64,000 nt of DNA from Burkholderiales bacterium. Its GTDB lineage: Bacteria; Pseudomonadota; Gammaproteobacteria; Burkholderiales; SG8-41. A program made the position numbers and the translations under genes. How positions within the stretch are numbered: position 1 is the first letter of the stretch; each line of letters starts with the position of its first letter. Where the stretch lies: positions 23,076-87,075 of the forward strand of contig JBBQAO010000001.1 in assembly GCA_038316355.1 (NCBI GenBank), written 5' to 3'. This document shows, in pieces, positions 1-64,000 of this stretch. The notes under the pieces were generated by a model that was not told the origin of the DNA, ran no database searches, and saw nothing but the letters and a program-made list of their open reading frames with translations.

Positions 1-669
1 CCACGACTTGCGCGCACCGGTGTTGGGTTTGCGCCGGTAGGTGGCGAGCGCATGGCCATCAACCCAGGCATTCGACAGCGCGTTGACGATTTCATCGCGG
101 CTGCAGCCGATCAGTTGTGATACCGCAGCGGTGGTGGCGATTTTCACCAGGATGGTGTGATCCAGACCGGCGGCGGTGAAACCATTCTCCAGTGCGAGCC
201 CGCCCTGCACTTCATAGGCCTTGATGATTGCGGTCAATACCTCGCGCATGGTCAGCGGCTTCTTGCCCGCGGCAACCCGCGTGCGTGAGAGCCAGTCAGC
301 AGTCATCAGGATCGCGCCGATATTGTCCGAGGGATGGATCACCGTGCGGCCGTAAAACGCATCGTTGAAATCGAGCCAGCGGATCAGCGTGCCGGCATTG
401 AAAGCTGCGGTGACCGGATCCAGCACGTAGCTGGTTCCCGGAACGCGCGCACCATTGGGCACGATGGTGCCCGGCACCACAGGGCCCAGCAGCTTGGTGC
501 AGTCCGGGTAGGCCAGCGCCTCGAACGCGCAGGCGAGGCTGTCAATCAGCGTCAGTCGCGCGGTTTCAAAAGCCAGCTTGCTGGTCGGACGATAAGCATG
601 CGCATAGTTGGCGAGGTCGACGATGACCTTGTCAGATGCGGGACGACGGTTGGTGACAGCAGCAGCCAT
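1..669 (-). CDS. prpD: MmgE/PrpD family protein (2-methylcitrate dehydratase-like), truncated by window edge
   Basis: Not in ORF track. Manual translation from ATG at 669 gives MAAAVTNRRPASDKVIVDLANY...LLGPVVPGTIVPNGARVPGT...IRWLDFND...HPSDN...LATYRRKPNTGARKSW, open to base 1. Confidence 0.8.
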   Translation of the reverse strand, partial: MAAAVTNRRPASDKVIVDLANYAHAYRPTSKLAFETARLTLIDSLACAFEALAYPDCTKLLGPVVPGTIVPNGARVPGTSYVLDPVTAAFNAGTLIRWLDFNDAFYGRTVIHPSDNIGAILMTADWLSRTRVAAGKKPLTMREVLTAIIKAYEVQGGLALENGFTAAGLDHTILVKIATTAAVSQLIGCSRDEIVNALSNAWVDGHALATYRRKPNTGARKSW

Positions 670-784
670 GGTGAAATCCTTTGCCCTGAAAAGACAAGGA
701 TTATAGAGGCCGCCGCAGCCAGGGACTGCGCTGGCGCCAGATCATGGAACTGCAGGCAGGATCAGACTGGAAGTATCAGCAGTG

Positions 785-1588
785 TCAGGCCGCAGCCGTC
801 AGTTCGCGTCGCACCACGTGACTGGTGAGTCGCTGCGTAATGTCGCGGCGCACCTGGTTGAACTCGATGGATGACACATCGCGCGGCCGCGGCAGATCAA
901 TCGCAATATCCGCTTCGATGCGCCCCGGCCCTGCGGTCATCACCACCACACGGTCCGACAACAGCACCGCCTCCTCCACCGAATGCGTGACAAAAATGAT
1001 GGTGACACCCGTGCGCACCCAGATTTCCAGCAGTTCCTGCTGCAGGCTCTCGCGGGTGATGGCATCCAGCGCGCCAAAAGGCTCGTCCATCAGCAATACT
1101 TCACATTCGTTGGCGAGCACACGGGCTATCGCCACCCGCTGCTTCATGCCGCCAGACAATTGCTGCGGGAAACGGTCGGCAAATTTTTCCAGACCAACCA
1201 TGCGCAGATACTCATCGGTAATTTCAGTGACCTGTTTTTTCGCCATGCCTTTCTGGCGCGGACCGAAACTGATGTTGTCGCGAACAGTCATCCACGGAAA
1301 CAGCGCATAGTCCTGGAACACCATGCCGCGGTCGCTGCCCGGTCCCATCACCGGATTGTCATAAAGCGCAACCTGCCCGCCAGTCGGCTTCTCGAAGCCG
1401 GCGATGATGCGCAGCAGCGTCGATTTGCCGCAACCTGAAGCACCGATCAGGCAGACAAACTCACCTTTGTCGATACTCAGATTGACCCGTGCCAGCGCGT
1501 CGATACTGCTGCCGCCAACCTGAAATTTTTTGATCACATCGCGCACCATGAGAAACTGACGGCGCGGTTGGGCTGCGGTCTTATCCAT
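785..1588 (-). CDS. ABC transporter ATP-binding protein (TauB/SsuB/NrtD type)
   Basis: Walker A GASGCGKST, QDYALFPW, LSGGMKQR, Walker B LLMDEPF. Start placed at MDKTAA, overlapping the permease stop. Confidence 0.92.
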   Translation of the reverse strand: MDKTAAQPRRQFLMVRDVIKKFQVGGSSIDALARVNLSIDKGEFVCLIGASGCGKSTLLRIIAGFEKPTGGQVALYDNPVMGPGSDRGMVFQDYALFPWMTVRDNISFGPRQKGMAKKQVTEITDEYLRMVGLEKFADRFPQQLSGGMKQRVAIARVLANECEVLLMDEPFGALDAITRESLQQELLEIWVRTGVTIIFVTHSVEEAVLLSDRVVVMTAGPGRIEADIAIDLPRPRDVSSIEFNQVRRDITQRLTSHVVRRELTAAA

Positions 1589-2423
1589 GATGTTGCGGGC
1601 TCCAGCGCAAGGCCCGGTTGTTGAGGGCCACAATGATGCGGTCGGTCAGAAACCCTGCAATGCCGATGACGATCATCCCGGTAATCACCAGGTCAGTGCG
1701 GGACAGGGTGCGCCCGTCCATGATCACCGACCCCAGGCCGGTCGGCACACCGGTCATTTCGCCCACGACAATCAGGATCCAGGCAAAGCCGTGGGCCAGA
1801 CGCAAACCATTGAAGATGCTCGGCGTGGCCGCCGGCAGCACGATCTGGCGAAACATGCGCGAACCGTCGCAGCCGAGCATGGCGGCGGCCTCAAACAAAC
1901 GGGGGTCGACCGAGCGCACACCAAAAATCGTATTAAGCAGAATGGGGTAGAACGCACCCAGAAACACCAGAAAAATCGCGGAGCGCGGGCCGAGACCGAA
2001 AAAAATCATCGACAGCGGCAGCCAGGCGGTGACGGGGATCGGCCGCAGCAAAGACAGGGTCGGATCCAGCATCTGACGGATCAGCGGCACCTTGCCGATC
2101 AACAGGCCCAATGGCACGCCGATCACGATGGCGAGGAGGAACCCACCATAAACCCGCTGCATCGAGGCCAGCAGATGGGTGCCTATGGTGGCGCTGAAGG
2201 CATCATCGTGTATGCCACCGAATATGAAGTCCCACATCATCACGCCGACCTGATAGGGCGCAGGCACCAGGCGCGTGCCTGTCATCACCACCAGATAGTG
2301 CCAGAGCACGACCAGCGCCAGCGGGAACACGACCGCCAGCAGCACGGCCCGCGCCCGCTCCGGCAGCCAGAGACGGGAGGGCGGCGCAGTGGCCGCCGGT
2401 ATTTCCGTGGGAACGGCGGACAT
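1581..2423 (-). CDS. ABC transporter permease (TauC/SsuC type)
   Basis: Hydrophobic helices, LRPIP motif, EAA loop (EAAAMLG), GLG motif. Confidence 0.92.
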   Translation of the reverse strand: MSAVPTEIPAATAPPSRLWLPERARAVLLAVVFPLALVVLWHYLVVMTGTRLVPAPYQVGVMMWDFIFGGIHDDAFSATIGTHLLASMQRVYGGFLLAIVIGVPLGLLIGKVPLIRQMLDPTLSLLRPIPVTAWLPLSMIFFGLGPRSAIFLVFLGAFYPILLNTIFGVRSVDPRLFEAAAMLGCDGSRMFRQIVLPAATPSIFNGLRLAHGFAWILIVVGEMTGVPTGLGSVIMDGRTLSRTDLVITGMIVIGIAGFLTDRIIVALNNRALRWSPQHHG

Positions 2424-2444
2424 CAGCGTAGCCTCATCAACAGC

Positions 2445-3416
2445 TTACTTTTTTACGGCGACAGCAGCCGGCATGAATTTAGCATTGATGAATTTGTCGA
2501 AATCCGGCAGTTCACGAATCTGCTTTTTCTCGAGCATCAACTGGCCATAAGCTTTGGCGCGGGTGACGAAGACGTCATCAATCTGCCAAGTCAATTGCAC
2601 GTTGGGGAGCGCGAGTTCGATCGATTTTTGCTGCTGACCGAGTTTCTGCATGGTCATCTTCACCATCTCGCTCCGGTTGGTCAGCGCGAATTCGGTCGCC
2701 TTGCGATGCATCTCCATCATGACTTTCACCAACTCCGGATTTTTGTCGATCAACTCCTGACGCGTGGCCCACACCATGTTGAGCGATCCGATCGGCGTGC
2801 TGTAGGGATACTCCACAATCTTGCCGGTGCCGTTGGCGAGGCTGATGCCGGGACCAGGCTCGGCGCCGACGTAGGCATCTATGTCGCCGCGCGCGAGGGC
2901 CGGCGCCATGTCGGAAAACGGCAAACGGATCGGCTGGATGTCCTTGATCGTCATGCCTTCGGCTTTAAGGCGTTCCAGAATCACCACTTCCTGGGTTGAA
3001 CCGGGCCAGATCGCGACTTTCTTGCCCTTCAGTGCCTTGACGTTCGCGATATCGGATTTGGCCCCGGCGACAATCGCCATGCCGGCATTGCATTGCGGCG
3101 CGATGACCACCACCGGTTCGCCGGCGGCGGCGCCGAGCATCGCGGCCGCGATGCCGAAGGTACCGAAATCGACCGTGCCGGTAACCACGGCATTCTTGCC
3201 GTCAGTCGGGCTTTCGAAGGGGATCACTTCGATCTTGTAACCGGGCGGTGCGAACTGCTGGTAAAAATACGGCGTGATGGCATGAATCAACTTCAGGGTG
3301 CCGACCTTGATGACCTTCTGTTCCTGGGCCTGCGTTGCAGCCGGCAGCAGCATCACGGCAACGAATGCGACGAGCACGCTGAGCGTTGACAACAGTTTTT
3401 GCGGCATGGTTGGCAT
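2445..3416 (-). CDS. ABC transporter substrate-binding protein (SsuA/TauA/NMT1-like)
   Basis: Signal peptide, LKGKKVA, ALARGDIDA. AGGAG RBS upstream of ATG at 3416. Confidence 0.88.
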   Translation of the reverse strand: MPTMPQKLLSTLSVLVAFVAVMLLPAATQAQEQKVIKVGTLKLIHAITPYFYQQFAPPGYKIEVIPFESPTDGKNAVVTGTVDFGTFGIAAAMLGAAAGEPVVVIAPQCNAGMAIVAGAKSDIANVKALKGKKVAIWPGSTQEVVILERLKAEGMTIKDIQPIRLPFSDMAPALARGDIDAYVGAEPGPGISLANGTGKIVEYPYSTPIGSLNMVWATRQELIDKNPELVKVMMEMHRKATEFALTNRSEMVKMTMQKLGQQQKSIELALPNVQLTWQIDDVFVTRAKAYGQLMLEKKQIRELPDFDKFINAKFMPAAVAVKK

Positions 3417-3481
3417 GACTGCTCCTGTACGGGATTGCCGGTTGATGCAACGCACCGGCACGATGCCAGCAATATTGTTTT

Positions 3482-3497
3482 AGCAATCACCGTGCCA
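3482..3497 (-). promoter_or_regulatory. sigma54 (-24/-12) promoter for the ABC transporter operon
   Basis: Minus strand reads TGGCACG-GTGA-TTGCT, matching TGGCACG-N4-TTGCW, about 65 bp upstream of the binding-protein start. Confidence 0.85.
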
Positions 3498-3580
3498 TGA
3501 CAAATTCTGTTAGGAAACAACGGGCTGACGGCGCCGACCCGTCTGCAACCGCCCCGCGATAGCGCGGGAAATCGCTTGCG

Positions 3581-3595
3581 GCACTGTTTATGTGC
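3581..3595. promoter_or_regulatory. candidate NtrC-type enhancer site
   Basis: GCAC-TGTTTAT-GTGC (GCAC-N7-GTGC core), about 85-100 bp upstream of the sigma54 promoter. Confidence 0.55.
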
Positions 3596-3600
3596 GCCAA

Positions 3601-4425
3601 TTACGCGGCGGCGAGTTCGCGCACCAGCGCGGTCAGTTGGCCTGCGGGCCGCGCCAGTTCTTCGAGGATGGTGAAATGATTGAGGTGCGGCAAACGCACC
3701 AGGCGTCCGGGCAGGCCGGCCAGCACGCGCGCGGCGGCGCAGTCCGCGGACTGGCGCTGCAATTCAGGCAGCTCGCCTCCGCCACAGGCAAGAATCAGCG
3801 GCGCCGAACGCGCGGGCAGATTGAACAGCGGGCTCAAGCGGCGCGCTTCCGCCGTATCGAGGCCAAGCTTCGCATTAAGGTAATTCAGCCGCACCGGCTC
3901 CAGATCGAAAATGCCGCTGATGGCGAGGCCCGCCCTGATCACCGGCGCATCGAGCATCAGCGCCGCGAGATGGCCGCCTGCAGACCAGCCTGAAACCAGA
4001 ATGCGCTGTGGATCTCCCCCGTAATCCGCCGCGTGCCGCGCCAGCCAGTTCAGGGCGCTGCGTATTTCGTCGACAATGCCCGCCAGTGATTTCTCCGGCG
4101 CGAGGGTATAGCCGGCCATTGCGACATGTATCCCGTGCGCCAGGGGGCCTTCCGCCAAAAAGCTGAACGTCTCCTTGCGCCGCATCTGCCAGTAACCGCC
4201 ATGGATGAATACCAACAATGGCCCCGGCGCGGACGCAGCAAAATAATCGATGCGATTGCGCTCAGCGGTGCCGTAGCGCAGATCAAGATGCTCTGGCCGT
4301 GCTGCACGCAAACGCGCGCTACGCGCCTCAAAGTCGGCGAGCAACTCGCCACTATTCGCGACCGCCGCTGAATTGTCATACGCAGCGTCCAGCGCCGAGC
4401 GATCCATGTCGCGATACAGGCTCAT
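3601..4425 (-). CDS. alpha/beta hydrolase (arylformamidase/esterase-like)
   Basis: HGGYW oxyanion motif, GWSAG nucleophile elbow, NHF catalytic His. Confidence 0.85.
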   Translation of the reverse strand: MSLYRDMDRSALDAAYDNSAAVANSGELLADFEARSARLRAARPEHLDLRYGTAERNRIDYFAASAPGPLLVFIHGGYWQMRRKETFSFLAEGPLAHGIHVAMAGYTLAPEKSLAGIVDEIRSALNWLARHAADYGGDPQRILVSGWSAGGHLAALMLDAPVIRAGLAISGIFDLEPVRLNYLNAKLGLDTAEARRLSPLFNLPARSAPLILACGGGELPELQRQSADCAAARVLAGLPGRLVRLPHLNHFTILEELARPAGQLTALVRELAAA

Positions 4426-4498
4426 CGCACGATGAGGCAAAAACCCATTGGTCTCGCCAATTTACAAGTAATTGATTTTAAAGAAATAATTATTACGG

Positions 4499-5485
4499 TC
4501 ATTCGGCCTTGATGCCTGCGGCCCTGACCAGCCCGCCCCACTTCACCGCCTCGGCCTTCAGGTACTGCGTGAATTCAGCCGGGGTGTCGCCCACGGGCTC
4601 GAGACCAGCGCGCGCCATGCGGTCAGCGATCGCCGGTTCCCCCAGTGTCGCCACGATGTCCTTGTGCAATCGTTCAATCACCGCGCGTGGCGTGCCGCGC
4701 GGCGCCACCACGCCGTTCCAGTTGTTCGCCTCATAACCTTTCACTCCCGCCTCGGCAATCGTCGGCATTTCCGGGAACAGCGGTGAACGTCTGGTTTTGC
4801 CGACACCCAGGCCCCGCAGTTTGCCGGCGCGAATATGCGGCTGCGCGGTGGTGAGATTGGCCATCATCATGTTCAGACGACCGGCCACCAGATCAGCCAC
4901 CGCGGGCGCGCCACCTTTGTATGGCACATGCAGCGCCTCCACACCGGCCATGCTGGTGAACAGCGCCATCGCGAGATGACCCGCGCCGCCGACACCACTG
5001 GAGCCGTAGTTGTATTTGCCGGGGCTGGCTTTAAGTACCGTAATCAATTCCTTGACCGAAGTCGCCGGCATCGACGGATGCACCACCAGCAGATTGCTGG
5101 AACCGGCGATATTGGTGATCGCGACAAAGTCGCGGTCAAGCACGTACGGCACCTTGGCATACAGCGACGGATTCACCGCCAGCGGCGGGGTCGCCATCAG
5201 CAGGATATGGCCGTCGGGGGTTGCGTCCTTGACGATCTCGGTGCCGATGATGGTGCCGGCGCCGGTGCGGTTGTCGATCACCACTGGCTGGCCAAGGCGC
5301 TCGGAGAGGCGGGCGCCAGTGATGCGGGCCACGGTGTCAGTCGAACCGCCGGCGGAATACGGCACCACCAGACGCACGGGGCGTTGCGGAAAAGCAGTGG
5401 GGGACTGCGCGGAAAAAGCGGGGATGGCAGGAATCGCGGAAAACGCGATGGCCAATACCGGGAAAAAATTGCGCGTAATGTTCAT
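4499..5485 (-). CDS. Bug/TctC tripartite tricarboxylate transporter substrate-binding protein
   Basis: VPYSAGGSTD, PDGHILL, YGSSGVG, HVPYKGG. Confidence 0.92.
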   Translation of the reverse strand: MNITRNFFPVLAIAFSAIPAIPAFSAQSPTAFPQRPVRLVVPYSAGGSTDTVARITGARLSERLGQPVVIDNRTGAGTIIGTEIVKDATPDGHILLMATPPLAVNPSLYAKVPYVLDRDFVAITNIAGSSNLLVVHPSMPATSVKELITVLKASPGKYNYGSSGVGGAGHLAMALFTSMAGVEALHVPYKGGAPAVADLVAGRLNMMMANLTTAQPHIRAGKLRGLGVGKTRRSPLFPEMPTIAEAGVKGYEANNWNGVVAPRGTPRAVIERLHKDIVATLGEPAIADRMARAGLEPVGDTPAEFTQYLKAEAVKWGGLVRAAGIKAE

Positions 5486-5586
5486 GATGCACCTTACTGA
5501 CAAATTGCCGATTGTCCTTCGGGATTTCGGTTTTTTACCGGGAATTTTGCTGGAAATTTTTCTGGAAAGATTCGGGGCGACTGCAG

Positions 5587-6213
5587 CTATTCGCCGGCGG
5601 CACCGCCGCCATACGGAATGCGCGGCATCTCGAAACGGTCAGTGACACGCGTATACCCGCCCTTGCCCGCCAGGCGGCCGATCGGGTTGATCTGACCGAC
5701 GTCGACATGGAAACGTTCGTTGACGATGCCGTCGTGGTAATGGAAATAAACCACTTCACCGAATACCACGTGATAGGGCTTGCGACCCATATCGACGATC
5801 TGCATCAGCCGGCATTCCATCGCCACCGGTGCTTCGGCAATTCGCGGCGGCCGCACGCGACTCGAAGGCACCGCGGTTAATCCGGCCTTTTCGATTTCGT
5901 TGACTTCAGGCGGGTAATCGACGGCACAGATGTTCATCTTGTCCTTGATTGAATCGCTGACGATGTGCACGACGAATTCCGGAATCTCGCGAATATTGCG
6001 CACCGTATCCTTGGCGCCGCTGGATTTTTCGCCAACGGAGAACATCAGCATCGCCGGGTCGGATCCGATCGCGTTGAAAAAACTGAAGGGCGCGGCATTG
6101 GGCCCGTTACGACCCAGCGTGGTCACCAGCGCGATCGGACGCGGGGTCACGGTGCCGATCATCAGCTTGTACTGATCCTGCCAGGAGAGTTTGCTTGCGT
6201 CGAATTCGGCCAT
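5587..6213 (-). CDS. flavin reductase-like family protein
   Basis: PRPIALVTT, NAAPFSFFN, KDTVRNI, GRLAG. Confidence 0.88.
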   Translation of the reverse strand: MAEFDASKLSWQDQYKLMIGTVTPRPIALVTTLGRNGPNAAPFSFFNAIGSDPAMLMFSVGEKSSGAKDTVRNIREIPEFVVHIVSDSIKDKMNICAVDYPPEVNEIEKAGLTAVPSSRVRPPRIAEAPVAMECRLMQIVDMGRKPYHVVFGEVVYFHYHDGIVNERFHVDVGQINPIGRLAGKGGYTRVTDRFEMPRIPYGGGAAGE

Positions 6214-6298
6214 GATTCATTCAGCAACAGGGTGGGATGCCGGCGATTCTAACAGGGCATCACGCCGGCAACGCCCGGTTCCACATCATGCGCTGCAT

Positions 6299-6328
6299 GA
6301 AAAAACGCCCGCAAAGGGCGGGCGTTCT
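6299..6328 (-). terminator. rho-independent terminator after Bug gene
   Basis: AACGCCCGC-aaagg-GCGGGCGTT hairpin with an A-run on the + strand (U-tract on the - strand). Confidence 0.75.
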
Positions 6329-6373
6329 GCAAAAGGAGCCGGCACGCGCTGCTGCGCATGCCGCAGGACAGTC

Positions 6374-7348
6374 TCAGTCGCCAACCACGTTGGCGGCCTT
6401 GATCACCTTGGCGTATTTCGCAACCTCACGCTTGAAGTAGGCCGCCAGTTCTTCCGGGGTGCTGCCCACCGGCTCGCCGCCTTCCTTGCGGATGAAGTCG
6501 TTGACGTCCGGAGACTTCAGCGCCTTGATGATCTCGGCATTGAGTTTGACAACAATATCCTTCGGCGTGCCTTTCGGGAAAAACATTGCATACCAGTTGT
6601 CCGCCTCGAAATCCGGGTGGATCGTGTTCATGGTCGGCAGGTCGGGAAACGTCGATGACCGCTTGGCAGTAGTCACCGCCAGCGGCCGGACCTTGCCCGA
6701 CTTGATGAAGGGCTGGGCCGCCAGTGCAGTGGCAAACGTGAAATCCGTTTCGCCGCTGATCTGGGCCACGATAGCAGGACCACCGCCTTTATACGGTATC
6801 GGCGTCACCTTGGTTCCGGCAAACAGATTGAGCATCTCGACCGACAGATGGCTGGTGGTGCCGGAGCCGTTGTGCGCGGCGTTCATCTTGCCGCTCTTCT
6901 TGGCCAACGCGATCAGTTCCTTGAGGTTTTTGGCCGGGACACTGGGATGCACAACCAGCACCAGCGGCACCGAGGATATCCAACTCACTGGCACCAGATC
7001 GGTGACCGGATTAAAGTTGAGGCGTTTGCTCAGCAGCGTGACGTTGACGGCCAATGAGGCCGTCGTAAACAGGATGGTGTAGCCATCAGGCGGAGACTTG
7101 GTGACCAACTCGGCGCCGATCAGGCCTGCGCCGCCGGCCCGGTTGTCCACCAGGAAGTTCTGGCCCATGCTCTGCTGGAATTTCTGGGCGAGCAGGCGAC
7201 CCTGGATGTCGGTGCCGCCACCGGCACCAAAGGGTACGATGATGCGCACCGCCTTGGTCGGCCATTGCTGGGCCACGGCCGGAACACACCAGGCCATGGA
7301 TACGGCGGCGAGTACAGCGCCGGCAATCTGCAACTTTTTCTGTTTCAT
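6374..7348 (-). CDS. Bug/TctC tripartite tricarboxylate transporter substrate-binding protein
   Basis: VPFGAGGGTD, PDGYTIL, IPYKGGGPA; signal peptide; GGAGG RBS. Confidence 0.93.
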   Translation of the reverse strand: MKQKKLQIAGAVLAAVSMAWCVPAVAQQWPTKAVRIIVPFGAGGGTDIQGRLLAQKFQQSMGQNFLVDNRAGGAGLIGAELVTKSPPDGYTILFTTASLAVNVTLLSKRLNFNPVTDLVPVSWISSVPLVLVVHPSVPAKNLKELIALAKKSGKMNAAHNGSGTTSHLSVEMLNLFAGTKVTPIPYKGGGPAIVAQISGETDFTFATALAAQPFIKSGKVRPLAVTTAKRSSTFPDLPTMNTIHPDFEADNWYAMFFPKGTPKDIVVKLNAEIIKALKSPDVNDFIRKEGGEPVGSTPEELAAYFKREVAKYAKVIKAANVVGD

Positions 7349-7393
7349 TGAAACCTCCTGTTTTGCTGCTTTTAAAATGGAACCGCGCGGGTT

Positions 7394-8317
7394 TTAGCCC
7401 CGGTAAATCGGCTCCGGCTGAGTAAAAAACGAATGCAGAATGTGGTACACCGTGCGGTAATTGATCTGCTGGAAGCTGGCGTGCGAAATCCCCGGCATCA
7501 CCGCAAACTGCTTGTCGGGATTGGGCAGGCGGTTGAAGAAATCAAGCAGGTCTTCCATGCTGGCAATGCCGTCCCACTGACCGCGCATGACGACGGTTGC
7601 CGCGGTGATTTTCGCCGGGTCAACCACCGGCAGTTTCGCGCACATGTCGAGGTAGGTGCCGGTGGGCACCGAATCGTCAAGCGCAAGCACAGCGTCAGCA
7701 AAGGCTTCGATCACTTTCGCCTCGGCGCAGCCGGGATGGTCGCGGGTGAAAATCGAATGCATGAAGGCACGATCGATCGGACGGCGCTTCTGTGATTTCC
7801 ACTGATCGAGTTTTTTCGCGCGTTCTTCCAGCGTCGGACTGCCCTTGCCGGTCCAGACGAAAGCATCCAGTGCCAGGCGTGATACACGGTCGGGATGGCG
7901 TTCAGCGAACATCGCGGCGCGCAGCGCGCCGGAGGATATGCCGTAGACCAGGAATTTTTTCGCGTCCGAGGTCTTGATGATGTAATCGCTGGCGGCGGCC
8001 AGATCATCAGCGCCATTGGCGATGTCGAAATAAATGTCGCGCGATTTGTCGGAGCGGCCGTAGCCTTCCATGTCCACGCACCAGGTGTTGAAACCACGCT
8101 CGGCGAACCAGTCCATCACCGACGAATCCGGGCGTCCGGGCACCTCCAGGTCAAAGGTCGGCTGGGACGCCATCGACGAGCCATGCACGAACAGCACCGT
8201 GCCGTTTTTACCCTTGCCGTCGGTCGCCTGTTTTTCCCAAAGGAAAAGTTTGACATCGCCCTTGCGGGTCCAGTGCTCCTTGCCTTTGATGGCTGTGCCT
8301 GCCGTGTTCTGATCCAT
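7394..8317 (-). CDS. alpha/beta fold hydrolase
   Basis: FVHGSS, DMEGYGRS, GISSG elbow, C-terminal His (ISH). Start trimmed to MDQNT. Confidence 0.85.
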   Translation of the reverse strand: MDQNTAGTAIKGKEHWTRKGDVKLFLWEKQATDGKGKNGTVLFVHGSSMASQPTFDLEVPGRPDSSVMDWFAERGFNTWCVDMEGYGRSDKSRDIYFDIANGADDLAAASDYIIKTSDAKKFLVYGISSGALRAAMFAERHPDRVSRLALDAFVWTGKGSPTLEERAKKLDQWKSQKRRPIDRAFMHSIFTRDHPGCAEAKVIEAFADAVLALDDSVPTGTYLDMCAKLPVVDPAKITAATVVMRGQWDGIASMEDLLDFFNRLPNPDKQFAVMPGISHASFQQINYRTVYHILHSFFTQPEPIYRG

Positions 8318-8478
8318 GGGTTTCCGGAGAATGGTGATGCTGACTGTCGGGGAAGGGAATGGAAGTCTAGGATACGGAACCGCCCCAGTCAAACCCCGGG
8401 AACGCCCTATATAATCATTGTAATCATTGACCAAATACGCCGCAGTTCGTCCACGACACTCACGCAATACGCTTATCC

Positions 8479-9276
8479 ATGACCACCAACTACTCAACCC
8501 AATTCCGCAGCATCAAGGACGAAGTCAGCACCGAGGAATGGGAAACACGGGTCAACCTCGCCGCCTGTTACCGGCTGACCGACAGTTTCGGCATGACCGA
8601 TCTGATCTACAACCACATCACCGCGCGGATCCCGGGGGATGACGAACACCTGCTGATCAACCTCTACGGCCTGCTCTACAAGGAAATCACCGCATCGAGC
8701 CTGGTCAAGATCGACCTCGAGGGCAACATCCTGTGGAAACCCGAAACCGATTACGGCATCAACAAATCCGGTTATGTGATCCACGGCGCCATCCACCGCG
8801 CGCGACCCGAATTGAAATGCGTGATACACACCCACACCCGCGCCGGCATGGCCGTGTGTTCGATGCAATGCGGCCTGCTGCCGATGACGCAGACCTCGAT
8901 GCGTTTTGTCGGGCATCTGGGTTATCACGATTACGAAGGACCAGCAGTGGATCTCGCCGAACGCGAGCGACTGGTGCGCGACCTCGGGCCACACGATGCG
9001 ATGCTGCTGCGCAACCACGGACTGCTGACCTGCGGTGCGACCATCCAGCAGGCCTTCAACACCATGTACCAGCTTGAGACGTCCTGCCGTTCGCAGGTCG
9101 ACGCGATGGCCGGCGGCCAGCAAATCGTGCTGCCGCCGCAGGAAGTCATAGCCCATACCGCAAACCTCTATCAACCTGGCACGCGCCGCCCGTACGGCGT
9201 GCTGGAGTGGCATGCGATGCTGCGCCTGCTCGACGCGGAAGGAAAAAATTCCGGTTACCCGCCGTACTGGCACTGA
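8479..9276 (+). CDS. class II aldolase/adducin family protein
   Basis: NHITAR, IHGAIH, HTHT and LRNHG metal-binding motifs. Confidence 0.92.
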   Translation: MTTNYSTQFRSIKDEVSTEEWETRVNLAACYRLTDSFGMTDLIYNHITARIPGDDEHLLINLYGLLYKEITASSLVKIDLEGNILWKPETDYGINKSGYVIHGAIHRARPELKCVIHTHTRAGMAVCSMQCGLLPMTQTSMRFVGHLGYHDYEGPAVDLAERERLVRDLGPHDAMLLRNHGLLTCGATIQQAFNTMYQLETSCRSQVDAMAGGQQIVLPPQEVIAHTANLYQPGTRRPYGVLEWHAMLRLLDAEGKNSGYPPYWH

Positions 9277-9330
9277 ACCGCCGCCCGATTACCAGTCACC
9301 AATTACCAATTACCCGGTTACAAATTCATC

Positions 9331-10512
9331 ATGGATTTCAGCATCTCGGAAGAACAACGCGCCTTCGTCGATACCGTACGCAAGGTTTGCCAGAAAGAAT
9401 TCGCGCCGCGCGCGATCAAATACCTCGACGGCACCTGGCCCGCCGAAAACATGAAACGCCTCGGTGAAATCGGCGTACTCGGCATGGCCGTGCCGCAGGA
9501 ATACGGCGGCTCCGGGCTGTCGATCCTCGACACCGTGCTGGTGCTCGAGGAAATCGGCAAGGTCTGCTACGTCACCGCAATGGGCGCGCTCGGCGAAGTG
9601 GGCACCCAGACCCGCATCATTTCGACCTTCGCGCCCGAAGAAATCAAGCGCAAAATCCTGCCGCGCGTTGCCACCGGCGAGGCCATCCTCGCGATCTGCA
9701 TGACCGAGCCCGACGCCGGCACCGATGTGCCCGCCTACAAGACCAACTGCACCATCAAGGGCGACCGCGTGATCCTGCGCGGCGCGAAGACACTGATTTC
9801 GCGTGCCGACATCGCCGAGATGTTCGTGGTGTTCACCCGCGTCAACAACAAGCCGGGAGCAGAAGGCATCGGTTGCGTGCTGGTGCCGGGCGGCATCAAA
9901 GGCCTCAATGCCAAAGCCAGTTACCACACCATGGGCGGTGAGTACCTGTCCGATGTGTTCTTCGACGACATCGAATTGCCACTGGAGAATCTGGTGATCC
10001 GCGACAACGGCATGAAAAAACTGCTGTCGGCGTTCAACACCCAGCGCTGCCTCAATCCGGCGATCTGCCTCGGTCTCGCCGAAGGCGCGCTGGAGGAAGC
10101 GGTGAAATACATGCGCAACCGCTCGGCCTTCGGCAAAAAAATCGGTGACTTCCAGGGCATGCGCTGGAAAGTGGCCGACATGTACATCCAGATTGAGGCC
10201 GCGCGCGGCCTGCTCTATCGTGCCGCGGTGTCAGGCGACACGGTTTCAGGCAACAAATTCCCCGATCCGACGCTGGCGGCAATGGCCAAGATCTACACCA
10301 ACGAAATGTCGATCCGCGTCACCAGTGAGGCGATCCAGGTGCACGGCGGTTACGGTTTCACCGACGAGTTTCCGGTATCGCGCTTCTTCCGCGGCACGCG
10401 TTACGGCAGCCTCGGTGGCGGCACCAGCGAAACCCTGCGCAACATGGTCGGACGCAAGCTGGTCGAGCAGATGGATCTGGCGTCAGGCTGCTTCGGAATG
10501 GACTACTTTTAA
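9331..10512 (+). CDS. acyl-CoA dehydrogenase family protein (atypical, no catalytic Glu)
   Basis: PQEYGG, TEPDAGTD, RSAFGKKIGDFQ, AIQVHGGYG. Confidence 0.9.
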   Translation: MDFSISEEQRAFVDTVRKVCQKEFAPRAIKYLDGTWPAENMKRLGEIGVLGMAVPQEYGGSGLSILDTVLVLEEIGKVCYVTAMGALGEVGTQTRIISTFAPEEIKRKILPRVATGEAILAICMTEPDAGTDVPAYKTNCTIKGDRVILRGAKTLISRADIAEMFVVFTRVNNKPGAEGIGCVLVPGGIKGLNAKASYHTMGGEYLSDVFFDDIELPLENLVIRDNGMKKLLSAFNTQRCLNPAICLGLAEGALEEAVKYMRNRSAFGKKIGDFQGMRWKVADMYIQIEAARGLLYRAAVSGDTVSGNKFPDPTLAAMAKIYTNEMSIRVTSEAIQVHGGYGFTDEFPVSRFFRGTRYGSLGGGTSETLRNMVGRKLVEQMDLASGCFGMDYF

Positions 10513-10591
10513 AGCCCGTGATGAGTGATGGGCAAAGTGCGATCAGCAGAGTTTCCGCTCCGCGTTCATCACTCCTCGCTCCGCGCTGGAA

Positions 10592-11605
10592 TTAATAGAC
10601 CGGCTTCGATCGGAAATGCCGCTCACGGTCGATCGACTTGACCTTCACCAGTTCGACCTTGTTGCCTTTCAGCACATCCAGCGCGACCTCCACGCCGGCA
10701 TCGCCGCTTTTCCACAGCCGCAGGTAAAAATCGGCCTGTCCGCGAAGTGACTGGCCACCGAGGCCGACAATGATGTCGCCAGCCTGCAATCCGGCGTCTG
10801 CCGCCGGACCTTCGTCAGTAACGCGGGTAATGATCACCTTGCCCTGTATTTCCTGCGAGGTAATGCCCAGCCACGGCCGTGGCTTGGTCGTGGCGCGGCC
10901 ATTCGCAATGAAATCACCCAGCACCGGTTTCAGCGTGTCGATCGGCACAAACATGTTGCCCGGAACATTGCTCTGGCCGATGGCATCGCCGACAGCCAGC
11001 GAACCGATGCCGAGCAGCTTGCCTTCCTTCGACAACAGCGCGGCACCCTGCCAGTTGACGGTTGCCGGCGCGGTGTAGATCGCCTCGTCGAGCAGATATT
11101 CCCAATAACCGACGAACGGCCGCTTGGACACGATGTAGGCCGGTGCAACACCGTCAAAACCGACGATCAGCACCAGATCGCGCAGATTCGTCACCGAAGA
11201 TTCACCGAGATCCACCGGCTTGATCGGCAGCGGCTGCAGCGATTTCACCAGCCCGAGGCCGGTGGAATTGTCATAACCGATGACATTCGCCGCAAATTTC
11301 CGGCCATCGGCCGTCGCCAGCTCCACGGTATCGGCTTCGGTCACCAGATAACCGATGGTTAGCACCAGGCCGCTGGAATCGATGACCACACCGGTGCCTT
11401 CACGTTGCGGACCGAGGGAGCGCGCGCTGCGCGCATCCGGCACCGTTTTCACCGTGAGCTTGACCACAGAAAACTGGTCAACCGAGAGTTCGCGTTCCGC
11501 AGCGACACCTGGCGACGCATGCGCCAGCAGGCCGGCAGCGAGCAGGATGGACACGGCTGATTGCCGCAGTTCGCGCAACACATTGTGGATGCAAGCCATG
11601 ATCAA
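10592..11605 (-). CDS. trypsin-like (S1C/HtrA-fold) PDZ protein, probably catalytically degenerate
   Basis: GTGVVID..GLVLT, LLGIGS, RPWLG, PDZ motif GPAADAGLQAGD; signal peptide. Confidence 0.8.
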   Translation of the reverse strand: MIMACIHNVLRELRQSAVSILLAAGLLAHASPGVAAERELSVDQFSVVKLTVKTVPDARSARSLGPQREGTGVVIDSSGLVLTIGYLVTEADTVELATADGRKFAANVIGYDNSTGLGLVKSLQPLPIKPVDLGESSVTNLRDLVLIVGFDGVAPAYIVSKRPFVGYWEYLLDEAIYTAPATVNWQGAALLSKEGKLLGIGSLAVGDAIGQSNVPGNMFVPIDTLKPVLGDFIANGRATTKPRPWLGITSQEIQGKVIITRVTDEGPAADAGLQAGDIIVGLGGQSLRGQADFYLRLWKSGDAGVEVALDVLKGNKVELVKVKSIDRERHFRSKPVY

Positions 11606-11745
11606 TCTCCGGTCACTGCAGTTTCAAGGATGCGACATCCGCCCCTGTCCGGCTATCCTACGACGAATGCCCGGGGCACAAAAGGCCTGCGCGCAATTGG
11701 CGCTACAATGCCGCCTCTTTCTGATGATTGTGGAGGACAAACAGC

Positions 11746-12519
11746 ATGGAATTCGGACTCAAAGGCAAAGTCGCGATTGTCACCGGCGGCACTGAAGGCA
11801 TCGGCAAGGCCACGGCCATGACACTGGCCCGGGAAGGCGCCAAAGTGGCGATCTGCGCGCGAGGCAAACCGCTGCTCGACGCCACCGCCGCCGAAATCAC
11901 CAAAGCGGGCGGCGAAGTAATGGCGATGGTGGCCGACATCAGCAAGGCTGCCGACTGCAAGAATTTCATCGAAGCGGTTGCACAGAAATTCGGCCGCATC
12001 GACATCCTTGTCAATAATGCGGGCACCTCCAAACGCGGCGATTTCCTCGAACTGAAGGATGAGGAATGGGCAGCGGATATCGAGCTCAAGGTGTTCGGCG
12101 CCATCCGCTGCACCCGCCTCGCCATACCGCACATGAAAAAGCAGGGCGGTGGCCGCGTCATCAACATCACCATTTCCGGCGCCAAACAACCGGGCGCGGG
12201 ATCGATGCCGACTTCCATATCGCGCGCTGCAGGACTGGCCATGACCAAGGCCCTGTCCAAGGAATTCGCCGCCGACAACATCCTCGTCAACACCATCTGC
12301 ATCGGCAAGATCAAATCGGGCCAGCATGAGCGCCGCTACACCAAGGACGGCATCAGCGCCGACGAGTATTACGGCAAAATCTGCAAGGACATCCCTTTGA
12401 AACGCGCGGGCGAATCGCAGGAAGTCGCCAACGTCATCACCTTCCTCGCCTCCGATGCCGCGAGCTACGTCACCGGCACCAGCATCAACCTCGATGGCGG
12501 GATTTCCGGCGTTCTATAA
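11746..12519 (+). CDS. short-chain dehydrogenase/reductase
   Basis: TGGTEGIG, NNAG, YVTG..INLDGG. GGAGG RBS before ATG 11746. Confidence 0.92.
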   Translation: MEFGLKGKVAIVTGGTEGIGKATAMTLAREGAKVAICARGKPLLDATAAEITKAGGEVMAMVADISKAADCKNFIEAVAQKFGRIDILVNNAGTSKRGDFLELKDEEWAADIELKVFGAIRCTRLAIPHMKKQGGGRVINITISGAKQPGAGSMPTSISRAAGLAMTKALSKEFAADNILVNTICIGKIKSGQHERRYTKDGISADEYYGKICKDIPLKRAGESQEVANVITFLASDAASYVTGTSINLDGGISGVL

Positions 12520-12576
12520 AATATCAATAAAATCAATAAAATCAATTAGTTATATCGATAATACAGGTGGGCCCGG

Positions 12577-12607
12577 TTGCGCCGGTGATTCTCCATCACC
12601 GGCGCAA
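12577..12607. terminator. 13-bp perfect hairpin between convergent SDR and tRNA
   Basis: TTGCGCCGGTGAT-tctcc-ATCACCGGCGCAA. Confidence 0.55.
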
Positions 12608-12686
12608 TACATTTGACAACACGGCGCGCAACACGCCGGGTTCGATGCTGAAAATTGTATGCGGGAGGGATCCGGAAACATTCCGG

Positions 12687-12762
<76 letters not shown>

Positions 12763-12934
12763 CCGGGGAGGCAGAATTCTACAGCAAACACCCTTAGGGC
12801 CTGTCGGGCTTAGGGTGTTTTTCACGAAAACGAACCTTTTTTTACCATCGAAACACCCCCCCGAAAAATTTAAACGCGCTGTAGCTCGTTTTAGAGCGTC
12901 CAGTTTTTTGGAATCGGCTAAGTCCGACAGGCTG

Positions 12935-13351
12935 CTAGAGCGTGCGGACACGGACGACGATATCGACACCCTCGGTCACCATGCCCGGGGGCAATTCCGG
13001 CAGACCGCTGACGGCAAGGTCATTGGCGGGAATATCGGTGATTTCGCCGGTATCGATGTTGTAGAGGTGATGGTGCGGTTCAGTGTTGGGATCGTAGAAC
13101 ACCCGCTTCGGATCGACGATCACCTCGCGGATCAGGCCGCAGTCGCGGAACAGGTTCAGCGTGTTGTAGACCGTCGCCTTCGACGTTTCGGCATGGCGCT
13201 CGTTGACCAGCGTCAGAATCTGGTCGGCGGCCAGATGTTCACAACGGCTGAACAGCACGTTGGCAATTTCCAGCCGTTGATGCGTAGGCGCAATGCCGTG
13301 CTTGCGCAGCAGGGCGATCAATTCGTGGCGGTTGTAAGACATTGCTTTCAT
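12935..13351 (-). CDS. Fur family transcriptional regulator (Irr/PerR-like)
   Basis: THQRLEI, SKATVYNTL, HHHL; no CxxC structural zinc site. Confidence 0.88.
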   Translation of the reverse strand: MKAMSYNRHELIALLRKHGIAPTHQRLEIANVLFSRCEHLAADQILTLVNERHAETSKATVYNTLNLFRDCGLIREVIVDPKRVFYDPNTEPHHHLYNIDTGEITDIPANDLAVSGLPELPPGMVTEGVDIVVRVRTL

Positions 13352-13567
13352 TGAAGTTTATTCTAGGCCAAAGATTGGACTTTGTCTAATCCCGGCGGAT
13401 CACCCGCCGGCACCCGGAACAGCACGAAACCACGGACAAAACTGTGCGCAATTCCTCGCTTCCGACCCCGTCATAACCGCTTATGCCGATTGGATAACCA
13501 CTCATCGGGAAGTCATGGCGGCGGCGTAAAATCCCCCCTAACCTTCACTCACCCAAAAGGAGTTTCG

Positions 13568-14023
13568 ATGAAACCCGAACGCAGTTCTGCCATGAAGCTC
13601 GCACGCGGTTTTACCCTGGTTGAATTGCTGATCGTGGTCGCGATCATCGGCGTCATTGCAGCAATCGCCGTTCCGCAATACGGGGATTACGTCACCCGCA
13701 GCAAGCTCACCGAAGCCACGGCCACGTTGTCCGAACATCGCGTGAAGATGGAACAGTATTTTCAGGATAACCGGACTTACGCCAGCGCTTGCCAGGCCGG
13801 CTCCATCGCCGTGACGCCCACCGGTCGTTATTTCGCCTATGACTGCGGCACACCGACAGCCACCACCTTCACCGTTACCGCCACCGGAGTAGCCGCGCAG
13901 GGCATGAGCGGTTTCGTCTTTACCATTAACCAGGCCAATGCCCGCGCCACAACCACGGTGGGCACCGGCTGGAGCGGCGACGGCTCAACCTGCTGGGTTA
14001 CCAACAAGGCCGGCGGATGCTGA
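13568..14023 (+). CDS. pilE: type IV minor pilin PilE
   Basis: Prepilin cleavage GFTLVELLIVVAIIG, MEQYFQDNRTY; AAGGAG RBS. Confidence 0.88.
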   Translation: MKPERSSAMKLARGFTLVELLIVVAIIGVIAAIAVPQYGDYVTRSKLTEATATLSEHRVKMEQYFQDNRTYASACQAGSIAVTPTGRYFAYDCGTPTATTFTVTATGVAAQGMSGFVFTINQANARATTTVGTGWSGDGSTCWVTNKAGGC

Positions 14024-14625
14024 ACCGCGTCCACAGCGGATTCAGCCTGGTCGAACTGATCGTCGGCATGGCCATACTGGCCCTGCTGATGGCACTGGGC
14101 TTGCCGCAATACGCAACCTTTGTCTCCAATGCCCGCTTGCGCGCAACCGCCGAAGGCATCAGCAACGGCCTGAATCTGGCGCGCGCCGAAGCGGTCAAGC
14201 GCAACGGCCGCGTCGAACTGCTGTTTATCGACGAAGAGCCCATAGAACCCCTGGTCAATGTCGTGGCACCGGTGGTCAACGGCCCCAACTGGCTGGTACG
14301 GGCCTGGGTTCCGACCGCCAATGCCTTCGACTTCGTCGAAGGCAAGCTCGGCGCGGAGGGTTCGGGGAAAACCGGCACCCCGGGCGTGGAAGTAAGCACG
14401 GTGACGCCCGGCGTTTACGACGGCACCGTCACATTTACCGGCTTCGGCGCGCTCGCCAGTGCCCAGCCCCTCTCCTTTGAGGTGACCTATTCGGCGGCGG
14501 GCGCTTGCGACACCACAGCCACCCCCGGTCCCATGCGCTGCCTCAACGTCAACGTGACACCCGGCGGCCAGATTCGCATCTGCGACCCCAAAATAACCGC
14601 GGCCAAAGACACGCGCGCCTGTTAG
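14017..14625 (+). CDS. fimT: type IV minor pilin FimT/FimU (GspH family)
   Basis: GFSLVELIV, ARAEAVKRN. Confidence 0.85.
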   Translation: MLNRVHSGFSLVELIVGMAILALLMALGLPQYATFVSNARLRATAEGISNGLNLARAEAVKRNGRVELLFIDEEPIEPLVNVVAPVVNGPNWLVRAWVPTANAFDFVEGKLGAEGSGKTGTPGVEVSTVTPGVYDGTVTFTGFGALASAQPLSFEVTYSAAGACDTTATPGPMRCLNVNVTPGGQIRICDPKITAAKDTRAC

Positions 14626-14637
14626 GACCCCATTGAT

Positions 14638-15135
14638 ATGAAACCTACACTCACCCCGATTTTGCGCCGGCAGCAGGGCGTCATGCTGCTGGAGGCCCTG
14701 ATCGGCATCCTGATTTTTTCCGTCGGCATCCTCGCCATGGTCGGCATGCAGGCGGCGGCTTTTTCCGCCAGCGCCGATGCCAAAAACCGCGCCGAAGCCG
14801 CCGCCTTCGCCAATCAGATCATTTCTGACATCTGGATGGGCGTGGACCGCTCGTCGGACGCCAACCTGATCACCACGCTGAACAATTTCCAGTTGAACAC
14901 CGGCGGCAGCGACTGCGCATTTTCCGGCGGCCCGGCCGACGGCACCAATGCCATTCTCGCCGGTTGGGTCAGCACGGTGACCGATACATCGACCGGGCTG
15001 CTCGGCGCCACCGCGGCGATGCAACAGGTCATCGTCTCCACCGCTGATCTCAACCGCGTGACAGTCACCGTCTGCTGGCAAACGCCGCAGGACGTGCGGT
15101 CACGCAAACACCAGGTGATTTCGTATGTATTCTGA
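14638..15135 (+). CDS. pilV: type IV pilus modification protein PilV
   Basis: GVMLLEALIGILIFSVGIL, C-terminal VTVCW. Confidence 0.85.
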   Translation: MKPTLTPILRRQQGVMLLEALIGILIFSVGILAMVGMQAAAFSASADAKNRAEAAAFANQIISDIWMGVDRSSDANLITTLNNFQLNTGGSDCAFSGGPADGTNAILAGWVSTVTDTSTGLLGATAAMQQVIVSTADLNRVTVTVCWQTPQDVRSRKHQVISYVF

Positions 15136-16303
15136 ATTCAGCAAACACGGGGCCACGCGCCCGGCGCAAGCCGGCCTCAGCCTGGTGGAAATCATGGTGG
15201 GTGTGCTGATCGGCATGATCGGCATCGTGGTGATTTTCCAGATGCTCGCAACTTCGGAGTCGCGTAAACGCACAGTTACCGCGGGCAGCGATGTGCAGGT
15301 CTCGGGTGTCATCGGCCTGACTTCCATCGAACGTGATGTCCGTGAAGCCGGTTACGGCTTTTCCTCGGCCGGTTACGACGCGGGAATCACCCCGCTGATG
15401 GGCTGCACCGTCAATGCCTATGACAGCGCGCGGCCGGCAGCGGCTTTTTCGTACCGCCTGACCGCCGTGCAAATCATCCAGGGCGCAGGTGCCGCATCCG
15501 ACACCGTCATCGTGCTGCGCGGCAACGGCAGCATATTCCCGGCCGCACACGTATTTACCGAGTCCTCCGACACCTCTAAAAAAACCCGCGGCCGCGCCGG
15601 CATTTCGCCGCGGGACTACGTATTGATCGGCAGGGTAACGCCCACAGTGGACTGCATGACCGCCGAAATCACCGACGTTGCCGATGTCGACGCGCTGACC
15701 ATCCGCCACAATCAAGGCTCATACAATTACACGACTTATCTGCCGGACGGCAGCACATCGGTGGCATCACGCATCGCACGCCACAACAACATCACACCGC
15801 CAACCGCCTTCACGGCAGGTTATATCTTCAATCTGGGCAACGGCCCGCGCCGCAATATCTGGACCGTCGCTGACGGCAAACTCCAGGTCACCAATGACCT
15901 GCTCTACCAGGATACCAATGGCGACGGCGCCAATGACGCGGTCGAGGTCGCCGACAACGTGATTACGCTGCAGGCGCAATACGGCATTGATGCCAATAAC
16001 AACGGGCGCATCGAAGCCACCGAATGGACCGTGACGGATCCGGTAGCAGTCGCGCAATGGGCCAATGTGCTGGCGGTCAGGCTGGGCCTGCTGGTGCGAT
16101 CCAGCCAGTTTGAGAAAACCACGGTCACCACCACGGTACCTTCATGGGCCGGCGGGCAATTCACCATTACCAATCTTGATGCCACTGCGAGCAGCGGCAC
16201 ACCCACCGATCCCGCCGACAACTGGCGCAATTACCGTTATCGCGTCTATGAAACCGTGATACCGCTGCGCAACATGTTGTGGGGCTCGAACATCCGACCG
16301 TAA
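15125..16303 (+). CDS. pilW: type IV pilus assembly protein PilW
   Basis: GLSLVEIMVG, LQAQYGID, YRYRVYETVIPLRN. Confidence 0.88.
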   Translation: MYSEFSKHGATRPAQAGLSLVEIMVGVLIGMIGIVVIFQMLATSESRKRTVTAGSDVQVSGVIGLTSIERDVREAGYGFSSAGYDAGITPLMGCTVNAYDSARPAAAFSYRLTAVQIIQGAGAASDTVIVLRGNGSIFPAAHVFTESSDTSKKTRGRAGISPRDYVLIGRVTPTVDCMTAEITDVADVDALTIRHNQGSYNYTTYLPDGSTSVASRIARHNNITPPTAFTAGYIFNLGNGPRRNIWTVADGKLQVTNDLLYQDTNGDGANDAVEVADNVITLQAQYGIDANNNGRIEATEWTVTDPVAVAQWANVLAVRLGLLVRSSQFEKTTVTTTVPSWAGGQFTITNLDATASSGTPTDPADNWRNYRYRVYETVIPLRNMLWGSNIRP

Positions 16304-16312
16304 CGGAAAACC

Positions 16313-16894
16313 ATGCATCCGGGGATTACAACCATGAAAACTCTGCGCAAACAACAACACGGTGTCGTGCTCTTCATCGCACTGATCGTACTGGTCGCCA
16401 TGTCGCTGGCCGGTGTCGCCCTTTGGCGCTCCATCGGCACTGGCGTGCTGATCGCCGGCAATATCGCCATCCAGCGCGGCGCCGTGACCTCTTCGGACCA
16501 GGGTATTGAAGGCGCCCGCAACTGGCTGATGAACCAGACACCCACGGTACTCAACACCACTCAGACCCGGGCCTATGTTTCGAGCTGGGACGAGCGCTTC
16601 GATGCCATCGCATTTGACTGGGATACCCTGGGCAGCACCCCGCCGACCGTCGATGCCGCCGGGTTCTCGGTGCAATATGTCGTGCATCGCCTGTGCAGCC
16701 TGCCCAATGCCGGCCATAACGCCCCCAACCAGCAGTGCCTGACCCTGAGCGTCGCTGGCGGCAGCAGCGGCCGCGGCGGCGGCAGTTATGGTGTGCTGCC
16801 GCTGAGCGGCACCACCTACATCTATTACCGCATCACTTCGCGCGCCGTCGGCCCGCGGAATACCGTTTCTTACACCCAATCGATCATGTACTAA
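16313..16894 (+). CDS. pilX: type IV pilus assembly protein PilX
   Basis: GVVLFIALIVL (no Glu5, typical of PilX), IAGN, YYRITSRAVGPRNT. Confidence 0.88.
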   Translation: MHPGITTMKTLRKQQHGVVLFIALIVLVAMSLAGVALWRSIGTGVLIAGNIAIQRGAVTSSDQGIEGARNWLMNQTPTVLNTTQTRAYVSSWDERFDAIAFDWDTLGSTPPTVDAAGFSVQYVVHRLCSLPNAGHNAPNQQCLTLSVAGGSSGRGGGSYGVLPLSGTTYIYYRITSRAVGPRNTVSYTQSIMY

Positions 16895-16931
16895 CGGCCG
16901 GGCCGATACCCGACCGACACCGGAGAACACC

Positions 16932-19900
16932 ATGAACTCCCGTTCCAAAACCAGAATTTCGATTACAGGCTACAAGCTGGCACTGGCGGCACTGCTGTGT
17001 GCAGCGCCGCTGTCGGCGCTTTCGGCATTGACCGACATCGCCTCGGTACCGCTGGCCAGCAGTTCGACCACCGTGGTCAAACCCAACATCCTCTACACGC
17101 TCGACAACTCGGGCAGTATGGAGTGGGGGTTCATGCCGGATGATGTCGAAGATCGGTACAACACCACCGGTTACAAGAGCCATCTCTGCAACACGGTTTA
17201 TTACAATCCGGCGATCACCTATGTGCCGCCGAAAAACGCCGACGGCACGGATTTCGTCAATGCCAGTTTTACCTCAGCCCGTTACAACGGCTTTAATTCC
17301 GGATCTTCAACCCGGAACCTCAGCACCAATTACATCGCTTTCGACGACTCCACCGGTCGTAACCATGGCAGCGACACGGCACAAGCTGCTTACTACTATG
17401 TCTGGAGCGGCGGCATCGCGCCCAATCCCGGCAGCACCAGCAACACCACCGGTTGCTGGCCCGGTTCCAGCTCGGCGTTCCCGCACGTCACCGGCAACTG
17501 GACCAAAAGTCTGGTGACTGCCACCTCCGGCCCGGGCGCCACCGATGAACGGCAGAATTTTGCCAACTGGTACAGCTACTATCGCACCCGGATGCAGCTG
17601 ATGAAATCAGCCACCGGCCGCGCTTTTGTCGGCATTGGTGAAGGCTATCGCGTCGGCTTCATCACCATCAACCCCGGCGACCCGGTCCTCTCCAGCCGCT
17701 ATCTGGCCATTGGCGATTTCACCGCCACCCAGAAGAGCAACTGGTTCACCAAGCTGTATGCGCAAGGCACTGACGGATCAACCCCGCTGCGCGAGGCGCT
17801 GTCACGTGCCGGGCGGCATTTCGCCGGCATCCAGACCGGCATCAACAACGGCATGACCGGTGACCCGATGCAGTATTCCTGCCAGCAGAATTTCTCGATC
17901 CTCACTACGGACGGTTACTGGAACGGCAACAGCGGCCAGACACTCGTCAACAACACCGCCATCGGCAACCACGACGGGAATATCGCCACCAACCCGCGAC
18001 CAATGTTTGACGGCAGCATGACCACCACCGGCAGCACTCGCGTCAAGCGGGAAGAAGTCAAAGCACAGTTCGACTGCTCCTCGGGCCGAACCAGGATTCG
18101 CCTGATCCAGACCACCCTGGTCACACCGATTGCGCCGACCCCGGGCCCGGAAGCACAACAAGGATCGCCCTCACAAAACTACATTACCAGCTGCTCAAAA
18201 AGCACCCGCAACGTGTGGACGCCGAATCCCCAGTACACCACTCCCGTCGTCAGCACATCAACCACCGGTGGTGCCAGCGGAACACTGGCCGACGTCGCCG
18301 CCTTCTACTACCTGACCGACCTGCGCGGCCCCGGCTCCATCGGCGCGCTGGGCACTGACGTCGGCACCGCCAACAACGTGCCGTCCAGCGGCATCGGCCC
18401 TGAGGACGACAAAGCGGCGCACCAGCACATGACCACATTCACCATGGGCCTGGGCCTCGCCGGCACATTGAACTATGTGCCCAACTACAAGACCGGCGCC
18501 GGTGATTTCGCCGCGCTGCGTTCCGGCGGCATAAACTGGCCGGCGCCTTCCGCCAATAACCCAACCGCACTGGACGACTTGTGGCATACCGCCGTCAACG
18601 GCCGCGGCCAGTTTTTCAGCGCCGCCGATCCGGACGCGGTCGTCGACAGCCTGTCTGCCGCACTGGCCGGCGTCAACGCCCGCGTCGCCTCCGCCGCTGC
18701 GGCGGCAACCAGTAATCTGGAACCGGTGGCCGGCGACAACTTTGCCTACACCGCCAGCTACAAGACGCTGGAATGGATCGGCGAACTCGAGGCCAAGGAA
18801 ATCGACCTGACCACCGGTAACGTCGGCACCACGCCGGTATGGTCGGCGCGCACAAAACTTGATGCCAGAACCGGCGCTGCCTGTGACAATCGCTCGATCA
18901 GGCTGTTCCGCTCCGGCGCCACCAGCAATCTGGTCGACTTCAGCTGGAACACCCAGGCCTGCGACGTTTCGAAGAATCCGACGGGTGCCGCGACCACCGG
19001 ACTCAATGCCGCCGAGCAGGCTTATTTCGATGCTACCGAGGTCGCTGCTTTCAGCCAGTTTGCTGACATGACAAACGGCATCCTGCCGCCGCTCTCGGTC
19101 GATCAACGCACTCTGGCCGCCGGCGCCAACATGGTCAATTTCCTGCGCGGCCATCGCGGGCGGGAAACTTTTGATCCCAATACCCAGCAGCTCTACCGCA
19201 CGCGCACCGCGGTGCTGGGCGATATCGTCAACGCCCAGCCGGTGTTCGCAAAGGCACCCTTCGCCGATTACCAGGACAGCAACTACGCCGCCTTCAAGTC
19301 AGCAAATACCACCCGCACACCGATGGTCTATGTCGCAGCCAACGACGGCATGCTGCATGCCTTCTATGCCGGCACCAACACCAGCGATCCGCTGGGCGGC
19401 GAGGAACGCTGGGCCTTCATCCCGACCATGGTGCTGCCGAACCTGTACAAACTGGCGGACAACAACTACGGCACGCTGCACACTTATTCGGTGGACGGCA
19501 CGCCGACCATCGCCGACATTTTTGACCCGGCGGCGACCCCGACCGCTCCCAACTACGGATGGAAAACCATTCTCGTCGGCGGCCTCAATGCCGGCGGCAA
19601 AGGCTACTACGCACTGGACGTCACCGACCCGGCCAACCCCAAGGGTCTGTGGGAGTTCAAGCACAACACGACCTGCCTGTCGCCGGTAACGAATCAATCG
19701 TCCGACTGCCACCTCGGCTACAGCTACGGCAATCCGCAAATCGGCAAACTGGCCGACGGCCGCTGGGTGGTGTTCGTGACCTCGGGGTACAACAACGTCA
19801 ACAGTCCGGCAGCGACCGGCGACGGCTTCGGCTATCTGTATGTGCTTAATGCCGTGACCGGGCAGATCATCTACAAAATCTCCACCGCCACCGGCGACGC

Positions 19901-20687
19901 CGCGACACCCAGCGGCCTTGGCAAGATCAACACCTTCGTGCTCGACACCGTCCTCAACAACACGGTGGAGCATCTGTATGGCGTGGATCTGCTGGGCAAT
20001 GTCTGGCGCTTTGCGGTCAACGGTTCCCAGACCGCTACGCGCCTGACCACGGTGACCGACGCCTCCAACAATCCGCAGCCGATCACCACCAAGCCGGAAC
20101 TGGCCGAATTCGGCAGCCCGCCGATCGCCCACGTGTTCGTATCCACCGGCAAATACATTGGCGCCAGCGACCTGTCATCGACCCAGACGCAGTCGGTGTG
20201 GGCGATCAAGGACACCGGCACTTATCCGGTGGCTACACCGCGCTCCACGTTGAGCCGCCTGACCATTACCAACGCCGGCGACGGCCTCACCCGCAGCATC
20301 GCCTGCGCCACCAACTGCACCACCAACGGCGGCTGGTTTGTCGATCTGCCGGACAGCGGTGAACGGGTCAACGTCGACATGAAGCTGCAGTTGGGCACCC
20401 TGGTGGTCGCCAGCAACGTGCCGCAGAACAATGCCTGCAACATCGGCGGCTACAGCTGGCTGAACTTCTTCGACGCCCGCAACGGCCTGCAGGTGTCCGG
20501 ATCGGCGAACTTCGGCACCAAACTGTCGGACTCGCTGGCGGTGGGTATCAACGTGGTGCGCCTGCCGGACGGCAGAACGGTGGTCATCGCCACCACGTCA
20601 GACGCGTCACAGCAAACCGCTGAAGCGCCGATCCCCGCGGGTGATCCGCAGGGCCGGCGCACCAGCTGGCGCGAACTGGTGCAGTAA
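16932..20687 (+). CDS. pilY1: type IV pilus tip adhesin PilY1/PilC
   Basis: DNSGS MIDAS-like motif, NFANWYSYYRTR, LGDIVN, ANDGMLHAF, RTSWREL. Confidence 0.93.
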   Translation: MNSRSKTRISITGYKLALAALLCAAPLSALSALTDIASVPLASSSTTVVKPNILYTLDNSGSMEWGFMPDDVEDRYNTTGYKSHLCNTVYYNPAITYVPPKNADGTDFVNASFTSARYNGFNSGSSTRNLSTNYIAFDDSTGRNHGSDTAQAAYYYVWSGGIAPNPGSTSNTTGCWPGSSSAFPHVTGNWTKSLVTATSGPGATDERQNFANWYSYYRTRMQLMKSATGRAFVGIGEGYRVGFITINPGDPVLSSRYLAIGDFTATQKSNWFTKLYAQGTDGSTPLREALSRAGRHFAGIQTGINNGMTGDPMQYSCQQNFSILTTDGYWNGNSGQTLVNNTAIGNHDGNIATNPRPMFDGSMTTTGSTRVKREEVKAQFDCSSGRTRIRLIQTTLVTPIAPTPGPEAQQGSPSQNYITSCSKSTRNVWTPNPQYTTPVVSTSTTGGASGTLADVAAFYYLTDLRGPGSIGALGTDVGTANNVPSSGIGPEDDKAAHQHMTTFTMGLGLAGTLNYVPNYKTGAGDFAALRSGGINWPAPSANNPTALDDLWHTAVNGRGQFFSAADPDAVVDSLSAALAGVNARVASAAAAATSNLEPVAGDNFAYTASYKTLEWIGELEAKEIDLTTGNVGTTPVWSARTKLDARTGAACDNRSIRLFRSGATSNLVDFSWNTQACDVSKNPTGAATTGLNAAEQAYFDATEVAAFSQFADMTNGILPPLSVDQRTLAAGANMVNFLRGHRGRETFDPNTQQLYRTRTAVLGDIVNAQPVFAKAPFADYQDSNYAAFKSANTTRTPMVYVAANDGMLHAFYAGTNTSDPLGGEERWAFIPTMVLPNLYKLADNNYGTLHTYSVDGTPTIADIFDPAATPTAPNYGWKTILVGGLNAGGKGYYALDVTDPANPKGLWEFKHNTTCLSPVTNQSSDCHLGYSYGNPQIGKLADGRWVVFVTSGYNNVNSPAATGDGFGYLYVLNAVTGQIIYKISTATGDAATPSGLGKINTFVLDTVLNNTVEHLYGVDLLGNVWRFAVNGSQTATRLTTVTDASNNPQPITTKPELAEFGSPPIAHVFVSTGKYIGASDLSSTQTQSVWAIKDTGTYPVATPRSTLSRLTITNAGDGLTRSIACATNCTTNGGWFVDLPDSGERVNVDMKLQLGTLVVASNVPQNNACNIGGYSWLNFFDARNGLQVSGSANFGTKLSDSLAVGINVVRLPDGRTVVIATTSDASQQTAEAPIPAGDPQGRRTSWRELVQ

Positions 20688-20702
20688 GCGGATCGCACCG
20701 GA

Positions 20703-21341
20703 TTGATGATGCGGGAACTGTTCCTGGAAGCCGGCGCGCGACGCCTGTGGGTCGCCGCCGGCCTGTCGGTGGCGCTGCACGCCGCGATCACGGTTTCGGT
20801 GCAGCGGCAACCCGGCGGCGAACCACCGCTGCAGACTGGACCGGCAACAGCGCCACTGATGGCGCGCCTGGCCACTGCGGTCTCGGATGCAGTACTGCCT
20901 GCCGAGGCCATCGCACCGGCAGCGGAAACGGCTGAAACCGCCCGCCTGGCCACTGCCGCAGATTCTCCCGCCGGCAACAACAGCACGCCGGCAGGTGATG
21001 GTTCCGTGCATTACTTCAAGACTTCAGAACTGGACCGCCGGCCGTTCCCGCTGACCCGGGTCGAGGTGCCGCCGCCGGAATCAGCTGATGCCGTGGCCGG
21101 AAGCGTGATGATCCGGTTGCGCATCAGCGAACGGGGACGCGTCGAAGACGCAAAAATCGTGATGGGCACGGGTATTGCAGAATTTGAAGCCGCCGCGCTG
21201 CGCGAATTCTCGCAGGCACAATTTCATCCGGGATACCGCAGCAACCTGCCGGTGCGCAGTGAAATGCTGATCGAGGTCACGCTGCGCCCGCCGGTGAACG
21301 GCAAAAACCCTGCTACACCGGCACTTCCCGGGACTAGTTAA
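20703..21341 (+). CDS. TonB family energy transducer
   Basis: N-terminal TM with SVALH (S-x3-H), Pro/Ala linker, TonB C-terminal domain (GSVMIRLRISERGRV...FHPG). Confidence 0.78.
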   Translation: MMMRELFLEAGARRLWVAAGLSVALHAAITVSVQRQPGGEPPLQTGPATAPLMARLATAVSDAVLPAEAIAPAAETAETARLATAADSPAGNNSTPAGDGSVHYFKTSELDRRPFPLTRVEVPPPESADAVAGSVMIRLRISERGRVEDAKIVMGTGIAEFEAAALREFSQAQFHPGYRSNLPVRSEMLIEVTLRPPVNGKNPATPALPGTS

Positions 21342-21346
21342 GCCCC

Positions 21347-22267
21347 TCAGTTAAGCCCCTTCGGCAACGGGAACGTCACCCGTTCGGCAATGCCATCAAG
21401 GTTGCCGACGCTATCCGCACCCAGCCCGCGCAAACGCTCCACCACCGCCTGCACCAGCACTTCCGGTGCGGAAGCGCCGGCAGTAATGCCGACGCAGGCT
21501 TTTCCGGCCACCCACTCCGGCTGCAATTCACCGGCGTTGTCGACCATATAGGCCGGCACGCCCTGCTGCTCGGCCACTTCGCGCAGGCGGTTCGAGTTGG
21601 AACTGTTCGGTGAGCCGACCACGATCACCACATCGCAGCGCTGCGCCAGAGTCTTGATCGCATCCTGGCGATTCTGTGTCGCATAACAGATGTCGTCTTT
21701 TTTCGGGCCGACGATTTTCGGAAACCGCTTGCGGATCGCATCGATGGTGCGGCCCGCGTCATCCATCGACAGCGTGGTCTGCGTGACATAGGCAAGATTG
21801 TTTTCGTCCTGCACCTGCAGGCCAGCGACATCGTCCGGGCCTTCCACCAGATGCATGCCGCCGGCGCTCTGGCCCATCGTGCCTTCGACTTCCGGGTGCC
21901 CGCGATGGCCGATCATGATGATCTCCCGGCTCTGGTCACGCATTTTTGCAACTTCAACATGCACCTTGGTCACCAGCGGACAGGTTGCATCGAATACCTT
22001 CAGGCCGCGCGCCTCGGCTTCACGGCGTACAGCCTGCGAAACGCCATGCGCGCTGAAGATCACCGTGCTGCCGGCGGGCACCTCGGCCAGTTCTTCGACA
22101 AACACCGCGCCCTTGTTGCGCAGGTCATTGACCACGAATTTGTTGTGCACGACTTCGTGGCGCACATAGATCGGCGCGCCGTGCAGTACCAGCGCGCGTT
22201 CGACGATTTCGATCGCGCGGTCGACACCGGCACAGAAGCCGCGGGGATTGGCGAGGAGCACTTGCAT
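21347..22267 (-). CDS. ispH: 4-hydroxy-3-methylbut-2-enyl diphosphate reductase
   Basis: [29 protein letters not shown]. Confidence 0.98.
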
Positions 22268-22334
22268 GGCGGCGATTATATCCTGAGTTGCGTTGGCAGT
22301 ATGAAATAACGCGTATTTATATCAATAAAAACAA

Positions 22335-22811
22335 TTACTTATGTATTTTTTCCGACTGTGGCGAAGCGCGCAGTCCATCCCAGATCAGCAGGGCCGCGCC
22401 GCAGGTGATCGCCGAATCGGCAACGTTGAATGCCGGCCAGTGCCAGCCGAAGGCATGGAAATCGAGAAAATCCACCACCGCGCCGATGCTCAGGCGATCA
22501 ATGACATTGCCAATCGCGCCGCCGAGCACCAGGCTGAGGGCAAGGCAAAACAGCGACTGCTGCGGATAACGGCGCAGCAGGAAAACAATCCACACCGAAG
22601 CCACGATGGCGATGCCGCTGAACAGTTCGCGCTGCCAGCCACCCGCACCGGCGAGGAAACTGAAGGCCGCGCCGCGGTTGTAGACCAGCAGCAAATTAAA
22701 AAACGGCGTCACCTCGAGTGGCGGCTTGTCCGCCAGCATCGCCACCGCGGCATATTTAGTGGCCTGGTCAAAAATGACCACCACGGCGGCAATCAGCAAC
22801 CAGCGCAGCAT
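22335..22811 (-). CDS. lspA: lipoprotein signal peptidase II
   Basis: DQATK, NRGAAFS, GNVIDR, VVDF, FNVAD. Confidence 0.97.
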
Positions 22812-25630
22812 CAGGCGTAACTCCGAGGTTCACCGACACCATAAAGATTGGCGGTGCAGCGGCCGCACAGATCCGGATGCTGTGCGTCGTGGCCGACATC
22901 CGCGCGGTAATGCCAGCAGCGCTCGCATTTGGCGTGGATACTGGGCTTTACTTCGGGCACGGGGTCAAGATCATCTCCCGCGCTTGCCCTCTCATGCAAA
23001 GTCGCACGCGAAGTGATGAACACAAACCTGAGGTCATCCCCAAGACGTTTCATCATTTCGTAAGCCGGGCCAGCAGCGTGGAGATCGAGTTCTGCCTGCA
23101 GTGATGAACCTACCGCACCCAGCGCGCGCTGCTCCTCAATCTTTTTGTTGACGATTTTTCGTGCTTCGGAAATCGAAAGCCAGCCCTCCATCAATCTTTG
23201 ATCCAACCGCACCTGCGGAAACACGTGCCACTCTTCCTCGAAAATGCTGCCCTCGGTGCCGCCCTTGAAGACTTGCCAGGCCTCTTCTGCGGTAAAACTC
23301 AGCACCGGGGACATCATTTTCAGCAGCGCATGGGTGATATGCCACAGTGCATTCTGCGCCGCCCGCCGCGGCCGCGAATCCGCAGCGGTCGTGTACAGGC
23401 GGTCCTTCAGGATGTCCAGATAAAAAGCGCCGAGATCTTCGGAACAGAATGCCGACAGCTCCTGGATCACCGTGTGAAACTCATAACGATCATAACCCTC
23501 CCGCACTTTCTTCTGGCGCTCGCGGGTAAATTCCAGTGCGTAGCGGTCAATTTCCAGCCACTGCTCCACCGGCAACGCATGTTTCGCGGCATCGTAATCC
23601 GCAAGATTCGCCAGCAGGAAGCGCAGCGTGTTGCGGATGCGGCGATAGGAATCGGCAACGCGCTTGAGGATTTCTTTCGAAATCGACAACTCGCCCGAAT
23701 AATCAGTGCTCGCCACCCACAGTCGCAGGATGTCGGCGCCAAGCTCATCCATCACCTTCTGCGGCACGATGACATTGCCCTTGGACTTGCTCATTTTTTT
23801 GCCTTCGCCGTCAACGACGAAGCCATGGGTCAGCAAGGCCTTGTACGGCGCCTCGCCATCCATCATGCTGGCGGTCAGTAATGAGGAATGGAACCAGCCG
23901 CGATGCTGATCGGAACCTTCCAGATACAAATCCGCGGGAAATGTGCTCTGTTCTTTATGTGAACCACGCAGCACGGTGTAATGCGTGGTACCGGAATCGA
24001 ACCACACGTCCAGCGTGTCCTTGATTTTTTCGTAGGTCGCCGCATCCGCGCCGAGCAATGCGGCCGCATCCATCGCCTGCCAGGCTTCGATGCCTTCCTT
24101 TTCCACGCGCTGCGCCACGGCTTCCAGCAGTTCCAGTGTGCGCGGATACATCGCGCCGCTTTCCTTGTGCACAAAAATCGGCATCGGCACACCCCACTGC
24201 CGCTGCCGTGACAGCGTCCAGTCCGGACGGTTGGCAATCATGCCGTGCAGGCGCGCCTTGCCCCAGTCGGGGTAAAACTGTGTCGCCTCGACGGCGCGCA
24301 AGGCGGTCGTGCGCAATGTTTCCTTCGGCTTCACGCCGTTGTAGCCGGGCACATCCTCCATGCCGGCAAACCATTGCGTGGTCGCACGCAGGATGATCGG
24401 CGTCTTGTGGCGCCAGCAATGCATATAGCTGTGGGTGTAATTCTCTGTCGCCAGCAGCAGGCCTTTTTCGGCGAGGTGCGTGACGATCAGCGGATTGGCT
24501 TTCCAGATCATCTGGCCGCCGAACAGCGGCAGTGCCTCGGCATACTTGCCGTTGCCAAGCACCGGGGTCAGGATCTCATCGTTCTTCACACCGTACTTGC
24601 GGCAGGACTGGAAGTCTTCCACGCCATAGGCCGGTGCCGCATGGACCATACCGGTGCCGGTATCCAGCGTTACGTATTCACCGAGATACACGGGAGACAA
24701 GCGATCGTAGAACGGATGGTGAAAATTGATTTTTTCCAGCGCCGCGCCTTTGCACGATGCCAGCGTCTTGCCGGTCAGGCCATAACGCGTGAGGCAAGCC
24801 TCCTGCAAATCAGCGGCGAGGATCAGCAAACCTTTTTCGGTATCAACCAGGTTGTAAATGAATTCAGGATGCGCGTTCAGCGCCTGATTCGCCGGCAAGG
24901 TCCACGGCGTCGTGGTCCAGATCACCGCATAACCCGGCTTGTCGGGGAGCGTCGATGAGCCGAAGGCTTTCGCCACTTTGTCCGGCTCGGCAAACGGAAA
25001 CGCGACATCAACCGTGATGTCCTTGCGATCCTCGTATTCGACTTCTGCCTCGGCCAGTGCCGAACCGCAGTCGAAACACCAGTTCACCGGTTTCAGGCCG
25101 CGATAGACATAACCCTTTTGCAGCAGCATGCCCAGCGCACGAATCTCATCGGCTTCGTTGCGAAAGGCCATGGTCAGGTACGGGTTGTCCCATTCACCGA
25201 GTACGCCCAAGCGCTGGAAATCCTTTTTCTGGCGCTCGACCTGCTCCGTCGCATAGGCACGACACAAGCGCTGTGTTTCTGCGGTCGGCAGATTTTTGCC
25301 GTGCAGCTTTTCGATCTGCACTTCGATCGGCATGCCATGGCAGTCCCAGCCCGGCACGTACGGCGCATCGAAACCGGACAGCGATTTCGATTTAACGATG
25401 ATGTCTTTGAGGATTTTGTTGACGGCATGACCGATGTGGATGTCGCCGTTGGCATAGGGTGGGCCGTCGTGCAGCACAAAACGTGGACGGCCTTTGCCAG
25501 CTTCGCGAATACGCTGGTAAAACTTGCGCTCCTGCCATTGCTCGAGCATTTTCGGTTCGCGTTTGGCCAGATCGCCGCGCATCGGAAACGGCGTGTCCGG
25601 AAGATTCAGGGTGTTTTTGTAATCAGCCAT
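22811..25630 (-). CDS. ileS: isoleucine--tRNA ligase
   Basis: [19 protein letters not shown]-terminal CERC..CGRC zinc finger. Confidence 0.99.
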
Positions 25631-25691
25631 GCTTCAATTTCTCGGTATTCTTCAGTTTCGATTTCGGTCATTCAACATCAACAGCGCAAGT

Positions 25692-26636
25692 TCATGCCGC
25701 CGGCGCCACGCGTCGTGCAAAAAAATTCCGCGCATCAAGCACATCACGCGCGATCTGCTGCTTCAGTGTTTTGAGATCCACGTATTTCGCTTCGTCGCGG
25801 AATTTATGCAGAAAATCTACGCTCACTGACTCACCGTAAATTTCTTCTTTAAAATCAAATAGATATACCTCAAGCACAGGGGCTGCGCCCTGCGCCTTCA
25901 CCGTCGGTCGCACACCCAGACTGGCCACGCCCTGCACCGGCGCGCCATCGCCACGACAGAACTCGACGGCAAAAATTCCGGTCAGTGGTGGGCGATTGTG
26001 CTTCATCCGCACATTTGCCGTCGGGAAACCGAGCTTGCGGCCGAGCTGGTCGCCACGCACCACGCGGCCGCTGATGCGGTACGGATGACCCAGCAAACGC
26101 CCCGCCTTTGCCAAGTCACCGGCAGCCAGCGCCTCGCGCACTGCAGTACTCGACACACGCTCGCCGTCGAGCTCCAGCGTCGCCATCGCCTCCACCGCAT
26201 AACCGTATTGCGCCGCATGCGCCTTCAGCATGTTCAAGTCGCCGGCACGCCGTGCGCCGAAACGGAAATCGTCCCCCACCTGCAGCCAGCGCACGCCAAG
26301 GCCGCGCACGAGAATGCGTTCAATGAATTCCTGCGCCGTCACCTGCGCCAATGCAAAATTGAAACGACAGAGGTAGGTGCGCTCGACGCCGTGCTGCGCG
26401 AGTAATTCCAGTTTTTCGCGCAGGCTGGTCAGCCGCACCGGCGCCTTGTCCGGCGCAAAAAATTCGCGCGGATGCGGCTCGAAGGTCATCACACAGGCTG
26501 GCAGGCCGCGGCCCGCGGCCGCAGCGCGCAGCTTGGCCAGCATTGCCTGATGACCGAGGTGTACCCCGTCGAAATTACCGATGGTCAGCGCGATGGGATT
26601 GGAGGCAGTGTTTGGCACACTGCGCAGGATTTGCAT
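25692..26636 (-). CDS. ribF: bifunctional riboflavin kinase/FAD synthetase
   Basis: GNFDGVHLGH, VSST, GFPTAN. Confidence 0.97.
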   Translation of the reverse strand: MQILRSVPNTASNPIALTIGNFDGVHLGHQAMLAKLRAAAAGRGLPACVMTFEPHPREFFAPDKAPVRLTSLREKLELLAQHGVERTYLCRFNFALAQVTAQEFIERILVRGLGVRWLQVGDDFRFGARRAGDLNMLKAHAAQYGYAVEAMATLELDGERVSSTAVREALAAGDLAKAGRLLGHPYRISGRVVRGDQLGRKLGFPTANVRMKHNRPPLTGIFAVEFCRGDGAPVQGVASLGVRPTVKAQGAAPVLEVYLFDFKEEIYGESVSVDFLHKFRDEAKYVDLKTLKQQIARDVLDARNFFARRVAPAA

Positions 26637-26705
26637 TAGCCCCACCTTGTATCCGGAAAAATCACGCTAAAAGGTTGAATTTTAGCGTGTTTCCAGAAGA
26701 CGGGG

Positions 26706-27467
26706 CTAGGCTGCGCTGCTGTGCCTCGGGGAAACAGCAGCCACCGCCGGCTGCGCGCGGCGATAAACCTCACCAAGCAGGATCACTGCCGGTCCGGTAA
26801 TACCCAGCGTTGAGACCACTCCGAGATCGGCCAGTCGCAACGCGACGCTGCGCTGGTCCGGCAGCGTCGCATTTTCAACCACGACCACCGGCAGCTCAGC
26901 ACTGGCGCCTCGTTCCATCAACGTTGCAGCAATGTGTGCCGCTTCGCCGACTCCCATGTAAATTGCGCAGGTATCTGCGGCCAGCGCACTGCGCGCCCAG
27001 TCATGCGGGTCTTCTCCCTTGCCTGCGCGCGGCGTGATGAAGCTGACATTGCGGCTCATGCCGCGACGGGTCAGTGAAATCCGGAGAACCGCACTGGCGG
27101 CCAGCGCCGCGGTAATGCCCGGCACCACGACACATTCGACACCGGCCTCCTGCAGCGCATCGATTTCTTCCTGCGCCCGCCCGAACAACATCGGGTCGCC
27201 GCCTTTGAGGCGCACGATTACGGCGTGGCGGCGCGCCGCATCGATCAATCTTTTGTTGATGAAACGTTGTGCGGTGGAATCTCTGCCGCAGCGTTTGCCG
27301 ACAGCAACCTTTTCGGCTTTTTCCGCTAGAGCCAGAGTATCCGCATGCACCAGCGCATCATGGAAAACGATGTCGGCGCGGCGCAGCAGATCGGCGGCAC
27401 GCAACGTCAGCAGATCCGGTGCGCCGGGCCCCGCTCCCACCAGATAGACTGTGCCGACAGCATTCAT
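26706..27467 (-). CDS. cobA: uroporphyrinogen-III C-methyltransferase (SUMT)
   Basis: LVGAGPG, RLKGGDP, PGITA. Confidence 0.93.
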   Translation of the reverse strand: MNAVGTVYLVGAGPGAPDLLTLRAADLLRRADIVFHDALVHADTLALAEKAEKVAVGKRCGRDSTAQRFINKRLIDAARRHAVIVRLKGGDPMLFGRAQEEIDALQEAGVECVVVPGITAALAASAVLRISLTRRGMSRNVSFITPRAGKGEDPHDWARSALAADTCAIYMGVGEAAHIAATLMERGASAELPVVVVENATLPDQRSVALRLADLGVVSTLGITGPAVILLGEVYRRAQPAVAAVSPRHSSAA

Positions 27468-27470
27468 TGT

Positions 27471-28058
27471 TTATGCTTGTTCCGCGACTTCCGCGGCCTC
27501 CGTACGCCGGCGGAACAAGGGCAACGGCCGTTCGACCGAAGTCTGATAACCCTCGCTGAAATCATTGAACGCTGACAACGCGCCCTGGGCGCCGCGAAGC
27601 AAGTCCCCTTGGGGGGCGCCGCGAAGCAAGTCCCCTTGGGGGGCATCCTGCCCGTCATTCAACTGGAAGGCATCAAAGCCGCAGCGCAGCAGGTAAAACA
27701 ACTGGTCGCGTTGAATGTCGCCGATGGCGCGCAATTCACCTTTCCAGCCATAACGTTCGCGCAACAGCCGCGCCGTCGAATAACCGCGGCCGTCGGTGAA
27801 CTGCGGAAAGTTGACAGCGATCAGGCTGAATGCGTCCAGGCTGTCCGCGATCAGCACCGGATCTTCGGCGCTGTCGAGCCAGAGGCCGAGACGTCCGCTG
27901 CGACGGTCCGGCAATTCACCGGCCAGCGCCTGCCACAGCGGCAGCGGCACAATGATGTCACCCGCGGCAGGTACCGTCGGCAGGCTGCCGTCGGCCACCC
28001 AGTCAAGCCGTTGCCAGGTGTCGGTCGCGATTTTCGCGTTTTTGATCAGCGTTGCCAT
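27471..28058 (-). CDS. DUF934 family protein (sulfite reductase-associated)
   Basis: FPQFTDGRGYS.ARLLR, GELRAIGD, RCGFD; position downstream of cysI. Confidence 0.9.
   Translation of the reverse strand: MATLIKNAKIATDTWQRLDWVADGSLPTVPAAGDIIVPLPLWQALAGELPDRRSGRLGLWLDSAEDPVLIADSLDAFSLIAVNFPQFTDGRGYSTARLLRERYGWKGELRAIGDIQRDQLFYLLRCGFDAFQLNDGQDAPQGDLLRGAPQGDLLRGAQGALSAFNDFSEGYQTSVERPLPLFRRRTEAAEVAEQA
27591..27644. repeat. 27-bp perfect tandem duplication inside DUF934 gene
   Basis: GCCGCGAAGCAAGTCCCCTTGGGGGGC x2, encoding APQGDLLRG x2 on the - strand. Confidence 0.95.
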
Positions 28059-29703
28059 ACACATGCTCCTTGAAAGGCGTGATACCGAGGCGCCGCACGA
28101 CATCGATGAAGCGTTCGGCTTCACTGTCGCGGCGCGCGAGGTAGATTTGAATCAGTTTTTCGATGACATCCGGCACCTCGTCCTGCGCAAACGACGGGCC
28201 GATGACCTTGCCCAGCGCCGCCGCGTTGCCCTGCGCGCCGCCGATGGAGATCTGGTAGAACTCCGCACCCTGCTTATCGACGCCAAGAATGCCGATGTGG
28301 CCGACATGGTGGTGGCCGCAGGAATTCATGCAGCCGGAAATATTCAGATCGAGTTCGCCGATGTCGTGCTGATAATCGAGGTCGTCGAAACGGTGCTGGA
28401 TCGCCTCCGCCACCGGGATTGATTTGGCATTGGCCAGCGAGCAGAAATCACCGCCGGGACAGGCAATGATGTTGGTGATCAGCCCGATGTTCGGTGTCGC
28501 CAGTCCCAGCGCCTTCGCTTTTTGCCATAAGGCATGCAGATCGGACTGCTTGACATCGGCGAGGATCAGATTCTGCTCGTGCGACACGCGCAGTTCACCG
28601 AAACTGTAACGATCGGCGAGGTCGGCGACGGCATCCATCTGCTCCGCGGTGGCGTCGCCGGGCGGCACACCGGTTTTTTTCAGTGACAGCGTCACCGCGG
28701 CATAACCCGACACCTTGTGCGGATGTACGTTGCGCCCCGCCCAGTTGGCAAAACCACGCTCGCGCGTCAGCGCCTGCGTGTATTGCACGGACAGGGGCTC
28801 AAGCCGCTGGTGCTGCGGGCGAGTGAAACGACCGGTCACGCGCTGCACTTCAGCTTCCGTCAGCGTTGCCGGGCCGTCTTTGAGGTGCGCCCACTCGGCG
28901 TCAACCTGCGCGCGGAACACCGCGGGCGACAACTCCTTGACCAGGATCTTGATGCGCGCCTTGTATTTGTTGTCGCGCCGGCCGTAGCGGTTGTAGACGC
29001 GCAGGATGGCGTCGAGATAACTCAGCAGATGCGGCCACGACAGGAATTCGCGGATCACCGTACCGATGATCGGTGTGCGGCCCAGCCCGCCGCCGACCAG
29101 CACGCGGAAACCGGTTTCGCCATTGGCACCCAACACCGCCTGCAAACCGATGTCATGCACCTGGATCGCGGCGCGGTCCTGTTCTGCGCCCGACACCGCA
29201 ATCTTGAATTTACGCGGCAGGTAGGCGAACTCCGGATGGAAGGTCGACCATTGCCGGATCAGTTCGCACCACAGCAGCGGATCAACAATCTCGTCTGCTG
29301 CTACGCCGGCGAAATGGTCGCTGGTGGTGTTGCGGATGCAATTACCGCTGGTCTGGATGGCGTGCATCTGCACCGACGCCAGGTGCGCGAGGATGTCAGG
29401 CACATCTTTCAGCTTCGGCCAATTGAACTGGATGTTCTGCCGGGTGCTGAAATGGCCGTAGCCGCGGTCCCATTTGCGCGCAATGTGAGCGAGTGCCCGC
29501 AATTGCCGTGAGGCCAGTAGCCCGTAAGGGATTGCGACTCGAAGCATCGGCGCAAACCGTTGAATATAAAGACCATTCTGTAAGCGAAGCGGCCGGAAGT
29601 TGTCTTCCGACAGTTCGCCGGCGAGAAAACGCCGGGTCTGGTTGCGGAATTGCGCCACCCGCTCGTCGACCAGTCGTTGATCCACTGCGTCGTAGAGATA
29701 CAT
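28003..29703 (-). CDS. cysI: nitrite/sulfite reductase hemoprotein
   Basis: RLQNGLY, STRQNIQ, LPRKFK, CPGGDFC..ISGCMNSC siroheme/4Fe-4S ligands. Confidence 0.93.
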   Translation of the reverse strand: MYLYDAVDQRLVDERVAQFRNQTRRFLAGELSEDNFRPLRLQNGLYIQRFAPMLRVAIPYGLLASRQLRALAHIARKWDRGYGHFSTRQNIQFNWPKLKDVPDILAHLASVQMHAIQTSGNCIRNTTSDHFAGVAADEIVDPLLWCELIRQWSTFHPEFAYLPRKFKIAVSGAEQDRAAIQVHDIGLQAVLGANGETGFRVLVGGGLGRTPIIGTVIREFLSWPHLLSYLDAILRVYNRYGRRDNKYKARIKILVKELSPAVFRAQVDAEWAHLKDGPATLTEAEVQRVTGRFTRPQHQRLEPLSVQYTQALTRERGFANWAGRNVHPHKVSGYAAVTLSLKKTGVPPGDATAEQMDAVADLADRYSFGELRVSHEQNLILADVKQSDLHALWQKAKALGLATPNIGLITNIIACPGGDFCSLANAKSIPVAEAIQHRFDDLDYQHDIGELDLNISGCMNSCGHHHVGHIGILGVDKQGAEFYQISIGGAQGNAAALGKVIGPSFAQDEVPDVIEKLIQIYLARRDSEAERFIDVVRRLGITPFKEHVYGNADQKRENRDRHLATA

Positions 29704-29824
29704 GTCCCGCACCTGAAAACTTGAGGAAGCCCATAGTAGTGACCCCCTTATATATCTTCAAAGAATATGTTATTTATTACACAGACCTATTTGTTATATA
29801 GATTCGAGGATTAAAGGTAAGTCA

Positions 29825-30757
29825 TTGAATTTAAATCAATTACGTTATTTGCGTGAAGTCGCCCGCAACGGCCTGAGGGTTTCAGATGCCGCCGAAACGC
29901 TGTTTACCTCGCAACCAGGCATCAGCAAACAAATCCGCCTGCTCGAAGAAGAACTCGGTGTGACCATCCTCGTGCGCAACGGCAAACGCATTACCGACAT
30001 CACCGAACCGGGCCGCATCGTGCTCGAAATCGCCGAGCGCATGCTGCGCGATGCCGACAACCTGCGCTCAGTGGGGCGCGAGTTCAACGACGGCGGCCGC
30101 GGCACGCTGGTCATCGCCACCACGCACACCCAGGCGCGTTATGCCCTGCCGCCGGTGGTCGCGCGTTTCACGCAACGCTACCCGCAGGTACGGCTGACAT
30201 TGCGTGAAGGCAGTCCGGAACACATTGCGACACTGCTGCGCGACGGCGACGCCGACCTCGGCATCGCCACCGAGTCCGATGCCGCCTTCGCCGACCTGGT
30301 CACGCTGCCCTGCGCGCAATGGACGCGCAGCGTGATCACCCCGCTGAAACATCCGCTGTTCAACACCGGTCCGCTGACGCTGGAAAAAATCGCGGCTTAT
30401 CCGCTGATCACCTACGACTTCGCGTTCACACCGGATTCGCCGATCAAGCGCGCCTTCGACGACGCCGGCATCCAGCCCAATGTCGTGCTCACCGCAATCG
30501 CCGCCGATGTGATCAAGGCCTATGTCGAGATGGGCATGGGCATCGGCATCCTCGCCAAGATGGCCTTCGATCCGGCACGCGACCATGGCATCCGGCTGAT
30601 CAATGCCGACCATTTGTTTGCAGCCAGCACCACGCGCATCGCGCTGCGGCGCAATGCCTGGCTGCGCGGCTACATCTATGATTTCATCGAATTGTTCTCG
30701 CCGCGCCTCAAGCACGACGTGGTCGAAGCCGCGCTGAAAGGCACCGCAGTGTCCTGA
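29825..30757 (+). CDS. cysB: CysB/Cbl family LysR regulator
   Basis: TSQPGISKQI, ATTHTQARY, DVIKAYV; TTG start; divergent from cysI. Confidence 0.9.
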   Translation: MNLNQLRYLREVARNGLRVSDAAETLFTSQPGISKQIRLLEEELGVTILVRNGKRITDITEPGRIVLEIAERMLRDADNLRSVGREFNDGGRGTLVIATTHTQARYALPPVVARFTQRYPQVRLTLREGSPEHIATLLRDGDADLGIATESDAAFADLVTLPCAQWTRSVITPLKHPLFNTGPLTLEKIAAYPLITYDFAFTPDSPIKRAFDDAGIQPNVVLTAIAADVIKAYVEMGMGIGILAKMAFDPARDHGIRLINADHLFAASTTRIALRRNAWLRGYIYDFIELFSPRLKHDVVEAALKGTAVS

Positions 30758-31053
30758 ACAAGACGGGCACATGCAGACGAGGCAGCAGCTGAAGCTAAGC
30801 TTTGCAATTGCGGCAGCGCTGCGGTAGCGTAGCAGGGGTGGACCGCCAAAAGCGGTCTGTCCAAACTTGGCCAGAAACCACGCGCCTGCTGTTGAAATAC
30901 CTCCAGATTGAAAACCGCAAAGGTAAACCCATGATTGATCTGAGCCCGTCCCGTACGCGCCGCGTCGTGATCGGATATGCCGCCCAGCTCCACGCGAGCC
31001 AGGCCGGCACATCAAACCCCGACTCCAGCACCATTAACCGGAAAGGTAACGCC

Positions 31054-31947
31054 ATGCTCTGCATTTCATCACACACAATATCCGCTGTCGCCACACTGTT
31101 CCGCAACACCCTCGCCGCCCTGGGCTTCGCAGCGCTGACCGCAGCACCAGCTCTCGCCCAGCAGACCCTCAAGGTCACCACCATCCCCGAAGAAGCTGCC
31201 ACCGAGCAGGTCCGCAAATTCGGCCCGCTGACGCGCTACCTGGAACGCAGCCTGGGCATGAAAGTCGAATTCACACCCGTAAGCGACTATCCGGCGGCGG
31301 TCGAAGCCCTGGTCAACAAACAGGTTGATGTGGTGTGGTTCGGCGGCTTCACCTACGTCCAGGCGCAACTGCGCTCCGGCGGCAAAATCGTGCCGATCGC
31401 GCAGCGCGAAGAAGACACGCAGTTCCGCTCCGTCTTCATTACCCAGACCGATTCCGGCATCAAGACGCTGGCTGACCTCAAGGGCAAACAGGTCAGTTTC
31501 GGCTCGCAGTCGAGCACCTCCGGCCACCTGATGCCGCGCAACTTCCTGCTGCAGGCGAAGATCGACCCTGACAAGGATTTCAAACGCGTCGCGTACTCCG
31601 GTGCACATGACGCCACCATCGCCTCCGTCGTCGGCGGCCGCGTCGATGCGGCGGCACTCGATATCACCGTGTGGCGTAAATTTGTCGATGAGAAAAAAGT
31701 CGACACATCGAAGGTCAATGTGTTTTTCACCACCCCACCGTATTTCAACTACAACTGGTCGGTACATGCCGACATGCCGGTTGCACTGCGCGAGCGCCTG
31801 ACCAAGGCATTGCTCGACCTGTCGATGGCCAATCCCGAAGGCAAGGAAATCCTGACGCTGAACCGGGCAACCAAATACATTGCCACCCGTCCCGAGAATT
31901 ATCGCGATCTCGAGACCGCGGGACGCAGCGCCGGCCTTATCAAGTAA
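31054..31947 (+). CDS. PhnD-like substrate-binding protein (putative selenate ABC transporter type)
   Basis: IPEE, WFGGFTYVQA, STSGHLMPR, YSGAHDAT, TPPYFNYNW. Start uncertain. Confidence 0.8.
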   Translation: MLCISSHTISAVATLFRNTLAALGFAALTAAPALAQQTLKVTTIPEEAATEQVRKFGPLTRYLERSLGMKVEFTPVSDYPAAVEALVNKQVDVVWFGGFTYVQAQLRSGGKIVPIAQREEDTQFRSVFITQTDSGIKTLADLKGKQVSFGSQSSTSGHLMPRNFLLQAKIDPDKDFKRVAYSGAHDATIASVVGGRVDAAALDITVWRKFVDEKKVDTSKVNVFFTTPPYFNYNWSVHADMPVALRERLTKALLDLSMANPEGKEILTLNRATKYIATRPENYRDLETAGRSAGLIK

Positions 31948-31962
31948 TTTAGCGGCTCCAGC

Positions 31963-32793
31963 ATGCGCATCACCATCGAGGGGCTTGCGGTCCGCCATCC
32001 GGCGGCCACCGCAAGCAGTGTTCCGGCGTTGAAACCGTTGACGCTGGAAATCAAACCCGGCGAGCAGCTTGCCGTCATCGGTCCCTCCGGTGCCGGCAAG
32101 ACCACACTGCTCTACGCACTGGCCTGCGCACTGAAGCCGGTTGCAGGGCGACTGGAACTGGACGGCGTTGACCCTTGGTCACTGTCCGTGGCGCAACTGC
32201 AGAAACTGCGCGGCCGGCTGTTCCTGGCCCCGCAGACACCGCCGCTGCCGCCGCGGCAACGGGTCATCACCTCGGTGCTGGCGGCGCGACTGCCGCAGCA
32301 GTCCTTGCTGGCCAGCCTGCGTTCGCTGTTTTATCCGATGCACATCGCCGAAGCCGAAGCGGCGCTGGCCCGGTTCGACCTCACCGGAAAACTGTGGGAG
32401 CGGGTCGACCGGCTCTCGGGCGGCGAACGCCAGCGTGTCGGCCTCGCCCGCGCACTGGTGTCCAGCGCCAGTCTGTGGCTGGTGGATGAACCACTGTCGT
32501 CGCTCGACCCCTCGCGGGCCGTGCTCGCGATCGACGCACTGACACACTCCGCCCGCGACTGCAGCGCCACCCTCATCACGACACTGCACCAGGTCGATGT
32601 GGCAACCCATTTCCCCCGCGTCCTCGGCCTGCGCGACGGTGAACTCCGCTTCGACCTGCCATCGCGCGAAGTCACCCGTGAAAAACTCGCTGCACTCTAT
32701 GTCCAGCATGAACACGAACTGCTCGGCGCGCCACCACCCGCGGGCGACGATGCGCCAGGCGGTAAACAGCCGGCGGCGATGTACTGCCGGTAA
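31963..32793 (+). CDS. PhnC-like ABC transporter ATP-binding protein
   Basis: GPSGAGKTT, LSGGERQRV, DEPLSSLDP, LHQV. Confidence 0.9.
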   Translation: MRITIEGLAVRHPAATASSVPALKPLTLEIKPGEQLAVIGPSGAGKTTLLYALACALKPVAGRLELDGVDPWSLSVAQLQKLRGRLFLAPQTPPLPPRQRVITSVLAARLPQQSLLASLRSLFYPMHIAEAEAALARFDLTGKLWERVDRLSGGERQRVGLARALVSSASLWLVDEPLSSLDPSRAVLAIDALTHSARDCSATLITTLHQVDVATHFPRVLGLRDGELRFDLPSREVTREKLAALYVQHEHELLGAPPPAGDDAPGGKQPAAMYCR

Positions 32794-32808
32794 TTGTCCG
32801 TCTTGAAC

Positions 32809-33648
32809 ATGCCTGCTTCCGCCACCATCCTGACGCCGCACTTGCGCGACCCGGCCTGGATGTCGCGCGTATTCTGGTTATGCGCAGCGCTGGTACTGCT
32901 GGCGCCGGCGCTTGTGCTGACGGAATTCAAACCCTGGACCTTGTTTGAGCCGGAAACCCTGAAATCGACACGACGGTTTCTCGGCAACTTTTTCCCGCCG
33001 AAAATTGAAGGCGAATTCCTGCTGCTGGTGGCGAAAGAATGCTGGCGCACCGTTGCCATCGCCACTGCCGGCATGGCGCTGGCGCTGCTGGTCGCGATTC
33101 CGCTGACATTGATATCGACGAGCGCGCTGTCAATCTCGGCGCTGCCGGGACGCATGCATGCGTTGCCCTTCATCGTGCGCCAGGCTGTGCGCTGGCTGCT
33201 GATTCTGCTGCGCAGCATCCCCGAACTGGTATGGGCACTGGTATTCGTGCGCGTGGTCGGGCTCGGCCCGACAGCAGGAGTTCTTGCCATCGCCCTCACT
33301 TATGGCGGCATGCTCGGCAAGGTCTACGGAGAAATTCTCGAAAGCGACGAGTCGCACGCTACCAACACGCTGCTGCGCAACGGCGGCGGCCGGCTGCAGG
33401 CTTTTTTTTACGGCCTGCTGCCACAGAGCGCCACCGAATTGACGAGTTACACCGTCTATCGCTGGGAATGCGCGATCCGTTCCTCCGCCGTCCTCGGCTT
33501 TGTCGGTGCCGGCGGACTGGGCCAGCAGATGGACAACTCGATGAAAATGTTCCAAGGCTCCGAAGTCGCCACCATGCTCATCGTGTTCATGCTGCTGGTC
33601 GGACTCGCCGACTATGCAAGCGCCTGGTTGAGACGGGTGCTGGCATGA
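32809..33648 (+). CDS. PhnE/PtxC-like ABC permease
   Basis: RSIPELVWA, YRWECAIR, GFVGAGGLG. Confidence 0.9.
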   Translation: MPASATILTPHLRDPAWMSRVFWLCAALVLLAPALVLTEFKPWTLFEPETLKSTRRFLGNFFPPKIEGEFLLLVAKECWRTVAIATAGMALALLVAIPLTLISTSALSISALPGRMHALPFIVRQAVRWLLILLRSIPELVWALVFVRVVGLGPTAGVLAIALTYGGMLGKVYGEILESDESHATNTLLRNGGGRLQAFFYGLLPQSATELTSYTVYRWECAIRSSAVLGFVGAGGLGQQMDNSMKMFQGSEVATMLIVFMLLVGLADYASAWLRRVLA

Positions 33649-33670
33649 GCCACCTGGCGAGGGGCCCCGT

Positions 33671-33754
33671 CCCTCATCCCCGCCCCTTCTCCCGGAGGGA
33701 GAAGGGGGGCAATTGTTTCCTCTCTCCCTCCGGGAGAGAGGTCAGGAGTGAGGG
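33671..33754. repeat. REP-like palindromic element (CCCTCA..CTCCC/GGGAGA..TGAGGG type)
   Basis: Two inverted CCCTTCTCCC/GGGAGAAGGG hairpin units; a near-identical unit occurs at 40765-40840. Confidence 0.8.
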
Positions 33755-33838
33755 GGCGGGGATCGACAGCAAGGCGAGTGCTGGCAGCGGCCGACGACGC
33801 GGCGCGCGCCATGCAACCGAGGGCGTGGAGGCGGCGGC

Positions 33839-34672
33839 ATGAGCAGCAAGACCAAAACCGCGGCCAACGAAACCTACCGGCTGCCGCCGAAGCTTTTTGA
33901 TGCACGCTGCACCGTCTGCTGGTTCATGGTTGGCCTGGCGGTGCTGACGGCGGCCAGTTTCTGGACCCTCGACCTGCAATGGGCCAAATTCCTTTCCATC
34001 GAATCGGCACAGAGAATGGGCCGCTTCCTTGGTGAACTGCTGACGCCGGCAAGCCAGCCGGAGTTCCTCGGCAGACTCGCCAAGGCCAGCCTGGAAACCA
34101 TCGCCATGTCGGCATTGGGCACCCTGCTTGCCGCGATGGCCGGCCTGGCACTTGCGCTGCCGGCAAGCAGGACCCACGCCAGCGACCCGGCCCGCTGGCG
34201 TACCGTGGCGCGACTGCTCCTGAACGGCTTGCGCTCGATCCCGGAACTGGTGTGGGCCGCGCTGCTGATCATTTCCGCCGGGCTCGGCCCCTTCGCCGGC
34301 ACGCTGGCGCTGGCATTACATACCACTGGTGTGCTCGGCCGGCTGTTTGCGGAAGCCATCGAAAACGCACCGCCTGGTCCCGCATTTGCGCTGCGGGTGC
34401 AGGGGGTGCCGGCCGGCCGGGTGTTCCTGTATTCGACACTCGTGCAGATCCTGCCGCAACTGCTGTCGTACACGCTGTATCGCTGGGAAAACAATATCCG
34501 CGCCGCTGCAGTGCTGGGTGTGGTGGGCGGCGGCGGCCTGGGTCAGATGCTGGCGTTCCACATGGGGCTGTTTCACATGAACGAAACCAGCTCGATCCTG
34601 ATTGCGATGATCCTGCTGGTCGCCATGGTGGATCTGCTGTCCTATCTTTCGCGACGCCTGCTGCAGCGCTGA
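33839..34672 (+). CDS. PhnE-like ABC permease
   Basis: RSIPELVWA, YRWENNIR, GVVGGGGLG. Confidence 0.9.
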   Translation: MSSKTKTAANETYRLPPKLFDARCTVCWFMVGLAVLTAASFWTLDLQWAKFLSIESAQRMGRFLGELLTPASQPEFLGRLAKASLETIAMSALGTLLAAMAGLALALPASRTHASDPARWRTVARLLLNGLRSIPELVWAALLIISAGLGPFAGTLALALHTTGVLGRLFAEAIENAPPGPAFALRVQGVPAGRVFLYSTLVQILPQLLSYTLYRWENNIRAAAVLGVVGGGGLGQMLAFHMGLFHMNETSSILIAMILLVAMVDLLSYLSRRLLQR

Positions 34673-34697
34673 CCCCGGGACATCACCGGGCAGCCAA

Positions 34698-36236
34698 TCA
34701 TTCCATCGAGTCGCGCGCAAAATCCCGTGGCCGGAATCCCGTAACCCATAACGTGGCGAAATAGGCACCGGCGCCGGCAAACACCAGCAGCGCCATGCGA
34801 CCGATGCGCTCCGCAGCGCCAGCCGCCAGCCAGCTCACTGCACTGCCCGACAACAACCACAACACGGCACCCATCACATACACCGCCAGCGCCAGCTTGA
34901 GGATGAAAACGCCCCAACCCGGCTGCGGCATGTAAATCGCGCGGCGACGCAGCCCGCGCAGCAGCAGGGCGGCGTTGAGACAGGCGCCGAGACTGATCGA
35001 CAACGCCAGACCGGCGTGACGCAACTCCCAGATCAGCAGCAGGTTCAACAACTGCGTGAATACCAGAGTGATCACCGCAATCTTCACCGGCGTACGGATA
35101 TCCTGCCGCGCATAAAAACCCGGTGCCAGCACTTTCACCGCAATCAGGCCGACCAGCCCGATCGAATAGGCGATCACGGCATCGCGCGTATTAATCACAT
35201 CCGTCGCAGTGAATGCGCCGTAGTGAAACAGCGTGGTCACCAAAGGCACCGCCAGCAGTGCCAGTGCAACCGCAGCCGGCACCGCCAGCAGCAGCGTCAG
35301 ACGCAAGCCCCAGTCCAGCAACTCCGAATAGGCCTGCACTGATTGTTCAGCATGGCACTTCGCCAGGCTGGGCAGCAGGATGGTGCCCAGCGCGACGCCG
35401 AGCATCCCAGCGGGAAATTCCATCAGACGATCGGCGAAGTACAGCCAGGTCACGCTGCCGGTGATCAGGAACGATGCAAAAATGGTATTGATCAGCAGAC
35501 TGATCTGCCCGACCGACACGCCGAACACGGCAGGCACCATTTGTTTCAGCACCCGCCGCACACCTTCGTCGCGGAAATTCAGGCGCAGTCGCGGCAGCAT
35601 GCCGATACGCCACAGGAACGGCAGCTGGAACGCCAACTGCAGCACGCCGCCGACAAACACCGCCCACGCCAGTGCCATCACCGGTGGATCGAACCACGGT
35701 GCGGCAAACAGCGCAAAGCCGATGAACGACAGGTTGAGCAGCACCGGCGTAAACGCCGGCACCGCAAAGCGGCTCCAGGTATTGAGGATGCCGCCGGCAC
35801 AGGCCGTCAGCGCAATGAACAGAATGTACGGAAAGACAATGCGCAGCAGGTCGACCGTCAGCGCGAATTTCTCCGGCGTCGCGGTAAATCCCGGCGCGCT
35901 GATGGTGACAATCAGCGGTGCGGCCACGACACCGACCGCCGTGACCAGCACCAGCGCTACCGTCAGCACTGCAGCCACATGATCGACCAGTGCACGCGTT
36001 TCTGCCGCACCGCGGCGATTCTTGTATTCGGCAAGGATCGGCACGAAGGCCTGCGAAAACGCGCCTTCGGTGAACAGCCGCCGCAGCAGGTTGGGGATCT
36101 TGAACGCGACAAAGAAAGCATCGGTCATCAACCCGACCCCGAATACCCGGGCAATTACCGCATCGCGCACAAAACCCAGTACGCGGGACAGCAGCGTCAT
36201 GCTGCTGACAGTCGCTAAGGCTTTGAGTAGATTCAT
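34698..36236 (-). CDS. murJ: lipid II flippase MurJ
   Basis: [34 protein letters not shown]. Confidence 0.97.
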
Positions 36237-36366
36237 TTTTTCTGGATTTCAGCGGTGGCGGCGCCATCGTCGTCGGACTTGCAGAAAGGGCGGGTTTTCT
36301 TTATCATTGCGCCCTTTCCGAATTACCCTCGAATTCTTCTTTTACTGAACGAAATCCGGAGTTTAC

Positions 36367-36630
36367 ATGGCCAATACTGCTTCAGCCAAAAAAGCCGCCC
36401 GTCAGGCCGTCAAACGCCGCGCCAGCAACGTGGCACAACGTTCCGCTCTGCGCAGTGCAATGAAAGATGTGCGCAAGGCCATTGCCGCCGGCGACAAAAC
36501 CGCCGCCCGCGCCATGTTCCAGAAATCTGTGAGCACGATCGATTCGATCGCCGACAAGGACATCATGCACAAGAACACGGCGGCCCGTCACAAGAGCCGC
36601 CTGTCCGCCGCCGTCAAAGCGATGGCGTAA
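36367..36630 (+). CDS. rpsT: 30S ribosomal protein S20
   Basis: [13 protein letters not shown]...[12 protein letters not shown]; divergent from murJ. Confidence 0.97.
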
Positions 36631-36747
36631 CAGCTGTCCGGCGACCGGCCACCGCTGGTCGCAAGTGTTCCGCAGTTCAGGCGCTCTGGCGCCAGGCGGG
36701 CGCCAGGCGGGTGCCAGGCATCACGCCAGCGCCGCCTCTGCCGCAAG

Positions 36748-37041
36748 CTATTCCGGGCGCTTCACCTTGAGCCCTGGCCGCAGTTTGAGCTGATTGTCCC
36801 GCGCAAACTGCAGCAGAAACGCAAATGCCGTCGGATCGCGATTCTCCAGCACACGATCAACCGCCACGCAGCGCACACCGCCGGCCATGATCGGCTTGAG
36901 AAACGGCGAATAAGCCGGATAACCTTCGGCGCTGAATACCGACAACATGCCGCTCAGGCGCTCCGCCCAATCGCTGGGCCGGAAGGTTTCACCGGTTTCG
37001 GTAACGCCCTGAATGACAATTTCCGCTGCACCGTCGAACAT
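36748..37041 (-). CDS. DUF3579 family protein
   Basis: IQGVT..G.TFRPSDWAERL, FARDNQL. Confidence 0.8.
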   Translation of the reverse strand: MFDGAAEIVIQGVTETGETFRPSDWAERLSGMLSVFSAEGYPAYSPFLKPIMAGGVRCVAVDRVLENRDPTAFAFLLQFARDNQLKLRPGLKVKRPE

Positions 37042-37250
37042 GATTTGTTTCCAGGATTTCCAAGTTTTGAGGCGCGAAAAGTCTAGCAGAAGGCCCTTCA
37101 TTTCGCTTTGAAAAGCCACGGAAATTTAACTTGCCAAGCAAAACCGGCTTGGATAAGAATAGTCGCTCCGGCGGCGTCAGGCCGCCGTCTGTTTTTGTGG
37201 GCGTGTTTTTGCAGTTTCGTGCTGATTTGCAAAGAAGGACGGGATGAACC

Positions 37251-38450
37251 ATGTCGCATGTGATGAACACCTATGGCCGGTTGCCGGTCACCTTTGAGCG
37301 CGGCGAAGGCGTCTGGCTCTGGGACACCGCGGGCCAGCGTTATCTCGACGCCCTCGCCGGCGTTGCCGTGTGCGGACTGGGTCACTGCCATCCCCGCTAC
37401 ACCGCCGCGCTGCAGGAGCAGGCCGGCAAACTGGTGCACACCTCCAACATCTACGGCATCGCCCTGCAGGAACAACTGGCCGACCGCCTTGCCGCGCTGT
37501 CCGGCATGGACAATGTGTTTTTCTGCAACTCCGGCTGCGAAGCCAACGAAGCCGCGATCAAACTGGCGCGGCTCTACGGTCACCAGAAGGGCATCGAAGC
37601 CCCTGCGATCGTCGTCCTTGAGCACGCCTTCCATGGCCGCACCATCGCCACGCTGTCGGCTACCGGCAGCCGCAAGGTGCAGGCCGGTTTTGAACCGCTG
37701 GTCGCGGGCTTTGTGCGCGTGCCCTTCGACGACCTCGAAGCCGTGCGCCGCGTCGCCGAAAACAATCGCAACGTCGTCGCCGTGCTGGTCGAACTGATCC
37801 AGGGTGAAGGCGGCATCAACGTCTGCCACGATGATTACCTGCGCGGCCTGCGCACCATCTGCGACGCCAACGGCTGGCTGCTGATGCTCGACGAAGTGCA
37901 AAGCGGAATCGGCCGCACCGGCAAATGGTTCGCGTTCCAGCATTCCGGCGTTAAACCCGATGTGATGTCGCTCGCCAAAGGTCTTGGCAACGGCGTACCA
38001 ATCGGCGCCTGCCTCGCTTCCGGCGCGGCAGCCAAACTGTTCAAACCCGGCAACCACGGCTCAACCTTCGGCGGCAATCCGCTGGTCTGCGCGGCTGCAC
38101 TGTCCACACTGGCCATCATCGAAGAAGACGGTCTGATGCAGAACGCCGAGGCCATGGGCGACTTCATCCGCGCGCAGTTGCGGGAAAAACTCGCCGGCCT
38201 GCCCGGCATCCGCGACATCCGCGGCAAGGGCATGATGATCGGCATCGAACTCGACAAACCCTGCAAGGACATCGTCGAAATTGCGCTGCGCGCCGGCCTG
38301 CTGATCAACGTCACAGCAGACAACGTGATCCGGCTGCTGCCGCCGCTGACCTATACCCGCGAAAACGCGCAGTATCTGGTCGACCACCTCACCCCGCTGA
38401 TCAAGGACGAGCTCGCGAAGCAGGCAGCGCCGCAATCGGCCGCCGCCTGA
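37251..38450 (+). CDS. argD: acetylornithine aminotransferase
   Basis: NSGCEANE, FHGRT, DEVQSG, AKGLG, HGSTFGGNP. Confidence 0.95.
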   Translation: MSHVMNTYGRLPVTFERGEGVWLWDTAGQRYLDALAGVAVCGLGHCHPRYTAALQEQAGKLVHTSNIYGIALQEQLADRLAALSGMDNVFFCNSGCEANEAAIKLARLYGHQKGIEAPAIVVLEHAFHGRTIATLSATGSRKVQAGFEPLVAGFVRVPFDDLEAVRRVAENNRNVVAVLVELIQGEGGINVCHDDYLRGLRTICDANGWLLMLDEVQSGIGRTGKWFAFQHSGVKPDVMSLAKGLGNGVPIGACLASGAAAKLFKPGNHGSTFGGNPLVCAAALSTLAIIEEDGLMQNAEAMGDFIRAQLREKLAGLPGIRDIRGKGMMIGIELDKPCKDIVEIALRAGLLINVTADNVIRLLPPLTYTRENAQYLVDHLTPLIKDELAKQAAPQSAAA

Positions 38451-38498
38451 ACGCCGGCCGGGTTTACCCGGTCGAGCCCGGCGCACTCTCGGAATATC

Positions 38499-39419
38499 AT
38501 GCAACTCCGCCACTACCTCCAGTTCAGGGATTTCAACGCCGCCGAATACGCGCGGTTGTTCGCCCGTGCGGCCTGGATCAAAGAACGCTTCAAGCGTTAC
38601 GAACCGTACCTGCCGCTGCACGACCGCACGCTGGCGATGATTTTCGAAAAACATTCGACGCGCACCCGCGTCTCCTTCGAGGCCGGCATGCTGCAGATGG
38701 GCGGTTCGGTGATCAACCTGACCTCCAGCGAAACCCAGATCAGCCGCGGCGAACCGATCGAGGATGTCGCGCGCGTGATCACGCGCATGGTCGACATCGT
38801 GATGATCCGCACCTTCGAACAGGACATCATCAACCGCTTTGCGGCGCATTCGCGGGTGCCGGTGATCAACGGCCTGACCAACGAATATCATCCCTGCCAG
38901 ATCCTCGCCGACATTTTCACTTTCATCGAACATCGCGGCTCGATTACCGGCAAGACCGTGGCGTGGATCGGCGACTCCAACAACGTCTGCAACACCTGGC
39001 TGCAGGCGGCGGAAGTGCTCGACTTCAACGTGCATGTCTCGACGCCCCCCGGTTATGAAGTCGAACCCGAACGCGCCGGCCTCTACGGTACCGATCATTA
39101 CGAAGAATTCAAGGATCCGATGGATGCGGTGCGTGACGCTGACCTGGTCACCACCGACGTCTGGACCAGCATGGGCTTCGAAGCTGAAAACGAAGAGCGC
39201 AAACGCGACTTCGAAGACTGGTGCATCGACGCCGACATGATGAGCGTGGCGAAAAAAAACGCGCTGTTCATGCACTGCCTGCCCGCGCATCGCGGCGAAG
39301 AAGTCACTGCCGAAGTCATCGACGGCGCGCAAAGCGTGGTGTGGGACGAAGCCGAAAACCGCCTGCATGCGCAGAAAGCCCTGCTCGAATATCTGCTGCT
39401 CGGCGACGTGCAGACCTGA
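38499..39419 (+). CDS. argF: ornithine carbamoyltransferase
   Basis: STRT, HPCQ, HCLP. Confidence 0.97.
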   Translation: MQLRHYLQFRDFNAAEYARLFARAAWIKERFKRYEPYLPLHDRTLAMIFEKHSTRTRVSFEAGMLQMGGSVINLTSSETQISRGEPIEDVARVITRMVDIVMIRTFEQDIINRFAAHSRVPVINGLTNEYHPCQILADIFTFIEHRGSITGKTVAWIGDSNNVCNTWLQAAEVLDFNVHVSTPPGYEVEPERAGLYGTDHYEEFKDPMDAVRDADLVTTDVWTSMGFEAENEERKRDFEDWCIDADMMSVAKKNALFMHCLPAHRGEEVTAEVIDGAQSVVWDEAENRLHAQKALLEYLLLGDVQT

Positions 39420-39514
39420 AGCCCGCGCGCCGGTAAAATTGCGGCCACGCGCCACCGGCGATGACCTCGATTACCCCCGTTACTTGTTAATCCGACCCAC
39501 CCGATCTGAAGAAT

Positions 39515-40747
39515 ATGAAAAAGTCCAATAAAATCAATAAGGTAGTGCTTGCCTACTCCGGCGGCCTCGATACCTCCGTCATCCTCAAATGGCTGCAGGA
39601 CGTCTACGGTTGCGAGGTCATCACCTTCACCGCCGACATCGGTCAGGGCGAAGAAGTCGCGCCAGCGCGCAAAAAAGCCAGGCTGATGGGCGTGAAACAA
39701 ATTTTCATCGAAGACCTGCGCGAAGAATTCGTTCGCGACTTCGTATTCCCGATGTTCCGCGCCAACGCGGTGTACGAAGGCGAGTACCTGCTCGGCACTT
39801 CCATCGCACGCCCGCTGATCGCCAAACGCATGATTGAGATCGCGCGCAAGACCGGAGCCGACGCGGTGTCGCATGGCGCGACCGGCAAGGGCAATGACCA
39901 GGTGCGTTTCGAACTCGGCGCCTACGCGCTGATGCCCGACGTCAAGATCATCGCGCCGTGGCGCGAATGGGACCTGCTGTCGCGCGAAAAGCTGCTGGCC
40001 TATGCCGACAAACACGGCATTCCCGTCGATTACAAAAAACGCAAAGGCGGCGCACCATACTCGATGGATGCCAACCTGCTGCACATTTCGTACGAGGGCG
40101 GCATCCTTGAAGATCCGTCCTTCGAGCCGGAAGATTCGATGTGGCGCATCACCGTGTCGCCGGAAAAAGCACCGAACAAACCCGAGTACGTGGAACTGAC
40201 CTACACCCGCGGCGACATCGTCGCCATCAACGGCAAGAAGATGTCCGCGGCCCAGGTGCTGACCAAACTCAACCAGCTCGGCGGCAAACACGGCATCGGC
40301 CGCCTCGACCTGGTCGAGAACCGTTACGTCGGCATGAAATCCCGCGGCTGCTACGAAACCCCGGGCGGCACCATCATGCTGCGGGCGCACCGCGCGATGG
40401 AATCGATCACGATGGATCGCGAAGTGCTGGCACTCAAAGACGACCTGATGCCGCGTTATGCACGGCTGATCTACAACGGCTACTGGTTCAGCCCGGAGCG
40501 ACTGCTGCTGCAGCAACTGATCGACAGCTCGCAGCAAACGGTCAACGGCACGGTGCGCGTCAAACTCTACAAGGGCACCGTGACCACCGTCGGCCGCGCA
40601 TCGAAAACCGACTCGCTGTTCGATCCGGCGATTTCGACCTTCGAAGACGACAAGGGCGCCTACGACCAGGCCGATGCCGGTGGCTTCATCAAACTCAATG
40701 CGCTCAGGCTGCGCATTGCTGCCAATCTGAAGAATCGCGGAAAGTAG
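39515..40747 (+). CDS. argG: argininosuccinate synthase
   Basis: [30 protein letters not shown]. Confidence 0.98.
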
Positions 40748-40764
40748 AGAAGCGCAAAATAGCC

Positions 40765-40840
40765 CCCTCACCCTCGGTCCCTCTCCCGAAGCGAGGGATG
40801 GAAAGCCCTTCTCCCTCTGGGAGAAGGGTGGGGATGAGGG
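40765..40840. repeat. REP-like palindromic element, same family as 33671-33754
   Basis: CCCTCACCC...CCCTCTCCC / CCCTTCTCCCTCTGGGAGAAGGGTGGGGATGAGGG. Confidence 0.8.
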
Positions 40841-40901
40841 AGATTTCAGCGTCGCGTCAAGCTCTTTTAGCTGTCCGCGAAGAAAAGTGTGGGGGTTCAA
40901 A

Positions 40902-41210
40902 ATGTCGCAGTTCGACAATGTCTCCGTCGTCAAAAAAGCCAATGTCTATTTCGACGGCAAGTGCGTCAGCCACACCGTGATCCTCGCCGGTGGCGTGCGC
41001 AAATCCGTGGGCGTGATCCTGCCGGCGAAACTGACATTTAATACCGACGCACCGGAACGCATGGAAATCATTGCCGGCAGCGGTCGTTACAAACTGGCCG
41101 GCGCCGACTGGGAAAAAGTTTCTGCCGGCGAAAGTTTTGATGTGCCGGGTAAATCCAGCTTCGACATCGAAGCTGTCGAAGCGCTGCACTACGTCTGCCA
41201 TTTTGGTTAA
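40902..41210 (+). CDS. ppnP: pyrimidine/purine nucleoside phosphorylase (DUF1255)
   Basis: [24 protein letters not shown]. Confidence 0.9.
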
Positions 41211-41225
41211 AGCGCGCCTGACCAA

Positions 41226-41819
41226 ATGACCACCATTGTTGTGGTGCGCAAGGACCGTGGTATCGCCATCGCCGCCGACACCATGACCAAATGGGGGTCG
41301 GGCAAGGAAACCGCGGAATACATCGCCAATCACGGCAAACTGCTGCAGGTCGGCGACACTTGGCTGGGCCTCACCGGCAATGCCACCTTCAAGACCATAC
41401 TCGCGGATTATTTTTCGCGGCCCAAGGTCAAACCGCGCTTCGACACACCAATGGCCATATTCCGCACCTGGCAGACGCTGCACACGGTGCTGAAAAGCGA
41501 TTACCACCTGCTGCCCGGCGGCCATGACGACGATGCGCTCGAATCGACACGCTTCGATGCCCTGATCGCCAACCGCCACGGCATCTTCGGCGTGGTCGCA
41601 CACCGCACAGTCCAGGAGTTCTCCCGCTACTACGCCTTCGGCAGCGGCAGCAGCTACGCGATGGGCGCACTGCATGCGCGGCATGGCCAGCGCGGCATTG
41701 ATGCCGAAGCGCTGGCACGCCGTGCCGTGGAAGCGGCCGCGGAATTTGACGACGCCACCGGCCTGCCGATCCACTCACATCAAATAACGCTGCAGGCAGC
41801 CCGCAAACGCGCGCGCTGA
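41226..41819 (+). CDS. Ntn-hydrolase proteasome-beta/HslV homolog (BPH type)
   Basis: N-terminal MTTIVVV (Thr1), AADT, GSGSSYAMGA; located in the arg operon. Confidence 0.8.
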   Translation: MTTIVVVRKDRGIAIAADTMTKWGSGKETAEYIANHGKLLQVGDTWLGLTGNATFKTILADYFSRPKVKPRFDTPMAIFRTWQTLHTVLKSDYHLLPGGHDDDALESTRFDALIANRHGIFGVVAHRTVQEFSRYYAFGSGSSYAMGALHARHGQRGIDAEALARRAVEAAAEFDDATGLPIHSHQITLQAARKRAR

Positions 41820-41897
41820 GGCGTGCTTCTCCCCCGGCAGCCCCGCGCTGCACGAAGCGTATAATCCGGGCCTGACTCAAAACAAAGGGGAGCAAGC

Positions 41898-42389
41898 ATG
41901 CCCTCATTCGACATCGTTTCTGAAGTCAACCAGGTCGAAGTGCACAATGCCGTCGACCAGACCAACAAGGAAGTTTCCACGCGTTTCGATTTCAAGGGCT
42001 CCGACTCGCGCGTCGAAATGAATGAAAAAGAAAAAACCCTGACCGTCTTCGCTGACGACGATTTCAAGTTGAGCCAGGTTCGCGATGTACTGACTGCAAA
42101 ACTCGCCAAACGCGGCGTCGATACCCGCTGCCTGAAACTCGGCGACGGCGAACCGATCAGCGGCAACAAGATGAAGCAGCCGGTGACCGTGCGCGAAGGC
42201 ATCGAGCAGGAACTGGCGAAAAAAATCGTCAAGCTGCTGAAGGACAGCAAGATGAAAGTCCAGGGCAGCATCCAGGGCGATGTGGTGCGCGTCTCCGGCG
42301 CCAAAAAAGACCTGCTGCAGGACGCCATCGCGCTGATCCGCAAATCGATCAACGAATTCCCGCTGCAGTTCAAGAATTTCCGCGACTAA
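41898..42389 (+). CDS. yajQ: YajQ family nucleotide/c-di-GMP-binding protein
   Basis: [22 protein letters not shown]. Confidence 0.96.
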
Positions 42390-42532
42390 GCCAGACCGGC
42401 GCGTTGACACCGCCCCGATGATCTCGCAGAATCGCCGGCATCATCACGGGGGCGTTGGCAGACTCCCCGGCTCCAGACGCCCCGCGTCCAAGCGCTGCCT
42501 TCGTGTGAAACCGCTACCGCGAAGGAGTATTC

Positions 42533-42883
42533 ATGGACGCAGCCATCACCCCGCTTGAACTTTTGGCCCTGCGCAACACTGTGCCGGCACCGCTGGTCAT
42601 CGATGCACGGCGTGAACCCGTGTTTCAATCCGCGCCCGATCTGATTGCCGGCGCCCTGCGCCGTGATCCGGCCACGGTAGCGGCATGGGCGGAACAACTG
42701 CCGGCCGCAGCGCGCATCGTGGTCTACTGCGTGCATGGCCATGAAGTCAGCCAGAACGCAGCGAAAGCCCTGCGTGAACGCGGCCTGCCTGCACAATTTC
42801 TCGAAGGCGGCATCGAAGCCTGGCGCGCAGCCGGTGGCGACATCGCCATCAACACCGTCCAAACCGCACAGAAAAAATCGTGA
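42533..42883 (+). CDS. rhodanese-like protein (ChrE-like)
   Basis: VIDAR, VYCVHGHEVS, LEGGIEAW; overlaps the chrA start. Confidence 0.8.
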   Translation: MDAAITPLELLALRNTVPAPLVIDARREPVFQSAPDLIAGALRRDPATVAAWAEQLPAAARIVVYCVHGHEVSQNAAKALRERGLPAQFLEGGIEAWRAAGGDIAINTVQTAQKKS

Positions 42884-44223
42884 CCGAACCAGCCAAAGAC
42901 GCAGCGTCCGCGGCCATTCCGTTCCGGGAAGCCTTTCGCTTCTGGCTGAAACTTGGTTTCATCAGTTTCGGCGGCCCCGCCGGACAGATCGCGATCATGC
43001 ATCAGGAGCTGGTGGAAAAACGGCGCTGGATTTCCGAGCGCCGTTTCCTGCATGCGCTGAACTACTGCATGGTGCTGCCCGGCCCTGAGGCGCAGCAACT
43101 CGCCACCTACATCGGCTGGCTGATGCACCGTACCTGGGGCGGCATCGTCGCCGGCGGCCTGTTCGTGCTGCCTTCGCTGTTCATACTCGTTGCACTGTCC
43201 TGGATCTACATCGCATGGGGCAATGTGCCGGCCATCGCCGGCCTGCTCTACGGCATCAAACCGGCGGTCACCGCAATCGTTGTGGTTGCCGCGATCCGCA
43301 TCGGCTCGCGCGCACTGAAAAACGGCGTGTTGTGGGGCATCGCTGCCGCGGCTTTTGTTGCGCTGTTTGCACTGAAGCTGCCGTTTCCGCTGATCGTCAT
43401 CGGCGCCGGCATCATCGGATACATCGGCGGCCGCGTTGCCCCCAAACTGTTTGCTGTTGGCGGCGGACACGGCGCCGGCGACAAGAGTTACGGCGCAGCA
43501 GTGATCGACGACCACACGCCGACACCGGCACATGCCCTGTTCACCTGGAAACGTTTTGCCGCGGTGCTCGCCATCGGCGTGCTGCTGTGGGCTGCGGCGA
43601 TGGCCCTGCTGGTAGCCATCTACGGCTGGCACAGCACCCTGTCACAGATGGGCTGGTTTTTCACCAAGGCGGCCTTGCTGACTTTCGGCGGCGCTTACGC
43701 CGTGCTGCCCTATGTCTATCAGGCCGCCGTCGAACATTATCAGTGGGTCACGCCGCTGCAGATGATCGACGGTCTCGCATTGGGCGAAACCACACCCGGC
43801 CCGCTGATCATGGTGGTGGCCTTTGTCGCCTTCGTCGGCGGCTGGACCACGCAGTTCCTCGGCCCGGATAACCTGTTCATTGCCGGTGCACTGGCCGCCA
43901 CGGTGGTTACCTATTTCACTTTCCTGCCGAGTTTCATTTTCATCCTGCTCGGCGGCCCGCTGGTCGAAACCACGCACGGCGATCTCAAATTCACCGCGCC
44001 GCTGACCGGCATCACGGCAGCCGTGGTCGGCGTGATTCTCAATCTCGCAGTGTTTTTTGCGTACCACGTGTTGTGGCCGGAAGGCCTGCAGGGGCGCTTC
44101 GACTGGCCATCACTGGTGATCGGCTTCGCTGCATTCCTCGCACTGTGGCGTTACAGGATCGGCGTGATGCCGGTGATCGGCGCCTGCGCGGTGGCCGGCG
44201 CAGCGTGGATGCTGATTGGCTGA
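42880..44223 (+). CDS. chrA: chromate efflux transporter (long-chain CHR)
   Basis: Two CHR repeats: SFGGPAGQ..LPGP and TFGGAYA..TPGP. Confidence 0.94.
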   Translation: MTEPAKDAASAAIPFREAFRFWLKLGFISFGGPAGQIAIMHQELVEKRRWISERRFLHALNYCMVLPGPEAQQLATYIGWLMHRTWGGIVAGGLFVLPSLFILVALSWIYIAWGNVPAIAGLLYGIKPAVTAIVVVAAIRIGSRALKNGVLWGIAAAAFVALFALKLPFPLIVIGAGIIGYIGGRVAPKLFAVGGGHGAGDKSYGAAVIDDHTPTPAHALFTWKRFAAVLAIGVLLWAAAMALLVAIYGWHSTLSQMGWFFTKAALLTFGGAYAVLPYVYQAAVEHYQWVTPLQMIDGLALGETTPGPLIMVVAFVAFVGGWTTQFLGPDNLFIAGALAATVVTYFTFLPSFIFILLGGPLVETTHGDLKFTAPLTGITAAVVGVILNLAVFFAYHVLWPEGLQGRFDWPSLVIGFAAFLALWRYRIGVMPVIGACAVAGAAWMLIG

Positions 44224-44250
44224 TGCTGCTGAGTATCTAGAAACGTTGAT

Positions 44251-44340
44251 ACACCCCGTTCGCCCTGAGCCTGTCGAAGGGCAGCCGGGCTTCGACAAGG
44301 CCTGTCCTGAGTTTATCGAAGGGCTCAGCCCGAACGGTGT
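44251..44340. repeat. REP-like element (CCGTTCG..CTGAGC..GTCGAAG type) with extra nested half-unit
   Basis: CCGTTCGCCCTGAGCCTGTCGAAGG...CTTCGACAAG[GCCTGTCCTGAGTTTATCGAAGG]GCTCAGCCCGAACGG, between convergent genes. Confidence 0.75.
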
Positions 44341-44361
44341 TTTGTATATTTTGAAATATGC

Positions 44362-45075
44362 CTAGACGGCAAGACCAGTAACCCAACGGTCGTAAATCCG
44401 GTCAGCAACAGCATGCAAGGCGTTCACCTTGTCGCTGATGTCCTGCTCCATTTCAGCAGGCGTCTGCACCGAGGCCAGCCGACCGGCCAGCGCCTCGACC
44501 TCTTTCTCCCAATCGCGGCACCAGGTGCGGATCAGGTCTTCGGTCATTTCGATATGGCACTGCATGCCGAAATGTTTGCCCATCACAAACGCCTGATTCG
44601 TGCACCACGCACTGGCCATGATGCGCGTCGCGCCATCCGGCAACGCAAAGGTTTCACCGTGCCAGTGGAATGACAGGAATGACGGCAGATCGATGCCCAG
44701 CCACTCTTTCGCGACGGGTTGATCCAGCACTTCGACCTTGCCCCAGCCGATTTCCTTGACCGGATTGCGCGTCACCGGCGCACCCAGCGCCTTGGCCATC
44801 AATTGCCCGCCGAGGCAGTGGCCCAGTACCGGCACGTCACGTTTAACCGCATCTCGAATCAGTCCAAGCATCGGTGCAATCCACGGCAGGTCATCGTTGA
44901 CGCTCATCGGCCCGCCCATGCAACACACGCCGGAAAACGCCGCCGCATCCGCCGGCACCGGTTCGCCGGCATCCAGGCGGATTACCTGGTACGGAATCTT
45001 CCGCGCATCGAGGTACGTGGCAAAATAGGCCGGTCCTTCAGTGGCGCTGTAGCGAAAAACGGCAATGGGTTTCAT
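44362..45075 (-). CDS. type 1 glutamine amidotransferase
   Basis: GGPMSV, GHCLG.Q, HWHGE, QCHIE triad. Confidence 0.9.
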   Translation of the reverse strand: MKPIAVFRYSATEGPAYFATYLDARKIPYQVIRLDAGEPVPADAAAFSGVCCMGGPMSVNDDLPWIAPMLGLIRDAVKRDVPVLGHCLGGQLMAKALGAPVTRNPVKEIGWGKVEVLDQPVAKEWLGIDLPSFLSFHWHGETFALPDGATRIMASAWCTNQAFVMGKHFGMQCHIEMTEDLIRTWCRDWEKEVEALAGRLASVQTPAEMEQDISDKVNALHAVADRIYDRWVTGLAV

Positions 45076-45088
45076 GGGGTGATCCGGA

Positions 45089-45751
45089 ATGCGATGGGCT
45101 TATCTTAAGACAATCTGCGCTGCAGTTCTGTTTGCCGCGACACTCGCGCAGTCTGCGGACATCAGCGTCACCGCATTATTCGGCGGCAAGGCGCAGATCA
45201 GCGTCGACGGCGGCAAGCCGCGCATGTTGTCCGCCGGACAGACCTCGCCCGAAGGCGTCAAGCTGATCAGCGCCGACAGCAGCGCCGCGGTCATCGAATT
45301 TCAGGGAAAACGCCTGAGCCTCGCACTGGGCTCGGGCTCCAGAATCGGCGGTGTGGATCTCTCCGCCGGCAGCAGCAGCGGATCATCGGTGACACTGACG
45401 GCCGATGCACAAGGCCATTACCAGACGATGGGCCAGGTCAACGGCGGCACCGTTCAATTCCTCGTCGATACCGGCGCCACCTCCATCGCCCTGCCCAGCG
45501 CCGACGCCCGACGTCTGGGCATCAATTACCTGAACGGCCAGCGCGGCTTCACCCAGACCGCCAACGGCCGCGCTGCGGCCTATCGGGTGACGCTGGATAC
45601 CGTAAAAGTCGGCGATATCACCCTATATAACGTCGAGGCTGTGGTGCTTGAAGGCGATGGGCTGAAGATTGCACTGCTGGGGATGAGTTTCCTGAATCGG
45701 ACGGAGATGAAACGGGATGGGCAGGCGTTGACGTTGATACGGCGGTATTGA
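45089..45751 (+). CDS. retropepsin-like (clan AA) aspartic protease
   Basis: FLVDTGA, TANG, LLGMSFL; signal peptide. Confidence 0.9.
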   Translation: MRWAYLKTICAAVLFAATLAQSADISVTALFGGKAQISVDGGKPRMLSAGQTSPEGVKLISADSSAAVIEFQGKRLSLALGSGSRIGGVDLSAGSSSGSSVTLTADAQGHYQTMGQVNGGTVQFLVDTGATSIALPSADARRLGINYLNGQRGFTQTANGRAAAYRVTLDTVKVGDITLYNVEAVVLEGDGLKIALLGMSFLNRTEMKRDGQALTLIRRY

Positions 45752-45839
45752 CGCATCCGCCACAATATAAATATATTAATAAAAACAATTGCTTATATCG
45801 ATCCATCTGTATCCGGCGAACACCTCAGCACCTTTCCCA

Positions 45840-45877
45840 TTGACGATGATCGCCCTCTTGGATATCTTATAGATATC
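45840..45877 (+). promoter_or_regulatory. sigma70 promoter overlapped by palindromic operator of TA operon
   Basis: TTGACG-N17-TATCTT; GATATCT-tat-AGATATC inverted repeat at 45861-45877. Confidence 0.65.
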
Positions 45878-45895
45878 TAATGATGGAGAAGCGTC

Positions 45896-46189
45896 ATGGC
45901 CACCCGTTTAACCGCCCAGCAAATTGCCTTCCGCTATCGGGTCACCGACAGCGCGAGCGGCGTCACCCGCGATACCGCGAAGCGCATCGCCGAGCGTTTG
46001 GGCGTCGATGAGACCCAGGCAATACACCGGGCCCTGCACGAGTTGGCCGTCAAAGTGCTGCCGCAGTACGAGGCGGATGACGGACCGCTGAGCGCGGCGC
46101 AACTGCGGCAGATCAAAAAGCGTGCGCCGCAGGGCAACAAGCGTTCGCTGCGCTCCAGCCTGTTCGACATCGACCCGGCTGCGAAATGA
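45896..46189 (+). CDS. putative antitoxin (small DNA-binding protein)
   Basis: 97 aa, GGAG RBS, ATGA overlap with downstream PemK-like gene, operator palindrome upstream. Confidence 0.65.
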   Translation: MATRLTAQQIAFRYRVTDSASGVTRDTAKRIAERLGVDETQAIHRALHELAVKVLPQYEADDGPLSAAQLRQIKKRAPQGNKRSLRSSLFDIDPAAK

Positions 46190-46584
46190 ACGCGTGGGGA
46201 GAACCCACCGCCGGTGAAATCCTGTGGTGCCACTTCCCCGACAACATCACCCTCCCCCCCAAGCCCAGACCCGCGCTGATCCTCGCGGTGTTCGATGACG
46301 ACGCACCGCCATTCACGGTGCGTGTGGCTTACGGCACCAGTCAACGCACGACGCAACTCTATCGCGGTGAATTCGCCATCCTGCAAAGCCGCAATCCGGC
46401 GGCCTATGCAGCGGCAGGGCTCAGCTACGACACCAAGTTTGATCTGAGACAGATGATTGAGCTGCCGTACACCACGGAATGGTTTTCCGTGCCGCCAACT
46501 GCGCCACATGGGGAAACGCCGCTGCTGGGTACGCTGCATCCCTCACTGGTCCGCGCGGTAGAGGCTGCGTTTAGGGGCGTATAG
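46186..46584 (+). CDS. PemK/MazF-like toxin
   Basis: PTAGEILWCHFP..KPRPALIL..VAYGTSQ pattern. Confidence 0.7.
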   Translation: MNAWGEPTAGEILWCHFPDNITLPPKPRPALILAVFDDDAPPFTVRVAYGTSQRTTQLYRGEFAILQSRNPAAYAAAGLSYDTKFDLRQMIELPYTTEWFSVPPTAPHGETPLLGTLHPSLVRAVEAAFRGV

Positions 46585-46586
46585 CC

Positions 46587-46620
46587 GTAGGGCGTCAATA
46601 AGCGTAGCGAATTGCGCCGG
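46587..46620. repeat. GTAG-type REP
   Basis: GTAG-GGCGTCAAT...ATTGCGCC hairpin immediately after the toxin stop. Confidence 0.55.
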
Positions 46621-46765
46621 ATGACTTTGCAGGCGAAGAAAACGTTCCGCGCGCTAAAGCGCGAAGTTATTCCTGAGTGGCCTTACTGCTTACCATCGAC
46701 AATCATACAAACTTGGCCCTCTGAGCTAGAGGTACCGGAGTCGATTTCTTTTCGCCGCACACCGC

Positions 46766-47143
46766 TCAGCGCAGCGCCCCTACAACCTCAGGATTGCTCG
46801 CCACAATCCGCAGCAATGCGGAAGCCGGCCCCGAAGGACGCTTGCGCCCCTGTTCCCACTCCTGCAGGGTGCGCAGCGATACGCCGATCAGGCGCGCGAA
46901 CTGGGCCTGGGACAAGCCGGTACCGGCGCGGGCGATTTGAGCGGAAGCTGTGACCGGAATGACCTCGTCTTTCTCCACGGTACCGTCGGCGCGCACCACG
47001 CGGCGGCGCCAGCCACCATCGGCTCGTTTGGTGAATTCCGTCTTGCGCGCCCATGTCCCGGCCTTGGCATCGGCCTGCATGGATTGCAGCTCGGCGTTGA
47101 GATCGCGTTTCGGAGCGCGCTTGATCTTTGCGGTTTTTTTCAT
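46766..47143 (-). CDS. HigA-like XRE-HTH antitoxin
   Basis: GLSQAQFA.LIGVSLRTLQEWEQGRKRPSGPA..LL. Confidence 0.85.
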   Translation of the reverse strand: MKKTAKIKRAPKRDLNAELQSMQADAKAGTWARKTEFTKRADGGWRRRVVRADGTVEKDEVIPVTASAQIARAGTGLSQAQFARLIGVSLRTLQEWEQGRKRPSGPASALLRIVASNPEVVGALR

Positions 47144-47449
47144 ACCATTGCCTCAGTTCCCGTAACACCTTGGGGTTGATGTTGTCCTGCACGTTTTTGG
47201 CATACATCGTCACCAGCACGATTTCGCCCGAATTGAGCCTCAGAAAAAAAACACCCGCGCCCCTCCGCGCTTGCCGCGACCGCTCGCCGCCCAGCGCAGC
47301 TTGCGGCAACCTCCAGACCCCGGAATGACATCGCCTGCCCCGGGCTCCGCCATCAGGTGAAATTGCAGGCGCGTAAATTCGGTGTCATCGAGCAGGGCTT
47401 CGCGGGCTCGCGCGAAAGACTCCAGTTCGACAAAGGTGAACATCGGCAT
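47140..47449 (-). pseudogene. RelE/HigB-like toxin, frameshifted at a T8 tract
   Basis: GDVIPGSGGCRKLRW..GRGKRGGARV stops at 47240; the expected C-terminus LRLNSGEIVLVTMYAKN..NI continues in the -1 frame. Confidence 0.8.
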
Positions 47450-47450
47450 A

Positions 47451-47471
47451 ATATACGTCAGAAGCGTATAT
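47451..47471. promoter_or_regulatory. palindromic operator of the higBA-like module
   Basis: ATATACG-N7-CGTATAT directly upstream of the toxin start. Confidence 0.6.
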
Positions 47472-47518
47472 CAAGCAAGGGCTAGCCCTTGCGATGAACC
47501 GGGTAGACGGGGAGGGCG

Positions 47519-48781
47519 TTACTTTTTCGGGGTTTCGGAACCGCCACCCACCATAGCCAGCAAATGCCCGAACTTGCTGCGCTTGGTATCGAGGTACCGG
47601 CGGTTAGCCTCACGCGGCGGCACTTCAACCGCAACACGCTCAACAACTTTTAATCCGTAGTCTTCCAGCGCCGCGACCTTGTCCGGATTATTGGTCATCA
47701 GTCGCACTTCGCGCGCGCCGAGGTCGAACAAAATATGAGCACCTGCCCGATAGTCGCGCATGTCAGCAGCAAAACCCAGCGCGTGATTGGCTTCCACCGT
47801 GTCCTGGCCCTGGTCCTGCAGCGCGTAGGCGCGGATCTTGTTGAGCAAACCGATGCCGCGGCCCTCGTCGAACATGTAAACCAGTATGCCGCTGCCGGCT
47901 TTTTCGATCATGCCCATCGCGGCGTCGAGCTGTTCGCCGCAGTCGCAGCGTTCGGAGCCGAAAACATCACCCGTCAGGCACTGTGAATGCAGGCGCACCA
48001 GCGTTGGCTCGCCTTGCTTGATCTCGCCCTTGACCAGCGCGACATAGAGATTGGTTTCCAGATTGTCAGCGTAGACAATCATCTTGAACTCGCCGGCCTT
48101 GCTGGTCGGCAATACCGTTTCGGCCTTGCGGCGGATTTCGCGTTCCTTGTCGCGGTAGGCGACGAGGTCGCTGATGCGGACGATGCGGATGTTGTGCTGC
48201 GCGGCGAATTGTTCCAGATCCGGCAGCCGCGCCATGGTGCCGTCGGGATTCATGATTTCGCAGATCACACCGGCGGGTTTATGCCCCGCCAGTCGCGCGA
48301 GGTCCACTGCCGCTTCGGTGTGGCCGCGCCGCATCAGCACGCCGCCGTCCAGTGCGCGCAGTGTCTGCAGGCGGCCGGGGCGGATCAGATCGGCAGGTTT
48401 GGCGTTGTCGGCAATCGCCACCGCGATGGTGCGCGCGCGATCCTGTGCCGACATGCCGGAACCCACGCCCTCGCGCGCGTCGATCGGTGTTGCGAAGGCA
48501 GTGCCGAATTTGGATTGATTGCCGGTGTCGTCGGTGATCAATGAAAGGCCCAGCGTGCGCAGGCGGTCTTCGGTCAGCGCCAGTGAAATCAGGCCACGCC
48601 CCTGAGCCGCCATGAAGTTGATCACTTCGGGTGTGGCGCGATCAGCAGCGACAAACAAGTCGCCTTCGTTTTCACGGTCCTCACTGTCGACGAGGATCAC
48701 CATCTGTCCGCGCCGCACGTCGGGCAGGATCTGCTCGACGATATATTCGCTGCTGCGTTCGCTGGTTTTGCGATCAGTCAT
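47519..48781 (-). CDS. ribBA: bifunctional DHBP synthase/GTP cyclohydrolase II
   Basis: DRENEGD, RRGHTEA, RLHSQCLTGD..RCDCG, EGRGIGL, TNNP. Confidence 0.95.
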   Translation of the reverse strand: MTDRKTSERSSEYIVEQILPDVRRGQMVILVDSEDRENEGDLFVAADRATPEVINFMAAQGRGLISLALTEDRLRTLGLSLITDDTGNQSKFGTAFATPIDAREGVGSGMSAQDRARTIAVAIADNAKPADLIRPGRLQTLRALDGGVLMRRGHTEAAVDLARLAGHKPAGVICEIMNPDGTMARLPDLEQFAAQHNIRIVRISDLVAYRDKEREIRRKAETVLPTSKAGEFKMIVYADNLETNLYVALVKGEIKQGEPTLVRLHSQCLTGDVFGSERCDCGEQLDAAMGMIEKAGSGILVYMFDEGRGIGLLNKIRAYALQDQGQDTVEANHALGFAADMRDYRAGAHILFDLGAREVRLMTNNPDKVAALEDYGLKVVERVAVEVPPREANRRYLDTKRSKFGHLLAMVGGGSETPKK

Positions 48782-48870
48782 TGGCGCAATCAGCGCCTGC
48801 AGCGCCGGGATATGCTATAAGCAATTGATTTTATTGGTATTTTTATCATGGCGCGTATCACGCTTTTACA

Positions 48871-49506
48871 TCATCCACGGGGCGCAATCAGGCGCAGGAA
48901 TTCTGAACGCGTGACGTCCTTGTTGAATTCGCCGGTAAACGCAGATGTCGACGCGACCGAATTCTGTTTCTGGATGCCGCGCATGATCATGCACATGTGC
49001 TGCGCCTCGATCACCACCGCGACACCGGCGGGGTCAAGAGTCTGCTGGATGCAATCGCGGATCTGCACAGTCAGACGCTCCTGCACCTGAAGGCGCCGCG
49101 CGTAGGCATCGACCACACGCGGCACTTTCGACAGGCCGACGATGCGGCCTTTCGGAATGTAGGCCACATGCGCCTTGCCGAAGAACGGCAGCATGTGATG
49201 CTCGCACAGCGAATAGACCTCGATGTCGCGCACGATCACCATGTGCTGGTATTCCTCGGTGAACATTGCCGAGCGCAGGATTTCCGCGGGATCAAGATCG
49301 TAACCGTGGGTCAGGAACTGCAGTGCCTTGGCCACACGCTCCGGTGTTTTGAGCAGGCCTTCACGGTCCGGATCCTCGCCGACATCTTTGAGGATGTCGC
49401 GGTACCTGCCGGCGATACGTTCAATGATCTCCGGGTTGTACTGTTCGGTTTTGGAATAGCCATCCATTACGTTTTCTTCCCGCATATTCTGTTCGCGCGG
49501 CTTCAT
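48871..49506 (-). CDS. folE: GTP cyclohydrolase I (type IA)
   Basis: TPERV, SLCEHH, GLSK, QVQER, HMC..RG. Confidence 0.96.
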
Positions 49507-51395
49507 TGTGATTTTGCTGCGGCAAGCCGCGCGCGAATTGATACAGCAATGCCCGCGGCATCCAGTCCGATGCTGGCCAGTTGCACGCCAGGATCGCCCT
49601 GCTCGATGAAACGGTCGGGAAGCCCAAGCTGCAACACCTGCACCGTACAGCCATGCTTCTGCAGCGCCTCCAGCACCGCGCTGCCGGCGCCGCCCATGAT
49701 CACGTTTTCTTCAATCGTTACCAGCAGCCTGTGAGTCGCCGCCAGCTCGCGCACCAGTTCTTCATCCAGCGGTTTGACGAAACGCATGTTGGCGACAGTG
49801 GCGTCGAATTCTTCGGCCGCCGCCAGCGCCGGCGCCACCATGGAACCAAAAGCGAGCATCGCGATGTCGCCCTTGCCCTGCCGCCGCACTTCGCCGCGCC
49901 CGACCGGCAGCGCAGTCATTTCCTTCTGCACCGCTACCCCGGGCCCGGTACCGCGCGGATAACGCACCGCTACCGGCGTGTTCATCTGGAAAGCCGTAAA
50001 CAACATCTGCCGGCATTCGTTTTCGTCGGACGGGGTCATCACCGTCATGTTGGGCAGGCAACGCAGGTATGACAGATCGAAACTACCGTTGTGCGTGGCA
50101 CCGTCAGCACCCACCAGACCGCCGCGGTCCAGCGCGAATATCACCGGCAGGTTCTGGATCTGCACGTCATGGATCAGCTGATCGTAACCGCGCTGCAGGA
50201 AGGTTGAATAAATCGCCACCACCGGCTTGTGGCCTTCGCAGGCGACACCTGCGGCAAAAGTCACCGCATGCTGTTCGGCAATGCCGACATCAAAATAGCG
50301 GTCCGGATATTGTGCGGCGTACTTCACCATGCCGGAGCCTTCGCGCATCGCCGGCGTGATCGCCACCAGGCGTTTGTCCCTGGCCGCCATGTCGCACAGC
50401 CAGTCGCCGAAGACCTGCGTGTAGGTCGGCTTGCCGCCGGATTTGCCACTGGCAATGCCGCTGGTGTGATCGAATTTCGATACGCCGTGATACAGAATCG
50501 GGTCGGCCTCTGCCAGCTTGTAGCCCTGGCCCTTGCGCGTCACCACGTGCAGGAACTGCGGCCCTTTCAGGCGTTTGATGTTGTGCAGCGTCGGAATCAG
50601 CGCATCGAGATCGTGGCCGTCGATGGGGCCGATGTAGTTGAAACCGAATTCCTCGAACATGGTGCCCGGCGTGACCATGCCCTTGACGTGTTCTTCGGCG
50701 CGGCGCGCGAGGTCGCCCAGCACCTTTTCGCCGAGGCCCTTGGCCGCGGCATAGAAACGACCCGACATCAGCTTGGCCAGGTATTTGTTCAGCGCACCCA
50801 CCGGCGGCGAAATCGACATGTCGTTGTCGTTGAGGATCACCAGCAGGTCGATGTCCATATCGCCGGCATTGTTCAGCGCTTCAAACGCCATGCCGGCACT
50901 CATCGCGCCGTCGCCGATGATCGCCACCGCGCGGCGCGGCTCACCCTTCAGCTTCGCCGCCACCGCCATGCCCAGCGCGGCGCTGATCGAGGTGCTCGAA
51001 TGCGCGGTGCCGAAGGCATCGTATTCGGATTCCGCGCGCTGCGGAAATCCCGAAATGCCCCGCCACATGCGCAGGCTTTTCATCGCGTCGCGGCGGCCGG
51101 TGAGTATCTTGTGGCCGTAGGTCTGGTGGCCGACATCCCACACCAATCGATCCTGCGGCGTGTCGTAGACGTAATGCAAAGCAATGGTTAATTCGACCGT
51201 GCCGAGATTCGACGACAGGTGGCCGCCGGTCTGGCTGACCGAATCCAGCAAATAGGCGCGCAGCTCCGCGGCCAGCGCCGGCAACTGGCTGCGCTCGAGC
51301 AACCGCAGATCGTGCGGGGTCGCCACCGATTTCAGCAATTCATACATCGGCCTGTCCTGCGCCCCCGTCCCGTCCATGGTCAATGTTCCGCTCAT
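49503..51395 (-). CDS. dxs: 1-deoxy-D-xylulose-5-phosphate synthase
   Basis: WDVGHQ, GDGA, IAEQHAV, DRGG, DGATH. Confidence 0.98.
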
Positions 51396-51407
51396 GGCTG
51401 CATTGTC

Positions 51408-52304
51408 TCAGAACTTGCGCAACACGATGAAATCCGCCAATTGCGCGAGTCGCGCCCCGCGGTCGCCAAAAGGCGCGATGGCGCGCAGCGCTTGCTCGCG
51501 TAATTCGCCAGCCAGGGTTTTTGCCTGTGCAATACCCATGGCACTGACATAGGTAGGTTTGCCCTGTTCGGCATCCTTGCCGGCGGTTTTACCCAGCGTT
51601 GCCGTCGGCGCCTCGGCATCCAGCACATCATCAACCACCTGGAACGCCAATCCGACGGCCTTGGCAAAGGTATCGATGCGCGAGAATTCCTGAGCATTGA
51701 GCCCGCTGCCGCAACGCGCGCCCAATACCGCCGCGGCGCGGATCAGCGCACCGGTTTTGTGGATATGCATGAATTCGAGTTCCGGCACGCTCAGTGATTT
51801 GCCGACTGCGGCAAGGTCGATGGCCTGACCGCCGGCCATGCCGCGCGAACCTGCGGCGGCCGCGAGCAACTTGACCATTTCGAGTTGATCCTTCGCATCG
51901 TCAGCAAGGCGATATTCACCCAGCAACTGGAATGACAGACTTTGCAATGCATCGCCGACCAGCAAAGCCGTCGCTTCGTCGAACTCGACATGGCAGGTCG
52001 GCTTGCCCCGCCGCAACACGTCATCATCCATGCACGGCAGGTCGTCGTGCACCAGTGAATAAGCGTGAATGATTTCAACGGCAGCACCGGCTACGGTCAC
52101 ACGCTCAGGATCAGCCTGCGCCAGTTCGCCCGCGGCGTAGGCCAACAGCGGCCGCACGCGTTTGCCGGCACCGAGCACGGCATAACGCATTGCCGCATGC
52201 AGGCGCTGCGGCGCAATCTCCGGCTGCGGCAACGCGCGCTGCAAAAACGCTTCGATGCGCTGTTGCCCGGCTGCGGCCCAGGCCTGGAAATCGGGGGGGG
52301 TCAC
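51408..52304 (-). CDS. ispA: farnesyl diphosphate synthase
   Basis: GKRVRP, HDDLPCMDDD..RRG, FQVVDD, GKTAGKD. Confidence 0.96.
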   Translation of the reverse strand: MTPPDFQAWAAAGQQRIEAFLQRALPQPEIAPQRLHAAMRYAVLGAGKRVRPLLAYAAGELAQADPERVTVAGAAVEIIHAYSLVHDDLPCMDDDVLRRGKPTCHVEFDEATALLVGDALQSLSFQLLGEYRLADDAKDQLEMVKLLAAAAGSRGMAGGQAIDLAAVGKSLSVPELEFMHIHKTGALIRAAAVLGARCGSGLNAQEFSRIDTFAKAVGLAFQVVDDVLDAEAPTATLGKTAGKDAEQGKPTYVSAMGIAQAKTLAGELREQALRAIAPFGDRGARLAQLADFIVLRKF

Positions 52305-52320
52305 TGGGGAAGACCGGCGA

Positions 52321-52557
52321 CTACTCGGCCGCGCCGAAATTCTTCAGCACGCCGCTTTCCAGGATTTTCACCTGCTGCTGCGCATCCTGCAGCTGGGTCT
52401 GGCACAGCTTGAGCAGTTCCGCGCCGCGTTTGTAGGCCGCGAGCGACTGCTCCAGCGGCATCTGGCCCTCTTCCATGGCTTCAACAATCTTTTCGAGTTC
52501 CGCGAGGGCAGTCTCGAAAGTGGGTGCCGCCGATGAGGATTTTGTGGTTTTGGGCAT
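52321..52557 (-). CDS. xseB: exodeoxyribonuclease VII small subunit
   Basis: FETALAELEKIV..ME.GQMPLEQSL..YKRG. Confidence 0.95.
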   Translation of the reverse strand: MPKTTKSSSAAPTFETALAELEKIVEAMEEGQMPLEQSLAAYKRGAELLKLCQTQLQDAQQQVKILESGVLKNFGAAE

Positions 52558-52658
52558 GAGGGCCGCGACCCCGCAGAAAGGACAGGAAATGTAGCCCAAT
52601 CAGCGGGTTGCGGTCAATGACAGGCCTGCGGCCGTCCGCATCGCGGCGATGCAGCGGA

Positions 52659-53876
52659 TTACCTGTGCAGGATGTCGGATACGGCGCGTGGAATCAGGCT
52701 CGACATGCCCAGCGGTTTCAGCGATGCATCGTCACTGTTAAGGCAGATATCACGCATCGCCAGCAAGGCCTGCGCCGCAACGGTCTCGCTCCAGAACCAT
52801 CGCTCGATGGCTTTGGGCGCGAGATTTCCAGGCTGTGCCGCTGCAGCTTCATAGTAATACGCCTTGATGTCATCACAGGCGCGTTTAACTGCCATGCCGG
52901 CGGACACGCTCGTACCGATGGCCGGCACCGGCCTCGCGTCGAGATACAGTGCGATATGGCGCGCAGCCTCATCCACCGTGCCGCCAAACACACCGACTGT
53001 GGTGCGGCCGCGTCTTTTTCGCGAAAGATCATACCAGGGCATCAGTTGCGCGATTTCCCCGAACATCGCCTGTGCCAGCGCACCTGCCGCCACTTTCGCC
53101 GCAGCGAAACTGACCGGACAGGCAAACCCGCTTTCCTCTTCATCAGCGGCAGGTGCATTCTCGGGAAAATCCTCCAATACCGGACCAGCGCCATGTTCAA
53201 ACAGCGACAGCAGATGCAGCAGCACCTTGCGCTGGAAGTCCGGTTCGTTCGGTGCCCCGAAGGGCCGCCCCAGCATGAACGGCACCCATAATGCCCGCGG
53301 CGGTCTGATCGCCACTGTCTGTTCGCGGATCAGGCTGATCTGTGCGGTGGGTATGCCTTCCCGCTCCAGGTAGTGGCCCAGTGCGCCCACGGCGCACGTG
53401 CAGTTGGGTCAGACGGGCGATAGCAAAACTGCGTCGACCTTGTCCTTTTTCAGCAAACCGGCAAGCTCACGGGCCTTGGACTCGAGCTTGCGGACCGGTG
53501 CAGCACCCATGAACGAGTAGTGAAAATCAGAAACCGAGCCGACGATGCCGCCCGCGCTCAGTTCGTGCAGCCGGTGCAGCGGAAAAGCGACATTGATGTC
53601 TTCCTGAAATCCGGTGCGGTCAAAATTGACCGAGAGGTGACTCATCAGCAATTCTCCGGGGGGAGTGTCGCCGGGGATGACGCGGTAATCCGTCGCCCCG
53701 CTGTCAAAGGGCCGGTCGCTGCGCACATGCACGCCGGCTGTGGTGACAATCGCCACCCGGCGTTCAGGCAGTGGCGGTCCGGATACGAAAGGCGTGGTGC
53801 CAAAGTCCGGCAATTCCGGGATCTTGTCGAGATGGTGGCCTTGTTCGGTTGCGGAAAAATCACTCAGTCGTGCCAT
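52659..53876 (-). CDS. GrdB/PrdB-like selenoprotein, 405 aa, Sec at codon 156 (UGA 53409-53411)
   Basis: ORFs 53409-53876 and 52659-53390 are in frame and join as DAVLLSPV-U-PNCTCAVGALGHYLEREGIPT. Grd/Prd-B motifs VAIVTTAG, D.NV.FPL, YSFMG, PPRAL.VPF.LG.P. SECIS-like hairpin follows the UGA. Confidence 0.88.
53377..53408 (-). promoter_or_regulatory. candidate bacterial SECIS of the GrdB-like gene
   Basis: mRNA UGA-CCCA-ACUGCAC-GUGCGCC-GUG-GGCGCAC-UGGG: 7-bp stem with G-first loop at +19. Confidence 0.7.
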
Positions 53877-53915
53877 GTCATGCCCCTCCCTGGTTGATCA
53901 TCATGCAGATCAGCA

Positions 53916-54530
53916 TCACCGCTGGTGTTTGCCAACGTTCCAGCCACTTTTAGCCAGATGTTTCTCGCCGACATGGATCGGCTCTTCTTCAAGTGGTGTT
54001 GCCATGGTGTCGTTCCAGCGGTTCATGAAACCAAACATGGCAATGACCGCCACGATTTCCACGATCTGCCCTTCGGTCCAGTGCTGCTTCAGTTCGGCAA
54101 ACAGTTCGTCAGTAACCGCGTTCGGCTGTGCCGCCCCTGCGATTGCAATCTCCAGCGCCGCGCGCTCAGCAGCCGAAAACAGCGGGTGTGTACGAAACTC
54201 CCAAACGGCTTCCAGTTTTTTTTCATCAATGCCCAGCCCGAGCGCCGCCCCGGCCGTGTGCGCCATTCAGTAATGGCAGCCGTGCGCCCGACTCGCCACA
54301 TGCGCCAACATGCGCTTGAACGCCACCGTTACTTCACTTTCCGGATCCCAGACTGCTGCAGCGAGCTGCGACAGTGCCTGCACCAGTTTCGGCTTGCGCT
54401 GCATGATCAGCACGCTGTTGGGCACGAAACCCAGCACCCTGACGTAGGTCTGGAACGCGCCCGCCAGCTCGGGCGTGGTTTCCTGCGGCAACGGTGTCAG
54501 TCGCGGATCCGGCTTTTCGCTTTTTTTCAT
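53916..54530 (-). CDS. AhpD/carboxymuconolactone decarboxylase-like selenoprotein, 204 aa, Sec at codon 88 (UGA 54267-54269)
   Basis: ORFs 54267-54530 and 53916-54266 abut in frame as ASRAHG-C-H-Y-U-MAH, aligning with GCRYCTAH of the Cys paralog at 55635-56231. Confidence 0.9.
54234..54256 (-). promoter_or_regulatory. candidate bacterial SECIS of the AhpD-like gene
   Basis: mRNA +11..+33 CGGCCGGGGC-GGC-GCUCGGGCUG can fold (one G.G mismatch) with a G-first loop at +21. Confidence 0.55.
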
Positions 54531-54581
54531 GGCTATGCTGCTCCTGTTTTGAACTATCTGGTTGAATTCGAAGAGATATTT

Positions 54582-55163
54582 TCAGGGGTCGAGACAGCGC
54601 AGCATGATTGCGGCGATATCCTTTAGAGCCGCGCGATCAGGATTCGCTTTGCCGACCAGCCGCAAACCCTGAATTCCGGACACCAGGAAACGGGCGAGCG
54701 ATTCCACGCCCGCATCGGCGGCAATTTCGCCGCGCGCCTGCGCGCGCGTCAGGGCGACGCAAAACGCCCCCTCGATGCGCGCCAGGCTCTGACGGACGCG
54801 GGCCACTGTGGCGCGGTCGCCGGCGAGTTCAGCGGCGCAATTGCCGATGAAACAGCCCGCTCGCCCCGGACCGGCGACAATGCGGTCGATCAACTCACCA
54901 ACAAACCCTGCAAGGGCCTCGCGTATCGGCAGCGGCTTTGCCAGCGCCACTGTGATGCGTGCAACCGCCTCTTGCTCGTAGCGGGCCAGTGAACAATGCA
55001 GCAACGCGCGTTTGCCGCCGAACGCGGCATAGAGGCTGGAGCGGCTCAATCCGGTCGCCGCGCAAAGATCGGCCAGCGAAGTCGCCTGATAGCCTTTGAC
55101 CCAGAAGGCCTGCATCGCGCGCGCGAGCGCGATGTCGGGCTCAAATTCTCGCGGTCGGGCCAT
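54582..55163 (-). CDS. TetR/AcrR family regulator (NemR/ComR-like)
   Basis: MARPREF, GY.ATS, GLSRSSLYAAFGGK, GCFIGN conserved Cys. Confidence 0.92.
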   Translation of the reverse strand: MARPREFEPDIALARAMQAFWVKGYQATSLADLCAATGLSRSSLYAAFGGKRALLHCSLARYEQEAVARITVALAKPLPIREALAGFVGELIDRIVAGPGRAGCFIGNCAAELAGDRATVARVRQSLARIEGAFCVALTRAQARGEIAADAGVESLARFLVSGIQGLRLVGKANPDRAALKDIAAIMLRCLDP

Positions 55164-55618
55164 CAGCGCACGGCTTCGGCCGCAAGTCCTTCAAGGACCT
55201 TCAGCAGATTCGGCACGACCGCACATTCACCCGCGGCATGGCGGGCTGCGAGAAACCGGGGATCGTTGTATCCCAGCCAGACCTGCCCTGTTGCGTCCTG
55301 CCACGCCAGCGCCTTTAGCGGCAGGTCGATCCCGGCCGTCTGCGCGCACTCCATTAACGGCGTGCCACCCTGCGGATTGCCGAACACCAGCAACTCGGTG
55401 GGGCGCAGGTTTTTGCCGATTTTCTGCGCACCGGCGGCATGATCGACCCGCAGGAAAATATTCAATCCCTTGCCCTTCGCCGCGGCCTCAAAACGATCCA
55501 GCGTGTCCTTGACGCCATGGGGACTCTTCACGGCGACCAGACCGTCAGCCGCCAGGCTTGTGACGGCAACAGCCGACAGCAGCAATGCAGCAAGCAATCG
55601 CAAAATGCGCATCATCAT
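55163..55618 (-). CDS. DUF302 family exported protein
   Basis: Signal peptide, VDHAAGA, FGNP.GGTPLM, IDLPLK; stop overlaps the TetR start. Confidence 0.88.
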   Translation of the reverse strand: MMMRILRLLAALLLSAVAVTSLAADGLVAVKSPHGVKDTLDRFEAAAKGKGLNIFLRVDHAAGAQKIGKNLRPTELLVFGNPQGGTPLMECAQTAGIDLPLKALAWQDATGQVWLGYNDPRFLAARHAAGECAVVPNLLKVLEGLAAEAVR

Positions 55619-55634
55619 CTTCTTCTCCAGTTGA

Positions 55635-56231
55635 TTATTTTGCATGCACCCCGGGGGTCCACCCGGATGCCGTGAGATGTTGGCGGGCAAACTCCAGAGG
55701 ATGCTCTTCCAACTGGGTCGCCAGAGTGTCGTTCCAGCGGTTCATCCAGCCAAACATCGAGATCACCGACACGATTTCGATAATGGCGTCTTCCGAGTAA
55801 TGTCTCTTCAACTCATCAAAATGCGCGTCCGTGACTGAAGCCGGAGCACCGCCGGCCGCGACGGCCAGGCTCAGGGCTGCGCGTTCAGCCGGCGTGAACA
55901 GCGGGCTGGACTGGAACTGCCACAAGGCATGCAGCTTCTCATCCGCAACCTTGCCGCGCTCGACAGTGCTCTCGGCATTGTGCGCCGTGCAATAGCGGCA
56001 GCCGGCAGCGTTGCTGACCACTTCGGCGATCATGAAACGCAACGCCGGCGGTATTTCGCCGGCATCCACCATCACCGCATCGCGCAGTTCGCGTACCAGC
56101 CTGAATATGCGCGGCTTGCGAGCCAGAGTCAGCCAGCTGTTGGGCACATAACCGCGTTGCTTGCTGGCTTTTTCGAAGTCAGCGGCGAGTTCCGCCAGAC
56201 GATCCGCGGGCGCGGATGAGATTCGGGACAT
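55635..56231 (-). CDS. AhpD/carboxymuconolactone decarboxylase family protein (Cys form)
   Basis: GYVPNS, GCRYCTAH, F..AERAAL, MNRWNDT; GAGG RBS. Confidence 0.9.
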   Translation of the reverse strand: MSRISSAPADRLAELAADFEKASKQRGYVPNSWLTLARKPRIFRLVRELRDAVMVDAGEIPPALRFMIAEVVSNAAGCRYCTAHNAESTVERGKVADEKLHALWQFQSSPLFTPAERAALSLAVAAGGAPASVTDAHFDELKRHYSEDAIIEIVSVISMFGWMNRWNDTLATQLEEHPLEFARQHLTASGWTPGVHAK

Positions 56232-56350
56232 GGTAATTTCCTCTTGAATGGCGCATCTGCTGTATGGGACCGGGGAATCATCGTTTTCCGGTGACGGGAA
56301 TTGCTGCCGCGCTTAATTGCCGCCGCGCTTGTTTGAACTATTGCCGGATT

Positions 56351-56378
56351 ATTATAGAATGATCATTCCGGAATGCAA
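56351..56378 (-). promoter_or_regulatory. sigma70 promoter with TetR-type palindrome in spacer
   Basis: Minus strand TTGCAT-N16-TATAAT; perfect palindrome GAATGATCATTC at 56357-56368. Confidence 0.7.
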
Positions 56379-56525
56379 GCAGCGAGAGCATCCCGCGTCC
56401 ATGCTGCTGCGCCATGACATCAGCCGAATCATGGTAAAAACAGAGTGCAGTTGTAAGGATTACGGCGCTGCGCCGACCCACGCATCAGGATACGTCCGGA
56501 ATTACACGTTTTCAGGAGTCCATTG

Positions 56526-57491
56526 ATGCACGCCACCCTGCCCCTGATGCAAATCAGCGATTTCCCGGACATCCGCCGCCGCGCGACGGAAACACTGCAG
56601 GTCAATCTCGGCTACAAGTGCAACCAGAGCTGCCTGCATTGCCATGTCAACGCCGGACCCACCCGCACCGAGCTGATGGCGCTGGACACGATCAATGAGG
56701 TCATTGCCTGTCTCCAGTCCACCGCCATCAAAACTCTGGATGTCACCGGCGGCGCGCCGGAATTGAACCCGCATTTCCGCACACTGGTCGAGGCCGCGCG
56801 CAGCCTCGACGTACGGGTGATCGACCGCTGCAACCTGACCATCCTGTTCGAGCCCGGCCATGAGGACCTGGCGCAGTTCCTCGCCGGGCAGCAGGTTGAA
56901 ATCACTGCGTCCCTGCCCTGTTATCTGGAAGACAATGTCGACCGCCAGCGCGGCAAGGGTGTGTTCGGCACCAGCATCCGCGCGTTGCAACTGCTGAACG
57001 GCCTGGGTTACGGCCAGCCCGGCTCCGCGCTCAAGCTGAATCTGGTCTACAACCCGCAGGGCCCCGTGCTGCCCCCGGCACAGCAATCGCTGCAGCGTGA
57101 TTACCAGCAGCGCCTCGCCGACGGTTACGGCATCGTATTCAACGAACTGTTTGTCATCACCAATATGCCGATCCAGCGTTTCGGCAGCACGCTGGTGTCC
57201 AAAGGCCAGTTTGAGCCGTACATGAACCTGCTGAAAAACGCCCACCAGCCAGCCAACCTCGAAACCGTGATGTGCCGCTCGCTGCTGTCGGTGGACTGGC
57301 AGGGTTATGTCTACGACTGTGACTTCAACCAGATGCTCGACCTGCCGCTCGCCTGGAAAAACCGGCCGCGTCCGCACCTGCGTGAACTGATCGGCGCGGA
57401 TCTCGAACGCAATCCCATCGTGGTCAAGGACCACTGCTACGGCTGCACCGCCGGGCAGGGCTCCAGTTGCGGCGGCGCGCTGGGCAACTGA
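56526..57491 (+). CDS. arsS: radical SAM protein ArsS family (radical SAM + Cys-rich DUF3641-like C-terminus)
   Basis: LQVNLGYKCNQSCLHCH (CX3CX2C), TGGAPE, ASLPCY, YDCDFNQ, HCYGCTAGQGSSCGG. Confidence 0.9.
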   Translation: MHATLPLMQISDFPDIRRRATETLQVNLGYKCNQSCLHCHVNAGPTRTELMALDTINEVIACLQSTAIKTLDVTGGAPELNPHFRTLVEAARSLDVRVIDRCNLTILFEPGHEDLAQFLAGQQVEITASLPCYLEDNVDRQRGKGVFGTSIRALQLLNGLGYGQPGSALKLNLVYNPQGPVLPPAQQSLQRDYQQRLADGYGIVFNELFVITNMPIQRFGSTLVSKGQFEPYMNLLKNAHQPANLETVMCRSLLSVDWQGYVYDCDFNQMLDLPLAWKNRPRPHLRELIGADLERNPIVVKDHCYGCTAGQGSSCGGALGN

Positions 57492-57521
57492 CCGACCGGC
57501 ATCACACAGGATCGACTGCAC

Positions 57522-58907
57522 ATGATTGAACCTGCATTCGCGATTTATTTCTGGGGCTTCCTGCTGCTCTACGGCGGCGTAATGTATGCCATCTCGCCGC
57601 ACTCACGCAGTGACGCCAGTTTTTTCGGCGGCAGCGACGACGCGGGACGGCCCGCCACCGAATGGGCGCTGATGTGCAGCATTTTCATAAGTTGGATCTT
57701 TGCGAAATCAGTGACCAATGCCGCCAACCTCGGCGCAGCCTGGGGTGTCGTTGGCGGCCTTGCATACGCCACCTACTGGCTGTCGATTCCGCTGGCCGGG
57801 TTTGTCATTTACTGGCTGCGCACGCGCCACGGCGCCACCGGCCTGGTGCCGTTCCTGATCGGCCGCTACGGCCGGCTCGCCGCACTGGCCTTCACTGCAG
57901 CGATCCTGATTCGCCTCTATAACGAAGTGTGGAGCAACACTGCGGTGGTCGGCGCCTATTACGGCAAGGCCGGTGAATGGACTTTCATTGCCTCCGCGCT
58001 GCTGTTCACTGCAGTGACGCTGGTCTACAGCCTGAAGGGTGGTTTACGCAGCTCCATCGTCACTGACGTGATCCAGGCCGTGCTGTTCGTGATCGTGCTC
58101 GGCATCGTGCTGTTTCTGGTGCTGCCCAAGCACGGCGTCGGCACATTGCTTACCGTCGGCGATTTCCGCTTGAATGCCGGTGTCGATCTGCTGCTGGTGG
58201 CGCTGCTGCAGGTGGTGTCCTACCCCTTCCATGATCCGGTGCTGACTGATCGCGGCTTCATCACCAAAGAAAAAACCATGCTGCGCGCGTTCATCGTGGC
58301 TGGCGCGCTGGGATTCATCTGCATTTTCGCATTCAGTCTGATTGGCGTGCATGCCAAATTCGAAGGCCTGCCCACCGGCGACAACATGCCGGGCGCGGTG
58401 GCACTGGCCTTTGGCACCCTGCCCTATCTGTTGATGACGGTGGTGATGATCATGGCGGCCGGCTCCACGCTGGACTCAACCTTCTCATCGGTCGCCAAAT
58501 CCATCGGCCGCGAACTGCCGATGCTTGCCGGCCGCACACCGGGACCGCGCGCGATGGTCATTGGCATGTGGACCATGCTCGCCTTCGCCATCCTCGGTAA
58601 TGTGCCGATGATCGCCGGCACCGACATCCTGAAAGCCACCACCGTCAGCGGTACGATGGTGATGGGCCTGGCGCCCATATTCCTGCTGGCACCGCTGGTG
58701 AAATATTCGCCGGCGAGCTTCCATTTCGCATTCTGGCCGGGCATTGTGCTCGGCGTATTGCTCGCTGCCAGCCTGATCCCGCAGTCCTGGGCCATCGGCG
58801 ACGGCAAATATGCGCTGCTGCTCGGCGTCAATCTCTACGGCCTGTTGATCTGCATTGCCGGCTTCCTGTTGCCGCTCGCCTGGCAGCGGCTGCGCCCGGC
58901 GCACTGA
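57522..58907 (+). CDS. sodium:solute symporter-like membrane transporter
   Basis: About 13 hydrophobic segments, ISWIFAKS, YSLKGGLRSSIVTD..Q, STLDS. Confidence 0.8.
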   Translation: MIEPAFAIYFWGFLLLYGGVMYAISPHSRSDASFFGGSDDAGRPATEWALMCSIFISWIFAKSVTNAANLGAAWGVVGGLAYATYWLSIPLAGFVIYWLRTRHGATGLVPFLIGRYGRLAALAFTAAILIRLYNEVWSNTAVVGAYYGKAGEWTFIASALLFTAVTLVYSLKGGLRSSIVTDVIQAVLFVIVLGIVLFLVLPKHGVGTLLTVGDFRLNAGVDLLLVALLQVVSYPFHDPVLTDRGFITKEKTMLRAFIVAGALGFICIFAFSLIGVHAKFEGLPTGDNMPGAVALAFGTLPYLLMTVVMIMAAGSTLDSTFSSVAKSIGRELPMLAGRTPGPRAMVIGMWTMLAFAILGNVPMIAGTDILKATTVSGTMVMGLAPIFLLAPLVKYSPASFHFAFWPGIVLGVLLAASLIPQSWAIGDGKYALLLGVNLYGLLICIAGFLLPLAWQRLRPAH

Positions 58908-58915
58908 GCCTGCAC

Positions 58916-59908
58916 GTGCAACCCGGCCGCAGTTGCCCACTGCATTATCGCTACTCGCCGGCGTCGCTGAACCGGCCGCCGGAGATTGTCGCTGACACGC
59001 TGTATGTGATCGGCGGCCTGTATGGCAACTTGCCCGCGCTGCGCGCCGTAGCGGCACTGGCTGCTGCAGAGGCCAACCCGGCAACACTGGTGTTCAACGG
59101 CGATTTCAACTGGTTCAACAGCGACGCCGCCGGTTTTGCGGCAATCAACGAAACGGTGCTGGCGCACCACGCGCTGCGCGGCAATGTTGAAACCGAACTG
59201 GCCGGCGACAACGCTGCGGCGGGTTGCGGCTGCGCTTATCCCGACAGTGTCAGCGATACTGAAGTCGCGCGCTCCAACTCGATGCTCGCGCAATTGCGCG
59301 CAACTGCCTGCGCCTTTCCGGAATTGCGTGCAAGGCTGGCGGCACTGCCGATGAACCTGGTTGCGGAGATCAATGGATTGCGCGTCGCCATCGTGCACGG
59401 TGACTGCGAATCGCTGGCTGGCTGGTCTTATGACGAATCAGCCCTGCGCGATACCGCCGGCATCGCTGCGGTGGCCTCGCATCTCGCCGCCAGCAAAACC
59501 CGCATCATCGCCAGCAGCCATACCTGCCTGCCGGTGGCGCTGCGGCTATCCCGAGCGCAGAGTGACTGCATACTCATCAACAACGGTGCAGCGGGCATGC
59601 CCAACTTCGCCGGCACGCAGTTCGGCGTGATCACCCGTATTGCCACCACACCGACACCATCATCAGCGGCGCTGTACGGCACTGTCGCGGGCGGCGTACA
59701 CGTCGACGCACTGGCCGTGCATTACGATCACGGACAATGGCTGCGTGAATTCACTGCGAACTGGCCGGCGAACAGCGCAGGACACCTCTCCTATCATCAG
59801 CGCATCGCCAGCGGCCCGCGCTACGGCATCAACCAGGCGATGCACAACGGCATCCACATCAACTCCGCGCTGCTGCGGGGATTACGCTCCAACAGGGCCA
59901 TAAAATGA
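58916..59908 (+). CDS. metallophosphoesterase-fold protein with degenerate motifs
   Basis: GGLYGN, NGDF, RGNVE, VHGD, SSHT, plus GCGCAYP insert; GTG start. Confidence 0.65.
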   Translation: MQPGRSCPLHYRYSPASLNRPPEIVADTLYVIGGLYGNLPALRAVAALAAAEANPATLVFNGDFNWFNSDAAGFAAINETVLAHHALRGNVETELAGDNAAAGCGCAYPDSVSDTEVARSNSMLAQLRATACAFPELRARLAALPMNLVAEINGLRVAIVHGDCESLAGWSYDESALRDTAGIAAVASHLAASKTRIIASSHTCLPVALRLSRAQSDCILINNGAAGMPNFAGTQFGVITRIATTPTPSSAALYGTVAGGVHVDALAVHYDHGQWLREFTANWPANSAGHLSYHQRIASGPRYGINQAMHNGIHINSALLRGLRSNRAIK

Positions 59909-62049
59909 AAAAAAGCAAAATTCTGGTATTCGCACTGATTGCGGCAGGCATTGCCGCTTTTTTTGTGTTTGACCTGAAGCAATATTTCACGCTCGATTAT
60001 TTCCAGACGCAGCGCGCCGTCATCGACGCCGAGGTGCAAGCCCGTCCGCTGCGTGCGGCGCTGCTGTTTTTTTCCGCTTATGTCGCGGTGACCGGCCTGT
60101 CGCTGCCAGGGGCGGCGATCATGACGCTGGTGGCCGGCGCCGTATTTGGCCTGCTGTGGGGCACGCTGATCGTGTCCTTCGCTTCGACCCTCGGCGCCAC
60201 GCTGGCTTTCCTCGCCTCGCGCTTCCTGCTGCGCGACTGGGTGCAGGAGAAATTCGGCGACAAACTGAAACCGATCAACGAAGGCGTCGCCCGCGAGGGC
60301 GCGTTTTACCTGTTCGCGCTGCGTCTGGTGCCGGCGTTTCCGTTTTTCGCGATCAACCTGGTGATGGGTCTGACGCCCATCCGAACCTGGACCTACTACT
60401 GGGTCAGCCAGATCGGCATGTTCGCCGGCACCGTGGTCTTCGTCTACGCCGGCACACAACTCGGCGCCTTCAGAATTTCTGCGGGCCTGCTGTTCGCCTT
60501 CGCGCTGCTCGGCATTTTCCCGCTGGTGGCCAAGAAAGTGCTGGATGCTCTCAAGGCGCGCAAGGTCTACGCCGGCTGGATCCGCCCGGCGCGTTACGAC
60601 CGCAATCTCGTCGTCATCGGCGGCGGCTCGGCGGGGCTGGTGTCCTCGTATATCGCGGCCGCGGTGAAATCAAAAGTGACCCTGGTGGAGCGGCACAAGA
60701 TGGGCGGCGACTGCCTCAACACCGGCTGCGTGCCGTCGAAGGCCCTGATCAAGTCGGCCAAACTGCTGGCGACGATGAAACACGCCAGCCACTACGGCCT
60801 GAAAGACACGCAGGTACATTTTGATTTTGCTGAAATCATGGAACGCATACAGCGCGTGATCCGCGAAATCGAGCCGCACGACTCTGTGGAGCGCTACACT
60901 GCGCTCGGGGTCGAATGTCTGCAGGGCACGGCAAAAATCACATCGCCATGGTCGGTCGAGATCAAGACTGCGGCCGGCACGCAGACGCTGACCACCCGCA
61001 GCATCGTCATCGCCGCCGGCGCCCGTCCCTTCGTGCCGCCGATCCCCGGCATCGACGATGTCGGTTGCCTGACTTCGGACACGATATGGGATCTGCGGGA
61101 ACTGCCGAAGCGAATGGTGGTGCTTGGCGGCGGCCCGATCGGCTGCGAACTGACGCAATGTTTCGCGCGACTCGGATCAAAAGTCACACAGGTCGAAATG
61201 CTGCCGCGAATCATGATCCGCGAAGATCCGGAATTCTCCGGCATGGTGTTCGACAGATTCCGCAGTGAAGGCGTCGATGTGCTGGTCAATCACAAGGCAC
61301 AGCGCTTCGCCGTTGAAAACGGCGAGAAAGTGCTCTACTGCGAGACCGGTGGCGCCAGCGAGAAACGCGAAGTGCGCATCGTGTTTGACGCGCTGCTCTG
61401 CGCCGTCGGCCGCGTCGCCAACACCACCGGTTACGGACTGGAGGAACTCGGCATTCCGGTGACCAAGGCACGCACCGTCGAAGTCAACGAATTCCTGCAG
61501 ACCCGATACCCGAACATCCTCGCCTGCGGCGACGTCGCCGGCCCCTACCAGTTCACGCACACGGCGGCACACACGGCCTGGTACGCGGCGGTCAACGGCC
61601 TGTTCGGCGGCTTCAAAAAATTCCGCGTCGATTATTCGGTGATTCCCTGGGCCACTTTCACCGATCCGGAAGTGGCGCGGGTCGGCCTTAATGAAACCGA
61701 GGCCAAAGAAAAAGGCATCCCGTACGAAGTCACCACTTACGGCATCGACGACCTGGACCGCGCCATCGCCGACGGCAATGCCCACGGCCTGGTCAAAGTG
61801 CTGACCGTGCCTGGCAAGGACAGGATCCTCGGCGCCACCATCGCCGGCGAACACGCCGGCGACCTGATCACCGAATTCATCACCGCGATGAAGCACGGCA
61901 TCGGCCTCAACAAGATCCTCGGCACCATCCACATCTATCCGACGCTGGCGGAAGCCAACAAGTATGTCGCCGGCAACTGGAAGCGCGCCCATGCGCCTAA
62001 AAAGGCGCTGCAATGGGTGGAGAAATTTCACGCCTGGCGTCGCGGTTGA
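59905..62049 (+). CDS. DedA/VTT (SNARE-associated) domain fused to FAD-dependent pyridine nucleotide-disulfide oxidoreductase
   Basis: N-terminal TGLSLPGA..RLVPAFPF..NL; then GGGSAG, GGDCLNTGCVPSK, GGGPIGCE, FTDPE, HIYPT. Confidence 0.9.
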   Translation: MKKSKILVFALIAAGIAAFFVFDLKQYFTLDYFQTQRAVIDAEVQARPLRAALLFFSAYVAVTGLSLPGAAIMTLVAGAVFGLLWGTLIVSFASTLGATLAFLASRFLLRDWVQEKFGDKLKPINEGVAREGAFYLFALRLVPAFPFFAINLVMGLTPIRTWTYYWVSQIGMFAGTVVFVYAGTQLGAFRISAGLLFAFALLGIFPLVAKKVLDALKARKVYAGWIRPARYDRNLVVIGGGSAGLVSSYIAAAVKSKVTLVERHKMGGDCLNTGCVPSKALIKSAKLLATMKHASHYGLKDTQVHFDFAEIMERIQRVIREIEPHDSVERYTALGVECLQGTAKITSPWSVEIKTAAGTQTLTTRSIVIAAGARPFVPPIPGIDDVGCLTSDTIWDLRELPKRMVVLGGGPIGCELTQCFARLGSKVTQVEMLPRIMIREDPEFSGMVFDRFRSEGVDVLVNHKAQRFAVENGEKVLYCETGGASEKREVRIVFDALLCAVGRVANTTGYGLEELGIPVTKARTVEVNEFLQTRYPNILACGDVAGPYQFTHTAAHTAWYAAVNGLFGGFKKFRVDYSVIPWATFTDPEVARVGLNETEAKEKGIPYEVTTYGIDDLDRAIADGNAHGLVKVLTVPGKDRILGATIAGEHAGDLITEFITAMKHGIGLNKILGTIHIYPTLAEANKYVAGNWKRAHAPKKALQWVEKFHAWRRG

Positions 62050-62196
62050 ACCACAAGCACGGAACATGGCCCAAGCCATGGCTTTGGAGCCCTTTTATGA
62101 ACCGCCGGATTGTCCCTCGCGAACTTGAAATATCCGAACTTGAAATACCATCAACAGTTACTGAGTTATTTATAACTATTTGATTATATTGATAAA

Positions 62197-63024
62197 ATGA
62201 AAAAACTTCTGCTTACCCTGCTACTCGCGGCGCTGCCGCTGACCACCCTCGCCCAAACCTTCGACCACGAACACAAAGCCTGGGCCGCGTTGCTGAAAAA
62301 GCACGTGGTACTGATCAGCGGCAACAAGGCTTCGCAAGTCCGTTATGCCGGACTGATGCAGGACCGCGCCGCACTGAAAAGCTATCTCGACACGCTGGCC
62401 AGAGTCAGTCCGGCCGACTTCAAGGGCTGGGGCAAGAACCAGCAACTGGCGTTCCTGATCAACGCCTACAACGCCAACATGGCCGAGAAAATCCTTTTGC
62501 GCTATCCCAACATCAAGTCGGTGTGGGATTTCGGCAAACTATTCGGCAACCCGTTCAAGGATGATTTCATCGACTTGTTCGGCCGCAAGGTCACGCTCGA
62601 TTTCATTGAACACGAAACCATACGCGCGCCGGGCGCCTATGACGATCCGCGCATCCATTTCGCGGTCAACTGCGCATCGATCAGTTGCCCGATGCTGCGC
62701 GAGGAGCCTTATGTGGCCGAGAAAATCGACGCGCAACTGGAGGAACAGACCGTGCGCTTCCTATCCGATCACTCGCGCAACCGGGTCAGCGCCGACGGCA
62801 AACTTGAAGTCTCGAAAATATTCGATTCCTCCCCGTGGTACGGCGGTGATTTCCGCAAGGGGCACAAGGGCTACAAGACGCTGGAAGGATTTTTCGCGAA
62901 ATATGCGAATCTGCTCAGCGACAATGTTGAGCTGCAAAAACTTGTCCGCGACGGCAAGGCTGAAATCCGCCATCTGGATTATGACTGGGGCCTGAACGAC
63001 ACGGCTTCGGCTCGCGGCAAATGA
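62197..63024 (+). CDS. DUF547 family exported protein
   Basis: Signal peptide, LAFLINAYNA, DPRIHFAVNCASISCP.L, YDWGLN. Confidence 0.88.
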   Translation: MKKLLLTLLLAALPLTTLAQTFDHEHKAWAALLKKHVVLISGNKASQVRYAGLMQDRAALKSYLDTLARVSPADFKGWGKNQQLAFLINAYNANMAEKILLRYPNIKSVWDFGKLFGNPFKDDFIDLFGRKVTLDFIEHETIRAPGAYDDPRIHFAVNCASISCPMLREEPYVAEKIDAQLEEQTVRFLSDHSRNRVSADGKLEVSKIFDSSPWYGGDFRKGHKGYKTLEGFFAKYANLLSDNVELQKLVRDGKAEIRHLDYDWGLNDTASARGK

Positions 63025-63039
63025 ACCGCATCGCAATGC

Positions 63040-63675
63040 ATGGATAGGGCCCGCCGGGTCGCGCAGTTGATCGAGGTCATGCGCCAGGGGGAAATCCTTG
63101 CTGCGCATACCGCGTTGCGCCAATCCCGCATTGCACCCCTGCCCTGGATGCGGCGCGCGCTTGAAATACAGGCCGCGCAGGAACGCAGCCATGTTGCCCT
63201 GGCCACCGTCGCCGCAGGCATTGCCGGTTTCACTCATCCCCGTGGCGCTGTGCCGGACTTGATCGTCCCTTTGCGCCTGCGACTGGAGCGCGATCTTGAT
63301 GCCGGCAATCTCGCCGCCTCACTGCTTGGCCTGCAGGGTGTGATCGAGCATCTGGGCGAGACTCTGCTGGAGCAGCTCGGCCGCCATGCGCATCCCGCGG
63401 GCGCGGTTCTGCATGCCCTGCGCCGCAAAGTTCTGGCCCAGGAATACGGCCATGTCCAGCTGGGCGCGCGCTGCCTGCAGGCTCTTGCGCCGGGTACGGA
63501 ACAGGCCGATGCACTGCACGCTTATCGCGCCCTCGGCCGTGATGCCGCGCTGCAGGTGACCGGATTGCTGGATGATGCCCGCCTTGACGCCGCCGCATTC
63601 TGGCGGGGCGTCGAGCAGCGACTCGAAGACTGGCATTATGACGCGCAGGCATCGCGGACCTGCGTCCTGTCATGA
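63040..63675 (+). CDS. ferritin-like four-helix bundle protein
   Basis: E..QERSH..E..QEYGH spacing typical of diiron-carboxylate proteins; stop overlaps the next ATG. Confidence 0.55.
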   Translation: MDRARRVAQLIEVMRQGEILAAHTALRQSRIAPLPWMRRALEIQAAQERSHVALATVAAGIAGFTHPRGAVPDLIVPLRLRLERDLDAGNLAASLLGLQGVIEHLGETLLEQLGRHAHPAGAVLHALRRKVLAQEYGHVQLGARCLQALAPGTEQADALHAYRALGRDAALQVTGLLDDARLDAAAFWRGVEQRLEDWHYDAQASRTCVLS

Positions 63676-64000
63676 TTTCCGTCGTAATCCCCGCGCTCAA
63701 TGAGGAACGTGCATTGCCGCGCACGCTCTCGCGGGTCGAGGCTCAGGACAGTCTCCACGAAATCATTGTCTGCGACGGCGGCAGCACCGACGGCACGCAC
63801 CTGGCCGCAAAACGGCCGGGCGTGAAATGGATTTCTGCCCGACGTGGCCGCGGCGCGCAAATGAACGCCGGCGCCCGGTCGGCAAACGGAGAATGGCTGT
63901 TGTTCCTGCACGCCGACACCCTGCTCCCCGCCGGTGCGCTTGAGGCGATTGCCGCACTGCCATCCCACATCGAGGCCGGCTGTTTCCACCAGGCCTTCAG
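63672..64000 (+). CDS. GT2 glycosyltransferase (TIGR04283-like, ArsS-associated), truncated by window edge
   Basis: Not in ORF track. Manual translation MISVVIPALNEE...VCDGGSTDGT...GRGAQMNAGA...LLFLHADT. Confidence 0.88.
   Translation, partial: MISVVIPALNEERALPRTLSRVEAQDSLHEIIVCDGGSTDGTHLAAKRPGVKWISARRGRGAQMNAGARSANGEWLLFLHADTLLPAGALEAIAALPSHIEAGCFHQAF

Follow-up and report, generated by a model that had tools for sequence, protein, structure and literature searches.

The Sargasso Sea survey and the GOS survey, in the parts available to us, list 'proline reductase PrdB' and AhpD-like proteins as selenoproteins, a listing that goes back to 2005/2008. The Sargasso tables give 42 PrdB and 27 AhpD-like 1 sequences with selenocysteine (Sec), and Table 2 of the GOS survey gives 235 for 'Proline reductase PrdB', with a UxxC motif, and 299 for 'AhpD-like 1 / COG2128', with a CxxU motif. 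Both families are counted among the most abundant environmental selenoproteins, and 'PrdB' among the most abundant marine ones. The Pfam/COG labels and Sec motifs are identical to those of the pair described here; however, the available parts of these surveys handle the two families separately, and describe no two-domain build, TetR control or pairing. In the grdA–grdB operon of glycine reductase, as presented in the portion of the source available (PMC13188914), GrdB carries UxxC and GrdA carries CxxU. The present locus likewise places a UxxC B-type gene beside the gene of a small CxxU selenoprotein, but here the CxxU partner has the AhpD/CMD fold, with no match to PF04723, and no GrdC, GrdD or GrdE genes accompany it. 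Our literature searches found no description of such a pairing under one repressor or of a two-domain PrdB-like protein, in agreement with an earlier note on this DNA, made from its letters alone, which knew of no account of the combination. The families are already known as selenoproteins; it is the shared repressor and the two-domain architecture of the bigger protein that appear undescribed.

The window, i.e. the whole 64-kb stretch of Burkholderiales DNA that was analysed, contains five tightly packed genes on its minus strand at positions 52659–56378, in the order ahpD-like (Cys), DUF302, tetR, ahpD-like (Sec) and prdB-like (Sec). These genes, with the two predicted Sec codons and the hairpins that follow them, are as follows.

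55635..56231 (-): AhpD/CMD-like protein, Cys form, 198 aa, motif GCRYC
55163..55618 (-): DUF302 protein, ATG 55618 chosen as start, with GGAG ahead of the ATG
54582..55163 (-): TetR-family repressor, CifR-like, 193 aa
53916..54530 (-): AhpD/CMD-like predicted selenoprotein, 204 aa, motif GCHYU
54267..54269 (-): predicted Sec codon UGA, codon 88 of the AhpD-like gene, opposite the second cysteine of the Cys paralog's CxxC
54236..54254 (-): SECIS-like hairpin of the AhpD-like gene, 7-bp stem, beginning 12 nt past the UGA
52659..53876 (-): PrdB/GrdB-like predicted selenoprotein, 405 aa, motif PVUPNCTC
53409..53411 (-): predicted Sec codon UGA, codon 156 of the PrdB-like gene, first residue of UxxC
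53381..53397 (-): SECIS-like hairpin of the PrdB-like gene, 7-bp stem, loop GUG, beginning 11 nt past the UGA

The earlier note had described five co-oriented, closely spaced genes, two of them with in-frame UGA at the redox-motif positions CxxU and UxxC, and on each of these points it was right. The intergenic distances, in gene order, are 16 nt, a 1-nt overlap of the DUF302 stop with the TetR start, 51 nt and 39 nt, and the unit is probably an autoregulated operon. The Pfam profiles CMD, GRDB, DUF302 and TetR_N/TetR_C_13 each score above their own cut-offs. The DUF302 protein (Pfam DUF302, 75.4 bits), for which the longest ORF offers an alternative start at TTG 55690, begins with a stretch that looks, by eye, like a signal peptide, and its secretion is putative.

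Table-11 ORF calling breaks each of the two Sec genes in two, giving four pieces (87+116 aa and 155+243 aa), as had been anticipated, and databases store them so; public protein collections list the 243-aa PrdB-like fragment and its relatives under the name 'hypothetical protein'. This would fit TGAs that are plain stops, arising by pseudogene decay or in truly split genes, or a TGA recoded to some other amino acid. Such an explanation already fails on the comparative evidence, and we regard it as the least credible of those considered. In the PrdB-like family, TGA occupies one column in 94/94 relatives at 42–100% identity, in all 14 sequences of the alignment and in 80/80 of the best loci among 597 confirmed relatives from species-representative genomes, while 31 related genomes show exactly one TGA in each of the 18 places that cover the site. 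For the AhpD-like Sec form the corresponding counts are 30/30 relatives (56–100% identity), 7/7 aligned sequences and 23/23 places with 56% identity or more across the same 31 genomes, and in both families the protein is conserved on either side of the codon. Cys stands at the Sec column in the 369-aa PrdB-like homolog P0047 and in 4/4 AhpD-Cys paralogs, so that the UGA/Cys alignment proposed as a check came out in favour of Sec, and the UGA itself keeps its column throughout the relatives examined. The Sec machinery, also proposed as a check, is all present in the genome. Profile searches found selA (570 bits) and selB (426 bits), each above its cut-off, on the window's own contig, adjoined by a tRNA-Sec with anticodon tca, and selD (416 bits), which has one TGA at the GGGUGCK site and is itself Sec-containing. 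TGA is not a general sense codon here, since it also ends genes, viz. the AhpD-Sec gene, whose true stop is TGA, and the DUF302 gene. In other public metagenome runs, contigs X1, X3 and X16 are identical at both TGAs, X1 possibly coming from the source sample, and contig X15, which spans only the AhpD-like TGA, has the same letters there; no RNA run carries the locus.

The hairpins that the earlier note placed after each TGA are conserved, starting 11–12 nt downstream. That of the PrdB-like gene is 90.4% paired in 91 distinct sequences, with compensatory changes in 5/7 pairs (27 cells) and its first two loop bases invariant, and 0/500 shuffles match it on any of five measures. For the AhpD-like hairpin, 96.7% of cells are paired in 30 sequences, against 28–64% in slid controls; there is one covarying pair only (C-G to U-A in 7 sequences), shuffles do equally well on two of the five measures (448/500 and 500/500), and the stem has a G.G mismatch in the window's own lineage. 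Compensatory changes are thus strong for the PrdB-like hairpin and weak for the AhpD-like one. Folded singly, neither hairpin stands out (z 0.05 and 0.15 relative to shuffles), and an Rfam search matched no family, both of which would suit plain stops; a control piece of the Cys paralog gives a fold just as good. Support for the hairpins comes from conservation and covariation, not from single-sequence folding. At the level of sequence comparison, the UGAs at 54267–54269 and 53409–53411 are established as predicted Sec codons, with decoding of each putatively directed by its downstream hairpin.

The second Cys of AhpD is its nucleophile, and it is this residue that Sec would replace in the smaller selenoprotein. 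The Cys and Sec forms of the AhpD-like pair share 44–45% identity, and both resemble Mycobacterium tuberculosis AhpD and the TIGR01926 proteins in having a CMD domain above the Pfam cut-off (38.1 bits for the Cys form, cut-off 23) and CxxC or CxxU followed by His. Unlike the 'peroxidase-related' proteins of TIGR01926, however, both fall below the cut-off of 81.8, the Cys form scoring 76.0 and the Sec form 69.8.

The larger protein had been called GrdB-like, an assignment that stands in part. Pfam GRDB is matched above its cut-off (25.2 bits, cut-off 22) and the UxxC motif is present, but PrdB fits better, as the best NCBIfam match (E 7.8e-29, residues 35–224), and an unannotated helical domain is added. 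An alpha/beta PrdB-like core (about 35–224) is followed by an all-helical C-terminal domain (about 264–403), for which the searches found no family and no structural or fold match. The core is homologous to PrdB/GrdB (PF07355, TIGR04483, TIGR01917/01918), its match to the PrdB model covering about 190 residues, and Sec opens the UxxC motif in the corresponding position, close to where the Pfam GRDB profile ends. These likenesses could suggest the B subunit of a true Stickland D-proline or glycine/betaine reductase, which we consider very improbable. Every NCBIfam score lies far below its cut-off (PrdB 100.8 against 300, TIGR01918 40.9 against 65.45, GrdB 34.8 against 602), and the protein, at about 400 aa, carries some 180 C-terminal residues that are absent from PrdB. 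PrdA (TIGR04480) and GrdA (PF04723) gave no match in the 96.7%-complete genome, although 14 control genomes likewise gave none. The hosts, among them Burkholderiales, Alphaproteobacteria and Chloroflexota, come mainly from proteobacterial lineages of aerobic type; next to the PrdB-like gene stand a tetR and genes of small redox selenoproteins, or else catabolic genes, and not prd or grd genes.

Upstream of the first gene lie the following promoter elements.

56373..56378 (-): -35-like box TTGCAT, 3/6 against consensus
56351..56356 (-): -10 box TATAAT, 6/6, 16 nt past the -35-like box
56357..56368 (no strand): 12-bp palindrome, perfect, within the spacer of the promoter; a candidate operator for TetR

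The palindrome is as the earlier note had it and the -10 box is perfect, but the note's 'near-consensus' was generous for a promoter whose -35 box matches at only three positions, which is also why a consensus scanner did not list it. The exact palindrome occurs once in the window, and with two mismatches allowed there are three matches, not above chance (mean 2.52). It overlaps a promoter-like site on the plus strand (56333–56360) belonging to the divergent ArsS gene. Promoter and palindrome are kept in six related loci, the palindrome with one change, and the TTGCAT box is kept 5' of AhpD-Cys in L024, L027, L039 and L040; other lineages have a similar element, TTCTG...N...TTCATAAT, between tetR and the prdB-like gene.

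The repressor was expected to be NemR-like, a suggestion that must be dropped, as NemR is absent from its 29 PDB matches and the closest is CifR (6nsn, E 1.2e-19, residues 2–183 aligned). Its G103-C104 aligns with a Gly-Cys pair of 6nsn, which we take to be CifR Gly106-Cys107, allowing for a one-residue offset in chain numbering. The resemblance to CifR, an epoxide-responsive TetR of Pseudomonas aeruginosa, extends along the full length, includes the conserved Gly-Cys pair and is matched by an operator in a divergent promoter region, for which the palindrome is the candidate here, but the target genes of the two repressors are unrelated. In the available part of the CifR study, the Gly-Cys pair with Cys107 is needed for the epoxide response, and the aligned Cys is a common one, found in 52% of 938 TetR regulators (PMC10827105).

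With moderate confidence, we favour an operon of two real selenoproteins under CifR-like TetR control, in which the AhpD-like proteins serve as shuttles to a PrdB-like protein that is not a Stickland reductase. The TetR would bind the palindrome in the promoter spacer and release it on meeting an electrophile or oxidant, possibly through the conserved Gly-Cys pair. The PrdB-like selenolate could attack a small substrate and end as a Se-S bond, to be re-reduced by the CxxU and/or CxxC of the AhpD-like proteins acting as dithiol or selenol-thiol shuttles; electrons might enter via an FAD disulfide reductase from the divergently transcribed genes. Alternatively, the AhpD-like proteins may work beside the PrdB-like one as peroxidase-type defences.

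A possible but clearly less probable explanation goes further, holding that the two share a stress-responsive TetR and are mechanistically independent, with no electron transfer between them. AhpD-like or OsmC-like proteins would then be direct hydroperoxide or thiol peroxidase-type defences, in keeping with the peroxide reduction of known members of both families, and the PrdB-like protein would perform an unrelated reduction. The distribution of the genes bears on this directly. The complete five-gene order occurs in L024, L026/L041, L027 and L039 and a partial one in L025, L028, L040 and L042; the window's PrdB-like gene belongs to a clade of 16 entries (support 100), and in 13 of these AhpD, TetR or both lie no more than 2.5 kb away. 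The conservation of neighbourhood proposed as a check is thus real in a well-supported Burkholderiales clade, but most PrdB-like genes elsewhere lack AhpD and TetR: 69/91 distinct genes, some on short contigs, have no AhpD, TetR, DUF302 or OsmC within 2.5 kb. Genes without such partners adjoin TctC receptors (25/80 loci) and Ldh_2 (7), further neighbours elsewhere being CoA-transferase, enoyl-CoA hydratase and MmgE/PrpD genes, and the genome's own second PrdB-like paralog lies together with MmgE/PrpD and TctC. The AhpD-Sec gene also occurs without a PrdB-like match in four genomes of the same genus (G004, G012, G017 and G018, in the 31-genome search) and as tandem pairs on its own (L117, L118), and within the clade L040 and L044 have no adjoining AhpD-Sec. 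The partner is interchangeable as well. In a sister clade it is an OsmC-like selenoprotein, a UxxT protein with an in-frame stop encoded directly 3' of the PrdB-like gene (L047, L053, L059, L060). The AhpD/PrdB-like pairing is clade-specific, not general. Against independence, a small selenoprotein of one or other family recurs right beside the PrdB-like gene in tetR-linked clades and in varied orders, AhpD-Sec lying 5', 3' or on both sides of it in L037, L043, L054 and L032, and the UxxC and CxxU pair mirrors GrdB/GrdA as given in the available part of the source (PMC13188914).

Electron transfer from AhpD-like to PrdB-like proteins, which we favour, leaves room for a contribution from the divergent genes, which are possibly co-regulated with the operon.

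56523..62049 (+): ArsS-family radical SAM protein (Cys form), membrane protein, 330-aa protein without assigned function, and FAD disulfide reductase

Their proximity raises an unlikely, though not negligible, alternative, in which the operon is one arm of a divergent regulon of at least nine genes around the ArsS-family enzyme, by which an organo-metalloid or a sulfur/selenium compound would be taken up and transformed. Import would fall to the permease, transformation to the radical SAM and PrdB-like proteins, and electron supply to the FAD reductase and AhpD-like proteins. Pointing this way are the ArsS family profile score (460 bits, cut-off 300), the common 290-bp intergenic region, containing the palindrome, from which unit and operon diverge, and the motif CLNTGC and VTT/DedA membrane domain fused in the reductase; TIGR04167, the ArsS family, is also listed as a selenoprotein family in the accessible part of the source (PMC13188914). 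The adjacency of ArsS is confined, however, to the window's genus-level clade and may be inherited, not selected, and L037, L043, L045 and L054 combine TetR, AhpD-Sec and PrdB-like genes with no ArsS within 6 kb. Within that clade, ArsS and the membrane protein adjoin the operon in L024, L026–L028 and L039–L042, and genes for the 330-aa protein and the FAD reductase are also seen where the flank reaches that far.

The region 52659-56378 holds, on the minus strand and at the coordinates given in an earlier note made from the sequence alone, five co-oriented genes, all of which exceed the Pfam gathering scores of their families (CMD, DUF302, TetR_N/TetR_C_13, CMD and GRDB, in order of transcription).

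Genes of the operon, in order of transcription
56231..55635, minus strand: AhpD/CMD-like protein, Cys form, motif GCRYC (AhpD-Cys; Pfam CMD)
55618..55163, minus strand: DUF302 protein (Pfam DUF302); likely ATG at 55618 behind GGAG, longest ORF from TTG at 55690
55163..54582, minus strand: TetR regulator (TetR_N/TetR_C_13); one-base overlap between its start and the DUF302 stop
54530..53916, minus strand: AhpD/CMD-like protein, motif GCHYU, TGA as codon 88 at 54269..54267 (AhpD-Sec; Pfam CMD)
53876..52659, minus strand: PrdB/GrdB-like protein, motif PVUPNCTC, TGA as codon 156 at 53411..53409 (PrdB-like; Pfam GRDB)

The intergenic gaps are 16, -1, 51 and 39 nt, Shine-Dalgarno-like sequences are present, and the terminator-like matches on the operon strand all fall within genes. 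ORF finding with table 11 returns the four fragments that the note had predicted for the two TGA-containing genes, of 87 + 116 aa and 155 + 243 aa. The DUF302 protein scores 75.4 bits against a cut-off of 23 (PF03625) and has a hydrophobic N-terminus which, judged by eye, resembles a signal peptide. Both AhpD-like proteins exceed the PF02627 cut-off of 23 (41.1 and 38.1 bits), and the residues G84, C85, Y87, U/C88 and H91 do not vary across 12 sequences; TIGR01926, with a cut-off of 81.8, is not reached by the Sec form (69.8, Sec read as Cys) or the Cys form (76.0) but is still the nearest model. Directly downstream of the operon lie two housekeeping genes on the same strand, xseB (52321-52599) and a farnesyl diphosphate synthase gene (51408-52304); a promoter-like site is found at 52617-52588, downstream of the PrdB-like gene, and no terminator-like site was found between the PrdB-like stop and xseB.

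Both TGA-containing genes almost certainly encode selenoproteins made by SECIS-directed UGA decoding, a reading to which five independent lines lead: the decoding machinery, the conservation of each of the two genes, their Cys homologues and RNA structure. The Sec machinery that the note's reading presupposes is all present in the genome. The genes selA (570 bits) and selB (426 bits), both above cut-off, adjoin a tRNA-Sec with anticodon tca (ARAGORN) on the operon's own contig, at C150:116330-122165 of the genome assembly and about 30-35 kb past the end of the window. The selD gene (416 bits, above cut-off) is at C4:509-1438 and has a single in-frame TGA at the canonical GGGUGCK active-site position, so that SelD is itself predicted to be a selenoprotein. 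The AhpD-Sec gene itself is among those that terminate in TGA, so the codon keeps its usual stop function in this genome, and a general change of the genetic code is excluded.

The conservation of the PrdB-like gene is extensive: all 94 genes compared have their TGA at a single column, with coding sequence conserved on both sides, a count in which relatives are not independent samples. Matches occur in 13 of 31 related genomes, and each of the 18 places that cover the site has exactly one TGA, at 44-100% identity; a nineteenth place, left out of this count, is a C-terminal fragment short of the site. Scanning species-representative genomes, one for each species, gave at least 597 confirmed PrdB-like relatives, and in the best 80 of these loci, from Beta-, Alpha- and Gammaproteobacteria, Chloroflexota and Thermodesulfobacteriota, TGA occupies the same aligned codon throughout (80/80). 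In the same 31 genomes, AhpD-Sec has one TGA at 23 of 23 places of 56-100% identity and at none of six weaker AhpD-like places (27-48%), and the TGA column is identical in all 30 distinct sequences. Cys homologues, which together with the single TGA column had been expected on the note's reading, were found for both sites: a 369-aa PrdB-like homologue (P0047, 50% identity) reads PVCLLC, with Cys at the UGA column, and four of four AhpD-Cys paralogues, namely the first gene of the operon and its orthologues, read GCRYC and align residue for residue with GCHYU, while an adjacent AhpD-like protein at another locus (L111) has GCQYC. The organism is known from metagenome assemblies only; in DNA contigs from other public metagenome runs both TGAs are letter-identical in X1, X3 and X16, of which X1 may be the source sample, and X15 covers the AhpD TGA only. 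The genome also has a second AhpD-Sec paralogue (L124, C158:1161-1742), 64% identical and with one TGA, on a 3.4-kb contig.

In the SECIS rule from Escherichia coli fdhF, a stem-loop with G/U in its apical loop lies shortly 3' of the UGA. In the PrdB-like gene a 7-bp stem with a GUG loop, whose first two bases are invariant, starts 11 nt after the UGA, and across 94 sequences (91 distinct) 90.4% of cells are paired, compared with 24-64% in a sliding-partner control. Two-sided changes occur in five of its seven pairs (27 cells), none of 500 shuffles reaches any of five measures, and third-codon positions are nearly fixed within the stem and variable just outside it. AhpD-Sec likewise has a 7-bp stem, starting 12 nt after the UGA and with 96.7% of cells paired in 30 sequences. 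This hairpin is consistent with a SECIS element, less firmly than that of the PrdB-like gene, since it has a single covarying pair (C-G to U-A in seven sequences), two of the five measures are equalled by most shuffles, and the window's own lineage carries a G.G mismatch. Folding energy alone is uninformative, because in single-sequence folding the two hairpins are present with z-scores of 0.05 and 0.15, indistinguishable from shuffles, and a control stretch from the Cys paralogue folds equally well. Searching 52000-57000 against Rfam (E up to 10) gave five chance-level matches and no SECIS family.

The nature of the fifth gene product is less straightforward. The PrdB model is the best match (E 7.8e-29, over residues 35-224), with GrdH, GrdF and GrdB matching less well, yet the NCBIfam cut-offs are not reached (TIGR04483, 100.8 against 300; TIGR01918, 40.9 against 65.45; TIGR01917, 34.8 against 602.2), and the PF07355 (GRDB) match of 25.2 bits against a gathering score of 22 comprises just the 72 residues ahead of Sec (residues 82-153, profile positions 273-345 of 347). 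Residues 225-405 have no Pfam or NCBIfam match, and the whole protein has none in a PDB sequence search at E up to 1. An AlphaFold2 model from a 10-sequence alignment (pLDDT 77.4, pTM 0.66) has an N-terminal domain of alpha/beta type and a C-terminal one made up of helices only, separated by a low-confidence linker of residues 245-261 in which the invariant Cys253 lies; residues 81-91 and 320-322 are also of low confidence. As Foldseek of this model against the PDB gave no match at E 0.001, and its best rows were periplasmic-binding-protein or Rossmann-like folds with TM near 0.2, no fold is assigned. The 243-aa C-terminal ORF, used as a query in the ESM Atlas, found only unnamed ‘hypothetical protein’ clusters. 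Neither PrdA (TIGR04480) nor GrdA (PF04723) was matched in the genome, which is 96.7% complete, in a search whose controls were equally silent and which is unvalidated. Given the sub-cut-off scores, the unmatched C-terminal part and the missing PrdA and GrdA matches, the PrdB-like protein is best described, on its sequence, as a distant two-domain relative of selenoprotein B and not as a subunit of a Stickland reductase, and the note's label of a GrdB-like catalytic subunit in that sense is rejected. The genome has two GRDB-family genes, the second being a TGA-containing paralogue on another contig. This second PrdB-like selenoprotein gene (L035, C69:14100-21114, gene at 4941-6146) is 42-44% identical, has one TGA and follows two MmgE/PrpD genes and a TctC receptor gene, a catabolic-looking setting.

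Turning to regulation, the five genes probably form one TetR-autoregulated unit whose inducer would be a reactive small molecule. The first gene is preceded by TTGCAT, 16 nt and TATAAT, with a perfect 12-bp palindrome occupying most of the spacer. The earlier note had described a near-consensus promoter with a palindromic operator; the palindrome and TATAAT stand, but the -35 hexamer agrees with the consensus at only three of six positions, which is why a consensus scanner missed this minus-strand promoter. It was read by eye and is backed by conservation, and the palindrome was not reported by an automated repeat finder. The element is nearly unchanged upstream of the first-gene orthologue at four loci in relatives (L024, L027, L039 and L040) and occurs as a variant at L026/L041. 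Where tetR immediately precedes the PrdB-like gene, as at L043, L045, L047, L053 and L060, the space between them holds a comparable element with a -10 of CATAAT type at its end, so that comparison ties the repressor to the PrdB-like gene; the palindrome, conserved within the promoter, is a candidate TetR operator. A conserved internal promoter in the 51-nt gap between tetR and the AhpD-Sec gene was also considered and set aside, the operator/promoter-like sequence there being common to L027 only.

The TetR protein exceeds the cut-offs of TetR_N (41.1 bits) and TetR_C_13 (41.7 bits). The note had called it NemR-like, which is not borne out by the 29 PDB sequence matches at E up to 0.001, none of them named NemR, in a database where a NemR structure is presumably present. 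Its closest solved relative is CifR, the epoxide-responsive TetR repressor of Pseudomonas aeruginosa (PDB 6nsn), matched over residues 2-183, the full length, with E 1.2e-19, and its G103-C104 align with CifR Gly106-Cys107, described as critical to epoxide sensing (PMC10827105). The Gly-Cys pair is a weak pointer to epoxide sensing, as the aligned Cys is found in 52% of 938 TetR proteins (PMC10827105).

On whether the PrdB-like protein and the small redox selenoprotein belong together, the evidence is mixed. In a quick maximum-likelihood tree (IQ-TREE, midpoint-rooted, SH-aLRT support only) the window's PrdB-like protein falls in a clade of 16 with support of 100, in which AhpD and/or TetR lies within 2.5 kb in 13 of 16 cases, with two of the remaining three on short flanks. 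The full order of AhpD-Cys, DUF302, TetR, AhpD-Sec and PrdB-like recurs at L024, L026/L041, L027 and L039, and variants with one gene missing or an insertion present occur at L025, L028, L040 and L042; the insertion at L025 (G002:C14) is about 3.4 kb of extra DNA between TetR (290-868) and AhpD-Sec (4332-4943), seen in this relative only. AhpD-Sec is downstream of the PrdB-like gene at L043 and L032, and at L037 (5343-7857) and L054 (5370-7937) it flanks that gene on both sides, making three consecutive selenoprotein genes. The second AhpD-Sec at these two loci is of another subtype (MAHNAGGSL versus MAHTAGAAL).

Elsewhere on the tree an OsmC-like gene, interrupted in frame by a stop codon at UxxT, comes directly after TetR and the PrdB-like gene; in this sister clade the OsmC-like gene is found just downstream of the PrdB-like gene at L053 (7273-7812) and also at L047, L059, L060, L069, L045 and L101. 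The stop, read directly as TGA in L053, is at the same column in eight of eight matches, four of which lie directly behind the PrdB-like gene; OsmC-like UxxT proteins are a selenoprotein family listed in the Global Ocean Sampling (GOS) table (PMC2398784). L045 holds both the OsmC-like and an AhpD-Sec gene. The PrdB-like genes of several metagenome bins (L038, L048, L050, L052, L053 and others) group with Burkholderiales sequences, and the titles of these bins, ‘Streptomycetaceae’, ‘Streptomyces sp.’ or ‘Bordetella parapertussis’, look unreliable.

Against a general pairing, 69 of the 91 distinct PrdB-like genes have no AhpD, TetR, DUF302 or OsmC neighbour within 2.5 kb. In the 80 best loci, out of 597 or more, the neighbours include TctC receptors (25/80) and Ldh_2 dehydrogenases (7/80), and further neighbours are family III CoA-transferases, enoyl-CoA hydratases and MmgE/PrpD, a setting that includes the genome's own second paralogue. 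The cultured relative Zwartia hollandica (L084) likewise carries a PrdB-like paralogue outside any TetR/AhpD setting. Conversely, four genomes of the genus have AhpD-Sec and no PrdB-like match, and tandem AhpD-Sec pairs stand alone at L117 (G008:C8) and L118 (G013:C200). The proteins of these two pairs are 74-75% and 59% identical to that of the window, and no PrdB-like gene lies within the 6-7 kb retrieved. This mixed survey makes the PrdB-like family overall look like a small-molecule reductase used across several contexts, with the link to TetR and a small redox selenoprotein being a property of some clades.

Such mixed generality is the main evidence against the mechanism put forward in the note, in which the AhpD-like proteins re-reduce the GrdB-like subunit. 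Functional statements here are inferred from sequence throughout, and direct reduction of the UxxC enzyme, in its Se-S form, by the CxxU AhpD-like protein is one plausible reading. That the AhpD-like and PrdB-like proteins act instead as parallel defences with a common regulator is about equally plausible. As to the chemistry, in true selenoprotein B the selenolate attacks the carbon next to a carboxylate, and this, together with the catabolic neighbours of the paralogues, suggests that the PrdB-like enzyme may cleave a small substituted acid or an electrophile reductively rather than reduce peroxides.

A possible source of electrons adjoins the operon. A divergent plus-strand unit at 56523-63024 has a 290-bp control region in common with it, and a plus-strand promoter-like site at 56333-56360 overlaps the same palindrome.

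Genes of the divergent unit (56523-63024), in order
Plus strand: ArsS-family radical SAM protein, Cys form (TIGR04167/DUF3641, 460 bits)
Plus strand: membrane protein, weak solute-symporter match
Plus strand: unknown 330-aa protein
Plus strand: 714-aa fusion of a VTT/DedA membrane domain and a class-I FAD disulfide reductase, motif CLNTGC
Plus strand: DUF547 protein, last of the unit

The ArsS and membrane protein genes adjoin the operon at L024, L026-L028 and L039-L042, as do the further genes where the flank reaches; at L037, L043, L045 and L054 the unit is not beside the operon genes. The FAD disulfide reductase is a candidate entry point of NAD(P)H for the thiol/selenol proteins, on weak evidence, as this is adjacency within one genus.

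In the furthest-reaching reading, improbable as a whole, the PrdB-like proteins of about 400 aa would be a self-contained and hitherto overlooked selenoenzyme class of non-Stickland bacteria, in which the unannotated helical C-terminal domain stands in for PrdA. PrdA and GrdE undergo self-cleavage to yield a pyruvoyl group, and Cys253 might be a third redox residue or even a self-cleavage site of this kind. In the tetR-linked clades the enzyme and a small partner, CxxU (AhpD-like) or UxxT (OsmC-like), would together make up a relay of two selenoproteins, fed from NAD(P)H through the adjoining membrane-anchored FAD disulfide reductase and switched on by an electrophile sensed via the CifR-like repressor. 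The small partner would be a counterpart, without homology, of GrdA in the GrdB-GrdA couple of glycine reductase.

The selenoproteins themselves are new members of known families. AhpD-like proteins (COG2128/TIGR01926, CxxU) and the proline reductase PrdB (pfam07355, UxxC) are listed as selenoprotein families in the Sargasso Sea and GOS surveys, where they are among the most abundant selenoproteins (PMC1088965, PMC2398784), and these listings recur in reviews of 2022 and 2026. The operon section of the 2026 review names grdA-grdB, prdB-prdC, frhA-frhD-hdrA(-glpC), Prx with SelW-like, Prx-like with AhpD-like, SAO and Tso (PMC13188914). An operon of PrdB-like and AhpD-like genes is not named in that section, the supplements lying outside this comparison, and was not found by literature search, in agreement with the note's statement that it knew of no description of the combination; searches on PrdB-like, GrdB-like and related terms gave unrelated papers only, and no selenoprotein paper found in this way mentioned DUF302. 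What is new is the PrdA-less two-domain architecture, recognised as such, the TetR control, and the clade-specific coupling to AhpD-like or OsmC-like proteins.

‘PrdB’ is one of the commonest selenoprotein labels in environmental surveys and, as its carriers here were found without a proline or glycine reductase system, the label probably hides an enzyme of unknown function. The locus gives this enzyme a testable context, comprising a repressor with a candidate operator, candidate selenoprotein partners and a nearby candidate NAD(P)H-linked reductase. Should the partnership be real, two-selenoprotein reductases would have been built independently a second time, alongside GrdA/GrdB; otherwise the locus would still serve as a clear instance of a stress regulon dependent on selenium in uncultured Burkholderiales.

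The locus also exposes a systematic failure of annotation: gene calling breaks each of the two genes in two, and thousands of records carry the C-terminal halves under the name ‘hypothetical protein’. In public protein sets, where 2415 matches at E up to 1e-5 were obtained among 8000 candidates scored, the PrdB-like family appears mostly as such C-terminal halves of about 245 aa, and one full-length Cys form is present among the 120 matches listed.

Follow-up and report, generated by a model that had tools for sequence, protein, structure and literature searches.

An AhpD-like CxxU protein with a probable selenocysteine codon, encoded beside a PrdB-like selenoprotein gene in a Burkholderiales genome

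The window, meaning the whole 64,000-nucleotide stretch of Burkholderiales DNA analysed here, carries on its minus strand a run of genes in the order Cys-type paralog, DUF302 protein, TetR-family regulator, AhpD-like gene, PrdB-like gene, xseB, ispA and dxs. Both the AhpD-like and the PrdB-like frames contain an internal TGA. The features on which the argument depends are as follows.

55635..56231, minus strand: Cys paralog (GCRYC) of the CMD family, 198 aa, from the open reading frame list, Pfam and BLASTP
55163..55618, minus strand: DUF302 protein encoded between the paralog and the TetR regulator, its N-terminus resembling a signal peptide
54582..55163, minus strand: TetR-family regulator directly upstream of the AhpD-like gene, with a 51-nt gap between them
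54541..54545, minus strand: AGGAG, a Shine-Dalgarno-like motif 10 nt ahead of the ATG at 54530, from reading the sequence
53916..54530, minus strand: AhpD-like/CMD-fold selenoprotein gene; 204 codons followed by the TGA stop codon at 53916..53918
54276..54278, minus strand: TGC codon of Cys85, likely the resolving Cys of CxxU, invariant and aligned to the first Cys of Bmp8
54267..54269, minus strand: in-frame UGA, codon 88 and the U of CxxU, read here as selenocysteine (Sec), with the TGA conserved in relatives
54234..54256, minus strand: SECIS-type hairpin, from folding and comparison with relatives (core 54254..54248 with 54242..54236, loop 54247..54243)
52659..53876, minus strand: PrdB/GrdB-like selenoprotein gene of 405 codons, starting 39 nt past the stop of the AhpD-like gene
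53409..53411, minus strand: in-frame UGA of the PrdB-like gene in the context SPV-U-PNCTC, a UxxC motif, from reading the frame
53381..53397, minus strand: hairpin of the PrdB-like gene, 7 bp, 11 nt downstream of its UGA, from folding

Translated with table 11, the AhpD-like frame falls into two open reading frames of 87 aa (54267..54530) and 116 aa (53916..54266). The original prediction had instead read this region as one frame interrupted at GCHY-UGA-MAH, and that is what it contains: a 204-codon minus-strand frame with just one internal TGA, at codon 88, in the context G-C-H-Y-TGA-M-A-H. The Cys paralog in the same window provides the closest comparison. BLASTP joined residues 10-204 of the Sec protein to residues 3-198 of the paralog in a single alignment with 88 of 196 positions identical and one gap (E = 6e-63). 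This alignment spans the TGA, which lies opposite the second Cys of the paralog's GCRYC. The expectation that both halves would align continuously with the neighbouring paralog, and that the paralog would have Cys where the Sec gene has UGA, is thus borne out. The motifs quoted as shared between the two proteins were likewise all found (GFVPNS/GYVPNS, AERAAL and MNRWNDTMATPLEEEP/MNRWNDTLATQLEEHP). Judged from this alignment, the paralog at 55635..56231 is a usable internal control for Sec recoding.

Relatives of the AhpD-like protein were sought by six-frame search in 61 related genomes. All 44 rows with at least 56% identity carried exactly one TGA, one weaker row at 33% identity was likewise TGA-bearing, and the 12 paralog-type rows (45-48% identity) were without TGA. 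In the 30 loci that were fetched, the codon aligned to position 88 was TGA every time, within the motif GC[HSNR]YUMAH. A broader scan, using one genome per species, yielded 246 stretches that encode a relative; in the best 80 of these 246 loci, the codon-88 position is TGA in 43, TGC in 36 and TGT in 1. The UGA is therefore not private to this strain; a private UGA, with TGC/TGT in close relatives, was what the original prediction had named as the sign of a nonsense mutation. Named records among the best 80 of 246 loci are mostly Betaproteobacteria or Burkholderiales metagenome-assembled genomes (MAGs), and Cys forms in the same set also occur in Alphaproteobacteria (Pseudolabrys, Xanthobacteraceae, Hyphomicrobiales) and in Polaromonas. 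The genome studied here also has a second TGA-bearing AhpD-like copy on another contig (G000:C158:1161-1742, plus strand), with 64% identity to the first.

Cys85 and position 88 are invariant in a 47-row protein alignment. In a maximum-likelihood tree of 47 rows (L065 left out, L100 trimmed before its terminal stop, midpoint root on the long paralog branch), the 22 sampled Sec rows form one clade with support of 97/89, nested among Cys forms. This topology fits a single Cys-to-Sec change, as far as the sampled sequences indicate. Given this single clade, the many TGAs counted above cannot be treated as independent events, and the conservation of the hairpin described below could be explained in part by the shared ancestry of that clade.

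The hairpin begins 12 nt past the UGA. Its 7-bp core stem sets GCCGGGG (54254..54248) against CUCGGGC (54242..54236) and encloses a 5-nt loop, CGGCG, at +20 to +24 after the UGA; the original prediction had placed the loop of a SECIS-like hairpin at +21, within this interval. The consensus core stem of the relatives is GCCGGGG with CUCCGGC (7 pairs). In the window copy the fourth core pair is a G.G mismatch, so 6 of 7 pairs form, and two extra basal pairs are present (54256/54234 and 54255/54235). A G occupies the second loop position in all 30 sequences. As in E. coli fdhF-type SECIS elements, the stem-loop lies within coding sequence and starts about 11-12 nt past the UGA, with apical-loop G residues about 21-22 nt after it. 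Unlike those elements, the stem here is short (7-9 bp), the loop has 5 nt and there is no obvious bulged U. The loop positions of the fdhF SECIS are G23/U24.

Compared with shuffled sequence, the stability of the hairpin is not exceptional (z = -1.51 for 76 nt, z = -0.66 for 51 nt). Single-sequence folding of the AhpD-like and PrdB-like hairpins is non-significant and offers no usable support in GC-rich DNA. The hairpin is held to be more than chance because of the comparison with relatives, not because of the window sequence alone. Among the best 80 of 246 loci, the complete 7-pair core is present in 29 of 43 TGA genes, and the remaining 14 are one pair short, compared with 0 of 37 Cys genes with 7 of 7 pairs and 2 of 37 with 6 of 7; the peptide encoded over the hairpin is nearly identical between the TGA and Cys groups of the same 80 loci. 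Covariation was assessed on 30 sequences (27 distinct rows) at 9 pairs. Paired cells amounted to 86.8%, against 34-64% when the 3' partner columns were slid by 1-3 positions, and one pair was changed from C-G to U-A in 5 of the 27 distinct sequences and another from G-U to A-U in a single sequence. Of the 9 pairs tested, 4 are invariant, and pairs changed on both sides did no better than shuffles (381 of 500). The covariation in this alignment is thus real but modest.

Synonymous codon usage in the same region is also restricted. Mean synonymous codon entropy is 0.44 over codons 89-100 and 0.97 elsewhere (Mann-Whitney p = 7e-4), the lowest-entropy run of 12 codons in the whole gene starts at codon 88, and the codon for Leu97 is CTC in 30 of 30 sequences. 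As sequence evidence for a functional element, the UGA-linked hairpin test and this synonymous suppression carry more weight than the covariation. A permissive Rfam scan of 52500..54700 gave no match; this says nothing either way, because there is no usable bacterial SECIS model. At gathering thresholds, Rfam matched two features across the whole window, a chrB-b motif (42447..42498, plus strand, 54.2 bits) and a tRNA (12690..12762, minus strand).

Bacterial Sec recoding requires selA, selB, tRNA-Sec and selD, and the genome (171 contigs, 96.7% complete) contains all four. SelB (425.9 bits), selA (570.4), tRNA-Sec (75.9) and selD (416.4) all score above curated cut-offs. Three of the four, selA, selB and tRNA-Sec, form a cluster on the contig that carries the window, some 29-35 kb past the window's end (G000:C150:116330-122161). 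The selD gene (G000:C4:509-1438, minus strand) contains one in-frame TGA itself, and its product is therefore probably a Sec-containing SelD.

On these grounds, we consider it very probable that 53916..54530 (minus strand) is one intact gene and a genuine Sec-decoding member of the AhpD-like family. Although a stop codon appears to interrupt it, the gene most likely encodes a complete, small redox enzyme of 204 residues. The family itself is not new. An AhpD-like CxxU selenoprotein family was described from the Sargasso Sea with 27 sequences assigned to COG2128 (Zhang, Fomenko & Gladyshev 2005; PMC1088965), and the same 2005 study reported a CMD-domain CxxU selenoprotein family (PMC1088965). 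A 2008 study of the GOS data gives counts of 299 for 'AhpD-like 1' (COG2128), 70 for 'AhpD-like 2' (pfam02627) and 235 for PrdB selenoproteins (PMC2398784), and a 2026 review includes 'AhpD-like protein, TIGR01926, CxxU' in its list (PMC13188914). Like these published AhpD-like selenoproteins (COG2128/TIGR01926), the protein described here has a CMD/AhpD fold and a CxxU motif in which Sec substitutes for the second Cys; its gene has a SECIS hairpin directly 3' of the UGA with a G in the apical loop, and there are many Cys homologues. The match was drawn from motif, fold and family models. The published sets are mostly marine reads, whereas the clade found here comes from Betaproteobacteria/Burkholderiales MAGs. 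The gene is an unannotated member of a selenoprotein family that has been known for two decades, since 2005.

The substrate chemistry of the protein is much less certain than its Sec decoding. The Pfam CMD model (PF02627) matches at 41.1 bits, above its cut-off of 23. Among NCBIfam models, TIGR01926 ('peroxidase-related enzyme') fits best. The protein, scored with Cys in place of Sec, reaches 69.8 bits with it and the Cys paralog 76.0, both short of the cut-off of 81.8; by this model, the protein would therefore be a borderline member of the subfamily. An AF2 model built on the 47-row alignment (pLDDT 93.9, pTM 0.89) is all-helical and forms one compact domain, with residue 88 in the opening turn of helix 86-98. 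The best Foldseek matches to this model are two entries for Bmp8 (6ohj and 6ohi; TM 0.84/0.91, rmsd 2.0 Å, 32-34% identity), followed by AhpD-type 'peroxidase-related' proteins (TM 0.71-0.75). A phmmer search against the PDB agrees, with Bmp8 at E = 6e-30 over residues 9-184 and the next entry at 8e-08. The phmmer alignment puts the CxxC of Bmp8 opposite C85 and U88, and a Bmp8 entry for the C82A mutant shows that the first Cys of Bmp8 corresponds to C85. By predicted fold and by sequence, the protein is a member of the CMD/AhpD fold whose nearest solved structure is the thiol-dependent debrominase Bmp8.

Among AhpD-like proteins, peroxide or a protein disulfide would be the default reading of the substrate for the family. 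The protein resembles AhpD proper in its score above the PF02627 cut-off and in structural matches to 6k40, 7xw1 and 6e8l (TM 0.60-0.74), but its sequence similarity to AhpD proper is much weaker (6k40, E = 3e-4), and no ahpC-type partner gene was seen among the open reading frames of 51000..58000. In Mycobacterium AhpD, the attacking Cys is the second Cys of the motif. An alternative hypothesis is that the same gene, recoded in the same way, encodes a Bmp8-type reductive dehalogenase or carbon-heteroatom reductase in which Sec attacks the halogen. Bmp8 stands well ahead of every other solved structure (E = 6e-30, with 8e-08 for the next entry, and TM 0.84/0.91 against about 0.73 for AhpD-type proteins); its CxxC motif aligns with the CxxU here, and its chemistry is dithiol-based and reductive. 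Debromination by Bmp8 is reductive and oxidizes its cysteines to a disulfide (PMC5577590). However, identity to Bmp8 is just 32-34%, Bmp8 has Cys and not Sec, and Bmp8 belongs to a bromopyrrole biosynthesis cluster, of which no genes lie near the AhpD-like selenoprotein gene. Neither halogenase nor bmp-type genes were found beside the gene in the window or in the 16 other loci surveyed, and the family is common in Betaproteobacteria MAGs from freshwater, soil and groundwater, habitats in which a substrate of this kind is not evident. We regard a dehalogenase role as unlikely. The title of the primary Bmp8 paper reportedly compares the enzyme with thyroid deiodinase. If Sec did cleave a carbon-halogen bond, bacteria would have converged on the chemistry used by deiodinase selenoenzymes.

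The PrdB-like neighbour raises a related question of function. Its TGA is kept in all 30 search rows covering the site and in 27 of 27 fetched homologues. The gene scores 100.8 bits with TIGR04483, far under the cut-off of 300, and about 180 residues in the C-terminal half of the protein are without a family match. A second PrdB-like gene with a TGA occurs in the same genome (G000:C69:19109-20248, plus strand, 44% identity) and is not adjacent to the second AhpD-like copy. Among the best 80 of 246 loci, 15 of the 43 Sec loci have a PrdB-like gene next after the AhpD-like gene, as do none of the 37 Cys loci, and the TetR gene is syntenic in 16 of the 43 Sec loci; the whole gene arrangement is syntenic in the nearest clade. 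PrdA/GrdE (PF09338) had no match in the 96.7% complete genome, and because the control search matched in none of 14 genomes, the absence of PrdA/GrdE is not established. Further neighbours were surveyed in 16 Sec loci without a PrdB-like gene (80 of 94 open reading frames scanned, the 14 overlapping the gene itself left out). These neighbours vary, with no consistent partner gene across the 16 loci; they include TctC receptors, PNPOx, pirin and isocitrate/isopropylmalate dehydrogenase, and in 2 of the 16 a pyridine-nucleotide disulfide reductase.

The AhpD-like CxxU protein and the PrdB-like UxxC protein could conceivably form a dedicated two-selenoprotein reductase module, or the CxxU protein could carry out a Bmp8-like cleavage of a carbon-halogen or carbon-heteroatom bond by Sec, although we think such specialized roles unlikely. 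In a module of this kind, the small CxxU protein would act as selenoprotein A (GrdA, also CxxU) does for GrdB in glycine reductase. The operon section of the 2026 review names Prx-like and AhpD-like genes, not an AhpD-like and PrdB pair (PMC13188914). Nor was the pairing found in passages on these families in three selenoproteome papers (PMC1088965, PMC2398784, PMC13188914); supplementary tables of such papers may list it, or this very ortholog group.

Other genes near the operon can be noted here in their own right. Divergent from it on the plus strand lies arsS (56523..57491), a member of the arsenosugar-biosynthesis radical SAM '(seleno)protein' family in its Cys form, with a TIGR04167 score of 460.3 bits against a cut-off of 300. 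It is syntenic in 10 of 43 Sec loci among the best 80 of 246. It is followed by a weak match to sodium/solute-symporter-like membrane proteins (57522..58907, plus strand). The sole NCBIfam match of the DUF302 protein is to the C-terminal part of the 'CrcB' model (130 bits against a cut-off of 312), which suggests that this model includes a fused DUF302 domain.

Two explanations remain that deny selenocysteine at codon 88. In the first, the TGA is a true stop, leaving either a dead gene or two polypeptides of 87 and 116 aa with translation restarting at the adjacent AUG. An ATG does follow the TGA immediately, the two halves appear as separate proteins in public gene calls on many contigs, and the folding energy of the hairpin as a single sequence is non-significant. 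However, the TGA occupies one codon across homologues of 56-93% identity with both halves conserved. Cys forms likewise conserve Met89 (YCMAH in the majority of Cys loci among the best 80 of 246), and the codon after the TGA is ACG or GTG in two Sec genes, L074 and L076; in L074 it is ACG, which is not a start codon. No purine-rich Shine-Dalgarno motif was seen ahead of the internal AUG, and the hairpin and synonymous suppression are specific to TGA-bearing genes. The original prediction had itself allowed a split-gene reading from this AUG and objected that it would cut the active-site helix. The AF2 model sustains the objection, since residue 88 falls within helix 86-98 and a split would break this helix in what is predicted to be a single-domain fold. 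We consider a true stop highly improbable. Equally improbable is decoding of the UGA as Cys or Trp by a near-cognate or suppressor tRNA, with the hairpin merely slowing termination: homologues among the best 80 of 246 loci have Cys at the site, so Cys insertion would also yield a working enzyme, but the genome has kept a complete selA-selB-tRNA-Sec cluster and selD, TGA still serves as a stop codon (e.g., at the end of the AhpD-like gene itself), the hairpin is consistent with a SelB-type element in its position and its G-containing loop, and the AhpD-like family is already catalogued as a selenoprotein family.

With Sec at codon 88 as the preferred reading, a mechanism can be proposed by analogy with known systems. 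Following the known bacterial pathway, SelB carrying Sec-tRNA(Sec) would bind the hairpin 12 nt past the UGA and deliver Sec at UGA88, and termination would therefore be bypassed. By comparison with the family, Sec88 would then stand in for the second CxxC cysteine of AhpD, at the N-terminal turn of the helix, and would act as the attacking nucleophile on a substrate that is oxidized or electrophilic, for instance a peroxide, a disulfide or, conceivably, a carbon-halogen bond. Cys85 could resolve the intermediate to give a selenenylsulfide, which in turn would be reduced back by a cellular thiol system, as expected for the family. The gene is probably part of a TetR-controlled stress or detoxification operon together with the orphan PrdB-like selenoprotein.

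Public annotation does not reflect such a gene. The 87-aa half is named 'hypothetical protein' and the 116-aa half 'alkylhydroperoxidase family enzyme' or 'carboxymuconolactone decarboxylase family protein'; in JGI annotation the C-terminal half bears the first of these two 116-aa names, and the paralog is an 'uncharacterized peroxidase-related enzyme'. The PrdB-like gene is likewise split, and its 155-aa N-terminal piece (53412..53876, minus strand) appears as a separate predicted protein on many contigs. A survey from 2006 gives just one selenoprotein family for Betaproteobacteria (PMC1794560). Since public gene calls split these genes, the selenoproteomes of uncultured Betaproteobacteria are under-counted. 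The single family in the 2006 survey is said to be formate dehydrogenase.

The main value of the finding therefore lies in annotation, and the known picture of Sec recoding is unchanged. The split public gene calls, Bmp8 as the nearest solved structure and the recurring orphan PrdB-like neighbour may be less well known. Together, the link to Bmp8, the recurring PrdB-like pairing and the single Sec clade provide modest leads on the function of a very abundant environmental selenoprotein family.
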